Shown here: one piece after another, positions 1 through 63,870 of the stretch
Layout of the letters: the number at the start of each line of letters is the position of its first letter
Numbering within the stretch: the stretch's first letter is position 1
Origin: Euprymna scolopes
Lineage: Eukaryota
DNA: 63,870 bases
Strand: one strand, 5' to 3'
NCBI GenBank assembly: GCA_053919585.1
Contig: CM132820.1
The notes under the pieces: generated by a model
What the model was told of the DNA's origin: nothing
What the model saw: only the letters and a program-made list of their open reading frames with translations
Database searches by the model: none
Made by a program: the position numbers and the translations under genes

Positions 1-240
1 TTATTGATAATAATGATGATGATTCTTTTTCTTTTTATTTGTTTAATTTTCTTTCTCTTTTTCGTTTTTCTTTTTCCTTATTGTCGTCATCATTTCTTGT
101 TCTTGTTCTTGTTCTTGTTCTTGTTCTTCTTCTTCTTTTTCTTCTTCTTCTTCTTCTTTTTATGTACCTTTTTTCTTTACTCTCACTTTTTCTTCTTCCT
201 TTCGTTCATTTCTTCATTTTTCTTCTTTTTTTTTTTATTT
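1..240. repeat. Low-complexity (TTC)n/(TTCTTG)n pyrimidine-rich simple repeat
   Basis: Visible TTC/TTG runs; the ORFs here are poly-F/L artefacts. Confidence 0.9.
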
Positions 241-506
241 CAGTCTGCTTCTTAAATGCAGAAATAAACAGAAGAGTTATTTCCGGCCAGTAAACAGACA
301 ATTACAAACGATGTCTATTTTGTACCGTGTAAATGTTGCGTCCTTCTTGGGAGGAAGTCGCTTCCTAGACTATCGCCATAATGCCATCTTTTGCTGAATG
401 TATCCAGTCATTTTCAAAATACGTGATGTAATGAGAAAGCTACATTTACCGAAATAGAAACGATCATTAAAACTATTATGGTCTCAGAAAGCCATAACAA
501 TGCGCA

Positions 507-579
<73 letters not shown>

Positions 580-594
580 CAATTGCTACGTCTT

Positions 595-1650
595 AACAGA
601 TGCTAGCCATCTCAGTGCTCATCACCACTCTCATCAATGTTGCTGGGTGAATCGTCAGTGACATCCAAACCACGTTCATTAGCCCGAAGGTGACTTTTCA
701 GGCCAACATTTGAGTTGCACAGTCTGACACGTATGTGGCAGACAAGGTTGAGTGTTGAAATTTGTTTCACTTTTGCCCCCGCTTTTCTGTTCCCTCTGCC
801 CACAACATGTGTTAGGTTGGCGCAAAAATAATGTCGGTTTGATATATACTTGTCATAAAACGACATTATTTTTGCACCAACCTAATATTTCTTTTTGTGG
901 TTAATATAAGCAGATTTCGAGAGGAGCATCCGATCACAAGTTTCACATTTCGAACTGTTCAACGCATTAGGAAAAACCAACACATTACATTTCCCAATGT
1001 TTCTCTTGAGTTCAGCATGATCGATTCTTTCCATTTCAAAAACTTCAGTTCTACCTTTCACTAGCCTTCTCTATTTAGGTCGTCATTTCGCTAGAGTTTC
1101 CCCAGTTCTGAACAGGGATTGTGAAGGTTTTAAGATCGTCTTTTATGCAATCCTTGAAGTATCTCTTTCGACCATGCTGAGGACGTTTCCCAGTCCTAAG
1201 CATTGCCGTAAAACAAGTGCTTGGGTAGCCTCACATCCTCCATCCGACCAACATGATCTGCCCAGCGCAACCGGTTCTCCATTACTATCGCTTGAATACT
1301 CAAACAGCTTTCTTGAAAATGTCCGTGTTAGGAGTCAGCGACTGCCATTTTACATTCAAAATTTGCCTGAGGCATTTCTGATGGAATTTCTCAGGTTGCT
1401 TTAAGTGCTGATGCTGTGTTTTCCAGCACTCTAACGAGTAAAGTAAAACAGAAAATACACAGGTCGAGCAATCACTGATTATGATTTTGACAGAGATCCC
1501 ACGATCACACTGCAATCACTTTTCTAGTGTTCCAAATGCTATGCTTGCTTTCTGAATGCGATGATATATCTTCGTATCCAGGGAGCAATCTCTGGAGACT
1601 GTGTCACCTAAGTGCACAAATGTGTCTACAATATTTAGTCTTACACCCCC
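595..1650 (-). mobile_element. Decayed RTE-clade (BovB-like) LINE, 3' part
   Basis: Minus-strand peptides VLLYSLECW...EKFHQKCLRQILNVKWQ and C-terminal CRVRLCNSNVGLKSHLRA resemble RTE RT/C-terminus; frameshifted and interrupted by a MITE. Confidence 0.75.
812..885. mobile_element. 74-bp mariner-derived MITE (MADE1-like architecture)
   Basis: TTAGGTTGGCGCAAAAATAATGTCG...CGACATTATTTTTGCACCAACCTAA terminal inverted repeats; second copy at 54477-54553. Confidence 0.85.
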
Positions 1651-2157
1651 CCACACATTCTAGTAATTATAGGTGCAACTGGATTCACGAAAAATAATTT
1701 TAAAACTACCAGGTGAACCAAGTGCAAGAGAGATTTAAACAATCGCACTTAAAGGGATGGTAAAAAATATCTCTCTGTTGGAATATATGAGATAGCGGGT
1801 GAATGTTTAGCATCTGGTAGAATGCCCCATCCCCAGCTTGGACCATATGATAAGAAAATTGCTTGAACAAACTGATAAGAACATTGATAAAAAAAAGGGG
1901 GGAAATATACACGCATACACACATATATGAAGGATACCTGAATAAAGAGCAAGTAAAGTGCAGAAGGAAGTGTCTAAGCATCACTGACCAGTTATTGATC
2001 AATAAGATTCTTCTTGAGGAATGTAGGAAGAGGCAGATGAATCTAAGCATGACTTTGATTGATTACCAAAAGTCATATAATACAGTGTCTCACACATGGA
2101 TACTGTAGTATCTTGATTTAGATAAGATCAATCCAATAATCAGAAAGACCATGTATG

Positions 2158-2196
<39 letters not shown>

Positions 2197-2199
<3 letters not shown>

Positions 2200-3553
2200 T
2201 CGTGAGCAAAAAAAAAAAAAAAAAAAAAATGGGCCAAACAAATTTTATACATTTTATTGCACTAAAAGCTATATTGAACAAAGAACAATTGAACAAAGAA
2301 AGTTAAACGAGACTAATAACAGAACAAGACATTTACTTTAATAAATGCTTAGGCTGGTATCGCATTCCCTTTTAATTTCTTTAAAAGATCAATCCTTTTA
2401 GACATGCTCTCAACCAAAGTGGAACTCTATGAAGAGGAGATGCTATTCCATTCGCTTTGCACAGCTTCCCACAGTTTGTCATTGTTTGAAAAAGTTGTTC
2501 CAGCCAATGCACGAGATATTATGGGCCAAATATTCTCAATTGGGTTTAAATCGGAGTTTTGACCTGGCCAAAACATCAGATCAATTGAATTATCAGAAAA
2601 TCCTTTTTTGTGACTTTAGCATTGTGTGCAGGGGCATTATCATGTTGAAAAATAATGTTCTAAGATATTCCCAGCTTCTGGATATTTGGTAACAGTCCTG
2701 TTTCTAACATTCGAATGTATTCCTTTGTATTGATTGACTTCTCGCATCTAAGAAGTTCTCCAACTCCTGCTGCAGTAAAATTTCCCCAGACCATTATCCC
2801 TCCATTCCCGTGTTTAAATGTCGTTTTTATGTAACTTGGTGAAAATCTTTCTCCGGTTCTTCGAATGCAATATTCGGGAGCATCAGGAGCATCACTAACA
2901 AGACAAAATCTTGATTCATTTAACCTGAAAACATTCCTGAACCAGTCTGTATCTTTCTTGCCATAATCTTTTTTTATCATTGATGTTCTTCTAAGATAAA
3001 AATGGCTACTTTGCACACCTTTTAGAAGAAAATGTTATTTCTTTCAATCGTTTAGATATTGTATATCTAGAAAGAGAATTTACAGCCCCTGTTTTGAATT
3101 CTTTGCTATGGTGAACATAAGTTTTCTTCCGATCGTTCGAAACAGTTAATTTAAGCCTGTGGTCGTACTTCAAAGTGGATGCTCTAGGGCGACCAGATCC
3201 AGATTTTCTTTTTACCAAGCGTTCGCCTTCGAACCTTTGATCAATTCGCTTCACTGCAGAAAGAGATGTTTTCACATTTTCTTTTCTTAAAATATCAAAA
3301 ATCTGCTTGTAAGTTATTTTGGATTGCCTTAATCCTGCAATTCGGTTTTTTATATTCTCGGCAAGATGCGGTCTTAACATTTTTAGGATTAATTTTCCCA
3401 CTTATTATTATATTCTATAATAATAATAATAATAATAATCTGCAAAATCTGCAAAATAGAAATTTTCAGTTAAAATTAACAAAAATTCATGGAAAAATAT
3501 TGAAAAATCGATTTCTTCTTTCTTTCACTCTTGACCCATTTTTTTGCTCATGA

Positions 3554-3556
<3 letters not shown>
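2197..3556 (-). mobile_element. Tc1-family DNA transposon, full length, transposase frameshifted
   Basis: TIRs CACTCGTGAGCAAAA...TGGGCCAA / TTGACCCATTTTTTTGCTCATGAGT within (TA)n; peptides GSGRPR, NESRF (first D lost), GGIMVWG, IFQHDNAPAH, DLNPIENIW. Confidence 0.9.
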
Positions 3557-3612
<56 letters not shown>

Positions 3613-3615
<3 letters not shown>

Positions 3616-3890
3616 TTTCAATTGTCCTTTACATAAGCAGTAATTTGTGTCTACACAGTCATGATCATGTTTCAGTCTTCTAGTATTTAGTAAGTAGAGA
3701 CATCTTCGGGCAACAACGCTTATATTCAAAAGCTGAAAGTTGATTTTTGTTTTTCATTAAGAATTCCACTTTTGAATACAAGCGTTGTTGCCTGAAGAGG
3801 TGTCTACTTACTAAATACTAGAAGTTTAAAACATGCCCATGACTGTGTAGCAACACATTACTGCTTATGTAAAGGCAAATTGAAAGTGTA
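3613..3890. ncRNA. Inverted pair of type I hammerhead-bearing arms (PLE pLTR-like foldback)
   Basis: ~120-bp inverted arms. Right arm: GTTGC-CTGAAGA...AAAA-CA...TG-TA-GCAAC. Left arm (minus): CCGAAGA...GAAA CATGATCATG. Each arm has a different core mutation. Confidence 0.65.
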
Positions 3891-3974
3891 ACTTGCTCTA
3901 CCACTCTTGAGCACTCTTGTATTAACCTCGTTATATATCACTGGTTATCTTACCTTTGAAAAATACCAACCTGA

Positions 3975-4055
<81 letters not shown>

Positions 4056-5519
4056 ACAAAATAGTACTATGCCACACTAATAGAACTGTAAAGCCTCTTA
4101 CATCAAGATCTGAAGTAAAATCTTCCACGGGGGATAGCTTATTTCCTTTACTTTGGTGATAAATCCGTTAAGCAAGCTAGTCAATAAAATTCGGAGTGCT
4201 TGCAATCTGAGACAAGGCACCCAACAAGACCCGAACAAATATGTCAACACCTTCTCTTCATGGATGTCCTCAAGTTGTATGCTGGCACAGATGCTGACTT
4301 ACGTCGACCCCTGCAGGTCGTAAATAAATTCTCCAGAGATATTGAGATGAAGCTTTCCAAGGAAGGAAAATCTGTAAAACAGAAGTTGCAAACAAATACA
4401 ATGTAACTGCCATTAACCAACTAACCTGCATGTGATAATATACAGCTTTGCTATTGTCGACTGGCCACAAAAGGACTAAAGCATGGAAAATATTAACAAA
4501 ATAGTAGACAAAAATCAGTGTTTGCCGAGGCTATATCTGTCCAGAGGAGCAGAAGGTATGGGTCTCCCAGGAATTGACCATAAGCATCGTGCCACTATTG
4601 TAAGCACAGGGCAATATCTGATGAGCTCCCAAAATGAAAACTTTAAAATGGTATATCAACACGAAACAAGAGCCGCCAGAACAACCTTTATCACGAAATT
4701 GGCGAAGTATTTTAGACAATATTAGATTACAAATAGGACGGAATCAGAAAACAGCACAAGAGTCGCCAAAAATACACCAATAACTTCCATTGCAAAATAA
4801 ATAAATAAATAAAATAAATAAATAAATAAAAATAAAAACTAGAATAAATTGGAAGAATGGGCCCACCAATAGCGTGCCAATTATTTTCTGGGTGAAATCA
4901 GTCAAAAATTATCTCGATAAGTAAGGTTCTATAGACTGGCTCAAAAAGAAATCGTTCTACTTTGATCAGAATATGACTATGATGGCTACCCAAGATAAAG
5001 GTTTGATGACCAATGGTTTTAAAAAGATGAGTGGTCTCAGCAACGACAAATACAAGGCCATAGACAGTGTGAACTACCTGGTATCCAACTGTAAGGTTCT
5101 GCTGAAGGACGGCTACTATACATTATAATTATCTCCACTAGACGATCTGTAAAAAGTTGAATATTGAATGCAGCATCAAGTTCTCGGAACATACACCAGA
5201 AAGAATAGTCGGATCAAAGTCATACACCATCCAATATGACAATGCGATTCTTACAGCTACAATACAGCTATAAAATGAAAATATTAAACCTGACACAGTG
5301 ATATTGGGCAAGAAAAAGAAACTTAATAAAAATTTGTCTCCAATGATGCTGGTTAAACAGAGCCGAGAGAGAAATGATGACGAAATACCAAGGTGTTATG
5401 TATGACATGAAAAGAAACTGGAATCTTGGGAAGATCTTCATTCTAGTATTTTTAGGAGCAACTGAGCTCATGGAATAGAATGTCAAAAACTAACTGGCAA
5501 ATATACTATCATCAAGTCC

Positions 5520-5825
5520 AGAAGTTCACTCGAGGATAAAGGTTAATGAATGTAAGATGGTAGTGTAGTAATAAATAATGATATAAATTGGGTAGAATTT
5601 GAATATTACTTGCGAAGGCTCAAGAAGAACTTGTTTACATTGGACTTGAAAGCTAACATATTATATTCAATTGGAAAGCAGACCAGCGGAACAGTGTTAC
5701 ACGGGCGGGAAGTTCTGTGAAAGAAAGTTTGTTCATGGAATCTGCCTTTGGATTTAGGTACAGATAGAGAGTGGGGGGAAATCATGTATAGTGGTTGTAA
5801 CTAGTCGAGTGTTTTTGTGAAAGTT
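5520..5825 (-). mobile_element. CR1 (Zenon-like) LINE 3' fragment, family 1
   Basis: Similar to 34159-34500 (GAGGATAA tail; FNLQxFKSNVNKFL-like end). Confidence 0.7.
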
Positions 5826-6407
5826 TTGTTCTTTTTTCATTTTTTTAGTCCATCTTCTTCTTCTTCTTCTTCTTCTTCTTCTTCTTCTCCGTACGGTGCG
5901 ATGGATTTTTCATAATTTACATCCATAGCAAGAAGGACAACAGAAAGACAGGGTCATTTTCTACAATTGACTGGTTGAACACGGGTGTCCATGTGTGTGT
6001 CATTAGAATCCTGTCACTAGCGAGTACCACTAAGCTAAATCTTTCATATCTCAAATTCGTGATCTCAGTTAAGATTGACTCCGAAGTCTGCCGCCGCCAA
6101 CCTTTTCATCATGATTCTTCATTGTATAGTCCCATCACCGATCTGCTGTAACAGCCAATATACCGAAATATGTTTACTCTCGACTAGAAACCCTATAAAG
6201 CCCCTTTTCCTCAGCTTATTTCTACCGGAAACTAGAAACTTTATTCCGAATTCTCTAACTGAAACTCTCTCCGGCTAACTGCTTATGGCGTCACTTAATC
6301 TATGTAACACAATGGATCCGTTGCTGTCATATTGTCATTTATTTCCTAGTTAATCCTTGCCTGGTTGTAGAGTACGGTATAACATGCGTAGAGCTATTTT
6401 GATCTTT

Positions 6408-7320
6408 CTCCTTCAATAAGTTTCCAAAACTTTTTCGTATGGCCACATGAAACTCTAGTCCCTTTCGAAGTAATCTCCTCCGACTGCAATGCACTCGTTG
6501 TATCGTTCCAACAAATTCTGGAAGGCTCTGTGGAAGTTTTCTTGTGTGAGCATGTCAGTGACACTCGTCACAACCTCTTTCATCTCCTCAATTGTCTCAT
6601 AAGGACAGCTTCTAGGGTTTTATTGAGCTAAGAGAATCACCAAAAGTCACAGGGAGCAAAGTCTCGACTATAGGGAAGGGTGAGGAACTGTCTTGATGCC
6701 CATCTTGGTCAAATAGTCTTTGACAAAGATGCAGTTGTGGACTGGTGTGATTGCACAAATCTTTCGCATCTTCAGTTCTACGTGAATAATTGTGTGTACA
6801 GTTTCTACACTGACATCAAACTGCACACTAAGTGTATCTATAGACACATGACGGTCCTCATCCATGAAATTCTTTATTTGGCCAATCAACTGTAGTGTTC
6901 TGACGTGCTTACTCGTCATACATCCCTCATCATCCCTCAAAGACCCCCTGCCTTTCTTGAATCTCTTATGCCACTAGAAACGGATGCTAAATTCATGTAA
7001 GATGGTTCAAAAGCAGTATAAAACACTCCATATGTTTCTGTGGCATTTTTTCAAGTTTAAAACAGAATTTTATTGCGTATACTTCTTCTAAAGTGTCCTC
7101 ACACACCCAGATTGCATTTTAAAAATTCACCAGCTGTGACAATCCGCCTTTAGTAGGATGTATTCCAATTCCTGCTGTAGCTGTTCCTTTGAACCGGAAA
7201 TCATAAAAGTTGATCAGTCATCCCTATAAGATATATACCAAAAACATGCTGAATTTTCAAGAGTCTACAACAATTTAAAATACATGTACAAAAATATGGT
7301 CTGGGACCTTTTTGGAGTAC
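6408..7320 (-). mobile_element. Decayed mariner transposon
   Basis: DEDRHVSIDTLSVQFDVSVETVHTIIHVELKMRKICA, KTVPHP, terminal GDYFE; ends resemble TIRs. Confidence 0.8.
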
Positions 7321-7722
7321 ATATCATCACTTCGTATTTTAATATTTTTTAAATAGTTTATCACAATTAAAAAAAAAACAACAACAACAAAAACAACAAC
7401 AACAACAACAAAAAAAACAGCATTATACTTCGCCACATCATTTCCATCTTGTGTCAGTACTAGAGTGAGATTTCGGTGTTTTCTAAGTCAAGTTGACTGA
7501 ATTTATACATATTTTTTTTTTTTAGTTTCCAATCGCCGAATGAGTTTTGTATTAATAACAGGTTGTTATTTCTGAAGATATATGTTGCCGGAGAAGAAAG
7601 TCGAGTCGCAGATAGACGCCATGTTTACCGCATTCAATGATGAATGAGATTTCTGTCATATCCTAAATATGATACATCCTTTCTCGTATTCAAGACTAAC
7701 AAAATAACAAGTCACTTGAAAC

Positions 7723-7792
<70 letters not shown>

Positions 7793-7795
<3 letters not shown>

Positions 7796-7922
7796 TAGGT
7801 TGTTGCATAAGTTCCCGTCGTTCTTTAAGAAAATCAAAGAATTTTAACAGCAAAAGTAAGCTCCAAGTTTTTTGTGTAAATCCCATCGACTGAAGGTGGC
7901 GTGAAATTGTCGCAAAATCATA
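7793..7922 (-). mobile_element. Internally deleted mariner fragment
   Basis: TATTAGGTTGTTGCATAAG TIR; ATISRHLQSMGFTQK helix-turn-helix peptide. Confidence 0.65.
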
Positions 7923-7978
7923 CTTCAAAAAGATTAAGAACAACACTAATCTGATAGTCCCGGCAGATAAAACAATGA

Positions 7979-8326
7979 ATTTAATAATTATTATAGTAAA
8001 TAATTATGTCAGCCTCTTTAAGAACCTCGTTTCTTATCGTTGAGCACTTTCAGTTGAATTAAAAAGTCGGTCAATTTAGCTCTTATGCACAGATCATCAT
8101 ATAATGATTAGATCACTCTAACTGACATTAAAAACCTTAAAAAATAAATAGTTAAAATTCAACAGCATTTCTCGCAGTTAAGCGAAGCCGAATGGATATG
8201 GCCCTTGCTAATGAAGTCAGAGATGGCTTTTGTCACCGGGTTCGAATCTATCGATTGGTGTTAATCATGACACCCTGCACTGAAGATTCCCAAAAGGATG
8301 AAAGACTAGTGTCTGTAGGTATTTGA

Positions 8327-8332
<6 letters not shown>
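7979..8332 (+). ncRNA. tRNA-headed hammerhead element, family A monomer (SINE-retrozyme-like)
   Basis: A box AAGCCGAATGG (8185), B box GGGTTCGAATC (8238); HHR 8274-8319 CCTGCA-CTGAAGA-TTCC CAAAA GGAT-GAAA-GACTAGTG-TC-TGTAGG; homologous to 20441-20960 and 48975-49133. Confidence 0.85.
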
Positions 8333-8394
<62 letters not shown>

Positions 8395-8395
<1 letters not shown>

Positions 8396-8701
8396 TAGCA
8401 ATAGGTGTCCGGCGTTGCCCGGGTGTTTGGAGGTGTATGCTGAGCAAAAAAAAAGGTAAATTTTTTTAATTTGACCCCTATAACATTTATTGTTGGGGGC
8501 TCAACTCGAGTTATTAAGTTAGATCCATGTCCAAGGAACCTATATCTAAAATTTCAAGTGTTCAGACCCAAAATTGTCGGAGGAGTTCGGTAGAGTTCTT
8601 AAAGGTCAAATCGTTGAACTTTGACACCTTAATCGCCAAATTTCTGGCCGAAAACCGAATTAAAATGAGTTATTGCGTATGGAAATGTACACACACACAC
8701 G

Positions 8702-8732
<31 letters not shown>

Positions 8733-9525
8733 GTTCACTTTTATATATATATACTAGCATTTCAGCCCGGCGTTGCCCGGGTGTTTGGATGCGTATGTTG
8801 AGCAAAAAAAAAGTGGTAGTAGGAAGGCAAGCTCGAACCCGTACCGTCAAGGAGAAAAAGAACAGGGTAAAACCTAACGTTTATGCCGTTACTACCACCG
8901 CCAAACCGGAAAGGAAACCTTTAAAAATTAAGGCTAGACAATCTAAAGGAGAGGATAACTTTAAAAAATATCGGCGAAAAAAGTGACCCCCCCCCCTGTA
9001 GAAAAGTGCCTAGTTGAAGGGGAAGAGATTAATGTTTTTAGCCAATTTTTCGATATTTTTCGTATGAAAGGTCGAACTTGATTTTCGTAAAATCTGTTGC
9101 CTCTATTGAAAGTTTAAGGCAGATATGCAAACAGACATACATACATTTATATATTGGTAACTAAAAATTGTTGACCCAAACTGATGAAAAAGCTTGCCCT
9201 ATCTCTGATTACCCTTTATGTAAAATTTCAAATATTTAGACCAGAAATTGTCTGAGTAATTTGGAAGAAACCGCAGAGGTCAATTTAAAAAAAACAAACT
9301 TTGACCCCTATTATGACGCCTTAACATTTATTGTTTTGGGCTCAACTGAAGTTATTAAGTTAGATCCATGTCCAACGAACCTATATCTAAAATTTCAAGT
9401 GCGTAGACCCAAAATTGTCGGAGGAGTTTGATAGAGTTCTCAAAGGTCAAATCGTTGAACTTTGACCCCTTTAATCGCAAAATTTCTAGCAAAAAACCGA
9501 TCACATCGATTTTCCCAAATCTCAG

Positions 9526-9530
<5 letters not shown>
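8395..9530 (-). mobile_element. Two adjacent non-autonomous Helitrons (8395-8745, 8754-9530)
   Basis: 3' hairpin CCCGGGCAACGCCGG followed by CTAG on the minus strand; shared body with 36363-38490 and 47354-47760. Confidence 0.8.
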
Positions 9531-9603
<73 letters not shown>

Positions 9604-9699
9604 TTCATTTAATCACATAAATTATATACGAAGATATAGTTTTATGCGTACATTGTCAGTATTTACTTCAGGTAGTAAGTTATGAAAATATATATGGCA

Positions 9700-9781
9700 A
9701 TTAAGCTACATAGAATATTCCGCGTTTCATTCTCGTGGGAATTCGTCAGTCTGAAACGCGGAATATTCTGTGTAACTTAAT
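9700..9781. ncRNA. Foldback of two partial hammerhead motifs
   Basis: Minus: CTGACGA-ATTC..GAAT-GAAA-CGCGGAATATTCTATG-TA. Plus arm: GAAA-CGCGGAATATTCTGTG-TA-ACTTAAT. ~30-bp inverted arms between (TA)n tracts. Confidence 0.6.
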
Positions 9782-9788
9782 AATAACT

Positions 9789-9844
<56 letters not shown>

Positions 9845-9929
9845 TAAGTTTATATATACAGCATATTGAAATATATAATACGCTATTACAGAATGCACTA
9901 AACATGAACTATAAAATTGCAGAAAAAAA

Positions 9930-11665
9930 TGAATTACACATCAGTGTATATCAGAATGAGGTTATATAAGTAAAAATAAATATTAGATAAAATCATGCCA
10001 ACATTAAAAATAAGAATAAACAACATAACCTTTAGATTTCCTCTGAAGAAGTTATTAGCTAGTTAAGTAGAATAGCACAAGGAAGGAACAGAAAATTTAT
10101 GTTTGACATAGATTCATATTACCAATCTATTTCCTCTAGCTTATTTGAAAACTAGCAATAAAGGAAACAAACATAACTGGATTAGAAGTCGATATAGTAT
10201 AGAATTCTGATTATATATAAAATAGGATATGTACTCGAAAAAATAGAAATCTTAACTTTGATATCACGATGGGTTTTGGACTCTGCTCATGTAATTGATC
10301 TGGTGGGACTATACATATTGAGGAAACTAAATAATAAAATTACAGACCTAAATGAGGATTTATAAAGAGATGATGCACTTTTTTTCGCGAATTTTAGTAA
10401 TAGAGTATTAGAAAAAACGAAACAAAAAATTAAGCAATTTTTAGTGAATTAAACCTAAAAATAGCAATAGATATAAACCACAAATAGTAAACTTCAAAAA
10501 TATAACACTAAACCTTGAAAATAATTCATACAAACTTTACCATGAACCAAACCAAACTCTATACTATATAGACTATAAATCAAATTATCCAAAAGCCATG
10601 AAAAATCCATTATTCATAGCATTTCAAAACAGAATTTCTAAATCATCGCAAAGCAAGCAAGTCTTTAATAGAAATAAAGACTACTATAACCACGTATTAG
10701 TAAGATCCGGATACAACAGACAAATTAGTTATTTGTGGGACGTTCAAAATAGAAATGAACATGGGGAAAATTAGTGTAATATCATATAATATGGCTACGG
10801 ATGGAACTAGTAAATGAAAAAGTAATAGAAAAATAAAATGAGAAAAATAACTACAAAAAGCAATAATGAAAGAGGGGCATTTAACTCAATAGAGAAAATA
10901 AGAAGGAAAAAAGACGAAGGAACCAAATCTGGTTTTATCCGCCGTACAGTGACCAAATTAAAAATAACATTTCGAAAGAATTCTACCAAATTATTGATAA
11001 ACATTAGCCCCAGAATGTAAACTAAGCAAAATAATTAATAAAAGTATAATTAAACTTTCCTTCTCCACTTCATCCTACTTAACCAAAACAGTTATAAATT
11101 CCAACAATGAAAAAAATTAACAAAATCCAGAAAGATAGGGATAAGGAAACCCAGGAACAATATAGTAAAAATAGCTTCGATTGTTGAAACCCAGATAAAT
11201 GTTGACTTGAAGGGAAATGCCTAACTTCAGATATTGTCTATAAATGTGAGGTCATAACTGAAAACAAAAATACGATATACTTGAGATCGACAGATGCCAA
11301 TTCAAAGACTCCGTAACCACCTAACATCCTTCAATTGAAACATAAATAATAAAGCAAACACCAGTAACAATAAGAATGAGAATAATAATGATAATAGGAA
11401 TAACGGAATGAATAATAGAATCAGGAAAAGTAAGAAGATAAACAACACAGCACCCGGTGAATGAATTAGGGAACTCCGTATAAATAAAACTTAATATAAA
11501 GCAGGGACGGCTAGTAAGTATAAACCAAATAAATCGAAAGGATATATATTTGAATCATATCACATATTAACATCTAAGGAAGATTTATTAAATAAGCGAC
11601 TGGATGTAGTGCAAGATTGCCAGCATAAGAATAAATTCGTGCTATTCCGCATTAAACCAGACTAA
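9930..11665 (+). pseudogene. Decayed Penelope-like element (RT + GIY-YIG), related to 38780-40280
   Basis: Remnant motifs DSAHVIDLVGLYIL, RDDAL, WFYPPYS, LEGKCLTSDIVYKC, NHLTSF, LLNKR...CQHKNKF; many frameshifts. Confidence 0.8.
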
Positions 11666-12719
11666 ATAAAAAGAAGAATAAAAATAGAAGGTATATAAAC
11701 GAACAAATAAATATACATTAAATACGCATAAGGGGAAAAGAGAGATTAGAGTATAACTTATGTTTAATATAGAAAATATAAAGCAAATATAAATTAAAAG
11801 AAAACGTACTCTTGAAATATCAACAAACTACAAACAGAAGCAAATAATGAGACATACTAAACATATAAAGTTAGATTAAACAGTTTTGGTAAAAATTAAG
11901 GGGGGGTGATAGTCAACTCATAAATAGAGACGGTAAAGCACTTATATCAATAGACGTCTTAAATCTATATAGCTTAGAAACGCAAAATAAGTATGACAAT
12001 TAGATAACTAGGAAGTAAGGAAGATAACAAGGATAGATCATATAAAGAAAATAAATTTTTAGCTAGAAATGCCAGGGTAAAAAATGCATAAATATAGTAG
12101 CATTAAAACAATCCACAAATTAGCCAGCAAATGTTAATATATGAGAAATAAATAAAGGGAAACAACTAAACAAAGGATATATTAGGAAAAGTAAATTAGA
12201 TCTTCCCTGGATCTCCAACATAAATACAACTAAAGAGAATGTTTACTCGCAGACAGATAAACAAATACATTCCAAAGATTTTGTAGTTTTTAATACAGAA
12301 ACTGATAATAATACACAATAAGTAATAAATAGAGAAAATAAATTTTAGGGGGCAAATTAAATAAGATGAAAAAAAAAAGAATTATTATGAATAGGAAAGT
12401 ACGGCTGTTTCGGTATAGACAGACAAACTAATTTTATTGTAGTTTTTGAAAAATAATTTAAATTAACAATAATATATAATGACTAAGAAATGGAGAAAAT
12501 AAATTTAAGGAGGTAAATTATATTAAATAAAATGAATAGAAGGAATAATTATAAATACGAAAGTACGGCTTAGTTTCTTAATGTAATATGCAAATGAGGT
12601 TACCTCTGTACCAAAATACCAAGGTTAGCAACAACATACGCCACATACAAATTTATTATGTCTAGATTATTAGTCACTGTCTTATGTAAGTTTAGACCGA
12701 CATTTTAGACACATTTAAT

Positions 12720-13085
12720 CGTTATAATAAAATCCTACATTTCATCCTAGGAGAAACATCATCAGAATCGCAACATATTTAGACGAAGTAGTTCCTATTT
12801 TTTCATCTAAATCTGAAGTCCTCACACCGTCCCTAAAAATCACAAGGAAGAAATATACACATTATAACTATATCGTCCTGGCACCCTTCGTAACTGGATC
12901 ATACACTCATAGACATACAATTATCTTCCCATTTTCACGAATCGAAAAATAGTAATTTCTCCTTTCTAAAATTCCGGCAATTCTCATTGATTGAAGGTTG
13001 AAAAATCGATAATTCCGGATTAAGCACCTTATCACAAAAATGAACGCGTCTGACCTTTACAAATATGGCGGCTCTCTCTACACGA
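12720..13085. repeat. Unclassified dispersed repeat, paralogue of 50705-51050
   Basis: Colinear similarity over ~350 bp (ATAATAAAAT..TCATCCTAGGAGA, GTTCCTATTTT, TTCCGGATT, ATGGCG). Confidence 0.65.
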
Positions 13086-13574
13086 AGCAATCGTTTTATA
13101 AATATTAAACCAAATACAAAAATATTACTCACTCAATCAGAAAGTTAGTATCACCACGCAATTACCTTCTTGCAATCCTTGAAAAAAACATAACAATTCC
13201 GAATAGCATTGTTTTTATTTTTCGATTTCGAATCTCATTAACGAAACAAGGATGCTATGTTTTATTTTGTTTTATACGGGGCGTTTCATTTTTTTTCTTA
13301 ATTATAATTTTTTTCTATACCTATGCACACATTAACATCGCGCAGATCCCCCCAAAACAAACTCACAAAACCCAGAAACACAACATTAATATTTACATTG
13401 TTTGGTTTTCGTTTAAGGCATTAATCGCTTAGAATTAAGTTGACGCATAATATTTTATGCAGGTGTGTGATTATAGTCTAATTTTAGACACACCTTTCTT
13501 TAAACTGACAACTTTTCTTTCTTTTTTGTTCATAGTATTTGTGCGTGGGGATCCTGACAGCGATTATCAAAGGT

Positions 13575-13808
13575 TAAATTTGGAGCAAATATTTTGACTC
13601 CCCCTCACAAAATGGGTTGTCTAGTCCGAAAGCCGTTCTTAATATAGGATTGTTGCGGTTGACCATTCTGAAAGCCGTTCTTAATATGAGGATGTTGTGG
13701 GTGTCCATTCCGAAAGAATACTTAACATAAGGAGGTTGGGGATGGCTATTCCGAAAACCTTTCTTAACATGAGGAGGTTGAGGGTTGGACCCCCCACACC
13801 ACCACCAC

Positions 13809-13856
<48 letters not shown>

Positions 13857-14446
13857 CCGCATTTTATTTTTGTAAGAGGGGTCATATTTGATTATAGACC
13901 AATTGCTTTTTTTAAGATAAATTTTTACCTTAGACCCACCTACACACTTTTCTTTAAAATGACGACTTTTATACGTTTTCCACTATGCTGATTAAGAATA
14001 TCTCATTTACATTTGGCGGATATAAGTAGTTTTCGCGATATAAAACCCTGCATTATGCACTTTAAATCAGTGGCAGCCAGATAAGTACGCATGGACGAAG
14101 AACAAATCTATTTATATCTGCCCGACACAAATTTCTTTGTTGGTACATTTTGTTTGCACGTGGAGATCCTCACAACCATTCCCACTCACAAAATGAGGTG
14201 TCTATTCCGAAATGGTAATGTTGCGGGTGACCATACCGGAAGCCGTTCTTAACATGTCGAGGCTAGGGTTGTCCATTCCAAAAAGCGTGAGGAGGTTACG
14301 GGTGACTATTCCAAAAGCCGTTCTTAACATGAGGATGTTAGAGGTTGGACAACAACAGCAACAACAACGACAACCGTACTTTAATTTTTCTACGAGGGGG
14401 GACGGCATGCTTCCACCGGGCAACGCCGGTTAACGGGTTCTGCTAG
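13575..14446 (+). mobile_element. Non-autonomous Helitron-like element with ~42-bp internal subrepeats and (CAA)n
   Basis: Ends CCGGGCAACGCCGG...CTAG; CCATTCCGAAAGCCGTTCTTAACATGAGGATGTTG units; start uncertain. Confidence 0.6.
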
Positions 14447-14785
14447 TTTTATAATAAGAATACAAAAGCCAGAATGAAATAGCAGCCAAACAGTACATAA
14501 CCTAACCGTTAATACTTGTAAATGAAGTAGCTATTAGAAAATAATGCAATGATAATTTTTTTAAAATGAAACACCGCCAAATAAATGCCAGTCCACCTCT
14601 TTAATATCTTCCCCATCCCATCCGTGAAGCCTTGATCCTAAGAATCCCTACTGCAAATTCTGCAATTTGGCTTTTGTAACTTATATTTTCGAATTCTGAA
14701 AGACATTTTACATGTAAATCGTCTTATCCATTCTAAGCCTTATGAAAAACCCCATTAAATTTGCTAAGTGCGAAACGAGAATGAA

Positions 14786-17700
14786 ATAAGAGCAAAATAG
14801 CACCTCACCTAACTGTTAGAAATAAGAGCCAAATAGCATCTCACTTAACTGTTAGAAATAAGATCCAAATAGCACCTCACCTAACTGTTAGAAATAAGAG
14901 CCAAATAGCACCTCACCTAACTGTTAGAAATAAGAGCCAAATAGCACCTCACCTAACTGTTAGAAATAAGAGCCAAATAGCACCTCACCTAACTGTTAGA
15001 AATAAGAGCCAAATAGCACCTCACCTAACTGTTAGAAATAAGAGCCAAATAGCACCTCACCTAACTGTTAGAAATAAGAGCCAAATAGCACCTCACCTAA
15101 CTGTTAGAAATAAGAGCCAAATAGCACCTCACCTAACTGTTAGAAATAAGAGCCAAATAGCACCTCACCTAACTGTTAGAAATAAGAGCCAAATATCACC
15201 CCACCTAACTGTTAGAAATAAGAGCCAAATAGCATCTCACCTAACTGTTAGAAATAAGAGCCAAATAGCACCTCACCTAACTGTTAGAAATAAGAGCCAA
15301 ATAGCACCTCACCTGTTAGAAATAAGAGCCAAATAGCACCCCACCTTACTGTTAGAAATAAGAGGCAAATAGCACCCCACCTAACTGTTAGAAATAAGAG
15401 TCAAATAGCACCTCACCTAACTGTTAGAAATAAGAGCCAAATAGCACCCCACCTAACTGTTAGAAATAAGAGCCAAATAGCACCCCACCTAACTGTTAGA
15501 AATAAGAGCCAAATAGCACCTCACCTAACTGTTAGAAATAAGAGCCAAATAGCACCCCACCTAACTGTTAGAAATAAGAGCCAAATAGCACCCCACCTAA
15601 CTGTTAGAAATAAGAGCCAAATAGCACCTCACCTAACTGTTAGAAATAAGAGTCAAATAGCACCTCACCTAACTGTTAGAAATAAGAGCCAAATAGCACC
15701 CCACCTAACTGTTAGAAATAAGAGCCAAATAGCACCCCACCTAACTGTTAGAAATAAGAGCCAAATAGCACCTCACCTAACTGTTAGAAATAAGAGCCAA
15801 ATAGCACCTCACCTAACTGTTAGAAATAAGAGCCAAATATCACCCCACCTAACTGTTAGAAATAAGAGCCAAATAGCATCTCACCTAACTGTTAGAAATA
15901 AGAGCCAAATAGCACCTCACCTAACTGTTAGAAATAAGAGTCAAATAGCACCTCACCTAACTGTTAGAAATAAGAGTCAAATAGCACCTCACCTAACTGT
16001 TAGAAATAAGAGCCAAATAGCACCTCACCTAACTGTTAGAAATAAGAGTCAAATAGCACCTCACCTAACTGTTAGAAATAAGAGCCAAATAGCACCTCAC
16101 CTAACTGTTAGAAATAAGAGTCAAATAGCACCCCACCTAACTGTTAGAAATAAGAGTCAAATAGCACCTCACCTAACTGTTAGAAATAAGAGCCAAATAG
16201 CACCTCACCTAACTGTTAGAAATAAGAGTCAAATAGCACCTCACCTAACTGTTAGAAATAAGAGTCAAATAGCACCTCACCTAACTGTTAGAAATAAGAG
16301 CCAAATAGCACCTCACCTAACTGTTAGAAATAAGAGTCAAATAGCACCTCACCTAACTGTTAGAAATAAGAGCCAAATAGCACCTCACCTAACTGTTAGA
16401 AATAAGAGTCAAATAGCACCCCACCTAACTGTTAGAAATAAGAGTCAAATAGCACCTCACCTAACTGTTAGAAATAAGAGCCAAATAGCACCTCACCTAA
16501 CTGTAAGAAATAAGAGTCAAATAGCACCTCACCTAACTGTTAGAAATAAGAGCCAAATAGCACCTCACCTAACTGTTAGAAATAAGAGCCAAATATCACC
16601 CCACCTAACTGTTAGAAATAAGAGCCAAATATCACCTCACCTAACTGTTAGAAATAAGAGCCAAATAGCACCTCACCTAACTGTTAGAAATAAGAGCCAA
16701 ATATCACCCCACCTAACTGTTAGAAATAAGAGCCAAATATCACCTCACCTAACTGTTAGAAATAAGAGCCAAATATCACCCCACCTAACTGTTAGAAATA
16801 AGAGCCAAATAGCACCTCACCTAACTGTTAGAAATAAGAGTCAAATAGCACCTCACCTAACTGTTAGAAATAAGAGCCAAATAGCACCTCACCTAACTGT
16901 TAGAAATAAGAGCCAAATAGCACCTCACCTAACTGTTAGAAATAAGAGCCAAATAGCACCTCACCTAACTGTTAGAAATAAGAGCCAAATAGCACCCCAC
17001 CTAACTGTTAGAAATAAGAGCCAAATATCACCCCACCTAACTGTTAGAAATAAGAGCCAAATAGCATCTCACCTAACTGTTAGAAATAAGAGCCAAATAG
17101 CACCTCACCTAACTGTTAGAAATAAGAGCCAAATAGCATCTCACCTAACTGTTAGAAATAAGAGCCAAATAGCACCTCACCTAACTGTTAGAAATAAGAG
17201 CCAAATAGCACCTCACCTAACTGTTAGAAATAAGAGCCAAATAGCACCTCATCTAACTGTTAGAAATAAGAGTCAAATAGCACCTCACCTAACTGTTAGA
17301 AATAAGAGCCAAATAGCACCTCACCTAACTGTTAGAAATAAGAGCCAAATAGCACCTCACCTAACTGTTAGAAATAAGAGCCAAATATCACCCCACCTAA
17401 CTGTTAGAAATAAGAGCCAAATAGCATCTCACCTAACTGTTAGAAATAAGAGCCAAATAGCACCTCACCTAACTGTTAGAAATAAGAGCCAAATAGCACC
17501 TCACCTGTTAGAAATAAGAGCCAAATAGCACCCCACCTAACTGTTAGAAATAAGAGCCAAATAGAATCTCACCTGTTAGAAATAAGAGCCAAATAGCACC
17601 CTACCTAACTGTTAGAAATAAGAGCAAAATAGCACCTCACCTAACTGTTAGAAATAAGAGCCAAATAGCACCTCACCTAACTGTTAGAAATAAGAGCCAA

Positions 17701-18040
17701 ATAGCACCTCACCTAACTGTTAGAAATAAGAGCCAAATAGCACCCCACCTAACTGTTAGAAATAAGAGCCAAATAGCACCCCACCTAACTGTTAGAAATA
17801 AGAGTCAAATAGCACCTCACCTAACCGTTAGAAATAAGAGCCAAATAGAATCTCACCTTACCGTTAGAAATAAGAGCCAAATAGAATCTCACCTTACCGT
17901 TAGAAATAAGAGCCAAATAGAATCTCACCTTACCGTTAGAAATAAGAGCCAAAATAGAATCTCACCTTACCGTTAGAAATAAGAGCCAAATAGTATCTAA
18001 CCTTACAGTTAGAAATAAGAGCCAAATAGTATCTAACCTA
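14786..18040. repeat. 36-bp tandem satellite/minisatellite, ~90 copies (GAAATAAGAGCCAAATAGCACCTCACCTAACTGTTA)
   Basis: Head-to-tail units with no spacers; diverged edge units; a single diverged relative at ~14476-14512. Confidence 0.97.
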
Positions 18041-18419
18041 GCTGTGGTCACTGACAGACACTGGGCATGGAAGCAGAACTCTGCGCCGGCCCACAAGTCT
18101 AAAGAGACCTAGGCTTGGCTTCAGAAGGAGTGCTGCGACTTTGTACTTTTCTCTCACTACCTCTCTTCTCTGCCAATCTGAACCTGTTGGGTTACTTCGA
18201 TTGGTCATCTGTCGAGAACATCACTAACATGACCTCCCACAACACCAAAGCCAGCCTGATTATCGCATCCATCGAGTATTCACCGAGCTCCCGTGTAAAA
18301 AGCATGCTCCCAGTTCTAGTAAAACAAAGAGATGTTAGAACATAATGTAAAAATAAATTTTTAAATTAAAAAAACAAAAAAACAAACAAAAAACTACTAC
18401 ACCACCGAATGAATATAAG

Positions 18420-18990
18420 TCCGTCTTTGAAAAATTTTCGACCCTCCTCAACCCCATCAAATCTTTAACTCTAGAGGCGCTTTCAGCGAATACTGTGATA
18501 TCTTTTCGCCTGATCGTCTTCTGCTTGATCACGCACACGTCCACCGAAAATGGCGATGTCTTTCGGACAAATTATCTTTTCGGTGATGGTGTTTTCGGCG
18601 ATTTCCTTTTTCCTTTGAAAAGATGAGAAGCAGTCTCTCCATCAGATCCGTTTTGAAAGGGCAGTCATGCCGCTAGGTGCTTTGATGGCTTACTTCTACA
18701 TGGTACAAATCGAATACGGATTTCAGCCATACTCCTTCGCAATAGCACTCGAACGCATGGCATCCTCATATTTCTTAATTATCTTCAGCTTCGTTTTCAT
18801 AGCAAGCATCTTCATCTTCTTTCCTCGAACAGCAGCATCATTCTTCGAACTCGTGTCTACAATGCGTGTTCAATAAAGCAACACGAAAACAAAACGAAAA
18901 TGAATAATAGTTAATACCGAAACGCAAGAAAGCTGGGGATAAACAAAACAAGCGAATGCATAATGGGAATTTTTTGAAAATCATAAAAAT
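18420..18990 (-). mobile_element. Tigger/pogo-like transposase 5' fragment
   Basis: KTKLKIIKKYEDAMRSSAIAKEYG (CENP-B-type HTH) and ERLLLIFSKEKEIAENTITEKIIC on the minus strand, with stops. Confidence 0.7.
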
Positions 18991-19021
18991 CACTTTTTAT
19001 TTCTTCCTTTTTTCATTTCAC

Positions 19022-19400
19022 ATTTTTTTACAAGGAGGTCACCACCTATCAAGGCCCAGAAGCCACTCAGGGATAAGGGTTATTGCATGTACAGTACGTT
19101 GTACGTTAGTGTTGAGATTTCATATAGCGTCTACTTAAGGGGGCGGCCTATCAGGAACTTGTTTACGTTGGACTTGAAGACATCCAAGTTGTAGTCAGGT
19201 GGGAAACAGGCAGACGGAACAGAGTTCCACTGGCGTACTGTTCTAAGAAAGAAGCTGTGTTCATGGAATCTACGTTTTGATTTAGGCACAGGTAGAGAGT
19301 GGGGAAGACTTTTGACAGTGGCTTCAGCTAGACGGGTGTTTTTCGTAAAAGATTGGCGAGGGGGGGATCAGACAAGCACTTGCCATGGAAATAACATCCA
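19022..19400 (-). mobile_element. CR1 (Zenon-like) LINE 3' fragment, family 1
   Basis: Poly-A tail, conserved 3' UTR, SFFLRTVRQWNSVPSACFPPDYNLDVFKSNVNKFL. Confidence 0.85.
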
Positions 19401-20440
19401 AGAATAAAATTCTATTTCAGCAAACGACTGAGAGGTATGAGATCATTTTTTATTAAATCGTTATTTCAATCATCACTCGTAACGTCAAAACTAAGGGCAG
19501 GGTACCCCCAACGCGCACCACAGATTTACCCCCCATATGTAACACGGGATAACTGTAATTCAATGTAATATTATCATCTTAACCTTTTTCTTATTTAAAA
19601 GAAGGAGCTTCAAATAAACTGCTCATATTTTTTTACAATTTTTTTATAGCATACGAACATAATGAAAATGCGAGACTAAAATCGTGTTTACATTATACAC
19701 GTTTTAAAACAACGCTCCTATGTAGTGTACGTACTGTCTATTGGCTTTTTGTCCCACATAGTAGCAAGTGGTGTGAGGTACGCGCGTGCGCACGCATGCC
19801 GAAAAGGCACGCTGTCGGTCCGTAGATCGTCCAGCTAGGAGGCTGGTCTGAAAAAGGAGAAACCGCTTATTGCTCTTTCTTTTATAGGTGTTTCCGGTGG
19901 TCTTTTGCGCATGCGTGGATTTCCTTTGAAAGGGGAAGTGACGTTGTCCATGCGTGCGTGTATGTGAGTACATGTGTGTACGTTAGCGTGTGTTTGTGTA
20001 CACGTGAATGTGAGTGTATGTACGCGAACGTGAATATATGTACGTGTGTGGACGTGGGCGCGTATGTTTGTGTGCGCGTATGTATATGACAAGTAATATA
20101 GCTTGAAATGTGAACGCGTGTTTTTGTGTGGGACTAGAAAAGGCTCGCGCAGTAGTTACTTTTTTGAAGCTGTAAACGTACCCATGTTTTAAAATTTTAG
20201 CAAAAATCAAATAATAGTCATACTTTCCTGAAATTTTCGATATTTATTCATTTTCAAAATAACTTACATAATAAACGTCGGTCTCGTTAAACATGAGAGG
20301 AAATATTCTCAGGTGTTCTAACCCCCTATATTTATGTTACGAAAACTACAAAAATAAATAGAAATTTCAACATTTTTTAAAGCTAAAAAGATCAAATAAT
20401 TAAAAAAATAGTTACTTCTGGATATATATATATATATCCA

Positions 20441-20958
20441 GAATTTTTAAACATTTTTAATTTAAATGTTCATTACGTCAGGCAGACAGTGATCAAATCG
20501 TTATACGATGATCTACGCATAAGAGCTAAATTGACAGACTTTTTAATTCAACAGAAAGTGCTCAACGATAAGAAACGAATTTCTTAAAGGGGCTGTCATA
20601 ATTATTTTTTTACTATAATAATTAAATACCTACAGACACTAGTGTTTCATCCTTTCGGGATTCTTCAGTGCAGGGTGTCACGATTACTACCAGTCGAACG
20701 ATTCGAACCCCGCGACACGAGACATCTCTGGCTCGATTAGCGGAGACCGTATCCATTCGGCTACTATTAACCGTGTGAAATAGCGTTGAATTTTTAAACA
20801 TTTTAATTTAAATGTTCATTACGTCAGACAGACAGTGATCAAATCGTTATACGATGATCTACGCATAAGAGCTAAATTGACCGACTTTTTAATTCAACAG
20901 AAAGTGCTCAACGATAAGAAACGAATTTCTTAAAGGGGCTGTCATAATTATTTTTTTT

Positions 20959-20960
<2 letters not shown>
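20441..20960 (-). ncRNA. Family A tRNA-HHR element as a 1.5-mer partial tandem (period 347 bp), intact hammerhead
   Basis: Direct repeat 20441-20612 / 20788-20960; A box TAGCCGAATGG (20763-20753), B box GGGTTCGAATC (20710-20700); HHR 20674-20629 CCTGCA-CTGAAGA-ATCC CGAAA GGAT-GAAA-CACTAGTG-TC-TGTAGG. Confidence 0.9.
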
Positions 20961-21030
<70 letters not shown>

Positions 21031-21164
21031 CAATAAGTTTACCAAGGTAAACAAAATGGTAAACTTAAAATATATTATAAATATTAAAGAGTTAATATTT
21101 ACAAGTAAAATAAACTCAGCCAGATGTAAAAGCTCAATAAAACCGAAAAGGAAGTAGAGCTTAT

Positions 21165-21633
21165 AATATGAACAAATGATTAATAAAACATGTTAAAAGA
21201 CATCTTGAAAAAGAGTTAAAAACATATTTAATTTTAAAAAAAGGAAACACAAGATAAGTGGATGGTCCTTAATCCGCGGAGTTTCGAAGAAATACTCTCC
21301 TTATCATCAGAGGGCAGAAATTAGCAAAATACAGGATCGGATTTTGCATATAAAAGTATTTAATGAAACTACAAGTAAGTCACAGATCTTACTTGGTTAA
21401 AAAAAGGGTGAGGTAAAGGGAACAGAAGGCAAAAGAAAAATGATAAAAAGATTTCACATGAATGGATAGTCCGGTGAAGGGTAAAAATCCAAAAATGGTA
21501 AAATCCAAAAAGGTCGAATTTAAAACTCCGCGGATTAAGGACTATCCACTTATCTTGTGTTTCCTTTTTTAACATTAAATATGTTTTTAACTCTTTTTGA
21601 AGATGTCTTTTAACATGTTTTATTAATCATTTG

Positions 21634-21640
<7 letters not shown>
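21165..21640. mobile_element. Foldback element with ~120-bp inverted arms carrying a hammerhead (21265-21315, minus)
   Basis: GCCCT-CTGATGA-..-GAAA-CTCCGCGGAT-TA-AGGAC; the right arm repeats only stem III onward; flanked by (TA)n. Confidence 0.7.
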
Positions 21641-21711
<71 letters not shown>

Positions 21712-23915
21712 ATTTAGTTCACTCACCTTAAAGTTGTAAATAAAATTGGATATAAAATCAATATTATTATATTAAAAAAAAAAACAACAACTCTTTTTCC
21801 CGATAATTTTTTTTACCAGTAATAAAATTATTTGAATTACAAGAAACAAAATTCTAAAAAATAATTATTTATTAAAAAGCTTAAAATCATATTAAATTCT
21901 AATATTCCGCGATATGAAGTTTAAGCAAATATTTTTTTTAATAATAGTTTTCCAATATTAAAAAGAAAAACAGGTTCATATAATAGACTATATAACCCTA
22001 GGTAATATAAAAATCAAGAATCCCAAATCAACTTAACCAAATTCGTTTTATTTGATTATTAGAATTGATGTACATTCAAATTTATTTTTGCGTCTTTTTC
22101 AAAAAAAGGTATGGAGGCCTTTAAGAATCATTATCTTTATATACATAAGTTTCAACAGAGGACGTTAACATTAATTTATTTTATTAACTCTCGTTTGTGT
22201 AGTTCGTTAATAAAATCTATTTATTTTACAAAAAGGTAGGTTTTATTTTTTTCATCCATTTTTTGTAAATTTTATTTATTCATAAATTTCTGCATAAAAA
22301 ACATATAACAAGTTTATCGTTTTACGTATAAATTTCGATTTCTTTGCGGCCTTTTTTCTTACATCTTCCAATCTTTAACACGGACTATTTTCTTTTTCGT
22401 AATATATGAGAAATAACTTTTTTTGGAACTTATGCACTTCTGTTACCATGCTAAAGTAATAAAATCAGTATTTAGAAAGTCATTCTTAACATAGAAGGAG
22501 TGGGAGTTTTGTAACTATTTTGTACTTTCACCTAACAATTTGATAAAAAATATTGTAAATCTTGGATTTAACTTGAAAATGTGATTTAAAAAATAGCACG
22601 GTAATATAAGTACATTAGCACCAGGTTTATTATTAGTTTATTATTAGTTTATTATTAGTTTTATTGAATAAATATCGATTGAAAACACATTTTATCATTG
22701 TTCTTGAAGGAGATATTGTCTTTTTTTAAGAGGACAGCACACCCCATAATATTAAAAAAAAACTAGTTTTACTTGTTTACTGTNNNNNNNNNNNNNNNNN
22801 NNNNNNNNNNNNNNNNNNNNNNNNNNNNNNNNNNNNNNNNNNNNNNNNNNNNNNNNNNNNNNNNNNNNNNNNNNNNNNNNNNNNNNNNNNNNNNNNNNNN
22901 NNNNNNNNNNNNNNNNNNNNNNNNNNNNNNNNNNNNNNNNNNNNNNNNNNGTTGCTTGGATTGACATGAAGTTCTGTTTGAAACACACCGGTATACTAAT
23001 TATTTTCATCATGGGCAACATGGATACCCCCCACAATAAAAAATAAAAGAGCGGATGAAAACATGTAAATGTAATCGTCCCAAAAAAGAAGTATGCGATA
23101 CCCTCTCCACCAGATATTTCAGCAGAAGGGCTACAAAGAGAAGAAACTATTCTCCGGATATTGAGCACTGGAAATACCTCTCCAAAGAAAAGATAATTAA
23201 AAATAAATCATTACAACTTTTGTTTTAATAAAAATAGCAGTGAATGCTCGTGCAATCGCAAAAAAAAAAAAAAAAGATTTACCAAAAATTAATTCCAAAA
23301 ACAATTAAATGACATTTTTCGTCATTTTATATTTCTAATGTAATCATCCCCCCCCACACCTAAAAAATTGAATTTGTCCTATTTTGGGGTTCGTTCTGTT
23401 TATAAAATTGTTAGGTGAAAGTACATAATGGTTTCATAAAACTTAATTGAATTTATCGTTATTTTATGTTTCAAATGTAATCCCCCCCCCAGAAAAAAAA
23501 CTAAACATTTTTGTATTTGTCATGTTTTATACCCCCTCCCTCGATCGCCAAACTTGAAAAAATGCTAGAGATGACATGTCTGGTTGAACGCTTTGTGCCC
23601 AAAAAGTGGGTTCTCATTTTACGTTAAATTTATTTAGAAAAGTTATTCCCCACGCTAAAATGTTAATTTTTTTTTCAAAATTTCTTCTTCCATATTATTT
23701 ATAAAGACTGCTGTAGTAGGCCACAAAAAACAGGTCTTAATTTTTTTGGTCAATGTCAAGTTTCTTTCCAACTCCCCCCAAGACCTTAAAACGACGACTA
23801 GTTTCATATCTTCATTTGATAGTTTTCTTTCTATATCTTTCTTACTTTTCCCCTCTTACTTCTACTCTTTTATAAATTTTAACCTTTCCGAAATAAAATT
23901 ATAAAAATTTAGTTA

Positions 23916-24007
<92 letters not shown>

Positions 24008-24810
24008 AGTTGGTTTACCCTAATTAATATTCAATTTATTTCGTAGATATACCTTATTATAACTAGTGTTTTTACATCCATTCTAAAAATTAACACAATT
24101 AACACATTTGGCTTATTTTTTGAGTCAACACTTCAATCATACAACATTCACTTATTTTAACATATACAGCGAATTTGTAGGTTAATGTTTGGGATTTTAA
24201 TTCTATAAATAAGTTTATTGTATTATGAGTATTAAAAATTTGTCACTACAATCCATAAACTAATATTTGTAGCAAACTAATGTCTAACACGTCGAAACAT
24301 TGCGATCAAGTCAGAAGTTATAATATCACGAATTTACTACTGTAAGAATAAATTGCTTTGACTCTTCCGGAAATAAAGGATCGCAGTTATTCCCCTTGAC
24401 CGGAATTAAGGATTCTGCCATATTGATTCTCGAAAACACGTGTATACTTTTAAGTTTAAATCTAATTTAATATTTAATTTCGCATCCATATCTAATTATA
24501 AAATATGATCACATGCTCTTATTTATCATTTTTAAATTAAATACTACATTATGTGAGATATAATATCATATTTATCTTCATAGTTTATTTAGAATATATA
24601 TATATGTTTATAACTTTTCATTATATTTGCTATCATTATCTTAATACATTTAATTATTTAATTAGTTTATAATGTTTTACGATTAATAGTTTATTTTAGT
24701 TCATTAGTTAAAGAAAAATACTAAATAAGCATGTTATGATAGTTTAAAAATATTTTCTTCTAATCTATTCCTCTAAACATGTTATATTTAAGCCAATGTT
24801 TTTGGATCTT

Positions 24811-24901
<91 letters not shown>

Positions 24902-24973
24902 AAAATTGGTGATTATTAATAACCTGAAGAGAGTGCCCAATACGATTGCAGAGAAAATATGTGTTTTATTTTT

Positions 24974-25150
24974 TTATTACCTTTTATCTGTTCAGTTACA
25001 TATGTTTCGGATGCTGGAACATGTTTACGATCCAGCAGCCTCGCCAGACCTTACAGAAACAGGTTTCTGTGAGGCCTGACGAAGCTGCAGGATCGTAAAC
25101 ATGGTCCATTATCCGAAACATATGTAACTGAACAGATAAAGTGGTAATAA
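24974..25150. ncRNA. ~177-bp palindrome of two head-to-head hammerhead-like motifs
   Basis: Near-perfect inverted repeat centred ~25061; plus arm CTGACGA...GAAA-CATATG-TA-ACTGAACAG. Confidence 0.65.
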
Positions 25151-25488
25151 TCTATTCCTCTAAACATGTTATATTTAAGNNNNNNNNNNNNNNNNNNNNN
25201 NNNNNNNNNNNNNNNNNNNNNNNNNNNNNNNNNNNNNNNNNNNNNNNNNNNNNNNNNNNNNNNNNNNNNNNNNNNNNNNNNNNNNNNNNNNNNNNNNNNN
25301 NNNNNNNNNNNNNNNNNNNNNNNNTTAATAACCTGAAGAGAGTGATCAATACGATTGCAGAGAAAATATGTGTTTTATTTTTTATTACCGTTTTATCTAT
25401 TCAGTTACATATGTTCCGGATGCTGGAACATGTTTACGATCCAGCAGCATCGCCAGACCTTACAGAAACAGGTTTCTGTAAGTTTTTT

Positions 25489-25569
25489 TTTCTGTAAAAG
25501 TCTGAGGACGCTACAGACAGCCAAAAAAAATAGCCGAGTAGCCGAAACAATAATGTAACTTAACAGAAA
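25489..25569 (+). ncRNA. Type I hammerhead ribozyme motif
   Basis: TTCTGT..AAGT-CTGAGGA-(GCTAC..GTAGC)-GAAA-CAATAATG-TA-ACTT.ACAGAA. Confidence 0.65.
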
Positions 25570-25587
25570 GATACGGTAAAAAAATAA

Positions 25588-25642
<55 letters not shown>

Positions 25643-26480
25643 TGTAAAATAATTAAATTTTAGAAAAATCGTTTTTATAAAAATTCATAATTTAATAAAA
25701 AAACTTTCTTTATATAAAACAAAAAAGTGTTGCAAAGCTCAAATTTTGAAATAACACCATTAGTCTTCTGTTTATTCATTTCTTATCGTCCTGTTGTTTT
25801 TTTTCTACTGGGTATAAGTAATGATGGCTCAGGAGCGGAGAAACGCAGTTAGTGATTTTAGAACCCTTGACTCACTATATACTCCATGTACAGGGATGTT
25901 TGCTGATTCTCGAGGCTGAAGGAAGAGTCTTTGGCAATATAAAATCTCAATCCAGATACTACGTAAGAATGATTGGATTATACCATTTTGTTTTCGATTC
26001 CTTTTATTTGTCAGTTTTCCTTTGGATGGGTTGTTCTTGACAATTCTACTTAGATTCTTCTCCCCGCCTTCTTTAGGCAAAGTTTCAACGTCGAAGCCAT
26101 TCTTCTAGAGAACTGGGAGATAATCCAAAAGTCGATGACGTGCGAAATGCTGCTGGAATGGAATGGGATGAGGAAAGGCGAGAATTATTTTCATCGAAAT
26201 GCAACAAGGATTTTGCCGCTGCCTTAACTGATTATCTCCCTTGTCTAAAAATAAATCCCCTCCCACAATCAGAAAGATATTACCGACTACTACACCGGTC
26301 CATCGGAATAACTGAGTGAGTTATTTACTTTAATAAACAACTCCATCTGCAGAATACTTCAGGCTATTACGTAATTTCAACTTTTTTGATTAATTCATTC
26401 ACCACACCTTCTCTCTATTCTGTCTGCAATCTAGTTCTCCATCGACTAATATCTCAATTTTCTCACAATATTCTAAATAT

Positions 26481-27288
26481 TCTATAATATAAATTTCGCC
26501 TGTCTGTTTAAATGTATGTATGTATGTATGTATGTATGTATGTATATTTGGGGTAGAGAGGGCTCCCGTAAGCCGTGGTGAAGGCAACCTTTCTAGGAGA
26601 AGCAAATCTCTGATTTAAAAAACCATAAAGCGGAAGACCATTACCCGCATTAAGCTGGTCTGCAGTTTAATTTGTTGCTGGCTATCTTGCTCTTGCTTGT
26701 TGCTGGATCTCAACATTTTGAACCGAGAGAGAGACTTAGCTGTCGTACAAAGCTAAGACTCTGTAACATCATATTTGTATAGATACTCCCTCAGGCATTT
26801 GGGCTCATGGATTTTAAATGTCTGAGGGAGTGGCACTCGTCTGACAAGACAAGACGTTGCAATCATCATGTATGTATATATGTATGTATGTAAGTATATC
26901 TGCCTAAAACTTTCAACAGAGGCGACGGATTTTCACGAGATCGGTATCGATTTGAAGAACGACCATTCGGACGACAAATATCGAAAAATCGGCTAAAAAG
27001 ATTAATTCCTTCACCCTTAACTGGCCACTTTTCTACAAGAAGGGGGTCACATTTTTCGCCGACATTTTCGAAAGTCATACCCTCTTTTAGATTGACTAGC
27101 CTTAATTTAAACATTCGGTACTTCTGGTTTGGCGATGGATGCAACTGCAAAAACGTCACGGTTTTTTTTCACGTTCTTTTCCTCCTTCGCGGTACGGGTT
27201 CGAGCCTGCCTGCCTACTATATGTTTTTGTTTGTTTTGCTCAGTACACACCTCCAAACACCCGGTGCAACACCGGGCACCCAGGCTAG
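26481..27288 (+). mobile_element. Non-autonomous Helitron containing an RTE-related insertion (~26547-26868) in its (TATG)n tract
   Basis: TC start; CCGGTGCAACACCGG..CTAG end; insertion has AAGGCAACCTTTCTAGGAGAAGCAAATCTCTGATT..AAACC, resembling the RTE 5' UTR motif. Confidence 0.7.
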
Positions 27289-27341
27289 TTTAATATATAA
27301 CAAACTTTCTTTCTCTGTCATTCTCCCTCCTTTGTCACTCT

Positions 27342-27396
<55 letters not shown>

Positions 27397-27449
27397 TTGG
27401 TATGTTTTTCAATTATATTTCACTCTTTGTGTGTAGTAATCCTTTTTTA

Positions 27450-28060
27450 GAAGCTCAATGTATGTTAAATATTACAACAGAGCACATATAAAATAATAAC
27501 AGTGTAGTTACATTCCAAGATCCAAATATATATTTTCCATGCGAAACATCTCCACAAACAAAGTAAATGATGAAACTAATGTTATTGGTGTCTACAAGGG
27601 AAACGTTTCCTCTGTAAAGAACATTAACATTAGATTCACCGTTTACTATAAAAATTTAAAACCCAAAACTTAATTATTAAAAACAACCCTTTCCCTCCGT
27701 TTTAACCACTAGAACGTACCAACGACATCTATCAGTTCAAATGCACCTGGGGGGAATATAACTACTACAACAACAATTTAACTAATAGTTACGTAGGACA
27801 TACGACCACCACATTATCATACTACCTCATCTGCCATAATGTTTAATCAAGTGCCATATTTCAACATTTACACAAAAAAACATCACTGACACCGTCAAAT
27901 TTCAGAGAAAATTTGGTCAACAGCACAAAAACACTACACCACGAAACGAATGTAAAGAAGCTTAAAATTCTTAGAGCTCTTTATATCAAAACGCAAAGAC
28001 CTAATATTAATGAAATAACATTTCAAAACAGCACCAATATACTTAAATGCTTAGCATAAC
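27450..28060 (+). pseudogene. Penelope-like element 3' fragment (GIY-YIG), possibly Naiad-type
   Basis: VYYKN..., TNDIYQFKC, SYVGHTTTTLS, SAIFQHL, LKILRALYIKTQRPNIN; frameshifted. Confidence 0.7.
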
Positions 28061-28229
28061 TCCCCCTCCCCTACGTACAAGCTGTTTCAGATATTGACCC
28101 CAGAACTGGCACGCCCCCTTGCTTTCCCTATTACACTAACACTCCACCGCCGCTACCAGCCCAATGACATTCACTTGCACCTCAACTACTATTAAAAAAG
28201 AAAAAAAAACACAATTCCACGCAGAAACT

Positions 28230-28305
28230 AATACAAACATTCCTGACGATGCGTAAATGTCTGCACGAAAAGTAAACACCGTGGACACATCGAAAAAATG
28301 CTTGG
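28230..28305 (+). ncRNA. Degenerate hammerhead in the PLE 3' region (stem III deleted)
   Basis: CAAACATTC-CTGACGA-TG..TGTCTGC/GTGGACA..CATC-GAAA then AATGCTTG pairing with stem I. Confidence 0.4.
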
Positions 28306-28451
28306 ACCATATATCCACACCTTCGACGTATATACAAAAAAGATAATCCGGAAAATTAAAAAAATAAAAAAGGTATTACTAAATAGAAGCTTTCCGTTGT
28401 TCTTAACAATGTTTGTCTGAATGAAATAATACCGCCTAAATATACATAATA

Positions 28452-29212
28452 TCTATAATATAAAGCTGAACGTCTGTGTGTGTGTGTCTGGTCACGAATA
28501 GGCTCCTATATGGTTGACTATTATAGAAAACTGATCACATATAATGATAGAAGATGTATCGAGACACAGGAATCGGTATGTTTGATCGGACATAATGATG
28601 ATTCATTAAAATTGTGGGGTCTGCTTACGCGCCTAGTCCACAAAATATGGAAATAAAAAATTAAAAATTAAAAAAAAAATGTTTATAAGTGTTTTTGATA
28701 TAGATGTACATAATAATATTTGATAAGTATGTTTTAACTTAAATAGGGATGGTATAATAAAATTGTGGGGTCTGCGTTCGCGCATGGCCTCCATAAAATG
28801 GAAATAGGCACAAACTTTAATAAAGACTTTTCATATCTATCTGCCTAAGTATACTTTGATAATTATGTTTCAGTTTGAAGAAATATGGTATAATAAAATT
28901 ATGGGATATTCGTTCCTGCCTGACCTCCATAGAATGGAAATATGTCACAAAGTTTAACAAGTTTTTTTTTTAATATAAATCTACAGAATATTGTGATAAT
29001 TGTTTCAGTGTGAACAGGTATGGTATAATAAATTATGGGGTTTATCTATTTTATTTTTACTTTCATCATATTTTGCTTTGGTTTTGATACCCCCAAATTG
29101 GAAGCTATCTCTTTACAACCCTTTCTTTTCATAACCTATCATACTTTCATAAATCAGAGTCCATTTTCTGTTGGCTGTTTTTGAACCCAGTCAACGACGG
29201 GTACTTTTGCTA

Positions 29213-29213
<1 letters not shown>
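28452..29213 (+). mobile_element. Non-autonomous Helitron (different family)
   Basis: A|TCTATAATATAAAG start, (GT)n, internal subrepeats, CCCAGTCAACGACGGG...CTAG|T end. Confidence 0.75.
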
Positions 29214-29282
<69 letters not shown>

Positions 29283-30832
29283 CATAGTAGTATAAATCGT
29301 AACTAGATTAAATCGTGATTTTCTTATTAAGGAAGTGGTATTTTCCATTGGAGAACTATGTATTTAACAGCTGTTCTGTTTTTAAATCCCCGAAACAGCT
29401 ACATGGTAAATTTAACACTGACTCATGAGCAACGCAGAGTATCTTTTATGGTATAAGAATAGTATAAAATAAAATCTTTCTCACAGGTCACGCAGCATGT
29501 GAAAACACCTGCTCTACGTAGAATTGATTTGTCTAGAAACTTGAGCCTATTAATTTATACCACCTACCAAATGTAATACTATAATCTTACTATTTCGACA
29601 CATGCTGTAGGCTATTAAGCACTTTAGATCAACTTTAACTGTTAGATATTGGTCGGACAATGCCGAGTAACCTGGTCGATTATTATCATTCGAAAAATCA
29701 AACAATTTTGGAAAATGCGTATTTACAGTTTGTATTATTTATTCTGGAATTTAACTCCGAAATAAAATAAACAAAGTCGATTTAGGAATTTAAACGTAAA
29801 TAAGATTTTAGCTTAGGTCAACGACACAAGATTTTGTCTTCTTTGCTGAAGTAATAGTTAGCAGAGATTAAACTACGGAATTGGCGAGAAATGCGTTAGC
29901 GAACAGACGTGTGTACGATCATGTTGGAAGCAAAAAGATTAACGAGTCAATATGTAGAAAGAGACTCAGCGTGACAAACTCCGACAAGGGAATCAATAAG
30001 ACGAATGAAACCTATGTAAAATATAACTCGTTGTTATGGCGTTCTTTTAGGGGGTTGACAAATAAGAAGGTATGTGTTGCTTCGGTCTGAGACAAGCGGA
30101 CATATTGTTATCGTTTGGTTGCAAGAAAGCTGTCGTTAAAAGTTTATGTGCCACGTGTTCTTATGAAGAAGCGGATGCATACACAATGAACATTTTACAT
30201 GCATACCACAATAGAAGAACATTTTAACCACCAGACGACACACTATATATATGGAAACGTTAAAGAGACGCTGTTTATATATGTCACTCCGCTACATGAC
30301 AATAACACATAATAAATCTAATACCTCATACGGAATCTGCTCCACAGACACCTGATCCACACATACAATGAATTATATAGTCACGTATCTAACACGTGAC
30401 CACGTTCTTGCATTGAGCATTTGTTACGCATAAAATATTACAAATTTCCACACAGTTTAAACTCAGTAGACAAAAAAAAAAAGAAAGAAAAAAAACAACA
30501 ACAAAACAACAACTTAAAAATGCCTGATAGTGATTGGGAGAATTCAGTTGTAATTAATCGCAAAAACAGTTGAACGAGAAAACACATACATATCCTGCAT
30601 TTAACAAAAAACAAGAATAATCACCAGAAGAGAGAACTTAAAGCACTCCGTNNNNNNNNNNNNNNNNNNNNNNNNNNNNNNNNNNNNNNNNNNNNNNNNN
30701 NNNNNNNNNNNNNNNNNNNNNNNNNNNNNNNNNNNNNNNNNNNNNNNNNNNNNNNNNNNNNNNNNNNNNNNNNNNNNNNNNNNNNNNNNNNNNNNNNNNN
30801 NNNNNNNNNTTTGGGGTAAACAGTTACATATC

Positions 30833-30882
30833 GTCGCTACAAATAGTCATCTGTTTCAGTCAAAGAGACTTCATCAGGCGAC
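30833..30882 (-). ncRNA. Type I hammerhead ribozyme with intact core
   Basis: GTCGC-CTGATGA-AGTC TCTTT GACT-GAAA-CA GATGACTATT TG-TA-GCGAC; stems I and II perfectly paired. Confidence 0.85.
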
Positions 30883-31574
30883 CTGGAACCTCTCGACGCC
30901 CCCCCCCATGAAAAAATGGGATAGATTAGAGAGAAATTAAGGAGAATGGAGCCCTTCAAAAAAAAGTATAAAAAGTTCATAAAGAGTTTATAATAAATTG
31001 CGAGCTGTCTAAAAAAAGAGGATAGAAAAAAGGGGATAGAAAAAAAGAAAAAGGAAAGATCGCATTAGGACGTACTAAAAGATATTCAAAACTTTTCACA
31101 ACAGAATGTAAATTTGAAATAAAATTAAAAATGGGTTATGATTTTATTGGGGCTGTGAGTTGTACAGGAGGGTGGTGTGGAAGGGGTTCTACTTATATTG
31201 AACGTGTCACGGAAAGAAAAGGACTTTGCATTTGTGTGATTTTACTCCGAGAGTTACGTGTCGTTATGCGTTAAGTTGGGGGTGAAGGGATTGTCTGCAT
31301 TAGACAATACTATCATAATAGGAATAAATACTTGTAAAAGGAAAAAAAGGGATGATGCCCCAGGCATGGTTGACCTCGAGGCCTACCCTTGGGGGAGATA
31401 CTTTTTTTTGACGTCCACACCCTGGCAGGGTTTTTTCAAAAGGCCGAAAATGTCTGTTCGTTTTAAAACTGCGCGCGCAGGAAATTTTCTAAATCAAAGG
31501 CCTGAAAAAGAAACCATGGCATTCAGCGCCTCAACCAATGAGGTTCGCCTTTCCATGTACAATTTCCAACAGTA

Positions 31575-32468
31575 CAGCTTAGATAAGTAGGTCCCGCAGG
31601 CGAGCCTCGTTCTGAAAAATCTGATCAGTTAGGTCACGTGACATGTGACACCGGTGATTCTACCACTATTGACCTTTTTAACGTTGACTTATCTTGCCTT
31701 TGGTTGCAATTTTCGCTTCTTCGTTATGTTTTACTTCTTCGTTATGTTTATAAATGTTCGAAATTTCTTTGAATTTTATCTTTCTTTAATTCTTTAAATT
31801 GTGTTTTTTTTATTTCTTTCTTTATTTTGAGCTTACCTTGCTTTTATATTCCCCCACTTCGTTTTTGTTTTTAATAATAAATGCTTCTCTACATTAAAAA
31901 CCAACCTTGTGTCTAACTCTGTCCTCGTGCGGAGGCAAGTAAATAGGAAGTATTATGGCGGCTGAAAAACGTTTTTTACAACACATTTAAACCCTGAAGA
32001 ATTTCCACCATGCTTTGTTCGAAGTTAATAACTAGCCACTTCTTGTGTTTCAAAGTTAAAAAAAAAATAAAATAAAAAGCGCTTTAAAATAGTAAAAACA
32101 CCAAAGCTTTTTTCGACTGTTGTCTTTTTTTGGAAGAGGTGGGGGGGGGTTGAGGCGCCCCTATTATCCCAAAGAACCAGCTATGTAAACACTTTGCAAT
32201 ATTTTTCAATAATTATTTACAAAAAAAAAAAAAAAAAACATTTCTTTATAACCAATTTTTATTTAAATTTAAGAAATTATTTTCTAAAATATATTGTTTA
32301 TATATGTTTACATTTTTTTAAAAGTAAAATTAAGAAATTAATTTTAAAAATATGGTTTATATCCATCTTTATTCAAAAAGGTTACTTTTCGGTAGCTTCA
32401 CCGGTTGTTAACCTAAATTTCCGAATGTCAGAACGAGGCTCGTCTGCGGGACTTACTTATCTAAACTG
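31575..32468. mobile_element. Non-autonomous TIR DNA element (~41-bp TIRs)
   Basis: CAGCTTAGATAAGTAGGTCCCGCAGGCGAGCCTCGTTCTGA vs TCAGAACGAGGCTCGTCTGCGGGACTTACTTATCTAAACTG; superfamily unresolved. Confidence 0.75.
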
Positions 32469-33127
32469 CACCGAATTAAAAAAGCAAAACAAAAAATAAC
32501 GAATAAGAATCGAATCTCTCCAGGTTTTTTTGTTTTTAATTTGTTTATTTTGTTTTGTTTTTTACTGTTTTTTTATTACTCCAAAAGATATCGTTGAAAT
32601 AATAAGAAAAAAACTAATAAATAAAAAACCGAAACATTTTTTTTGGCGCGAGAGATGCCTTGTGTTAAAAATCTCTGGTTAACTTATTTTAAAAATTTTA
32701 AAATTTTTACTTCAACAATCAATAAAGACTTGTTCTTTTGTTTTTGTTTGCTGTTGTTTTTTGTTACTGAATAAACGCTTCAAAATAAATTAAACCACTA
32801 ACAACTAAGCCAGCTAGGTAGAAAAATCTATTTTGCCCCTTTGAAAACGACAGTAAATAAGTATAAATATTTTAAAAAGTATTATGCGATCTGTAGTCTC
32901 GCTTTTGAACAGAATAAACGCTTTAAAATAAGTGAAACCGCTAACAACTTAACCAGTTAGATAGAAAACGGACACTTAGAAAATCGATTTTATTTTTTTT
33001 AAAAACAACAGTAACCAAGTGAATATATTTAAAAAAAAATATTATGGTGGGGTATAGTCTTTTAAAAACAATATCTCCTTCAAGAACGGTCATAAAATGT
33101 GTTTTCAATCGATATTTACTCGATAAG

Positions 33128-33220
33128 GGACCAGTTTTCCTTCCTACCAAAAAGGGACGAGTTTTCCGGGGACCAGTTTTCCGAGTACTAGTTTGCCGGG
33201 GACCAGTTTTCCGGGCACCA
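33128..33220. repeat. 15-bp GGGACCAGTTTTCCG subrepeats, probably a DNA-transposon subterminal array
   Basis: About five units visible; a similar 15-bp array (GGTAAAAATGGCACA) at 42186-42290. Confidence 0.5.
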
Positions 33221-33628
33221 TAATTTCTATTCCCTATGTATTTTTTAAGGAAAACTCCTCGAGAAGGTTATAACTGAAAGATTCGTGATTTGACAGAAAA
33301 ATACGAAATGTTACCACCGTAAACGGTTCGTAAATTTATCGAATTATTTTATTTTGAAGAAATAAACAATATTGTTAATACAATCTGGTTCTTTGAAATC
33401 TCTCTCCCTCCTCTCTCTCTCTTTCTCTCTCTCCCTCTCTCTATCTCTCTCTATCTCTCCCTTTGATGAAATCAAAGGAGACGCAGTATTTACCTGATGT
33501 AAGCAATGGTAAATTATTCATATACAGATATTTTAATTCCAACCAAATAAAAAAGCTCAATACACACACAATATAGCGTAGAGCTTATTATGAGACAAAA
33601 GTTTAAATTTACAATGAAATTTTACAAA

Positions 33629-33687
33629 GTCCTTATTCCGCGGAGTTTCAAAGAATGCTATTCTTGCCATTCTTCTCGTCGGAGGAC
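33629..33687 (-). ncRNA. Hammerhead motif, same family as 21265-21315 (U4>C core change)
   Basis: GTCCT-CCGACGA-GAAGAATG..CATTCTTT-GAAA-CTCCGCGGAA-TA-AGGAC. Confidence 0.65.
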
Positions 33688-33892
33688 AGAAAGAAATCAG
33701 CAAATTAGATTTGTAGCAATGCTAGGATTTGCTGGTTATGGCTTTAAGTGAAACTGCAATTTATTATAGTCATAAATTGCAAAGATGTACATGTCATTTA
33801 AAAACAAGAGTGAAAAAAAATTGTTTTTTGGAGTATTCAGTCGAACAATAATTTTGATTGTAAATTTCAACTTACAGTTTTAATCTTTTCCC

Positions 33893-33931
<39 letters not shown>

Positions 33932-33949
33932 AATGTATATATATAATGA

Positions 33950-35290
33950 TTATGATTATGAAAGCATAAAACACTGGTGTTTGCAGATAGAGAAATAATT
34001 ATTTATAATTATTAGCCACTTTATTAAAGAAAGTTCTTAAAGTTAAGCACTGCCTAAAAAGTAAAGGCGATCGCCTGGCCTTGTGCGAGGTTTTGTGATC
34101 ACTATTGACTGTTTTAACGTTGCGCCTTAATATGTCATTTGTAAACTTTTAATTTCCCTTTTTTTTACATAGGCATCACCACTTATCAAGGCCAAGAGGC
34201 CACTCAAGGATAAGGGTTAAAGAGTGTACAGTAGACATTGGACAATATAGTAATCATTAGTAATGAAAATTTGGTAAATTTGATAACTTATATAGAACGG
34301 CTCATCAAGAACTTATTTACGTTAGACTTGAACACAACCATATTGTAGTCAGCCGGAAAGCAGGAAAACGGAAGACAATTCCACAGGCGTGCAGTTCTAA
34401 GAAAGAAGCTTTGTTCGTGGAATCTACGTTTAGGTTTAGGCACATATAAAGAGTGGGGGGAATTATTGATAGTGTGTACAGCTAGACGAGTGTTTCTTGT
34501 GAAAGTTTGGCGAGGGGGGACCATAGATTGAAGCTCAGTTGAACACCTTCCATGAAAATAACGATACATCAGAGACAAACTCGCAACATCTCTTCTGTGA
34601 GATAGAGGTTGCAAGGAAGAGAAAAGGATATCTCCTACGAGGCTACGAAGTCTATTTTGAACTCTATCAAGGCAGGACAAGTCCTTTCTAGCAGGTCCTG
34701 CCCAGATGTGGCAACAATATTCCATCCTTGGACGTACCTGGCTCTTATATAGATAGAGAATAGTATCAGCAGTGAGATATTTACCGGATCGATAGAAAGA
34801 TCCCACCATTTTTCCAGCGGCCTTGGCAACAGATTTGATGTACGTGTTCCATTTAAGATCAGGAGTAAAGGTCAAGCCCAGAAGCTTGTCAAAACTTGAG
34901 GCCTCCTGAAGACGAGAGCCATTCATTTCAATTGATGCCAGATGTGGATCAGAATGTTGATGATGTAAAGAGAGAAGCTTGGTTTTAGATGCATTAAAAG
35001 TAACCAGTCACTCCTTTCCCCATTGTACTACGTGCTCAAGATCAGAGGAGAGAGAATTGGAGAGAACTTGGTCGTTTACTGTCTTAGATGTGCTACCATA
35101 GATGGTAGTGTCGTCAGCATAAATGTCTACAAATTCTCATTGTAGGTGATAATGTTCAAGAAAGAAGTATCGTTGAGTGAAAGTTGAGCTTGGTTTTGAA
35201 TCTCGACCCGTAGCAATCGTCCCTTCCTGCATTGATGATTGCGAAAGAATGAAACACTAGCGTCTGTATGCCAATATATTTGCGGAGGAT
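33950..35290 (+). ncRNA. Old family A tRNA-HHR unit (HHR-body-tRNA-HHR) split by a CR1 insertion
   Basis: Degenerate HHR ~33950-33988 and body to ~34158; after the LINE, a degenerate B box GGTTTTGAATC and HHR 35226-35270 CCTGCA-TTGATGA..GAAA-CACTAGCG-TC-TGTATG. Confidence 0.6.
34159..35135 (-). mobile_element. 5'-truncated CR1 (Zenon-like) LINE, RT C-terminal part (ORF 34288-34926)
   Basis: IYADDTT, LLGLTF, YKSQVRPRMEYCCHIWAG, LQPLSHRRDVASL; 3' UTR and poly-A. Confidence 0.9.
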
Positions 35291-35667
35291 ATATATATAC
35301 ATACATATATATATTCTAAATAAATAAATATGCTAAATAATATTGCCGTATGTTGCAGCCAGATAGTCTGAATAGTTATTATTCAATTTCAACTCCAATC
35401 TCCTTACATTCCTCAGGGACATTCATAATACCATACTGGAAAAATGACCCATCCTCTTCNNNNNNNNNNNNNNNNNNNNNNNNNNNNNNNNNNNNNNNNN
35501 NNNNNNNNNNNNNNNNNNNNNNNNNNNNNNNNNNNNNNNNNNNNNNNNNNNNNNNNNNNNNNNNNNNNNNNNNNNNNNNNNNNNNNNNNNNNAATGCGTG
35601 GGAAGACTAGAAAATAAAAGCTAGTGAACTATTACTGAATTAAATCAAAACCACGTGCGTTAACTTT

Positions 35668-36045
35668 TTTTTCTTTTTAGAAAAGAGTCACCACTTATCA
35701 AAACTCGAGGCCACTCGAGGATAAGTGTTAATGAGTGTACAGTATTCAATGTGAAAATGTAAAAATTGTTAGTAGTGGAAATTTGGTAAATTGGATTACT
35801 TAAGGGGACGGCTCATCAAGAATTTGTTTACGTTGGACTTGAAGACAACCATATTGTAGTCAGTTAGAAAGCAGGGAAACGGAAGAGAGTTCCACAGGCG
35901 TGCAGTTCTAAGAAAGAAGATTTGTTCATGGAAGTTCATGGTTAGGCGCAAATAAAAAGTGGGGGAAATTATTGATAGTGGTTGCAGGTAGACGAGTATT
36001 TTTCGTGAACGTCAGGCCAGGGGGGGGGGAGATGGGACGGGACCA
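35668..36045 (-). mobile_element. CR1 (Zenon-like) LINE 3' fragment, family 1
   Basis: Similar to 34159-34530. Confidence 0.85.
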
Positions 36046-36362
36046 CAAAACTAAAATGCTTATTTATATTTGCATAAACTAATTCCATTTCACATTTATT
36101 TAAATTTATGTAAACATTAAAATTTATATAAACATTAAACAATCTGCACAAATTAAATCGCGTTTCTCTGCCAACAATAATCAAATTATCCGAAATGAAT
36201 AAGAAAGGCGGTAGTGTAGCAGAAAGAAAAACGCTCCAGCGAACATGGACACGTGCCACAGCTGTGGTAACGAGAGATTCTTTAAGCTGGTATCGAGACG
36301 AGGAGAAAAAAAAAGGTAATAACCGACTTGTAGTTAATAAAATAAAATAAAATAAAATTATC

Positions 36363-37694
36363 TATCTATGTAACTATAAAAGTGAATGTGTCTGTGTATC
36401 TGTACGTCTGTCTGTGTGCGTAAATTTCCCTACACAATAACTCTGTCAATTTTAAGTCTACAGACTCAAAATTTGATATACAGGGTAGTGAGATTTGGGA
36501 AAATCTATGTGATCGGTTTTCGGCCAGAAATTTGGCTGTTAAGGGGATCTTTGAGTTCTCTACCAAACTCCTCCGACAATTTTGGGTCTGAACACTTGAA
36601 ATTTTAGATATAGGTTCCTTGGACATGGATCTAACTTAATAACTTGATTTGAGCCTAAAATAATAAATGTTAAGAGGTCATAATAGGGGTCAAAGTTTTA
36701 AACAATTACCGCTTTTCTTTTTGTCAAGATACACCTCCAAACACCCGGGCAACGCCGGGATGAAATGCTAGTATATCTATAAAAGTGTGTGTGTGTGTGT
36801 GTGTCTGTGTCTGTGTATCTGTATACATTTCCCTACACAATAACTCTGTCAATTTTCAGTCTACAGACTCGAAATTTGATATACAAAGTACTGAGATCTG
36901 CGAAAAATCTTTGTAATCCGTTTTCGGACAAAAATTTGGCGATTAATGAGTCAAAGTTCAACGAATTAACCTTTGAGAACTCTACCAAACTCCTTCGCCA
37001 ATGTTGGGTATAAACACTTGAAATTTGGGATATATGTTTCTTGGACATGGATCTAACTTAATAACTTGATTTGAGCCCAAAACAATAAATGTTAAAGGGT
37101 AATAATAGGGGTCAAACTTAAAAAAAAAAAAAAAATTGACCGTTTCGGTCTTTACCAAATTGCTAAGACAATTTCTGGTTTGAACATTTGAAATTTTACA
37201 TAAAGGGTATTCAGAGATAGGGCAAGCTTTTTAATCGGTTTGGATCGAACATTAGAGTTACCAATATATAAATGTATGTATGCATGTATGTATGTATGTA
37301 TGTATGTTTGCATGTCTGCCTAAAACTTTCGATAGAGGCGACGGATTTTTACTAAATCAGTATCGTTTTGAAGTTCGACCTTTCAGACAACAAATATCAA
37401 AAAATTGGCTAAAAACATTGATATCTTCACCTTCAACTGGGCACTTTTCTACAGGGGGGGGTCATACTTTCCTTTCGATTGTCTAGCTTTAATTAAAACC
37501 TACGTCACTTCCGGTTTAGCGGTGGTCATAACAGCAAAAAACGTCACGTTTTTCCCCGTTCTTCTCCTCCTTTGCAGTACGAGTTCGAGCTTACCTTCCT
37601 ACTACCATTTTTTGTTTTGCTCAACACACACCTCCAAACACCCAGGCAACGCATGGTTGAAATGCTAGTATATCTATAAAAGTGAAAATATCTT

Positions 37695-37742
<48 letters not shown>

Positions 37743-38490
37743 TGTGTCTGTGTGTGTGTCTGTGTGTGTACATTTCCCTACCAAATAATTTTGTCAATTT
37801 TCGGTCTGGAGACTCGGGATTTGACATAAGGGGTATTCAGATTTGGGAAAATTTTTTAATTGGTGTTTTCAAGGGGTCAAAGTTCAACGATTTGACCTTT
37901 GAAAATTCTACCAAACTCCTCCGCCAATTTTGGGTCTTAAAACTTGAAATTTTAAATTTTCGTTACTTAGACATGGATCAAACTTTTTAATTTGATTTGA
38001 TTTGAGCCCAAAACAATAAATGTATAAGGGTTGAAGTTGGAGTCAAAGTTTAAAAAAAATTACTACAAAATTACTCAGCCAATTTTTGGTCTAGACATTT
38101 AGAATTTTTACATAAAGTGTATTAAAAAATAGGGCAAACCTTTTAATCGGTTTGGGTCGAAAATTTAAGCTGCCAAGGGGTCAAAGTTAAAAAGATTTTA
38201 CATTTGCGATGTCTAACAAACTACTCAACCAATTTTGGTCTAAACATTTGAAATTTATACATAACGGGTATTCAGACATGCGGCAAGCATTTTAATCAGT
38301 TTTGGGCAGAAAGTTTGGCTGCCAAAACGTCAAAGTTGAAAGAGTTGACCTTTGCAGATTCTACCAAATTCCTCCGCCAATTTTGGGTCTAAAGCCTTTA
38401 AATTTTAGATGTAGGTAACTTGGACATGGGTAAAACTTTGTATTTTTATTTGAGACCAAAATGATAAACGTTAAGAGGTAAAATGTTTTT
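36363..38490 (+). mobile_element. Three head-to-tail non-autonomous Helitrons (36363-36771, 36776-37668, 37673-~38490)
   Basis: Each starts TCTATA..AAAGTG + (GT)n; the first two end with a GC-rich hairpin (degenerate in the second) and CTAG; junctions read CTAG-TATA-TC. Confidence 0.8.
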
Positions 38491-38494
38491 ATTT

Positions 38495-38720
38495 TTCGAC
38501 CGTTCAGAAAGCCGTTGAGGTTCGAGAAAGGTTTGAACTGAAACGAACACAGTTCAAGCGTAACGGTCACATTTCAGTAAACATGGTTAATTCATTACTC
38601 ACTCAGCATCAGCCGTATAGGGTAATGGTGAGAACCTTGACAGTCATTTGGGCGGTCGGCTTTTGCCTATCTAGCCGCGCTGATGAGCTGCGAAACAGTA
38701 CTGTATGTGGATACCCATAT
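38495..38720 (+). ncRNA. Family B hammerhead unit fused upstream of the PLE ORF
   Basis: HHR 38675-38710 CCGCG-CTGATGA-GCTGC-GAAA-CAGTACTG-TA-TGTGG; tRNA A-box-like TAGGGTAATGG at 38618; nested hairpins 38500-38568. Confidence 0.75.
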
Positions 38721-38780
38721 ATATTTTATAACTTAGAATATTGGACCAGGAAAAATACCCCTAACCACTTCAACATTTTA

Positions 38781-40280
38781 ATGGGATCGACGGACTCGAC
38801 TCAGGTCACTGATCTAGTTGGCCTTTTCCTTTTAAATGAAATACATTGTATACTCCATAAACAATTCAAACTTGAAGGAGGGCTATATAGAGATGATGCA
38901 CTTTTCATAACGAATTCTACTAATAAAAATTATGAAAATGCAATTAAAGCTCTACATACATTATTTAAAAATTATGGACTTAGTATAAAAATCGACCCTA
39001 ATAAAAAAATTGTTAATTTCTTAGACATAACCTTAAATCTTGAAAATTCTACCTTTGAACCATACCATAAACCTAACCAATCACTTCTATATGTCCACAA
39101 TCAATCAAACCACCCTAAATCAATATTAAAATCAATAGTTCCCAATATCGCTCTAAGAATTTCTAGACTGTCTTCTACTAAATCAATATTTACCAAAAAT
39201 GAAAAATACTATAATGAAGCCCTTAAAAACTCTGGATATAATTCACAAATTAAATTCATAAATGAAAATGATAGAAACATAAACTGCATTAAAAATAAAC
39301 CTATTAAGAGCGTAATAACATATAATATGGCAATGTCTTCCCGTATACGAGTTAAGAAAAATAACCAGGAGACAAAAAAAGATAAAACCAAACTACAAAT
39401 ATTAGATAATAATATAAATAAACAACAAACTAAAACCCGCAAACGTAAGAATAGACACAAGGAGATCCTATGGTTCAACCCCCCGTATTCCAAAAACCTA
39501 GAAACAAACATAGCTAGAGAATTTTTTAAAATATTAGATAAGAACTTTAAAGCCCCCCATAGATATAATAAGATTTTCAATAAGAACACAATTAAAGTCT
39601 CTTACTCTACTATGCCTAACCTTCATCAGAAAATAATTAGCTCTAATAATAATAAAATTAATAAACTACAAAATGCAACTATACAAAATACATCGGACTG
39701 TAACTGTAGAAGAAAAAATAAATGTCCCCTACAAGGCTCATGTAAAATTAAAAATGTTATCTATAGCTGCACAGTATCAAAAACTCCAAATATACAAGAA
39801 CCTATCAACAGCCATAACTCAACTACAGAATTAAATAATAACACCAACTTAAATCAATCTACCGATCAATTATTAACCAACCCACCACATTATAATCCAA
39901 CAATAGACCTAACGGAAAATAATCATAATAATCAAGAGGTAATATATATTGGTTCCACATCTGGCCCAATAAAACATAGAATTTCAACGCACAAACATTC
40001 TTTTAAAAATAACTCTCTATCAAACCAAACTACTCTATCCAACTATATTTGGCAACTAAAAAATAGCAATATTTCTTTCAACTTAAAATGGCAAATAATT
40101 GAGACTTGCAAATCATATAAACCAGGAGATAAATTTTGTACATTATGTACAAAAGAAACCGTAAAAATTTTAAAATATGAAGATATAAAAAGCACAACCA
40201 AACTAGTAAATTCAAGACACGAGCTTCTATCGTGTAATCATAAACGTTGGTTTAAATTTAATAAATATAAACCACCTTAA
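38781..40280 (+). CDS. 5'-truncated Penelope-like RT + GIY-YIG endonuclease, frame still open
   Basis: MGSTDSTQVTDLVGL, GLYRDDAL, VNFLDITL, WFNPPYS, CNCRRKNKCPLQGSC linker, VIYSC...YIGST, RISTH, CTLC, LVNSRHE..CNH. The first ~66 aa of ORF 38583 are non-coding read-through. Confidence 0.9.
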   Translation: MGSTDSTQVTDLVGLFLLNEIHCILHKQFKLEGGLYRDDALFITNSTNKNYENAIKALHTLFKNYGLSIKIDPNKKIVNFLDITLNLENSTFEPYHKPNQSLLYVHNQSNHPKSILKSIVPNIALRISRLSSTKSIFTKNEKYYNEALKNSGYNSQIKFINENDRNINCIKNKPIKSVITYNMAMSSRIRVKKNNQETKKDKTKLQILDNNINKQQTKTRKRKNRHKEILWFNPPYSKNLETNIAREFFKILDKNFKAPHRYNKIFNKNTIKVSYSTMPNLHQKIISSNNNKINKLQNATIQNTSDCNCRRKNKCPLQGSCKIKNVIYSCTVSKTPNIQEPINSHNSTTELNNNTNLNQSTDQLLTNPPHYNPTIDLTENNHNNQEVIYIGSTSGPIKHRISTHKHSFKNNSLSNQTTLSNYIWQLKNSNISFNLKWQIIETCKSYKPGDKFCTLCTKETVKILKYEDIKSTTKLVNSRHELLSCNHKRWFKFNKYKPP

Positions 40281-40309
40281 ATCATTAAAAATTACTCATT
40301 AGTAAAAAT

Positions 40310-40346
<37 letters not shown>

Positions 40347-40432
40347 AATTAAGTTAAACCAATTACCGCCCTTAGACTCGTAAATCAAATAATAAATAAA
40401 GCCATGACAATTATCTCCCCTTAAAAACTTGC

Positions 40433-40463
<31 letters not shown>

Positions 40464-41087
40464 TCTCTATAGATATTAACTGTAGCGTCTCTAAATCAAA
40501 ATACGCTAACGGAAATAATTTACTGCACGAGCGTCGCCCTTTTAAAATTCATCATTCAATAAAATAAAAAGCTATAGCAAACATCTAAATGACTACTTTA
40601 AATACAGTTCCTGATTTCAAAAAAATGAAAACCAAAAGGTAATTATATATATATATATTTTTAAATCAAATTTATTATGTAAATTCAAAAATATATATAT
40701 TTTTTCTACTCATTTCTATCTCTAACCTATACCAATTTCCTTATTAATTTTCTTATAAATTTTATATCCAAACCTTTTACTTCAATTTTTCAGATTCATC
40801 TGCCTTACTTTTAATGCTAGGTTTATTTTTGGTGTCTTTTCAATTCAATAGAAATCCTCCTAAATTTGCTGATGAGGAGACCGTGCTTACCAAAAAAAAA
40901 AAACTATGTATAATTATTCTACGTGACTTCATGTATACCACAAATAAAAAGCACGGATTTCCGAAACGATCGTACAGATAATTGACTTTGTTGTTGTTCC
41001 TTCTTATGAAACTGATTTTTAATTTAATTAAATTTTGATTTTTAAATTTTAAAAATTTTAAAACTTTTAAATTATAAATCACATTAC

Positions 41088-41152
<65 letters not shown>

Positions 41153-41316
41153 CTGAATGTCTGTGTAAATTTAATAACGGAGCTGAAGTCAACGATTTGC
41201 TTCTAAAACACAAATAAGTTTTTGATCTGAAAATATTTATTCTAAAGAATAAAAATGAATAAAGTTTATATTTACAAGAATCTTTATACATTTATCTAGC
41301 TAATGAACATAAAATT

Positions 41317-42180
41317 ACGTACGAAAAACCACGTTTATTATTTTTAAATATCTAACTTATATTCTAATATACCTAAAAAGCATGAATGTTTTTTTTTAAG
41401 TTAACAAACTTCTAAATGTATGCTCTTTATATGTTCTATCCAGTGGTTTTATAAACTTGTGATTTGATTTGATTTGAGCCCAAAACAATAAATGTATAAG
41501 GGTTGAAGTTGGAGTCAAAGTTTAAAAAAAATTACTACAAAATTACTCAGCCAATTTCACTTGTGTCAAAAACCAAAAAATTTTCACTTGTGTCAAAAAC
41601 CAAAATAAATATAAAGAAGTATGAAATATTTAAAAGGATGTGGTGATCAGACAACACCAAGGTAAAACAGCACCAGAAAGAATTGTCCAAGCATTTTAAA
41701 TCTTTTGGTATTAAAGTGTGAAGTCTCTAATAGGTACCATATAGCCGTTTATCAAAGGTGCAAAAATGTTTTTAAAATCTGCGATATTGAATTTTGCTTA
41801 TCGTAAAAACTAATAAAAACACATTAAATTAGGCTTGGAGAGTCAATGCTACATCAAGCAATGGGATACATTTTATTTGAGGTTTCCTTTATCAAATATG
41901 TTTGGAATAAAAATTGCCACAGTCGTGAAGGATTTCCATCATTACTTTTCCAGTCCTTCCATCTATCCTCTTTTCAACTCGACACATTTTGAATAATTTC
42001 TTTTCAATTCTTTCAAAATTTAACCATCATCTTTGTTTTGTGTTTATTTTATTTTTACCGCTAAATTTTTCAAGCTATGTACATGTAATCGCCTAAAAAT
42101 GGAGAATCGTGTTTTTCATTTTTTAGGTGTATTAGAATATAAGTTGAATTTTTAAAAATAATAAACGTGGTTTCTTATGT
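41317..42180. mobile_element. Decayed TIR DNA element (~60-bp imperfect TIRs), possibly Tc1-derived
   Basis: AAAACCACGTTTATTATTTTTAAA..AACTTATATTCTAATA.ACCTAAAA inverted at 42120-42175. Confidence 0.6.
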
Positions 42181-42451
42181 TGCTCGGTTAAAATGGCACA
42201 GGTAAAGTGACACGGTAAAAATGGCATCGGTAAAATTGGCACAGGTAAAAATGACAAAAAGTGAATAAATAGGTAAAAATGGCACGTTGACAACGGAAAA
42301 GTAGGACCGTTTGAGAAATGCGGGCTAAGTTCCCATTACCCTGGTTTAAAATAGGGCTAAGCTCCCTTAGCTTTAATTTGGAAAAAGTCTTTTTACTTAG
42401 GTTCAAATTCTGTAGAAGCATCGAAAAATTGTTTTTTAGCGTTTTATTTAA

Positions 42452-42938
42452 TAGTACAAAATAGACTTCGTGGTTTAGTGGGGGATGCCCTTTTCTCTAC
42501 CCTGCAACCTCTCTCCCACAGAAGAGACGTTGCGAGCCTGTCCTTGTTTTATCGTTATTTCCATGGCAGATGCTCGTCTGAACTCCAATCTCTGGTCCCC
42601 CCTCGCCAATCTTTCATGAAAAACACCCGTCTAGCCGAATCCACTGTGAAAAATTTCCTCCACTTTATATCTGTGCCTAAATCAAAACGCGGATTCCATG
42701 AACAAAGCTTCTTTCTTAGAACTGCACGCCTGTGGAACTCTGTTCCGTCTGCCTGCTTCCCTCCGGACTACAACTTGGATGTCTTCAAGTCCAATGTTAA
42801 CAAATTCCTAATGAACCGCCCCCTTAAGTAAACACTTCATCAAATTTCCACACTAACGTAATGTACTTGCAATAACCCTTATCCCTGAGTGGCTTCCGGG
42901 CCTTGATAAGTGGTGATCACTGTGTAAAAAAAAAAAAA
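42452..42938 (+). mobile_element. CR1 (Zenon-like) LINE 3' fragment, family 1
   Basis: ORF 42478-42831 LQPLSHRRDVASLSLFYRYFHG...; 3' UTR and poly-A. Confidence 0.9.
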
Positions 42939-44555
42939 AATTATTTTATCATAAATATTTATGTATAATAATCTGAAAAAAGTCTAAATAAAATTTTATC
43001 GCTGTCATATTTACCTAAATTCAATTTATTTTTTAAGTCTGGAAAATGGAAACTCAATTCAAAGATTTAACCGCTGGCGGCCACTGCTTTTAATTTTTTT
43101 TTTTTCCACCAAAACAATTTTACTTATTAAAAAGCATGTTATTATACAGAAAATCGGCAAAATTGAATTACACATTTACAAATAATTAATTAAAACAGTT
43201 TTTTTTAAATACGAAATGTTAGGTTTGTTTTACAATAGACTTTAAAGCGTTCATTCTGTTTTGAAAAACAAGTAGCGTCGAGCGTTACGTGATAATAAGA
43301 AAGAAATGGCCGCCACGATAGGTTCATATCGTTCGAGTCTCGATAATGGTTTAAAAATAAATAATAAAACAAGTTACTTGTAGAAATCCACTCAATAAAA
43401 GTTATTGGCCGTGCTAAAATAATAACATTATTATTTAGAAAGACACCGTTAACATGGAGAGGAAGGTTATTTGTTAACTAAACTATTCTGTACTTTCACC
43501 TAACAATTTTATAAATAGATAAACTTGGGAAATTTAAACTCTCGCCGGAAGTTATATTACTGATGAAGTTTAATATCAGGAAGAGGATATGTCCAAAACA
43601 CCGTTTGATGCTAACTTTGAATAGGGTACTGTTCTGGTTTGCCAATACTTATGAAATTATCATTGCTTTTTTATGTTTTTCCCCAATTCGCAATTATAAC
43701 TGTTTTGTTGTGAAAGAAAATTAACTATTACTTGCAGAGAGACCCGACGTTGGCCGGGGTTGAATGATGATCAACGAATGCTTCACTCTCCCATATTTTT
43801 TTTTATTGTTATCGAAATCGATGAAATCGATGAAATCGTTCATTTTTCAATCAAATTGATTGATTGATAGTTGGAGACTCATCACGGTGTACCAGGAGGA
43901 AGATTTACATGCGTTAATGCAATGACTTAGTCCACAATACAGTGTAGTCTACATTGCACTGTAGAGAACCTAATATTGATTTTATAAAATTATATTTAAA
44001 TAAAGGCCTGAGTTAAAACACAAAATTCAAGTATCGTGGTTCAGTTGTACTCCAAGCAGAACATTCATTCTAGACGCGCCCCTATCATCTCAAAGAACCT
44101 ACTGTTGATTTTATATGCCTAGTTTTCCGCTGGTGCTGAGATAATGGTTTTGCTAAGATTATAAATTATGATAACCCATCAAACGAACAGAGAAAGAGGG
44201 TGGCTATAATATAATTCCTACTTCTTTAAAGACTTTTCACACTGGCTTGCTAAAAGAATCGGTCAAGCTCAAGCTACCATAAAAGACTTTCAGTTTTACA
44301 TAGACTATGATTAGTTCCTATTAAAAAAAAAGACTAGGCTCACCCCTACCTGTAAGCACCCTGGCTTGCTGGCCCCTAAAAAAGAATTACAGATTATTTT
44401 ACATTAAATTTATATAAGAACCTTTTTTCCCTTCAAGTTTTTTAAGAGTTTCACAATTAATTACCTAGAAAAGTAATATTTCATTTTGGAATGAGGATTT
44501 AGCTAATAGTATTAAAATCTATAAAATTGTCATCGTCATTGTTATTATTATTATT

Positions 44556-45466
44556 TTATTTTTACATGGGGGTCACCACTTATCAAGGCCCAGAGGCCAC
44601 TCGAGGATAAGGGTATATATTAGTCATTGTGATTTTAGCATAGTAAACATTAGTGGGAATTTTGTAACTTGGATTACTTAGGGGGACGGTTCAGTAATAA
44701 CTTGTTTACGTTGGACTTGAAGACAATCAGATTGTAGTCAGCTGGAAAGCAGGCAAACGGAATAGAGTTCCACAGGCGAGCAGTTCTAAGAAAGAAGCCC
44801 TGTTCATGAAATCTAAGTTTAGGTTTAGGCACAGATAAAGAGTGTGGGAAATTGTTGATAGTGGTTCTGGATAGTGGTTCTGGCTAAACGAGTGTTTTTC
44901 GTGAAAAAGTCTGGCGAGGGTGGGGGGACCATAGATTGAAGTTCAAATGAGCACCTGTCATGAAAAAAACAAAAAAAAAACGATAAAGCGGGGACAGGCT
45001 CGCAACGTCTCTTCTGTGGGAAAGAGGTTGCAGGGAAGAGAAAAGAGCATCCCCCACTAACCACTAAGCTACGAAGTGTATTTTGAATTCTGTCAAGACA
45101 GGATAAGCTGCTTCTAGCAGCTCCTGCCCAGATATGGCAACAGTACTCCATCATTGGCTGAACCTGGCATTTATATAGGTAGAGAATGGCACCAGGAGTG
45201 AAATATCTACTGGAGCGATAAAAGGATCCCACCATTTTTCCAGTGACTTTGACAATGGATTTGATATACGTGTTCCATTTCAGATCGGGAGTAAAGGTCA
45301 AGCCCAGAAGCTTGTCAAAACATGAAGCCTACCCAAGACGAGAGCCATTCATTTCGATTGATGGCAGCGGGGCAACAGAACGTTGACGATGTAAAGACAG
45401 AAGCTTGGTTTTAGATGCATTAAAAGTAACCAGCCACCTTTTCCCCATTGTGTCACGTGTTTAAGA

Positions 45467-45510
<44 letters not shown>

Positions 45511-46250
45511 GAGAACTTGGTCATTTACGGTTTTCAAAGTGCTACCATAGATAGTAGTGCCGTCAGAATAAATGTCTACGAATGATCTAAGGGTGTGGTT
45601 TGGAAAATCATTGATGTAGATCAGAAAGAGAGTTAGACCCAGGATGGGCCCCTGAGGGACTCCAGCATTAATACTGAGAGCTTCTGATTTCTGCCCATCA
45701 ACCACTACTCTAACCTATCAGAGAGAAATGATTTAATAGTTGAGAAGACATTTCCAGCTGTACCATGACTGGAGATCTTGTGAAGTAGACCTTTATGTCA
45801 TACCTTATCAAAGGCCTTTGATATGTCAAGAGCAATTGCCCTAGAGAGGAAGCCTCCATCGAGGGATTCGCCAATCCTATGAGATATAACTGTACGCATG
45901 TCTGCTGTAGATCTAGGAGAACGGAAACTATATTGCATGTCACTAAGAAGGCTATTTTTGCTGAGATGGTTGACTACTTCTTTATTTAGCACAGATTCCG
46001 GCAGCTTACTCATGATGCATAGGTCTGTACTGAGAGGGAGATGAGCGATCACCTGAGTTCTTAAATACAGGGCATACTGATGAGATTTTCCAAGATGTTG
46101 GGAAGCAATTCTTCTTAAGACAACGCTTAAATAACTTTGTAAGTATGGGCGCTAGTTCCGGTTGAAGCCTTTTGAGCACTATAATTGGAATGCCGCCAAG
46201 GCCAGTTTCTTTACTGAAATCAAGGTTTTTGATTTTGGCAACATCACGCA
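44556..46250 (-). mobile_element. CR1 (Zenon-like) LINE, most of RT, frameshifted
   Basis: PTSWKISSVCPVFK..YRP, ALDISKAFDKV, GVPQGPILG..LFLIYIND, IYSDGTT, MEYCCHIWAG; (GA)n expansion inside RT. Confidence 0.92.
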
Positions 46251-46297
46251 CATGTATTTGTATATCATAGCATGCTTTCTGATGTGCAAGGAAATAC

Positions 46298-46355
<58 letters not shown>

Positions 46356-46457
46356 TGTTTTTGTTATAGTTTCCATGTAGCTGACTAGAGTTTGTAATTT
46401 ATATCAGTTGGTTTCTGCATTCAAGGATTTTTCTGAAGATTTAATGTTTTTTTATGA

Positions 46458-46694
46458 TTTTTTTTTTACAAAATAGTCACCACTTATCAAGACCCGAAGG
46501 CCACTCAAGGTTATGGGCTTATGAATGTAAAGTGATAGTTTAGTATTCGTTAATTGTGTAAATTGGGAGAAGCTATGTGTTGTGGTACCAGTTTAAGGGG
46601 ACAACTCAACAAAAATATGTTTACATTGTACTTAAAGATTACCATATTCTAATCGGCTGGGAAGCAGGCAAATAGAATTGTGTTCCATATGAAA
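46458..46694 (-). mobile_element. CR1 LINE 3' fragment, family 1 (cut by gap)
   Basis: CACCACTTATCAAGACCCGAAGGCCACTC tail. Confidence 0.75.
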
Positions 46695-47281
46695 NNNNNN
46701 NNNNNNNNNNNNNNNNNNNNNNNNNNNNNNNNNNNNNNNNNNNNNNNNNNNNNNNNNNNNNNNNNNNNNNNNNNNNNNNNNNNNNNNNNNNNNNNNNNNN
46801 NNNNNNNNNNNNNNNNNNNNNNNNNNNNNNNNNNNNNNNNNNNNNNNNNNNNNNNNNNNNNNNNNNNNNGCCAATCAATTTAATAATGCACCAACTTTTT
46901 ATAATTAAAATAAAACCTTAACTTCATTCATAGAGAGAAGGCACAGAATTCTCATTTTGCCTATCAATCGTTGACTATTTTCAACTGTTTATGAAAGCTT
47001 TCAAGTAGCATGTGATACACTAACGATGAACTGATTCAATTTGGCTTCTTTTTTTCTTAAATAAAAATAAATCTTTTGTTGTCTTACAATTTGCAATAAA
47101 TTACAAGGAAAGCATTTGAGAAAAAATATACACGAAAACTACCTGGGGATTTATGTAATAATTTGAAAACAACAAATTTCTAATTAAATATTTATAAATT
47201 TTAAAAGACTCGGAATCGGGAATCGCATCGGAATCTGAAACTTAGAAAGGAATCGGGAAAAATTTTGGAACCATCCCATCA

Positions 47282-47353
<72 letters not shown>

Positions 47354-47354
<1 letters not shown>

Positions 47355-47754
47355 TAGCAATCGGTGCCCGGCGTTGCCCAGGTGTTTTGAAGTGTATGCT
47401 GGGGGAAAAAAAACGGTCAATTTTTTTAAACTTTGACCCCTATTATGACCTCTTAACATTTATTGTTTAGGGATCAAGTAAAGTTAATAAGTTAGATCCA
47501 TGTCCAAAGAATCTATATATAAAATATCACGTGTTTAGACCCTAAATTGTAGGAGGAGTTTGGTAGAGTTCTCAAAGGTCAAATTGTTGAATATTGACCA
47601 CTTAATCGCCAAATTTCTGTCGAAAACCTATCACATCGATTTTCCCAAATCTCAGTACCCTGTATATCAAATTTCGAATCTGTAGGCTTAAAATTGACAG
47701 AGTTTTAGCGTAGGGAAATGCACACAGACGCACAGACACACACAGACACTATCA

Positions 47755-47760
<6 letters not shown>
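47354..47760 (-). mobile_element. Non-autonomous Helitron (same family as 8395-8745)
   Basis: CTAG..CCCGGCGTTGCCC end; shared body. Confidence 0.8.
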
Positions 47761-47795
<35 letters not shown>

Positions 47796-48974
47796 ATAAA
47801 CATCATATATATAAGGATAATAGTACGCCATATATATAACAAAAGACCATTATTTACTGAAGTGAAAGGAAAACCCGGGGGAACTTTACCCAAAAATAAA
47901 TCTATATTTTTTGTGTGTATTGATAGTCTTATCAACACCCCTTTTTTCTATTTATTTAAAAAGAAAATACAACTTTGTTATTTCTGAGTCGTGGAATTGC
48001 ATTCATCTACAAAAGATCTAGCTAATGTGCATATTTTTTTATTGTTTTTAATTAATTTCCTATTAGTTTTTTTTCGGTTCTCTTCTACGATGATCATCTT
48101 TATTTAACTATTACGTGTAATTATATTCATACAGATATTTTATGATTATATTTGCATAATATTTGCGTAGAAATGAAGAAAATCAAATTTACTGTGTGTT
48201 TATCGTGTTGCCATAACAACGTGACGTAGCCAAGGACGGTAGTGGACGTGAGTATGTGTGCGTGTATGCGCGTGTTTTCGTGCTGTGTTTATATTATGCA
48301 TGTTGTTTCGTATCTTCTCAACTTTTTCAAATCTATGTGTACAGTAATACAAACTCGTTTTTCGAGCTGAATAAATATGTTACATTGAATAAAAACACGA
48401 AAAATATATCCAGTTTGGTAGAAAAGTAACTTATCTTGCCTTTAATAACATTTATTTGTTATATATTTGTTTTTTGACAACTTTTTCGAATCTATGTGTA
48501 CAGTAATACAAACCCGAAATGAAAAGACCACGAGTGAACGCGCGTTTTATATAAAAATAAGAATTTTTAAATTTTATCTTTCTAGCTTTAAAAAAAAGTT
48601 TTTAAAATTTTATCAGCCGGCATAATTTATTTTTAAATATTGAAAAATTTCAGGAAAATTAATTTTTGCTAGATTTTCAAAACATTGTTTTCGTGTTGTG
48701 TGTACGTATCTGCGGCTAGCACCAGAATGGCGGCCGTGATGTCGTAGGTTAGATTGTTAGATTGTGTAAGTTTCGTATTTTTTTAATTTGTAAATAACAA
48801 GTTATGAAAAAATTAAACCCTTCCAAGATGGACAATAAATAAAGCCATAATATTTTATGGTAAAGGTAAGAGCGTAGGAACCATAGTTTTTTAGGAGATG
48901 TGATTATTGGATTAACCAATCAGAAATCGTCTGTGGCACGCACATCTCTGTTTATATATATATATATATATATA

Positions 48975-49133
48975 TAATTATTTTCTGTAATGATTATTAT
49001 ATACCTACTGACACTAGTGTTTCATCCTTTTGGGAATCATCAATGCAGGGTGTCATGATTAATACCAGTCGATATATTCGAACCCGGCAACGAAGCCATC
49101 TCTGACTCCATTAGCAAGGACCAAATCGGCCAC
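48975..49133 (-). ncRNA. Family A tRNA-HHR element (5' side lost in gap)
   Basis: B box GGGTTCGAATA; HHR 49049-49004 CCTGCA-TTGATGA-TTCC CAAAA GGAT-GAAA-CACTAGTG-TC-AGTAGG. Confidence 0.8.
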
Positions 49134-49458
49134 NNNNNNNNNNNNNNNNNNNNNNNNNNNNNNNNNNNNNNNNNNNNNNNNNNNNNNNNNNNNNNNNNNN
49201 NNNNNNNNNNNNNNNNNNNNNNNNNNNNNNNNNNNNNNNNNNNNNNNNNNNNNNNNNNNNNNNNNNNTGGTAAACAACTGATGATCCCTTGAAAAATTAA
49301 AAAAAAAAAAAAAATTGGTATTATAGTAAATTCGAGAGAGTTGATGCAGTGATTGCAGGTGATTAAATGACTTACTGACTAAGTGTTTTTTTTGTTTTTT
49401 TTTAACGAATGATAAAAAGTAATTTTTTGTGTAGTTTCAAATGTTAAAAAAACTTCAA

Positions 49459-49518
<60 letters not shown>

Positions 49519-49913
49519 AAGCATGAAAAGATTTAGTGACGTAGATATTTAGACTATCAAATCCTCGGTGACGTTGTTCCCAAGTTTATAACTACAGAGA
49601 AAAGGATGAATGCTTTTATACACATCAAACAATATAATCACCGACCGATTGGTGTAATTCAAGTTGATACTCCTCCTATACATTTACACATTGGGGAATT
49701 ACAGGCGACAATCACATACATGCGTAAACAAAATACATTCGAACACATACGAGTCATAATTCACCCGAAAATTCGCACTAACATTTCTTACCTCCAATAC
49801 ACACACAGGCGTAGGCAGAGAGTATACTCAAGCACACATCTCTTGACAAGCAAACACGCCGAAGATTCTAGACATGAATAAAACTACAGCCTACTAACAT
49901 ACACATCACTAAA

Positions 49914-50408
49914 TCTAATATATAAATGGTTATATGTTGGTCTGTCTGTCTGTATGTCTGTTTGTCTGTCTGTTTAGCTCTCTGTCTCCATATTTTCAAA
50001 CTCTATCTCCTTCTGAAACTAAAAGTCACAGAGCAATGCTAGGGGCCTGAAATGATAGGAGTTTTTATGGATCGTTCTTTTATGTGTATTTAGCCGGTTA
50101 AAATAGTCTTTAAGAGGTAAAAAAAAATGGTAAAAATTGAAAAAAAAAGTTAAACATTTTGTACATTCATTTTAGTTTATTGTTAAATTTTAATCTGTTT
50201 ATATGTGTCAAGTTGGTACAGTGGTAACGTCATAAACTTTGAATGCTACAGTTTCGGTTTCGATTCTAACTGATGGCACCTAAATCCTTTTGTGTTTTAC
50301 TTTTAGAATCACGACTCTATAATAATATATACGAAATCTGGAGAAATTAAAATATCATATTTAAGCGTATTTTACGCCCGGGCAAAGCCGGGCACTCCCT
50401 GCTGCTAG
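49914..50408 (+). mobile_element. Non-autonomous Helitron with (CTGT)n and an embedded tRNA-like segment
   Basis: A|TC start; CCCGGGCAAAGCCGGG...CTAG|T end. Confidence 0.8.
50205..50279 (+). pseudogene. tRNA-like pseudogene or SINE head inside a Helitron
   Basis: A box TGGTACAGTGG, B-box-like GGTTTCGATTC, acceptor GTGTCA/TGGCAC; anticodon stem unpaired. Confidence 0.5.
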
Positions 50409-50704
50409 TATTTATAGACGCAACTTTTCTCAAATTTTACAGTTTTCCAGATCATCTATTTACTTAATTAGATTAATCTATCTAGAATTAATTTATGTTC
50501 TAACTAATTAATTCGACAATTTAATCGGTATTAACTAAATCTTTTAATTTTATATTTACTATTTAACCGAACTGATGAAATTCCCCTCTTGACCAAATTA
50601 CCGTAGGTTTGCAACAGTAGATTCCGCATACACATTTATTGTGTGAAGGCTATTATCTACTACATTATGTAACTTTATAACTTCATTATAGACAGATTTA
50701 GGCC

Positions 50705-51050
50705 TTATAATAAAATTCTACAACTCATCCTAGGAGAGAAATCGTCACTATCGCCATCATTATTAGAGGAAGCAGTTCCTATTTTCCCCTCTAATTCATA
50801 ACTGCTCTTATCGCCCCCAACTCTACACTGCGTAAAATTACACAAAGTAGACTTGTCTTGTCCCGTCACCGTTATTAACTGAACCATAAACTTGTAGAAA
50901 TTCTGATTCACAGATTCAGAAAATAATGATATCTCTCTTCGCAAATTCCACCCTTACTTATTGAATGTTAGCTGTAATTCGCTTATTCCGGATTTTAAAC
51001 CTTAAACAAAAACGAACGCTCGGGTATTATACACAACATGGCGTCTGCAA
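50705..51050. repeat. Unclassified dispersed repeat, paralogue of 12720-13085
   Basis: See 12720-13085. Confidence 0.65.
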
Positions 51051-51095
51051 GACAAGCGTTACGTAAAATTGTTGCACTATATACACACATGACAC

Positions 51096-51790
51096 CACTG
51101 GCGTAGCTAGGGGGGGCCGGGCCGTCCCGGGCGGCACACCTGAGGGGGCGGCATTTTGAGAGGGTAAAAATAGAAAGTAGAAAAAATAAATAAAAATAAA
51201 CAAAAGTTAACAAAAAATATGAAATTTTATACCAAAAAGGTTGTAAAAAATCGGAATTTTGGGGGGTATCGGAATCAGAAAAAATTTGTCCCTATTTTCT
51301 GAGCGTCAGGGGGGGCGACATGGGGGCGGCATTTTGAGATGGTAAAAGAGGAAAATCGAAAAAAATGCTAACAAAAAATCTGAAATTTTATATCGAAAAT
51401 GTTGTAAAAAATGGGAACTTTTGTAGTTATTGGAATCGCAAAAAGGTGTCCCTATTTTGCGAGCGGCATATGTCAGGGGGCGGCATTTTGAGAGAGTAAA
51501 AATAGAAAGTAGAAAAAAAGAAATAAAAATAAACAAAATCTAACAAAACATCTGACATTTTATACTGAAAAAGTTGTCAAAAATCGGAAATTTTTGAGGT
51601 ATCAGAATCAGAAAAATGTGTCTCTTATTTACGAGCAGCACATGTCAGGGGCGGCATTTTGAGAGGATAAAAATAGAAAATAGAAAAATATATAAAAGCT
51701 AACAAAAAATCTGAAATTTTATACCGAAAGTTTGTAAAAATCTGAAGCATTGGAATCGGAAAAATGTGTCCCTATTTTACGATTCCAAAA
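51096..51790 (+). mobile_element. hAT-like element end with four ~160-185-bp tandem subrepeats
   Basis: CACTGGCGTAGCTAGGGGGGG terminus; GGGGCGGCATTTTGAGA units at ~51145, 51323, 51477, 51648. Confidence 0.55.
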
Positions 51791-52961
51791 TCGATTCTTT
51801 TAAATTTTTAATTTAATTTTTCATTATTGGTACTAATTATAAATATTTATTATTTTTAAATTATCACTAAAACTAAAATGAGAATAACCTCAAAATACGA
51901 TGTAAATTTATTTTATTTGTAAAACAATTTTTTAAAATTGCATAAATTCTCTATGTAACATTTCAAAGAAAGCAGTTGCTTTACATGTTCTGAAAAATGT
52001 TGAAAAATTAAACAGCAACAGTCTTTGCAGCCCGTGGCGATCCTAAGATTTGCCCCCCCCCCGCATTTGATAATCTGTTAACCTTCAAAATTCCAAAAGC
52101 CCTCAAAATATTTATTTTCATGGAACTAATGTTAGACTGCAGCTATTAGTCCTAGATTTTCATCGTATTACAGTACTCGTCAAAGAAGACCAAAGATTTT
52201 TCAAAACAATTATATAATTTTCTTCGGATTAATGTTCACACAATTCCCTTCAGATTAATGTTTACATACTTATTATTATTGAAAATAAATTGTTAAATTA
52301 AATTAACTGGCTACGTAATTGTATACGTAGCCAGTTAATTTAACAATTTCTTTTCAATAATAATTGAATATTATTATAATAATAATTGAAATTTCTTGAC
52401 TTTACATTTTGGATCTTGATTTCACCGGCTTCCACGATGTCTTATCTAGGACTTCTTCGACTGACTTTCCCGACTGATTTTGTAACTACGAACTAACATC
52501 CTTGTATATGTGAAACTAATTATTTGTGATCATGTCATTTGCACGCCCACAAAGAGTCCTATCAGCCGACACGTATCTAGATATTATTGTTAACGCGCAT
52601 TCCTTTTTCTATTAAAACACATTTGCTTTTAGTCATCTAAAATCCCTTCTTGTTATTGTTTATAGAATCTAGTTAAGTTAAATTCCTAAAACGTCATTTA
52701 ATCATATTTATCCTTGGATTGTATTTTTCTCTTTAAAACAAATCTAATTCAATCTACACGATAATAATAATAAGCTTCTGGTTCAGATAATTCGGCAATA
52801 CTCTGGGTATGCTAATATGCAACACATGGATGCAATACTGTTATATAATAGTCTTATTATTATTTTTTTTGTTCTTGTTATTGTTATTGTTGTTATTAAA
52901 TCTTATTAAAAGTGAGTCTTAGAGTCTTAGAGAGTCTTATTAAGAGTTTGTTGTTGTGTCT

Positions 52962-53025
<64 letters not shown>

Positions 53026-54266
53026 TTGTAAGAGAGATTGTTCGTGTTATAAAGTGATTCATATATATAAAATGTTCATACTTAGAAGTGTAGAAGCTCT
53101 TTGAGTGTTGAGACATGGTGTATGTAAAGACATTTTAAAACACATGATATACAAGACATATAATGACAATTTACACTTTACCTTTTGGTAGAATTACAAC
53201 ACAAAGACGACGTTTATAAAAACACATGATGGGTTTATTTCTTCTCCCGACCGGTCGTGGTTTTCATAGTCAAGAATTCAAGTTTCACATTCTAAGTTTC
53301 AAAGGTGACCGTCTCGCTTCTAGACGTTCGAATCCCATGTCTGGACTGTCGTCTGTCGTCCTCAGACTCTCTCTCCGACTCTCCCTCAGTTTTCTCTCTG
53401 CTTAACTCTAAAGTTTCTAACTATATCGAGAACTTCCCATTTTCCATGACGTCATACACATGGTAAAACATGTGTCTTCTTTCACGTGTTCTGGAAATGC
53501 GTGTCCAAAACTTTTTCCTTTGTTTACAAAAGGAATTTTAACCTATCTATATTCCCAGTAATCTATATTTCCAATATGTTAAAAACATGTTTATTAAATT
53601 ATCTTATAGTTGCATTCTTCAATTGAATTTTCATAACAGAATTGAAAATGCACATTCTTTTCTTAAAACTATTTTATCTCTAAGCTAAACAGTGGTTTGT
53701 TTTTTACATTCCATTTGCTAATTCTCTCTCGTAATCTATTTCTAAACCTAAATTACGAGGTTCGAATTTCGTCTATTCTATTTCATTTTCATTTTAACTA
53801 AATCTCTCTATTTTTATACTTACATGAAATGGGGACAGCCCTTATCATGTAACAATACCACGGCGATGGGGCAGGGGCTGGAACTTGGGAGACAGTATGT
53901 GACCTATTAGAGACTCATTTTTGCCTCCTGTGTAAGAAGGAGAGAGACTAGTGATTGATGTACCAGCCTAAATGTAGCACAATACAATGCATTGACGAAT
54001 GGTGGCATAGGTTATTGTTGGGTGTGAGAAGTTTTGTTAGTCGAGTAAAGGGAGCCCACCTTTTTTGCAGCAGGTAATATATGTAATATATGTAATATAT
54101 GTGAAATATGTAATATATGTAATATATGTGAAAGTCTCTATAACGGAGGGATATAAACCGTGGATATATAAAATATTCTGTAATGTCTTTATACGTTTGG
54201 ATAACAAAAACTTTTGGGTGTATATAACGTTTAGTTTGTGTCCCTGTGTGTGTGTGTGTGTGTGTA

Positions 54267-54305
<39 letters not shown>

Positions 54306-54476
54306 AGGTGTTTTTTTATACATACAAACAGCATACCTTTTGTCATTGTGTTATCTCTTCTTCTAATAAACGCTGGACAAAATTGATAATTTCATAATAT
54401 TTTAAGCTTGTATAATTCTTTCGGAGTTGCAATGTTACGCAATGTTGCAATGTCTAGCTCTTTACGCCTCCTACAA

Positions 54477-54553
54477 TTAGGTTTGTGCAAAAATAATGTT
54501 TTTTGACGTTCAAAATGTATCTAAAAAACGACATTATTTTTGCACCAACCTAA
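54477..54553. mobile_element. Mariner-derived MITE, copy 2
   Basis: Same TIRs as 812-885. Confidence 0.8.
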
Positions 54554-54989
54554 AAGTATTAAGTGAGTTACCTTATTCCATATCCATCCCTGCCAAATGC
54601 CGATACTCGACCGTTCTTTTCAGTTCTAAACTCCACGTCTATATCTAAAACTATCTTTCTGATTTATTACGTCATCACCTGATAATTTTCACATAACTCT
54701 GGGTATTTTGGATGACAGGAGGGTTAAAATGTATCTTCAATGTAGATACAAGTAACGTCATTTTTGATATAGTGTACAATACAGTACAGGTATAAAATGG
54801 AGGTAAATTTATAAACTATGGTGTGTTCAGTATGTATAATAAAGTAAATAGATATATGGGCAGATTTCCAGCGAATATAATGAGGTTGTAAGTTTTAAGT
54901 ATGTTTCCACTTCTAATGAAGATATCTTCAACTTTCGTTTAAAAATAAGGAAGTTGTATTTTGCATTACAGAGTGTCGGTTCAGTTTTT

Positions 54990-55686
54990 GTATTTATCTG
55001 AAAGTACATCTTTTAAACTCCTCGGCCTAACGTTCACAGGAGACATGAGTTGGAACAATTACATTGAGAGAATTGTCAGGACCGCTACGAAAAATGTAGG
55101 TTCTATTTGCCGTGCTAGAAAGCTACTAACGCCCGAAAGTATCCTGCATCTCTATAAGCCCACCATTCGCCCATATATGGAGTATTGTTGCCATATTTGG
55201 CCTGGTGCATCTGCTACTAGTGTCTCACTCCTACTCACTCCTAGACAGGCTCAAAAGAGAGTCGCCAACCTGATAGGTCCTGAACTGTTATCAAAGCTTC
55301 AGCCTCTGTCCCATCAACGAAATGTAGCATCCCTCTGCCTGTACTTTAATGGTGAATGCTCTGACGAACTGCAAGCACTCGTAATCCCTCGATGTAAATA
55401 ACCTGACAAACCCGACAAGCAGCAAAATCCCACCACTTCACAGTAGAGATCCCTAGATGTAAGAGAGCCTTCTACTCCAGTAGTTTCTTCCCCAGAACCG
55501 CTGGACTTTGGAATTCTCTTCCGGGTTCCTGCTTTCCCAACTGTACTGACATGCAGAAGTTCAAGTGTAACGTGAACCGACATCTTGCTGCCCAACTCCC
55601 CACATAGTATCCCTGTAACTTATGTCCCTGATATTAGATTCCTACATCAAAGTGGCAAAGTTTGGGGTGAAAATGCAATAAAAAAC
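54990..55686 (+). mobile_element. CR1-like LINE 3' fragment, family 2
   Basis: FKLLGLTF, YKPTIRPYMEYCCHIW, LQPLSHQRNVASL; distinct 3' UTR. Confidence 0.85.
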
Positions 55687-56003
55687 AAACTGGAATTGGT
55701 TATTATGCCCACATTTCAAACTGGCCTCTTTATTCNNNNNNNNNNNNNNNNNNNNNNNNNNNNNNNNNNNNNNNNNNNNNNNNNNNNNNNNNNNNNNNNN
55801 NNNNNNNNNNNNNNNNNNNNNNNNNNNNNNNNNNNNNNNNNNNNNNNNNNNNNNNNNNNNNNNNNNNNNNAACCTAATAAAAACATTATTGTTAGAATAA
55901 AATTCCATTCTATTAAGTTAACATGCCTAAGTTATTGTTTATAAATATTTCATTTTAAAATAGCCCTTTATGTGATATCCCATTTATACTAATGAAACAC
56001 AAT

Positions 56004-56039
<36 letters not shown>

Positions 56040-56604
56040 CGACTAGTTTATTTTCCGCCGTTGCTCGGCACTAACAGCATAACACTTGGCATTATTGCAT
56101 AGATTTCGTCAAGGTTTACACAGAGGAGGGAAACAGACACACCCAGACATACGTGAAATGGTTACACAATTTTATTACAAACCTCGTCCATTGCTAGGTT
56201 CTAACCTGCAAATACACCTAATAGGTCATTGACTGTCTGTAGTTTTCTGAGCTAAGTTGTCAGGGGATGATAAATCGATTTTAGATTCGAAGAATGTCGA
56301 AGGGGCTGCTAAGGCCTTTTTCGCAGGCCAGGGTGTTCTTCCTCATAGCCACTGGCTCTTCAACTCAACTTTGCGACCCTTGTGTCACATCTTCAATAAC
56401 TCCTGTCAAAGAGATCCGTCTTCCATCTTAGTTTTCCAGTAAAATGAAGCCACCACAACAACCAAGGGAGATCACTGTAAGAACAGAACTGTTTATCTAG
56501 GAAATAGGGGTCAACTTAATACCATCGAGCAAAAGCAACGAATTAGTTCATTTTTTCCAAAAATCTATCTTAACAATGAGCTTTAATTATTTAATTATAA
56601 CTAT

Positions 56605-57066
56605 TTTTAATTCCATTTTCACCCCAAACAAGGCACAGTGCCACTTCGATGTAGGGGGCTACTATCGGGGACATAAGTTGCAGGGATACTATGTAGGGAG
56701 TTAGGCAGCAAGATGTCTGTTCACATTACACTTGAACTTCTGCATGCCAGTACAGTTGGGAAAGCAAGAACCCGGAAGGGAATTCCAAAGTCTAGCAATT
56801 TTGGCGAAGAAACTGTTAGACTAGAAGGTTTTCTTATATTTAGAGAGCTCTACTGTGTAGGGGTGGGATTTTGCTGATTGTCGGGTTTGTTGGGAGTATT
56901 TACGTCGAGGGGGTACAAGGATTTGTAGTTCGTCAGAGAATTCACCATTAAAATATTTGTAGAACAGGCAGAGGGATGCAACATTACGTCGACGTGACAG
57001 TGGTTGAAGCTTCGATGACAGTTTAGGACCTATCAGGTTGGCGACTCTCTTTTGAACCTTGTCCGG
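56605..57066 (-). mobile_element. CR1-like LINE 3' fragment, family 2
   Basis: DKVQKRVANLIG..LQPLSRRRNVASLCLFYKYFNG; 3' UTR matches 55590-55686. Confidence 0.85.
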
Positions 57067-58013
57067 GAACGAGAGTCTAGTAGACCTTCTATAATAGTTA
57101 GGAATCCATTTTTGAATGACTGGTTTTGTTAAATAACTACTACTTTTTCTTTTCTTTCGCTCAAAATCAGGAAACATTTTGAAATGTTTTCTCTGTCCTC
57201 ATTGGTGATCGATTGCTTAATTAAACCTTAAGATGGATTGCATTGTTCCCATTTTATACTTCGTTTAATTTTAACTGCTGGAGATTATAATTTCTGCCAC
57301 TCAATGGTTATAATCGCATTCGAAGAAATCAGATGTGATTTCGTTTTGCTTCTTATTTCGCTGTCATTTTTATGCTTCATCCAACTGAGAAGCAAATTGG
57401 AAACTGATGAAACTCGCAGACAAATTCATAATAAAAATTTATTTCTTGCAAATGAATTCTAATGATGTTCGCCATTCTAAAGATGTCCGTCCGTTTGCTG
57501 TTCCCTATTTAATTGCCTTCTTCATGTCGACAGAGTCGCTTCAGACAACGCATAAAGCCACTTGATGTAATGAGCTGAAAAAGTGAAAGTGATAATACTT
57601 CACGGTAAAAACTTGCCAACAATAAGTTTTAGATGGATAGACTCCAACCCCAAAAACAACAATTCTTCCCCTTTATTCGTTCGTACATATAACATGAGTA
57701 TTAAAAATAATAAAAAAAAAACATAACATATTTATAACTTATATTTATATATATATATTTATTTATATATTTATTTATATATTTATTTATAACATATATT
57801 TATAACATGAGTATTAAAAATAAAAAAAAAATAACATATTTATAACTTATATTTATATATATATATTTATTTATATATTTATTTATATATTTATTTATAA
57901 CATATATTTATAACATGAGTATTAAAAAAAAAACAATAAAACAAATCAAGAATTACGAGGTTGTCAAAAGTAAACTTCAAAGTTCATTTACAAGGTCGGT
58001 TTTAAAAAAACCG

Positions 58014-58390
58014 ACCAGTGAAAAAATGTTGGTCAGTGAAAAAATGTTGGCCAGTGAAAAAATGTTGGTCAGTGAAAAAATGTTAGTCAGTGAAAAAATG
58101 TTGGCCAGTGAAAAAATGTTGGCTAGTGCAAAAATGTTGGCCAGTGAAAAAATGTTGGTCAGTGCAAAAATGTTGGCCAGTGCAAAAATGTTGGTCAGTG
58201 CAAAAATGTTGGCCAGTGCAAAAATGTTGGCCAGTGAAAAAATGTTGATCAGTGCAAAAATGTTGGCCAGTGCAAAAATGTTGGCCAGTGCAAAAATGTT
58301 GGCCAGTGAAAAAATGTTGGTCAGTGCAAAAATGTTGGCCAGTGAAAAAATGTTGGTCAGTGAAAAAATGTTGGGCAGTGAAAAAAAATG
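58014..58390. repeat. 18-bp minisatellite (CAGTG[A/C]AAAAATGTTGG[C/T]), ~20 copies
   Basis: Directly visible; source of the SEKMLV/SAKMLA ORF. Confidence 0.9.
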
Positions 58391-59013
58391 CTGGAAAAAT
58401 TTTGTATGGGCATTAAAAATAATTTTTCTTGTTTTTCTTATGGGAATAATTTCGAGTTAAAATTTAGTATTAAGCATGCAACTTGAGAAAACACGCTTAG
58501 TATTTTTATTAAGATTATGTGAATAATCAAAATCCAAACAAGATGTTAAGCAGCATTTGACCCGAGGTTATTTTGCTTATTGTAAATAATTTGCCAGCGG
58601 AAAATAATTTGGAGTTTAACAATTATTTGGGATTTCCCTTATTTNNNNNNNNNNNNNNNNNNNNNNNNNNNNNNNNNNNNNNNNNNNNNNNNNNNNNNNN
58701 NNNNNNNNNNNNNNNNNNNNNNNNNNNNNNNNNNNNNNNNNNNNNNNNNNNNNNNNNNNNNNNNNNNNNNNNNNNNNNNNNNNNNNNNNNNNNNNNNNNN
58801 NNNNNNNNNNNNNNNNNNNNNNNNNNNNNNNNNNNNNNNNNNNNNNNNNNNNNNNNNNNNNNNNNNNNNNNNNNNNNNNNNNNNNNNNNNNNNNNNNNNN
58901 NNNNNNNNNNNNNNNNNNNNNNNNNNNNNNNNNNNNNNNNNNNNNNNNNNNNNNNNNNNNNNNNNNNNNNNNNNNNNNNNNNNNNNNNNNNNNNNNNNNN
59001 NNNNNNNNNNNNN

Positions 59014-59550
59014 ACATACACACATGCATACAGACATACATGAATACATACTTGCATACATACACACATGCATACACACATACATGAATACATACTTGCA
59101 TACATACGCACATGCATACACACATACANNNNNNNNNNNNNNNNNNNNNNNNNNNNNNNNNNNNNNNNNNNNNNNNNNNNNNNNNNNNNNNNNNNNNNNN
59201 NNNNNNNNNNNNNNNNNNNNNNNNNNNNNNNNNNNNNNNNNNNNNNNNNNNNNNNNNNNNNNNNNNNNNNNNNNNATACATGCGCACATACATACACACA
59301 TACANNNNNNNNNNNNNNNNNNNNNNNNNNNNNNNNNNNNNNNNNNNNNNNNNNNNNNNNNNNNNNNNNNNNNNNNNNNNNNNNNNNNNNNNNNNNNNNN
59401 NNNNNNNNNNNNNNNNNNNNNNNNNNNNNNNNNNNNNNNNNNNNNNNNNNNNNNNNNNNNNNNNNNNNNNNNNNNNNNNNNNNNNNNNNNNNNNNATACA
59501 TGCGCACATACATACACACATACATGAATGCATACATGCATACACGCATA
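59014..59550. repeat. (CATA/CA)n-rich compound microsatellite interrupted by assembly gaps
   Basis: Directly visible. Confidence 0.85.
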
Positions 59551-59576
59551 TCTCTACTATTATATAAAAATCCCTC

Positions 59577-59614
<38 letters not shown>

Positions 59615-60151
59615 TTCCTTCCTCATAGGTTCCGAAACGGCTGAGCCTATCTTTTTCAAATATCACACAAAGCTAATTTATATGTCTTGCAGTGTTCTTA
59701 GATAGTTTTTATACAGAAATTCATACGATAAGTATAGAAAATCGAAAAAATCCGATCTTAAAAATAGTCTTTCTCTTATAGATAAAAAAGAATTGTTACC
59801 ATGGAATATTTTACGTAACACCGGAGTAACCTTGGTCGATGTAACGTAAAATATTCCCATGTAAAAATTCTTTTTTATATCTGTAAGAGAAAAAGACTAT
59901 TTTTAAGATCGTCAAGCCCTGACGTGATATTGTAAACAAACATAGAAGGAATTTGATGAACGACATTATCATTATTACTTTTTTATTTATTTATTTTTTT
60001 TTTTGGCGAATTAGTCCATTGGGTAAATTACTCCTCATAATATATAACAATCAGTAGAGAATTAATTCTATAATAATTCATATGCGATCTGCATACATTA
60101 AAATATGTTTAAGCATATTGTATGACCAGGCAATGACGGGCGGCTAGCTAG
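59551..60151 (+). mobile_element. Non-autonomous Helitron
   Basis: A|TCTCTACTATTATATAAAA start, (GT)n, internal inverted repeat, CCAGGCAATGACGGG..CTAG|T end. Confidence 0.7.
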
Positions 60152-60154
60152 TAC

Positions 60155-60349
60155 TGGTGGACAAATGTTTGTTTAAATAGACATTTGGCAAGATAATTTA
60201 CGGGCGCCGCTCCTGTAGGTCGGTCGGTAGAGCTGCTGACTGTTAAACGCTATGGTTCTAAGTTCTTCAATCCTCGTCTTGGAAGAGGTGCTAGTCTAGC
60301 GGCCCTGATGAGTTATGATACAACGAAAGAGGACTGTATGTCGATGACT

Positions 60350-60354
<5 letters not shown>
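60155..60354 (+). ncRNA. Family B tRNA-headed hammerhead element
   Basis: tRNA-like 60209-60285 (TAGGTCGGTCGGTAGAGC, GACTGTTAA loop, degenerate B box); HHR 60292-60350 CGGCC-CTGATGA-GTT..AAC-GAAA-GAGGACTG-TA-TGTCG; followed by (TA)n. Confidence 0.7.
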
Positions 60355-60416
<62 letters not shown>

Positions 60417-60875
60417 TACAAGCATGTTTACATGCATGCATTCTTACGTACATACATTGATAGATAGATATTTTCCAGATTATATTTTACGCGAACGCCA
60501 TTTAAAAAAAAAACTATCCAAAGGTCAATGAGTATCAAACATTTCGGGTGATTCTGGCATTTAGTTTATTTTTTATTTGTTAATCACACGTGTGCGAGCA
60601 TTTTAAAAATGGCCACTACATGAGAACATTGTTTTGATTCGACGATAATTTAAACACGATATTAGTTTCTCGTTTTTCATTATTTTCACACGCTGAAAAA
60701 AAAAAAAAATCAAGAATGATCTCCCAGCTTTGAAAAGGTGTGACTTTTCCTCCAATCTTCAATAAAAAAAAGTGTTTTTTTTTTTCATTTGAATGGTACA
60801 AAAGTTATGACTATAATATTAATCAAGAGGGGAATTCTATAGTTTACTTGGGAGGTCCCTATGTAGTTATATCTA

Positions 60876-61119
60876 TGTCAGAATATGGATTAGTGTTGAG
60901 AAGACTTGAAGCACTTACCTGCGACTCTCAGGAAGAGTGGCAGCAAAAACCTTTTGTGTGGGCGATGCCTCTTTTTATATTGGTAGATGTTACATTTAAC
61001 TTATTTGATTGGCTAACTGGATTATAAGAGGGGTGGAGTGAACTGAATTTTGGTGGTGATTTCAGTTTGGGATTGGAGTTGAAGGAAATTGAATCGTTAC
61101 CCTTATTACCAGACCGACA
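60876..61119. repeat. Putative LTR of the BEL/Pao element
   Basis: TGTCAG...CCGACA termini ~170 bp upstream of gag; no TSD; second LTR outside the window. Confidence 0.5.
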
Positions 61120-61287
61120 AGGTTCTACAATTTTTACCTAGTCACAGGTCGCAACAAACCATTGTTGCAAAATCCTTGTTAACCTCTACCTTTCAGTGGA
61201 GAAATTTTCCACACTTTGCAACATTGATCTGCAGACCTTGTGCATTTTTTTTTCCCCCTTTTTTTCTTCTGTTATTTTTTTATTATT

Positions 61288-62013
61288 ATGGCCGCGGAAC
61301 AAATGTCTTCCCTTGAGGATTCCTTAGGAATGCAAGAAAAACCGGATCACCTTCTTGAGGCCCTTTTGGATACGGAGGAAAGATATAAAAACATTATCGG
61401 ATACACATTAGAAAAATTAAAGAAAGGAGTCGCAGTGGATGCATGTGCCTTGAAGAACACCACAGACAACATAAACGAGTGGCTTTCTAAAGTAGACCAA
61501 GTTCAGGAAAACTTGGTTAAATTCCTTCCTAGAGATAGGGTGGCACCGCATGCTTATGACCTTATCAAATTCAAAGAGGAGGTGAAAAGAGATTTACAAA
61601 ACTTAACTGCAGAGGTTCACAAGGATGATTCTCCTCCCTTCATGCTCCCAAATGTAATGCAGCCATCTCAAGTTGACACCTCTATGTTTAAGCCTAAGGT
61701 CAAATGCCCTAGTTTTGATGGCCTGGACTTTGAGAACAAATTTGCATTGAGAGATTTTCTCACTAGGTTTGACTATTGCACTTCGGGATTAAAATCAAGG
61801 AGAGAAAAATTAACCTACCTCAAGACTTGTGTTACGGGACGTCCGTTTCGGCTAATACATCATCTAGAGGAGACATCCAATAATTATGATGCCGCAATAA
61901 AAATTCTTAAGGATAATTATTGGGATGAAGAGGGCATTAGAGAGGAGATATTCTCTAGCCTATTCAAACTGTCCACCCGAGGCAGGTATGATATTGAATA
62001 CCAGTTTGGGTGA
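61288..62013 (+). CDS. BEL/Pao gag (DUF1759-like), C-terminally truncated
   Basis: KVKCPSFDG, FLTRFD, EKLTYLKTCVTG, NYDAAIKILKDNY; no zinc knuckles before the stop. Confidence 0.8.
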   Translation: MAAEQMSSLEDSLGMQEKPDHLLEALLDTEERYKNIIGYTLEKLKKGVAVDACALKNTTDNINEWLSKVDQVQENLVKFLPRDRVAPHAYDLIKFKEEVKRDLQNLTAEVHKDDSPPFMLPNVMQPSQVDTSMFKPKVKCPSFDGLDFENKFALRDFLTRFDYCTSGLKSRREKLTYLKTCVTGRPFRLIHHLEETSNNYDAAIKILKDNYWDEEGIREEIFSSLFKLSTRGRYDIEYQFG

Positions 62014-63870
62014 GCAGCAGTGTATTTTGCCGATTACTACCATCGTACTACAAAGAGGGGACAAAGCTGTGAAGCTGCGATGTTTGATAGACACGGGCAG
62101 TCAAAATTCGTACTTTAGTGGAAGAATTTTGCAGGATCTGGCTTGTGACCCAAGATCTGTCTCAGAGGTAAACCTTGAGATTGTGACGTTTCTAGGAAGG
62201 AAAACCTGCAATTTTCAGCGACTTACCACAACAGTGGAGTTGACGCCAGGGGTAAAGCGGCAGCTACCTATCCTTATTGACAAGGAATTAGACATCATTC
62301 ATACAGTGGAGCATTTGCCGATTGTGGTCGAGAACCTTACGAAATTGGATTACACCCTGGATACAGATTTAGGAAGAAATGCCAATATAACTTTGGAAGG
62401 GTTAATAGGGGTAGACCTGTTACAATTTATGGAACCCCTACAAATGATAAAATGTATGAATGGGAAAGCTTGGCTTTCCCCACGAGGAGTGATACCTTTT
62501 GGGGATCCCAGGAATTTCATGTTTCCTCACCAAATTAAAACGATCCAACGCAAGGTTCCAGTTTATGGAGAAGTCATGAGAACTGTTAAGTGTCCGACCT
62601 CCATTGTTAATAGTGTTCTTGACGTGTGTTCTTCTTATTCGGACCCCTATAAAGAAACTTTTGAGGACAGTACTGTAGAAAGAGGTCTGGAGTGGATTTA
62701 CAGTGTGGAGTCTTTGGGGCTATCAGAGAATGATACCTTGTCCGACTATGATGCCCAGAAGGTAGAGGAGTTTATGAGAAATATAGAGTTTAAGGAGGGA
62801 CGGTACTGGGTGCAGTTACCGTGGCACACTGATAAATTAGCTCAGGTGCGCTCTAATCACCAAGTAGCCCTCAAGGTGTTAGATAGGGTGGTACACACTC
62901 TGGAAATGAAGGGCCTCTATGAGGAATATTTAGAGGTTTTTGCCGAACAAGAGGCAGAGGGCATAATAGAACCCTTTCATTGTTCACCTAAACAGTTCCA
63001 TAAACATGTTTGGATCCCTCATCGACCAGTCTTTAAATCCGAGAGCATAGCAACTACTAAAATGCGACCAGTCTTCAACTGTTCATTGAAGGTCAAGGGA
63101 GGAGTATCCTTAAACGAGGCTGCATACCCAGGGGTAAATTTAACCGGAAACATGTTAAATCTAACTCTACTCTTTCGGACAAATAGATATACATTATTGG
63201 GAGACATCAGGAAGGCATTTCTGATGATTAGATTATCAAAGCAATCTGATAGAAATAAGTTTTGCTTCTTTCTAAAACGGGATGATCGTCTGGTATGTTA
63301 CCGTTATACGACCATCATCTTCGGCTTTAACGCAAGCCCTTTTATATTGAACTGCATATTGAAGTATCATGCATCGAGATTTCCAGTTGATGATTGCACC
63401 AAACTGTTGAATTCAAATTTTTATGTTGACAATCTGGTCAGTACGAATAATTCGGAAGGTGTGTTGAGAAAACTATATCATGAAATAAAGGAAAGATTGA
63501 AGAAAGGAGGATTTGATCTTCGATCATGTAACACCAATTGCCCAAAGCTACAGGAATTGATGAGGAAGGATAGGACTTTGACAACTCACAGTTGTCCATG
63601 GGAAAAGGTTCTGGGTTACAGATATGACCCAGAGTCGGACTCCATCAGCCTAGTCCAGCGAACTTGTGACCCCAACTTAGCAACAAAACGTCAAATACTA
63701 TCAGCCACATCCAGTGTATTTGACCCATTGTCTTTATGTCTCCCAGTCACCATTCAAAGTCGCATATTGGTGGGAGAAATGTGGAAGGCTAATATTGATT
63801 GGGATGATCCCATTCCAAAGGAAATGCAGGAAAGGTGGAGATTACTAGCTAGTGATTTGTCGGTACTTCA
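61982..63870 (+). CDS. BEL/Pao pol (protease, RT, start of RNase H), open to window end
   Basis: Hand translation of frame 2 has no stop: LIDTGSQ, WIPHRPV..TTKMRPVFN, DIRKAFL, FGFNASPF, FYVDN, KVLG, TKRQILS..FDPL. Missing from the ORF track because it has no stop in the window. Confidence 0.92.

What the first reader, a model, noticed from the sequence alone, without database searches (positions are those of the whole stretch)
20441..20960. Candidate SINE-retrozyme: 347-nt tandem unit combining a tRNA-Ser-derived Pol III promoter with an intact hammerhead ribozyme
Seen: on the minus strand a tRNA-like head (A box TAGCCGAATGG, GCTAAT like the Ser-GCU anticodon loop, long variable-arm hairpin, B box GGGTTCGAATC) lies ~25 nt upstream of a canonical type I HHR with a palindromic stem III (CACTAGTG) and a GUC cleavage site. 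The flanking 170-bp body is repeated at a 347-bp period. Homologues sit at 7979-8332, 48975-49133 and 33950-35290. Known: metazoan retrozymes are tandem HHR units giving circular RNAs; palindromic stem III is typical of dimer-cleaving PLE HHRs; Schistosoma SM-alpha is a precedent for a tRNA-type promoter plus HHR. Inference: Pol III read-through, HHR-to-HHR excision and rolling reverse transcription regenerate units that carry their own promoter. This family looks undescribed, but I cannot confirm that without a search.
Basis: partly seen in the sequence, partly recalled or inferred. Interest (0 to 1): 0.92.

Follow-up and report, generated by a model that had tools for sequence, protein, structure and literature searches.

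The report
tRNA-headed hammerhead ribozyme retroelement
This is a short non-coding mobile element that carries a tRNA-like promoter motif just upstream of a self-cleaving hammerhead ribozyme; the design is already known from blood-fluke Sm-alpha elements, so it is a new example of a known kind.

Summary
On the minus strand, 20441-20960 reads body, tRNA-like head (A box 20763-20753, B box 20710-20700), type I hammerhead (20674-20629, cut 20635/20634), then body again. That is 1.5 units of a 347-nt period holding only one ribozyme. Three more copies lie at 7979-8334, 48974-49133 and 33950-35290.

The hammerhead in copy A has an intact core and three helices. It scores 25.6 bits against Rfam, below the gathering score of 34. 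Helix III is a 10-nt palindrome that pairs between units in a two-unit fold. The other three copies carry disabling changes.

The head keeps only the A and B boxes. The tRNA covariance model finds nothing, so a tRNA-Ser origin is unproven.

Six of seven copy ends abut (TA)n. Every measurable copy is slightly longer than one unit and starts with body, not head. These are insertion signatures of Penelope-like elements (PLEs), not of LINE-driven SINEs.

The architecture matches schistosome Sm-alpha. Best reading: a PLE-dependent, Sm-alpha-like retrozyme-class element. It is a new member of a known kind. Transcription, cleavage, circles and genome-wide copy number are untested.

The parts
20788..20960 (-). 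Copy A, upstream partial unit (body 1). It begins directly after an (AT)n tract.
   Evidence: 98.2% identical over 171 nt to 20441-20611 at a 346-347-nt offset; sequence.
20686..20770 (-). Copy A, tRNA-like head. It is an 85-nt degenerate class-II-shaped cloverleaf holding the A box 20763-20753 and the B box 20710-20700, whose starts are 54 nt apart.
   Evidence: ARAGORN calls it only at the 80% threshold, as Asp(atc); the same call arises in 5 of 400 shuffles. The Rfam tRNA model gives no hit at E<=10. The A and B boxes are invariant between copies A and B while the rest of the head has 14 mismatches, p=7e-4.
20629..20674 (-). Copy A, type I hammerhead ribozyme. Predicted cleavage is after C17, between 20635 and 20634. 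Helix III lies within the 10-nt palindrome ACACUAGUGU.
   Evidence: Rfam RF00163 25.6 bits, E=8e-4, all pairs canonical. Sole strict-descriptor hit, with 0 hits in 300 shuffles. The double-hammerhead helix III forms in a cofold and in the MFE of a two-unit transcript.
20441..20628 (-). Copy A, post-ribozyme linker plus body 2. It ends at a short (TA)7 tract.
   Evidence: No run of four or more T on the sense strand anywhere in 20441-20960.
20402..20408 (-). T7 run, the first Pol III terminator-like signal downstream of copy A. It is flanking DNA, not part of the unit.
   Evidence: Read from the sequence.
7979..8334 (+). Copy B, 1.05 units. It starts 9 nt after the cut-site position and runs body, head (A box 8185-8195, B box 8238-8248), hammerhead 8274-8319, plus about 15 nt, then (TA)n. 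The hammerhead has a U.U mismatch at 10.1/11.1 and G at 15.2.
48974..49133 (-). Copy C. Its 5' part is hidden by the masked N run 49134-49267. It keeps the B box 49085-49076 and a hammerhead at 49049-49004 with C3U, a U.U mismatch at 10.1/11.1 and an A.A mismatch at 1.1/2.1. It ends in (TA)n.
33950..35290 (+). Copy D, an older copy at about 77% identity. It runs hammerhead remnant (33950-33995), body (to about 34110), an inserted minus-strand LINE fragment (about 34110-35125, ORF 34288-34926), a B-box remnant, and a decayed hammerhead at 35226-35270. It has (TA)n-like DNA at both ends.
38583..40280 (+). Context only. This is a Penelope-like element ORF with YRDD reverse transcriptase, a Cys/His linker and a GIY-YIG endonuclease. 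It represents the class of element proposed to mobilise the unit, but it is not shown to be the partner.
   Evidence: Translation. Hits at about 35% identity to proteins carrying PF26215. No nucleotide similarity to the unit.

Best explanation
The 347-nt unit is a non-autonomous retroelement of the hammerhead-bearing, Penelope-dependent class (metazoan non-LTR retrozymes). It carries a tRNA-derived internal Pol III promoter, so it shares the architecture of schistosome Sm-alpha.

Proposed cycle:
1. Pol III starts about 10 nt upstream of the A box in one unit of a source array. It reads through following units, because the sense strand has no T4 terminator.
2. Hammerheads of neighbouring units pair through their 10-nt palindromes into a double hammerhead and cut after GUC. 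The resulting monomer begins with linker and body and ends with head and ribozyme.
3. A PLE reverse transcriptase/GIY-YIG endonuclease nicks AT-rich or (TA)n DNA. It starts cDNA synthesis a few tens of nt downstream of a ribozyme on RNA that is uncut there.
4. The insertions are therefore slightly longer than one unit.

Shown:
- the anatomy of the unit;
- the intact ribozyme in copy A;
- its dimer-type helix III;
- conserved A/B boxes and hammerhead;
- association with (TA)n;
- copies longer than one unit, none beginning at the head.

Inferred:
- Pol III transcription;
- cleavage;
- circle formation;
- the PLE partner.

The four copies in this window look like dead or crippled insertions, not source loci.
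For: Ribozyme:
- Full core and three helices in copy A.
- It is the only strict-descriptor hit, with 0 hits in 300 shuffled windows.
- The active monomer fold (-6.3 kcal/mol) loses to an inactive fold (-8.0).
- In a two-unit transcript the unconstrained MFE pairs the two palindromes.

Promoter:
- The A and B boxes have starts 54 nt apart.
- They are invariant between copies A and B, while the rest of the head has 14 mismatches, p=7e-4.
- The sense strand of all 520 nt has no run of four or more T but has 8 runs of four or more A. The window background is 3.8 T4+ runs per 347 nt. Shuffling gives P(no T4+)=0.076.

Conservation:
- Hammerhead 89-93% identical between copies, against 78-84% for head and body.
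- Fisher p=0.037 for A versus B.

Mobilisation:
- Four dispersed copies.
- Six of seven visible ends lie within 5 bp of a (TA)>=5 tract, while only 3% of the window lies within 12 bp of one.
- Terminal redundancy is about 16, 42 and 170 nt in B, D and A.
- 3' ends fall 12-45 nt after the cut site in B, C and D.
- PLEs insert as partial tandems, prefer (TA)n or AT-rich DNA, and start reverse transcription internally downstream of the hammerhead (PMC8557442, PMC11167929).
- PLE coding fragments lie in the window at 10039-11307 and 38556-40277.

Sm-alpha has the same order, promoter then hammerhead, with the promoter at the 3' end of the cleaved monomer (PMC6765202).
Against: - Only one of the four hammerheads is intact. 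B, C and D have a U.U mismatch at 10.1/11.1. C and D have C3U.
- Copy A itself has A-U rather than the usual G-C at 10.1/11.1, and it scores below the Rfam gathering score.
- No locus has two intact ribozymes, so release of a unit-length RNA is not demonstrable here.
- tRNA ancestry rests on motifs only. The covariance model gives nothing, and ARAGORN calls a tRNA only at relaxed thresholds.
- The absence of T4 runs is only weakly significant.
- The two PLE fragments in the window share no nucleotide similarity with the unit. The hammerhead-like motif of the 38583 copy differs in stem II and has G at position 17.
- There are only three or four copies and no copies from elsewhere. All collection scans were empty.
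- In vitro, PLE insertion did not need hammerhead cleavage (PMC11167929), so the role of the ribozyme is unclear.
Confidence: 0.6

Rival explanations
1. The unit is an ordinary LINE-mobilised tRNA-derived SINE that happens to carry a hammerhead in its body. The partial tandems would arise by later DNA-level duplication.
For: The head has A and B boxes like a type 2 Pol III promoter. LINE fragments are abundant in the window, at nine or more loci. A classical tRNA-like SINE with a (GAA)n tail exists at about 5880-6045.
Against: None of the three visible 5' ends starts at the head. All start in the body or in the previous hammerhead. There is no A-rich or LINE-derived tail, and no similarity to any LINE 3' end in the window. 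The ends sit in (TA)n, with variable terminal redundancy typical of PLEs (PMC8557442).
Confidence: 0.1
2. The copies are solo pseudo-LTR or UTR fragments of an autonomous Penelope-like element, left by 5' truncation. They would not form an independent non-autonomous family.
For: PLE pLTRs carry dimer-type hammerheads, and PLE insertions are usually 5'-truncated partial tandems at (TA)n (PMC4209133, PMC8557442). PLE coding sequence is present in the window.
Against: Copy A continues from the ribozyme into the same 170-nt body that precedes the head. The unit therefore closes on itself at 347 nt with no room for an ORF. Copies B and D are also one unit from ribozyme to ribozyme. No copy adjoins PLE coding sequence; the nearest fragments are 1.7 and 3.3 kb away and unrelated in sequence.
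Confidence: 0.12
3. The family is extinct. The A/B boxes and hammerhead are relics with no present transcription or cleavage, and the apparent conservation reflects the small sample.
For: Three of the four ribozymes are disabled. Copies differ by about 17-23%. No two-ribozyme locus exists in the window.
Against: The two halves of copy A are 98.2% identical and its ribozyme is intact, which suggests a fairly recent insertion from a functional source. The conserved islands coincide exactly with the functional motifs.
Confidence: 0.13
4. The hammerhead and tRNA resemblances are chance matches inside an AT-rich repeat.
For: The Rfam score is below the gathering score. The tRNA model finds nothing. 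A relaxed ARAGORN call on copy B is matched by 12% of shuffles.
Against: The strict descriptor gave 0 hits in 300 shuffled windows. The Rfam E-value is 8e-4 with all 15 core positions and three helices. The motifs are the best-conserved parts of the unit.
Confidence: 0.03

Closest known systems
Sm-alpha / Sj-alpha SINE-like elements of Schistosoma (Ferbeyre 1998; Laha 2000; summarised in PMC6765202, PMC2770079, PMC8490949)
   Same: - Unit of about 335-347 bp.
- tRNA-type Pol III promoter placed just upstream of a type I hammerhead.
- The cleaved monomer carries the promoter at its 3' end.
- Found both dispersed and in tandem.
- The stem II/loop 2 sequence UCCC(R)AAAGGA resembles the Schistosoma GUCCCAAAUAGGAC in the Rfam alignment.
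   Different: - The Sm-alpha head is recognisably tRNA-Gln-TTG and is called by tRNAscan-SE (PMC2770079). This head is class-II-shaped, and neither ARAGORN at default settings nor the tRNA covariance model calls it.
- This hammerhead has A-U at 10.1/11.1 and a 10-nt palindromic helix III, and it scores below the Rfam gathering score.
- The host appears not to be a flatworm. The only named relatives of its LINE are from Hydra, and the closest unnamed hits include a Tara Oceans metagenome.
- Sequence homology to Sm-alpha could not be tested.
Metazoan non-LTR retrozymes (Cervera & de la Pena 2020, PMC7229834; Li et al. 2026 preprint 10.64898/2026.07.22.740005)
   Same: - Non-coding repeat of 150-450 bp with low GC.
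- Type I hammerhead.
- Dispersed monomers and partial tandems.
- Proposed dependence on Penelope-like elements.
   Different: - Published retrozymes are described as lacking their own promoter (PMC7761336). This unit has conserved A and B boxes.
- No array with a ribozyme in every repeat is present in the window.
- Circular RNA is untested.
- The predicted circle is only modestly structured (z=-2.0).
Dimer-acting hammerheads of Penelope-like element pLTRs and repeat-type hammerheads such as those of Aedes (PMC4209133; PMC3088659 Fig. S8)
   Same: - Short helix III with a palindromic loop that forms a 10-bp helix only between two copies.
- Insertion at (TA)n or AT-rich DNA as partial tandems.
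   Different: - Stems I and II here are full length (6 and 4 bp), not the minimal form.
- The unit carries no ORF and is not attached to one.

Membership tests
Hammerhead ribozyme, type I (Rfam RF00163) | Conserved core CUGANGA...GAAA...UH, with three helices and helix I open | tested here: met
   Copy A at 20674-20629 has every core position, 6-bp helix I, 4-bp helix II, and A15.1-U16.1 followed by GUC. Copies B, C and D fail because of mispairs next to the core and C3U.
Hammerhead ribozyme, type I (Rfam RF00163) | Score at or above the curated gathering score (34 bits) | tested here: not met
   25.6 bits, E=8e-4 in an 801-nt scan. Not reported in whole-window scans.
Hammerhead ribozyme, type I (Rfam RF00163) | Site-specific self-cleavage | not testable with these tools
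   This needs in vitro transcription of monomer and dimer constructs.
Sm-alpha-type SINE-like hammerhead element | Internal Pol III A and B boxes located upstream of the hammerhead within the same unit | tested here: met
   A box 20763-20753 and B box 20710-20700, with the hammerhead starting 25 nt later. The boxes are invariant between copies A and B, p=7e-4.
Sm-alpha-type SINE-like hammerhead element | Head recognisably derived from a tRNA gene | tested here: inconclusive
   ARAGORN calls it only at the 80% threshold for A (5 of 400 shuffles also pass) and the 70% threshold for B (47 of 400 shuffles pass). The anticodon assignments are inconsistent. The Rfam tRNA model gives no hit.
Sm-alpha-type SINE-like hammerhead element | Sequence homology to Sm-alpha or Sj-alpha | not testable with these tools
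Only the Rfam hammerhead consensus could be compared.
Sm-alpha-type SINE-like hammerhead element | Transcription by RNA polymerase III | not testable with these tools
   Indirect only: no T4 run on the sense strand of the unit.
Metazoan non-LTR retrozyme | Non-coding repeat unit of 150-450 bp with low GC and a type I hammerhead | tested here: met
   347 nt, 38% GC, longest ORF 59 aa.
Metazoan non-LTR retrozyme | Tandem array with a hammerhead in every repeat (the definition of an active retrozyme in the 2026 preprint) | tested here: not met
   Copy A is 1.5 units with one ribozyme. B is 1.05 units. D has two decayed ribozymes. No locus has two intact ones. The genome outside the window is unknown.
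Metazoan non-LTR retrozyme | Expression as unit-length linear and circular RNA | not testable with these tools
   This needs RNA data.
Classical LINE-dependent tRNA SINE | Copies begin at the tRNA-related head and end in a LINE-related or A-rich tail, flanked by target-site duplications | tested here: not met
   All three visible 5' ends lie in the body or the previous ribozyme. The ends lie in (TA)n. There is no tail similarity to LINE fragments in the window.
Penelope-like element pLTR | Repeat contiguous with a PLE RT/GIY-YIG ORF | tested here: not met
   tblastn places PLE coding sequence only at 10039-11307 and 38556-40277, not next to any copy.

The most novel reading that the evidence does not exclude
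This is a self-promoted retrozyme outside flatworms. It would be a Penelope-mobilised circular-RNA element that independently captured a class II tRNA-type Pol III promoter and purged T4 terminators, so that Pol III can run through arrays. That would show that promoter capture by hammerhead retroelements is recurrent, not a schistosome oddity. It would also contradict the published view that metazoan retrozymes carry no promoter.
Probability: 0.3. Interest if true: 0.65.

Novelty: new member of a known kind. Interest (0 to 1): 0.4.

Why it matters
Reviews state that animal retrozymes appear to have no promoter of their own and depend on read-through transcription (PMC7761336). Sm-alpha of schistosomes is the one described exception.

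A second family with the same layout, promoter then hammerhead, would have three consequences if it sits in what looks like a marine invertebrate and shows Penelope-type insertion signatures:
- It would tie the Sm-alpha-type elements to the retrozyme/PLE world.
- It would suggest that capture of a Pol III promoter has happened more than once.
- It would give a compact system for testing how transcription, dimer-dependent cleavage and PLE priming are coupled.

On present evidence this is an incremental addition: four decayed-to-intact copies in one window and no expression data.

Tried and rejected
- **Rfam at gathering threshold and ARAGORN on the whole window:** nothing. The hammerhead appears only in a local E-value scan. 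The whole-window E-value scan lost it to the filters.
- **tRNA identity:** the Rfam tRNA model is silent even in a 116-nt scan. Relaxed ARAGORN gives Asp(atc) for A and His(atg) for B, so the Ser-GCU reading was dropped.
- **External copies:** two patterns were scanned in metagenome, genome and viral contigs, an exact hammerhead 25-mer and a B-box-plus-hammerhead pattern. All six scans returned zero. These collections are mostly prokaryotic or viral, so this says little.
- **Protein trick:** I used the 59-aa ORF spanning head and ribozyme as a query.
  - The word-indexed search found nothing.
  - The exhaustive search found one 983-aa 'protein', P0241, translated from a 285-nt tandem array (L004). 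It has no hammerhead, no tRNA and no nucleotide similarity to the unit. I rejected it as a repeat-inflated chance match.
- **Organism identity:**
  - The PLE ORF has only about 35% identity to any database protein.
  - The LINE ORF is 60-86% identical to unnamed ENA assemblies, one of them a Tara Oceans metagenome.
  - It is about 50% identical to Hydra vulgaris proteins.
  - The species is not identified.
- **Partner PLE:** the unit shares no nucleotide similarity with the PLE or LINE fragments in the window.
- **Circular fold:** the 347-nt unit folds only modestly better than shuffles (z=-2.0). This is not used as evidence.
- **Second hammerhead candidate:** a descriptor-level candidate at 30883-30828 (-) has no Rfam support and no head.
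- **Ferbeyre 1998:** the paper is not held.
- **Masked N runs:** left untouched. Copy C's 5' part is therefore unknown.

Full report
**Observation**

Read on the minus strand, 20441-20960 has this layout:
- an (AT)n tract;
- a 170-nt AT-rich 'body' (20960-20788);
- a short spacer;
- a head with A box TAGCCGAATGG (20763-20753), GCTAAT, and B box GGGTTCGAATC (20710-20700);
- a 25-nt spacer;
- a hammerhead (20674-20629);
- a 24-nt AT-rich linker;
- the same body again (20611-20441);
- a short (TA)7 tract.

The two body copies are 98.2% identical over 171 nt at an offset of 346-347 nt. The period is therefore real, but the locus holds only 1.5 units and one ribozyme. TRF does not call it.

**The hammerhead**

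- Rfam Hammerhead_1 aligns over its full length with no non-canonical pair. The score is 25.6 bits, E=8e-4 in an 801-nt scan, below the gathering score of 34. The hit is lost in whole-window scans.
- By inspection it has C3-A9 as CUGAAGA, G12-A14, A15.1-U16.1, C17 at 20635, a 6-bp helix I and a 4-bp helix II. Helix II closes with A-U rather than the usual G-C.
- A strict type I descriptor finds only this site. It found none in 300 block-shuffled windows.
- Helix III is the palindrome ACACUAGUGU.
  - As a monomer, the CAC/GUG stem would enclose an impossible 2-nt loop.
  - The best active monomer fold (-6.3 kcal/mol) loses to an inactive alternative (-8.0).
  - Two copies cofold into the double hammerhead at -29.4 kcal/mol.
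  - In a two-unit transcript the unconstrained MFE pairs the two palindromes.
- This is the dimer-dependent design described for PLE and repeat-type hammerheads (PMC4209133; PMC3088659).

**The head**

- ARAGORN at default settings finds no tRNA in the window.
- The Rfam tRNA model gives no hit at E<=10 even in a 116-nt scan.
- At 80% of its thresholds, ARAGORN draws an 85-nt class-II-shaped cloverleaf for copy A (20770-20686) with anticodon atc. Shuffles pass this threshold 5 times in 400.
- Copy B is called only at 70%, as His(atg). Shuffles pass 47 times in 400.
- The head is therefore plausibly tRNA-derived but decayed. The Ser-GCU assignment is not supported.
- What is conserved is the promoter-like part. 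Between copies A and B the head has 14 mismatches in 64 positions. None falls in the 23 positions of the two boxes (p=7e-4).
- The sense strand of all 520 nt lacks any run of four or more T, although it has eight runs of four or more A. The window averages 3.8 T4+ runs per 347 nt. The chance of none under composition shuffling is 0.076.
- The first T7 run lies about 32 nt downstream of the copy, at 20408-20402.
- These points fit Pol III transcription through the unit but do not prove it.

**Other copies**

- **B (7979-8334, +)** starts 9 nt after the cut-site position. It runs body, head and hammerhead, ends about 15 nt past the ribozyme, and is followed by (TA)n.
- **C (48974-49133, -)** is cut at its 5' side by a masked N run, which I left untouched. 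It ends 45 nt past the cut site in (TA)n.
- **D (33950-35290, +)** is older, at about 77% identity. It runs ribozyme remnant, body, a minus-strand LINE fragment (ORF 34288-34926), a B-box remnant and a decayed ribozyme. It has (TA)n-like DNA at both ends.
- Identity by segment: hammerhead 89-93%, spacer 76-92%, head 76-84%, body 84%, pre-head 64%. For A versus B, hammerhead against the rest gives Fisher p=0.037.
- B, C and D nevertheless carry changes expected to disable catalysis under the rules of PMC3088659:
  - a U.U mismatch at 10.1/11.1 in all three;
  - C3U in C and D;
  - G at 15.2 in B.
- One body hairpin shows a compensatory change: ATCGT/ACGAT in A against ATCAT/ATGAT in B.

**How the copies were inserted**

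- Six of the seven visible ends lie within 5 bp of a (TA)>=5 tract. Only 3% of the window lies within 12 bp of such a tract.
- Every copy with a visible 5' end starts in the body or the preceding ribozyme, never at the head.
- Each of those copies is longer than one unit. The redundancy is about 16 nt in B, 42 nt in D and 170 nt in A.
- Three of the four 3' ends lie 12-45 nt after the cut site.
- Penelope-like elements behave the same way:
  - they insert as 5'-truncated partial tandems (pLTRs);
  - they prefer (TA)n or AT-rich DNA;
  - in the one reconstituted case, reverse transcription starts internally, some 85-92 nt downstream of the hammerhead cut site, on uncut RNA (PMC8557442; PMC11167929).
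- The window contains PLE coding sequence at 10039-11307 and 38556-40277. The second carries its own hammerhead-like motif with a 10-nt palindrome at about 38675-38715.
- Neither PLE fragment resembles the unit in sequence, so the partner is not identified.
- A LINE-SINE relationship is disfavoured. No copy starts at the head, and no tail is shared with the LINE fragments in the window.

**Comparison with known systems**

- The review PMC6765202 describes schistosome Sm-alpha as a promoter followed by a hammerhead, transcribed by Pol III.
- After cleavage the promoter sits at the 3' end of the monomer. Single copies therefore cannot propagate and tandems of at least two are needed.
- Copy B is exactly such a monomer, and the unit length (347 against 335 bp) is similar.
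- Sm-alpha derives from tRNA-Gln-TTG and is recognised by tRNAscan-SE (PMC2770079). This head is neither.
- Metazoan non-LTR retrozymes are repeats of 150-450 bp with type I hammerheads, proposed to depend on PLEs (PMC7229834; preprint 10.64898/2026.07.22.740005). They are said to lack promoters (PMC7761336).
- The element therefore works like an Sm-alpha-type member of the retrozyme class.
- It fails the 'ribozyme in every tandem repeat' test in this window, and it fails the Rfam gathering score. I file it as a new member of a known kind, not a new kind.

**Host**

- The species is unknown.
- The window is 34% GC and rich in (TA)n.
- Its LINE ORF is 60-86% identical to unnamed ENA assembly proteins, one of them from a Tara Oceans metagenome. 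It is about 50% identical to Hydra vulgaris proteins.
- This points to a marine invertebrate, possibly a cnidarian, and not a flatworm.

**Limits**

- There are four copies, one intact ribozyme, no two-ribozyme locus, no copies from elsewhere and no RNA data.
- Six collection scans were empty.
- One protein-level lead (P0241, L004) was spurious.
- Pol III transcription, cleavage, circularisation and the PLE partner remain inferences.

Noticed in passing
window 38583-40280 (+), motif at about 38675-38715: This is a Penelope-like element ORF with YRDD reverse transcriptase, a Cys/His linker and GIY-YIG. Most of the RT N-terminal half is missing. Near its start lies a hammerhead-like motif, GCCGCG-CUGAUGA-GCUGC-GAAA-CAGUACUG-UG, with a 6-bp helix I and the 10-nt palindrome ACAGUACUGU, but G at the cleavage position.
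   Followed up: partly
window 10039-11307 (+): A second, more decayed PLE coding fragment detected by tblastn. It lies 1.7 kb downstream of copy B and is not contiguous with it.
   Followed up: partly
window 34288-34926 (-); fragments also near 5618-5779, 19137-19364, 35802-36024, 42454-42825, 44686-45352, 46604-46690, 54994-55595 and 56704-57075: An abundant LINE family, seen as the C-terminal part of its reverse transcriptase. Its closest relatives include a Tara Oceans metagenome assembly and Hydra vulgaris proteins. One fragment interrupts copy D.
   Followed up: partly
window about 5880-6045 (-): This looks like a classical tRNA-related SINE. It has an A-box-like TAGCTTAGTGG, a B-box-like GTGTTCAACC, a short body and a (GAA)n tail. 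It contrasts with the hammerhead element, which never starts at its head.
   Followed up: no
window 30828-30883 (-), next to N run 30652-30809: A second hammerhead candidate of different sequence. It reads GGUCGC-CUGAUGA-AGUC/UCUUU/GACU-GAAA, then a 5-bp helix III hairpin, then GUA-GCGAC. It has no Rfam hit at E<=10 and no tRNA-like head upstream, so it may be chance.
   Followed up: partly
window 14783-18045: A 36-bp satellite with about 91 copies at 95% match.
   Followed up: no
window 810-887 and 54475-54555: Palindromic MITE-like elements that match the mir-548 model on both strands at 40-54 bits, far below the gathering score. They are probably transposon inverted repeats, not microRNA genes.
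   Followed up: no
window 8396-8445 (+) and 37615-37665 (reverse complement): A shared 45-nt sequence (…GGTGTCCGGCGTTGCCCGGGTGTTTGGAGGTGT…) sits directly beside microsatellites at both places. It may be the terminus of another repeat family that targets simple repeats.
   Followed up: no
window 61240-62013 (+): An ORF with a DUF1759 domain (E=1.2e-7), of the kind found in gag proteins of BEL/Pao-type LTR retrotransposons.
   Followed up: no
   Followed up: no
L004 10001-12952: A 285-nt tandem array of about 10 copies in an unrelated 918-kb ENA contig is annotated as a 983-aa protein. It matched the translated head region only through repeat-inflated chance similarity.
   Followed up: yes

What the first reader, a model, noticed from the sequence alone, without database searches (positions are those of the whole stretch)
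20441..20787. Whole AT-rich monomer lacks TTTT on its sense strand, consistent with Pol III terminator avoidance
Across the full 347-bp period the plus strand has several T5-T7 runs and about nine A3 runs but no A4. The transcribed minus strand therefore has no T4. The 7979-8332 copy has only one T4, at a position where the other copies differ. Pol III terminates at T4 or longer, so this asymmetry is what is needed to transcribe through a whole unit to the next ribozyme.
Basis: partly seen in the sequence, partly recalled or inferred. Interest (0 to 1): 0.75.

Follow-up and report, generated by a model that had tools for sequence, protein, structure and literature searches.

The report
T-run-free hammerhead retrozyme with promoter boxes
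This is one copy of a very abundant, non-coding jumping element that carries tRNA-gene-type promoter boxes and a self-cutting hammerhead RNA. Its RNA strand does lack the TTTT stop signals of RNA polymerase III, but the statistics are only borderline and the design is already known from blood flukes.

Summary
The sense (minus) strand of 20441-20787 has nine T3 runs and no T4+. The opposite strand has T5, T5, T5 and T7. Copy 7979-8334 has one sense T4, made by two C-to-T changes in a decayed copy.

The depletion is modest:
- P = 0.08 against shuffles.
- About 4.5% of composition-matched 347-nt stretches of this window have no T4+ (their mean is 3.6).
- The run-length contrast gives P = 0.03, or 0.01 against the window's own run lengths. 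I chose both tests after seeing the data.

The majority forms of the family in one DNA run and two RNA-library runs are also T4-free.

The unit is an AT-rich tail, then an A box and a B box 54 nt apart, then an intact type I hammerhead ribozyme. It is repeated tens of thousands of times, and the copies here are inserted at (TA)n tracts. This is the schistosome Sm-alpha / animal retrozyme design in what run labels and earlier notes suggest is a mollusc.

Avoidance of Pol III terminators is the best reading, at about 0.55. It is not shown: no strand, transcript end or polymerase data were available. This locus has only one ribozyme, so it cannot release a full unit itself.

The scan has already found this family and this class on other DNA of the same genome. 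It is a new member of a known kind, of modest interest.

The parts
20441..20957 (-). Array of 1.49 units. In sense order: partial tail, head, hammerhead, full tail. The two tail copies are 98% identical.
   Evidence: BLAST of the unit against the window; sequence; alignment
20441..20787 (-). The 347-nt unit of the finding. Sense strand has no T4+, nine T3 runs, and A5, A5, A5 and A7 runs. GC is 38%.
   Evidence: Run counts; shuffles; genomic background
20753..20763 (-). A box-like motif TAGCCGAATGG. No common variant of the family falls in it.
   Evidence: Motif scan; variant table
20700..20709 (-). B box-like motif GGTTCGAATC, starting 54 nt after the start of the A box.
   Evidence: The composite A+B motif occurs only in family copies; chance expectation is 0.007 per window.
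20629..20674 (-). Type I hammerhead ribozyme with an intact core (CUGAAGA ... GAAA ... GUC). Predicted cleavage is between C20635 and U20634.
   Evidence: Rfam RF00163, 25.6 bits, E 5.8e-4 in the local search, below the gathering score of 34; pattern scan gave 3 matches against 0.27 expected
20441..20634 (-). AT-rich tail of 194 nt that follows the cleavage site. T is 38% yet there is no T4+.
   Evidence: tail alone: P 0.04-0.06; 4.2% of matched windows have none
20402..20408 (-). First sense-strand T run (T7) after the array, 33 nt past its 3' end. A possible Pol III stop for this locus.
   Evidence: RNA-library contig depth in X8 reaches this bin and falls to 5.5 beyond it (contigs only, so a weak hint).
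20962..21028 (.). (TA)33 tract next to the sense-5' end of the array. A short (TA)8 palindrome at 20419-20443 lies at the other end.
   Evidence: Tandem repeat table; sequence
7979..8334 (+). Decayed single unit of the same family, about 83% identical. It runs from about 12 nt after one cleavage site to about 20 nt after the next, then into (TA)32. It has one sense T4 at 8228-8231. Hammerhead helix III is weakened (GAAAG).
48974..49133 (-). Third copy, head plus hammerhead, cut by an N stretch. It ends 37 nt after the cleavage site in a (TA)n tract. Core C3 is mutated to U. No sense T4.
60155..60354 (+). Unit of a second, unrelated hammerhead family (hammerhead at 60305-60342). It also ends in (AT)30 and lies in a 466-nt T4-free stretch on its own sense strand.
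   Evidence: rank 19 of 1509

Best explanation
The 347-nt unit is a copy of a high-copy, non-autonomous retroelement of the Sm-alpha / animal non-LTR retrozyme kind. On one strand it carries an internal tRNA-gene-type promoter (A and B boxes), a self-cleaving type I hammerhead about 25 nt further on, and a 194-nt AT-rich tail.

Proposed mechanism; every step is inferred, none is shown here:
1. In source arrays of two or more units, RNA polymerase III starts a few bases upstream of an A box.
2. It must read head, ribozyme, tail and the next head and ribozyme without stopping.
3. Lineages that acquire a T4+ run on the sense strand therefore stop producing full units and leave no offspring. That keeps the consensus T4-free while A runs remain free to occur.
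4. The ribozymes cut the multimer into unit-length RNA, with the promoter at its 3' part.
5. That RNA may be circularised. A Penelope-like reverse transcriptase copies it into (TA)n microsatellites at variable phase.

This locus has one ribozyme. It is therefore a dead-end copy that inherited the T4-free state. A transcript started at its own boxes would run to the T7 at 20408-20402.
For: - Anatomy: the hammerhead has a complete core. An A box and a B box lie 54 nt apart on the same strand, and that composite is found only in family copies (chance 0.007).
- Constraint pattern: among the common family variants none falls in the A box, three fall in the B box (each under 10% of depth in the DNA run, though one reaches 54% in RNA run X8), and 13 fall in the 43 nt between them. 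The three variants inside the hammerhead lie at non-core positions. That pattern fits constraint on promoter boxes and ribozyme, not on a tRNA fold.
- Sense-strand T4+ count is 0. Expected is about 2 from shuffles and 3.6 from matched genomic stretches. Zero of 9 T3 runs are extended against 4 of 8 A runs. The antisense strand has T5, T5, T5 and T7.
- Majority forms in DNA run X1 and RNA-library runs X8 and X16 are T4-free.
- Copy 2's only T4 arises from two C-to-T changes, one at a CpG, in a decayed copy.
- A second, unrelated hammerhead unit in the window also lies in a long T4-free stretch on its sense strand.
- Contrast: the mussel retrozyme Mg353, described without promoter boxes, has about 8 sense T4+ runs and the axolotl units have 2-3 (counted by eye).
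- Copy number and expression: 22,612 DNA contigs match at 80% or more. Contigs also occur in RNA libraries of four studies, some crossing the unit junction.
- Precedent: Sm-alpha elements have A and B boxes, are held to be Pol III transcribed and need tandem copies, because the promoter ends up at the 3' end of the cut unit (PMC6765202, PMC2576457).
- (TA)n insertion bias of Penelope-like elements: PMC8557442.
Against: - Statistical support is weak: P = 0.08 by shuffles and about 0.045 by genomic background. The sharper run-length tests were chosen after seeing the data.
- All copies share one ancestor, so they count as one observation. The common variants add no power: about 1 T4-creating variant was expected and 0 were seen, P = 0.38.
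- The head is not recognised as a tRNA by ARAGORN or by the Rfam tRNA model, even at E up to 10. Only the two boxes support a Pol III promoter.
- All RNA evidence is contigs, partly from poly(A)-selected libraries. There is no strand, no transcript ends and no polymerase assignment.
- One loose end shows an element fragment inside a polyadenylated transcript in antisense orientation, so some of the RNA signal comes from Pol II read-through.
- The length of T run needed for Pol III termination in this animal is unknown.
- The unit is not unusually structured (z = -1.35).
Confidence: 0.55

Rival explanations
1. Chance plus common descent. The founder sequence happened to have no T4 on that strand, every copy inherited this, and there is no selection tied to a polymerase.
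For: P is only 0.08 against shuffles and 0.045 against matched genomic stretches. About 1 in 20 comparable stretches is T4-free on a given strand. The variant test has no power. Long T4-free stretches that are neither satellite nor hammerhead element exist in the window.
Against: The depletion is on the strand that carries the promoter boxes and the ribozyme. Nine T3 runs all stop at three, while half of the A runs go on. A second, unrelated hammerhead unit shows the same on its sense strand. A mussel retrozyme described without boxes is full of T4+ runs.
Confidence: 0.28
2. The element is transcribed by Pol II, or by read-through from neighbours as proposed for other animal retrozymes. The lack of U runs would then reflect another constraint on the RNA, such as ribozyme folding, circular RNA stability, or template use by the reverse transcriptase.
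For: Contigs of the family are plentiful in poly(A)- and oligo(dT)-selected libraries. One loose end is a polyadenylated transcript that holds an element fragment. Newt satellite 2 hammerhead repeats are held to be Pol II transcripts (PMC6765202). The papers read give no promoter for animal retrozymes.
Against: The conserved A and B boxes at tRNA-gene spacing have no role under this reading. The sense strand carries two ATTAAA signals that would tend to truncate Pol II multimers (sequence). The internal A7 run can explain capture by oligo(dT). The predicted fold is unremarkable and the A runs are largely unpaired, so pairing constraints do not explain missing U runs.
Confidence: 0.15

Closest known systems
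Schistosome Sm-alpha / Sj-alpha SINE-like hammerhead elements (Ferbeyre et al. 1998; Laha et al. 2000; as summarised in PMC6765202, PMC2770079, PMC2576457)
   Same: A unit of about 335-350 bp, internal Pol III A and B boxes followed on the same strand by a type I hammerhead, and tens of thousands of tandem and dispersed copies. After cleavage the promoter sits at the 3' part of the unit, so only tandem copies can propagate.
   Different: The host appears to be a mollusc by run labels and earlier notes, not a fluke. The hammerhead sequence is different and scores below the Rfam gathering threshold. Sm-alpha heads are recognised as tRNA-Gln-like by tRNAscan-SE (PMC2770079), whereas this head is not recognised as a tRNA at all. 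Sequence homology to Sm-alpha could not be tested. I could not read the 1998 paper, so I do not know whether T4 avoidance was already remarked on there.
Animal non-LTR retrozymes (Cervera and de la Pena 2020, PMC7229834)
   Same: A type I hammerhead inside short AT-rich tandem repeats of 170-400 bp, no LTR, PBS or PPT, abundant RNA, and co-occurrence with Penelope-like elements.
   Different: That paper reports no internal promoter. The published mussel unit Mg353 has about eight sense-strand T4+ runs, so it cannot share a Pol III read-through design. Circular RNA was not testable here.
Pol III type 2 (tRNA-gene) transcription units and tRNA-derived SINEs
   Same: A and B boxes at tRNA-like spacing, no T4+ in the presumed transcribed strand, and a T run soon after the end of this locus.
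   Different: There is no tRNA fold and no poly(A) or LINE-derived tail. The 3' end is a ribozyme plus 20-37 nt joined to (TA)n. The functional transcript would have to span more than one unit.

Membership tests
Sm-alpha-type SINE-like hammerhead element | Internal Pol III A box and B box upstream of the ribozyme on the same strand | tested here: met
   TAGCCGAATGG at 20763-20753 and GGTTCGAATC at 20709-20700. The composite occurs only in family copies; chance 0.007.
Sm-alpha-type SINE-like hammerhead element | Type I hammerhead with an intact catalytic core | tested here: met
   RF00163 full-length match, 25.6 bits, E 5.8e-4 locally, below the gathering score of 34. The core CUGANGA / GAAA / GUC is present.
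Sm-alpha-type SINE-like hammerhead element | High-copy tandem and dispersed repeats of about 330-350 bp | tested here: met
   22,612 DNA contigs at 80% identity or more. Joints that go back 346-348 nt show tandem copies. Three copies lie in this window.
Sm-alpha-type SINE-like hammerhead element | Multimeric transcripts cut to unit length in vivo | not testable with these tools
   Only contigs were available. Some RNA-library contigs cross the unit junction, but strand and ends cannot be read.
Sm-alpha-type SINE-like hammerhead element | Sequence homology to Sm-alpha or Sj-alpha | not tested
   No Sm-alpha sequence was available by reference. The original paper is not held.
Animal non-LTR retrozyme | Type I hammerhead in short, low-GC tandem repeats without LTR, PBS or PPT | tested here: met
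   347-nt unit with 38% GC, 1.49 units in tandem here, and tandem joints in the DNA run.
Animal non-LTR retrozyme | Expressed as small circular RNA | not testable with these tools
   Junction-crossing contigs in RNA libraries fit circles, multimers or contaminating DNA equally well.
Pol III type 2 transcription unit | No T4+ on the sense strand within the transcribed region | tested here: met
   Zero T4+ in 20441-20957 on the minus strand. The majority family forms also have none. The significance is borderline.
Pol III type 2 transcription unit | Occupancy by, or dependence on, Pol III / TFIIIC | not testable with these tools
   No ChIP, inhibitor or raw stranded read data were available.
tRNA-derived SINE | Head recognisable as a tRNA | tested here: not met
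   ARAGORN finds nothing, including at relaxed thresholds. The Rfam tRNA model gives no hit at E up to 10.
tRNA-derived SINE | Poly(A) or LINE-like 3' tail with target site duplications | tested here: not met
   The 3' ends of copies 2 and 3 lie 20-37 nt past the ribozyme cleavage site and abut (TA)n. The array's own 3' end lies at unit position 194 of its tail, next to the short (TA)8 palindrome. None has a poly(A) tail.

The most novel reading that the evidence does not exclude
In this animal a whole set of hammerhead retrozyme families may be self-promoting Pol III units that depend on read-through of several units. If so, purging of sense-strand T runs would be a sequence signature that separates Pol III-driven from Pol II-driven retrozymes. 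It would also help answer the open question of which polymerase feeds the animal retrozyme / circular RNA pathway.
Probability: 0.4. Interest if true: 0.5.

Novelty: new member of a known kind. Interest (0 to 1): 0.3.

Why it matters
None of the papers I could read names a promoter or a polymerase for animal retrozymes other than the fluke Sm-alpha elements. A strand-specific lack of Pol III stop signals, tied to conserved A and B boxes, would be a cheap sequence test for Pol III-driven families. It would also explain why only tandem copies can propagate. As it stands, this is a consistent but statistically weak check on one family of a known kind. The same genome holds several independent tRNA-headed families that could settle the question.

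Tried and rejected
- Rfam at gathering thresholds found nothing in the window. The whole-window E-value search gave only low-complexity microRNA look-alikes.
- ARAGORN at default and relaxed settings, and the Rfam tRNA model, did not recognise the head as a tRNA.
- A metagenome scan for the ribozyme pattern found no further copies, so I could not assemble an independent set of family members.
- The Ferbeyre 1998 paper is not held under three identifiers. Whether T4 avoidance was noted for Sm-alpha remains open. Searches for retrozyme plus polymerase III, and for hammerheads in cephalopods, gave nothing relevant.
- A test on common family variants (does any create a sense T4?) has no power: about 1 expected, 0 seen.
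- The idea that a rod-like circular RNA fold explains the missing U runs is rejected. The unit's fold energy is ordinary (z = -1.35) and the A runs are largely unpaired.
- Pfam gave no hit for ORF 38583-40277, which a first-stage note calls a Penelope-like RT. I did not pursue it.
- The P of about 0.01 for the 1.5-copy array is rejected because it counts duplicated sequence twice.

Full report
**What is at the coordinates.**
- The window is AT-rich eukaryotic DNA with many (TA)n tracts.
- BLAST of 20441-20787 against the window shows the unit followed by a 98%-identical half copy (20788-20957). There is an 83%-identical copy in the opposite orientation at 7985-8334, a head-plus-ribozyme fragment at 48974-49115, and two small fragments.
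- Read on the minus strand, the unit has three parts:
  - a 194-nt AT-rich tail (20634 down to 20441);
  - a head with an A box-like TAGCCGAATGG (20763-20753) and a B box-like GGTTCGAATC (20709-20700);
  - a type I hammerhead (20674-20629).
- The hammerhead matches Rfam RF00163 over its full length at 25.6 bits. That is E 5.8e-4 in the local search and below the gathering score of 34.
- All core bases are present, and the predicted cut is after GUC, between 20635 and 20634.
- A simple hammerhead pattern finds three sites in the window against 0.27 expected: this one, copy 2, and an unrelated one at 60305-60342.

**The observation.**
- It is correct in every detail. The + strand has nine A3 runs and no A4, and it has T5, T5, T5 and T7.
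- The minus strand therefore has no T4+ over the unit, nor over the whole 517-nt array.
- A and T are equally frequent (109 and 107), so the asymmetry is in run length only.
- Copy 2, whose sense strand is the + strand, has one T4 at 8228-8231 in the head.
- The alignment shows this T4 comes from two C-to-T changes, one of them at a CpG. The copy has also lost several other CpGs and carries a weakened ribozyme helix III. It is decay after insertion.

**Is it more than chance?** Only modestly.
- Shuffles of the unit expect about 2 T4+ runs and give none in 8% of trials.
- The lower P for the 1.5-copy array counts the duplicated tail twice, so I discard it.
- Real sequence is richer in homopolymers than shuffles. 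Among 347-nt stretches of this same window with similar T content, the mean is 3.6 T4+ and 4.4-4.6% have none.
- Nine of nine T3+ runs stop at three, while four of eight A3+ runs go on (Fisher one-sided 0.029). In the window as a whole 40% of such runs go on (P 0.009). These two tests were framed after seeing the data.
- The T4-free stretch on the minus strand (20409-21052, 644 nt) ranks 9th of 1509.

**Family level.**
- One DNA run and three RNA-library runs were laid on 20380-20800 at 80% likeness.
- The family is huge: 22,612 DNA contigs matched. Joints that go back 346-348 nt show tandem arrays.
- Applying the majority variants of X1, X8 or X16 gives consensus forms that are all free of sense T4.
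- None of the 40 listed common variants, alone or in neighbouring pairs, makes one. Only about one was expected (P 0.38), so this adds no statistical weight.
- All copies descend from one founder. They therefore count as a single observation.

**What supports a Pol III reading beyond the run counts.**
- The A box plus B box composite at tRNA-gene spacing occurs only in family copies (chance 0.007 per window).
- In the variant table no common variant falls in the A box and three fall in the B box. Each of those three is under 10% of depth in the DNA run, though one reaches 54% in RNA run X8.
- Thirteen fall in the 43 nt between the boxes. The three inside the ribozyme are at non-core positions.
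- That is the pattern expected if the boxes and the ribozyme, and not a tRNA fold, are under constraint in the source copies.
- The head is indeed not recognised as a tRNA by ARAGORN or by the Rfam tRNA model.
- A second, unrelated hammerhead unit (60155-60354, + strand) also lies in a long T4-free stretch on its own sense strand (466 nt, rank 19 of 1509).
- By contrast, the published mussel retrozyme Mg353 is described without promoter boxes and is abundantly expressed. It has about eight T4+ runs on its sense strand, and the two axolotl units have two or three each. I counted these by eye in the supplement. A T4-free sense strand is thus not a general property of AT-rich retrozymes.

**RNA evidence.**
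- It is weak. Contigs of the family occur in RNA libraries of four studies, including poly(A)-selected, oligo(dT) and rRNA-depleted ones. Some cross the unit junction.
- Contigs give no strand and no ends. One loose end shows an element fragment in antisense orientation inside a polyadenylated transcript, so part of the signal is ordinary read-through.
- In run X8, contig depth extends from the element into the 3' flank as far as the bin that holds the sense T7 (20408-20402). It drops to 5.5 in the next bin. This fits a stop at the first T run but cannot be relied on.

**How it most likely works.**
- The anatomy matches what reviews describe for schistosome Sm-alpha (PMC6765202, PMC2576457, PMC2770079): A and B boxes, a hammerhead, presumed Pol III transcription and multimeric transcripts.
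- There, as here, the promoter ends up at the 3' part of the cut unit, so only tandem copies can propagate.
- The genomic copies in this window agree with that. Copy 2 runs from about 12 nt after one cleavage site to about 20 nt after the next. Copy 3 ends 37 nt after its cleavage site.
- Copies 2 and 3 and the unrelated unit at 60 kb end directly in (TA)n on the sense-3' side. The array has (TA)33 at its 5' side and a short (TA)8 palindrome at its 3' side.
- A (TA)n insertion bias is reported for Penelope-like elements (PMC8557442). Animal retrozymes are argued to be their non-autonomous partners (PMC7229834; bioRxiv 10.64898/2026.07.22.740005).
- In such a life cycle a sense-strand T4+ anywhere between the start site and the next ribozyme would end the lineage if Pol III is the polymerase.
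- It applies to multi-unit source arrays only. The array at 20441-20957 has one ribozyme and cannot release a full unit.

**Rivals.**
- Chance plus common descent (about 0.28) is not excluded by a P near 0.05, given that many features were screened.
- Pol II or read-through transcription with some other constraint on U runs (about 0.15) fits the poly(A) library signal. It leaves the conserved boxes unexplained, and the predicted fold is unremarkable (z = -1.35).

**Comparison and novelty.**
- The element works like Sm-alpha and meets the structural criteria of animal non-LTR retrozymes. Homology to Sm-alpha and circular RNA were not testable.
- It is not a classical tRNA-derived SINE: it has no recognisable tRNA and no poly(A) or LINE-type tail.
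- Earlier notes of this scan report the same 345-348-bp family, and several other tRNA-headed hammerhead families, on other pieces of this genome. They call it a 5.9-Gb mollusc genome. Run labels such as 'mollusc metagenome' agree. I did not verify the species.
- I found no held paper that describes hammerhead elements in cephalopods or that discusses T-run avoidance in such elements. The key 1998 paper could not be read.

**Verdict.**
- The element is a new member of a known kind, and interest is modest (0.3).
- The cross-family test set out under next steps would turn this hint into a result.

Noticed in passing
window 20380-20440: In poly(A) RNA-library run X8, contig depth continues from the element into its 3' flank up to the bin holding the sense T7 (20408-20402). 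It falls to 5.5 in the next bin. One X8 contig spans the element/flank junction at 20441 with a 3-nt deletion. This fits a transcript of this locus stopping at the first T run, but contigs cannot show ends.
   Followed up: partly
window 60005-60470: A second, unrelated hammerhead unit (hammerhead at 60305-60342, + strand) has an anticodon-loop-like CTGTTAA and a degenerate B box. It ends directly in (AT)30 and sits in a 466-nt T4-free stretch on its sense strand. That stretch begins right after a T12 run at 59993-60004.
   Followed up: partly
window 8331-8394, 48950-48975, 20962-21028, 60354-60413: Every hammerhead element copy in the window abuts a (TA)n tract. Copies 2 and 3 end at an AATTAT motif of the unit that merges into the (TA)n. 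This suggests priming by microhomology on TA repeats.
   Followed up: partly
window 20686-20687 and 20615-20625 (loose ends): Hundreds of contigs share the hammerhead but diverge on both sides: into other B box-bearing heads on one side, and into AT-rich sequence 10-20 nt after the cleavage site on the other. Several subfamilies or families therefore share nearly the same ribozyme.
   Followed up: no
window 14783-18045: A 36-bp satellite of about 91 copies at 95% identity. It is the longest T4-free stretch on both strands of the window.
   Followed up: no
window 38583-40280: A 565-aa ORF that a first-stage note calls a Penelope-like RT with GIY-YIG. It gave no Pfam family at E up to 0.01. A T30 run (40313-40342) and an A26 run (40433-40458) follow it.
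   Followed up: partly
window 7900-7985: Just upstream of copy 2 the + strand reads through a short peptide-like stretch ending in ...PADKT. A first-stage note takes this for a Penelope-like element coding fragment fused to the unit. I did not test it.
   Followed up: no
window 61240-62013: A 257-aa ORF with a DUF1759 match (E 1.2e-7), a domain found in retrotransposon-type polyproteins.
   Followed up: no
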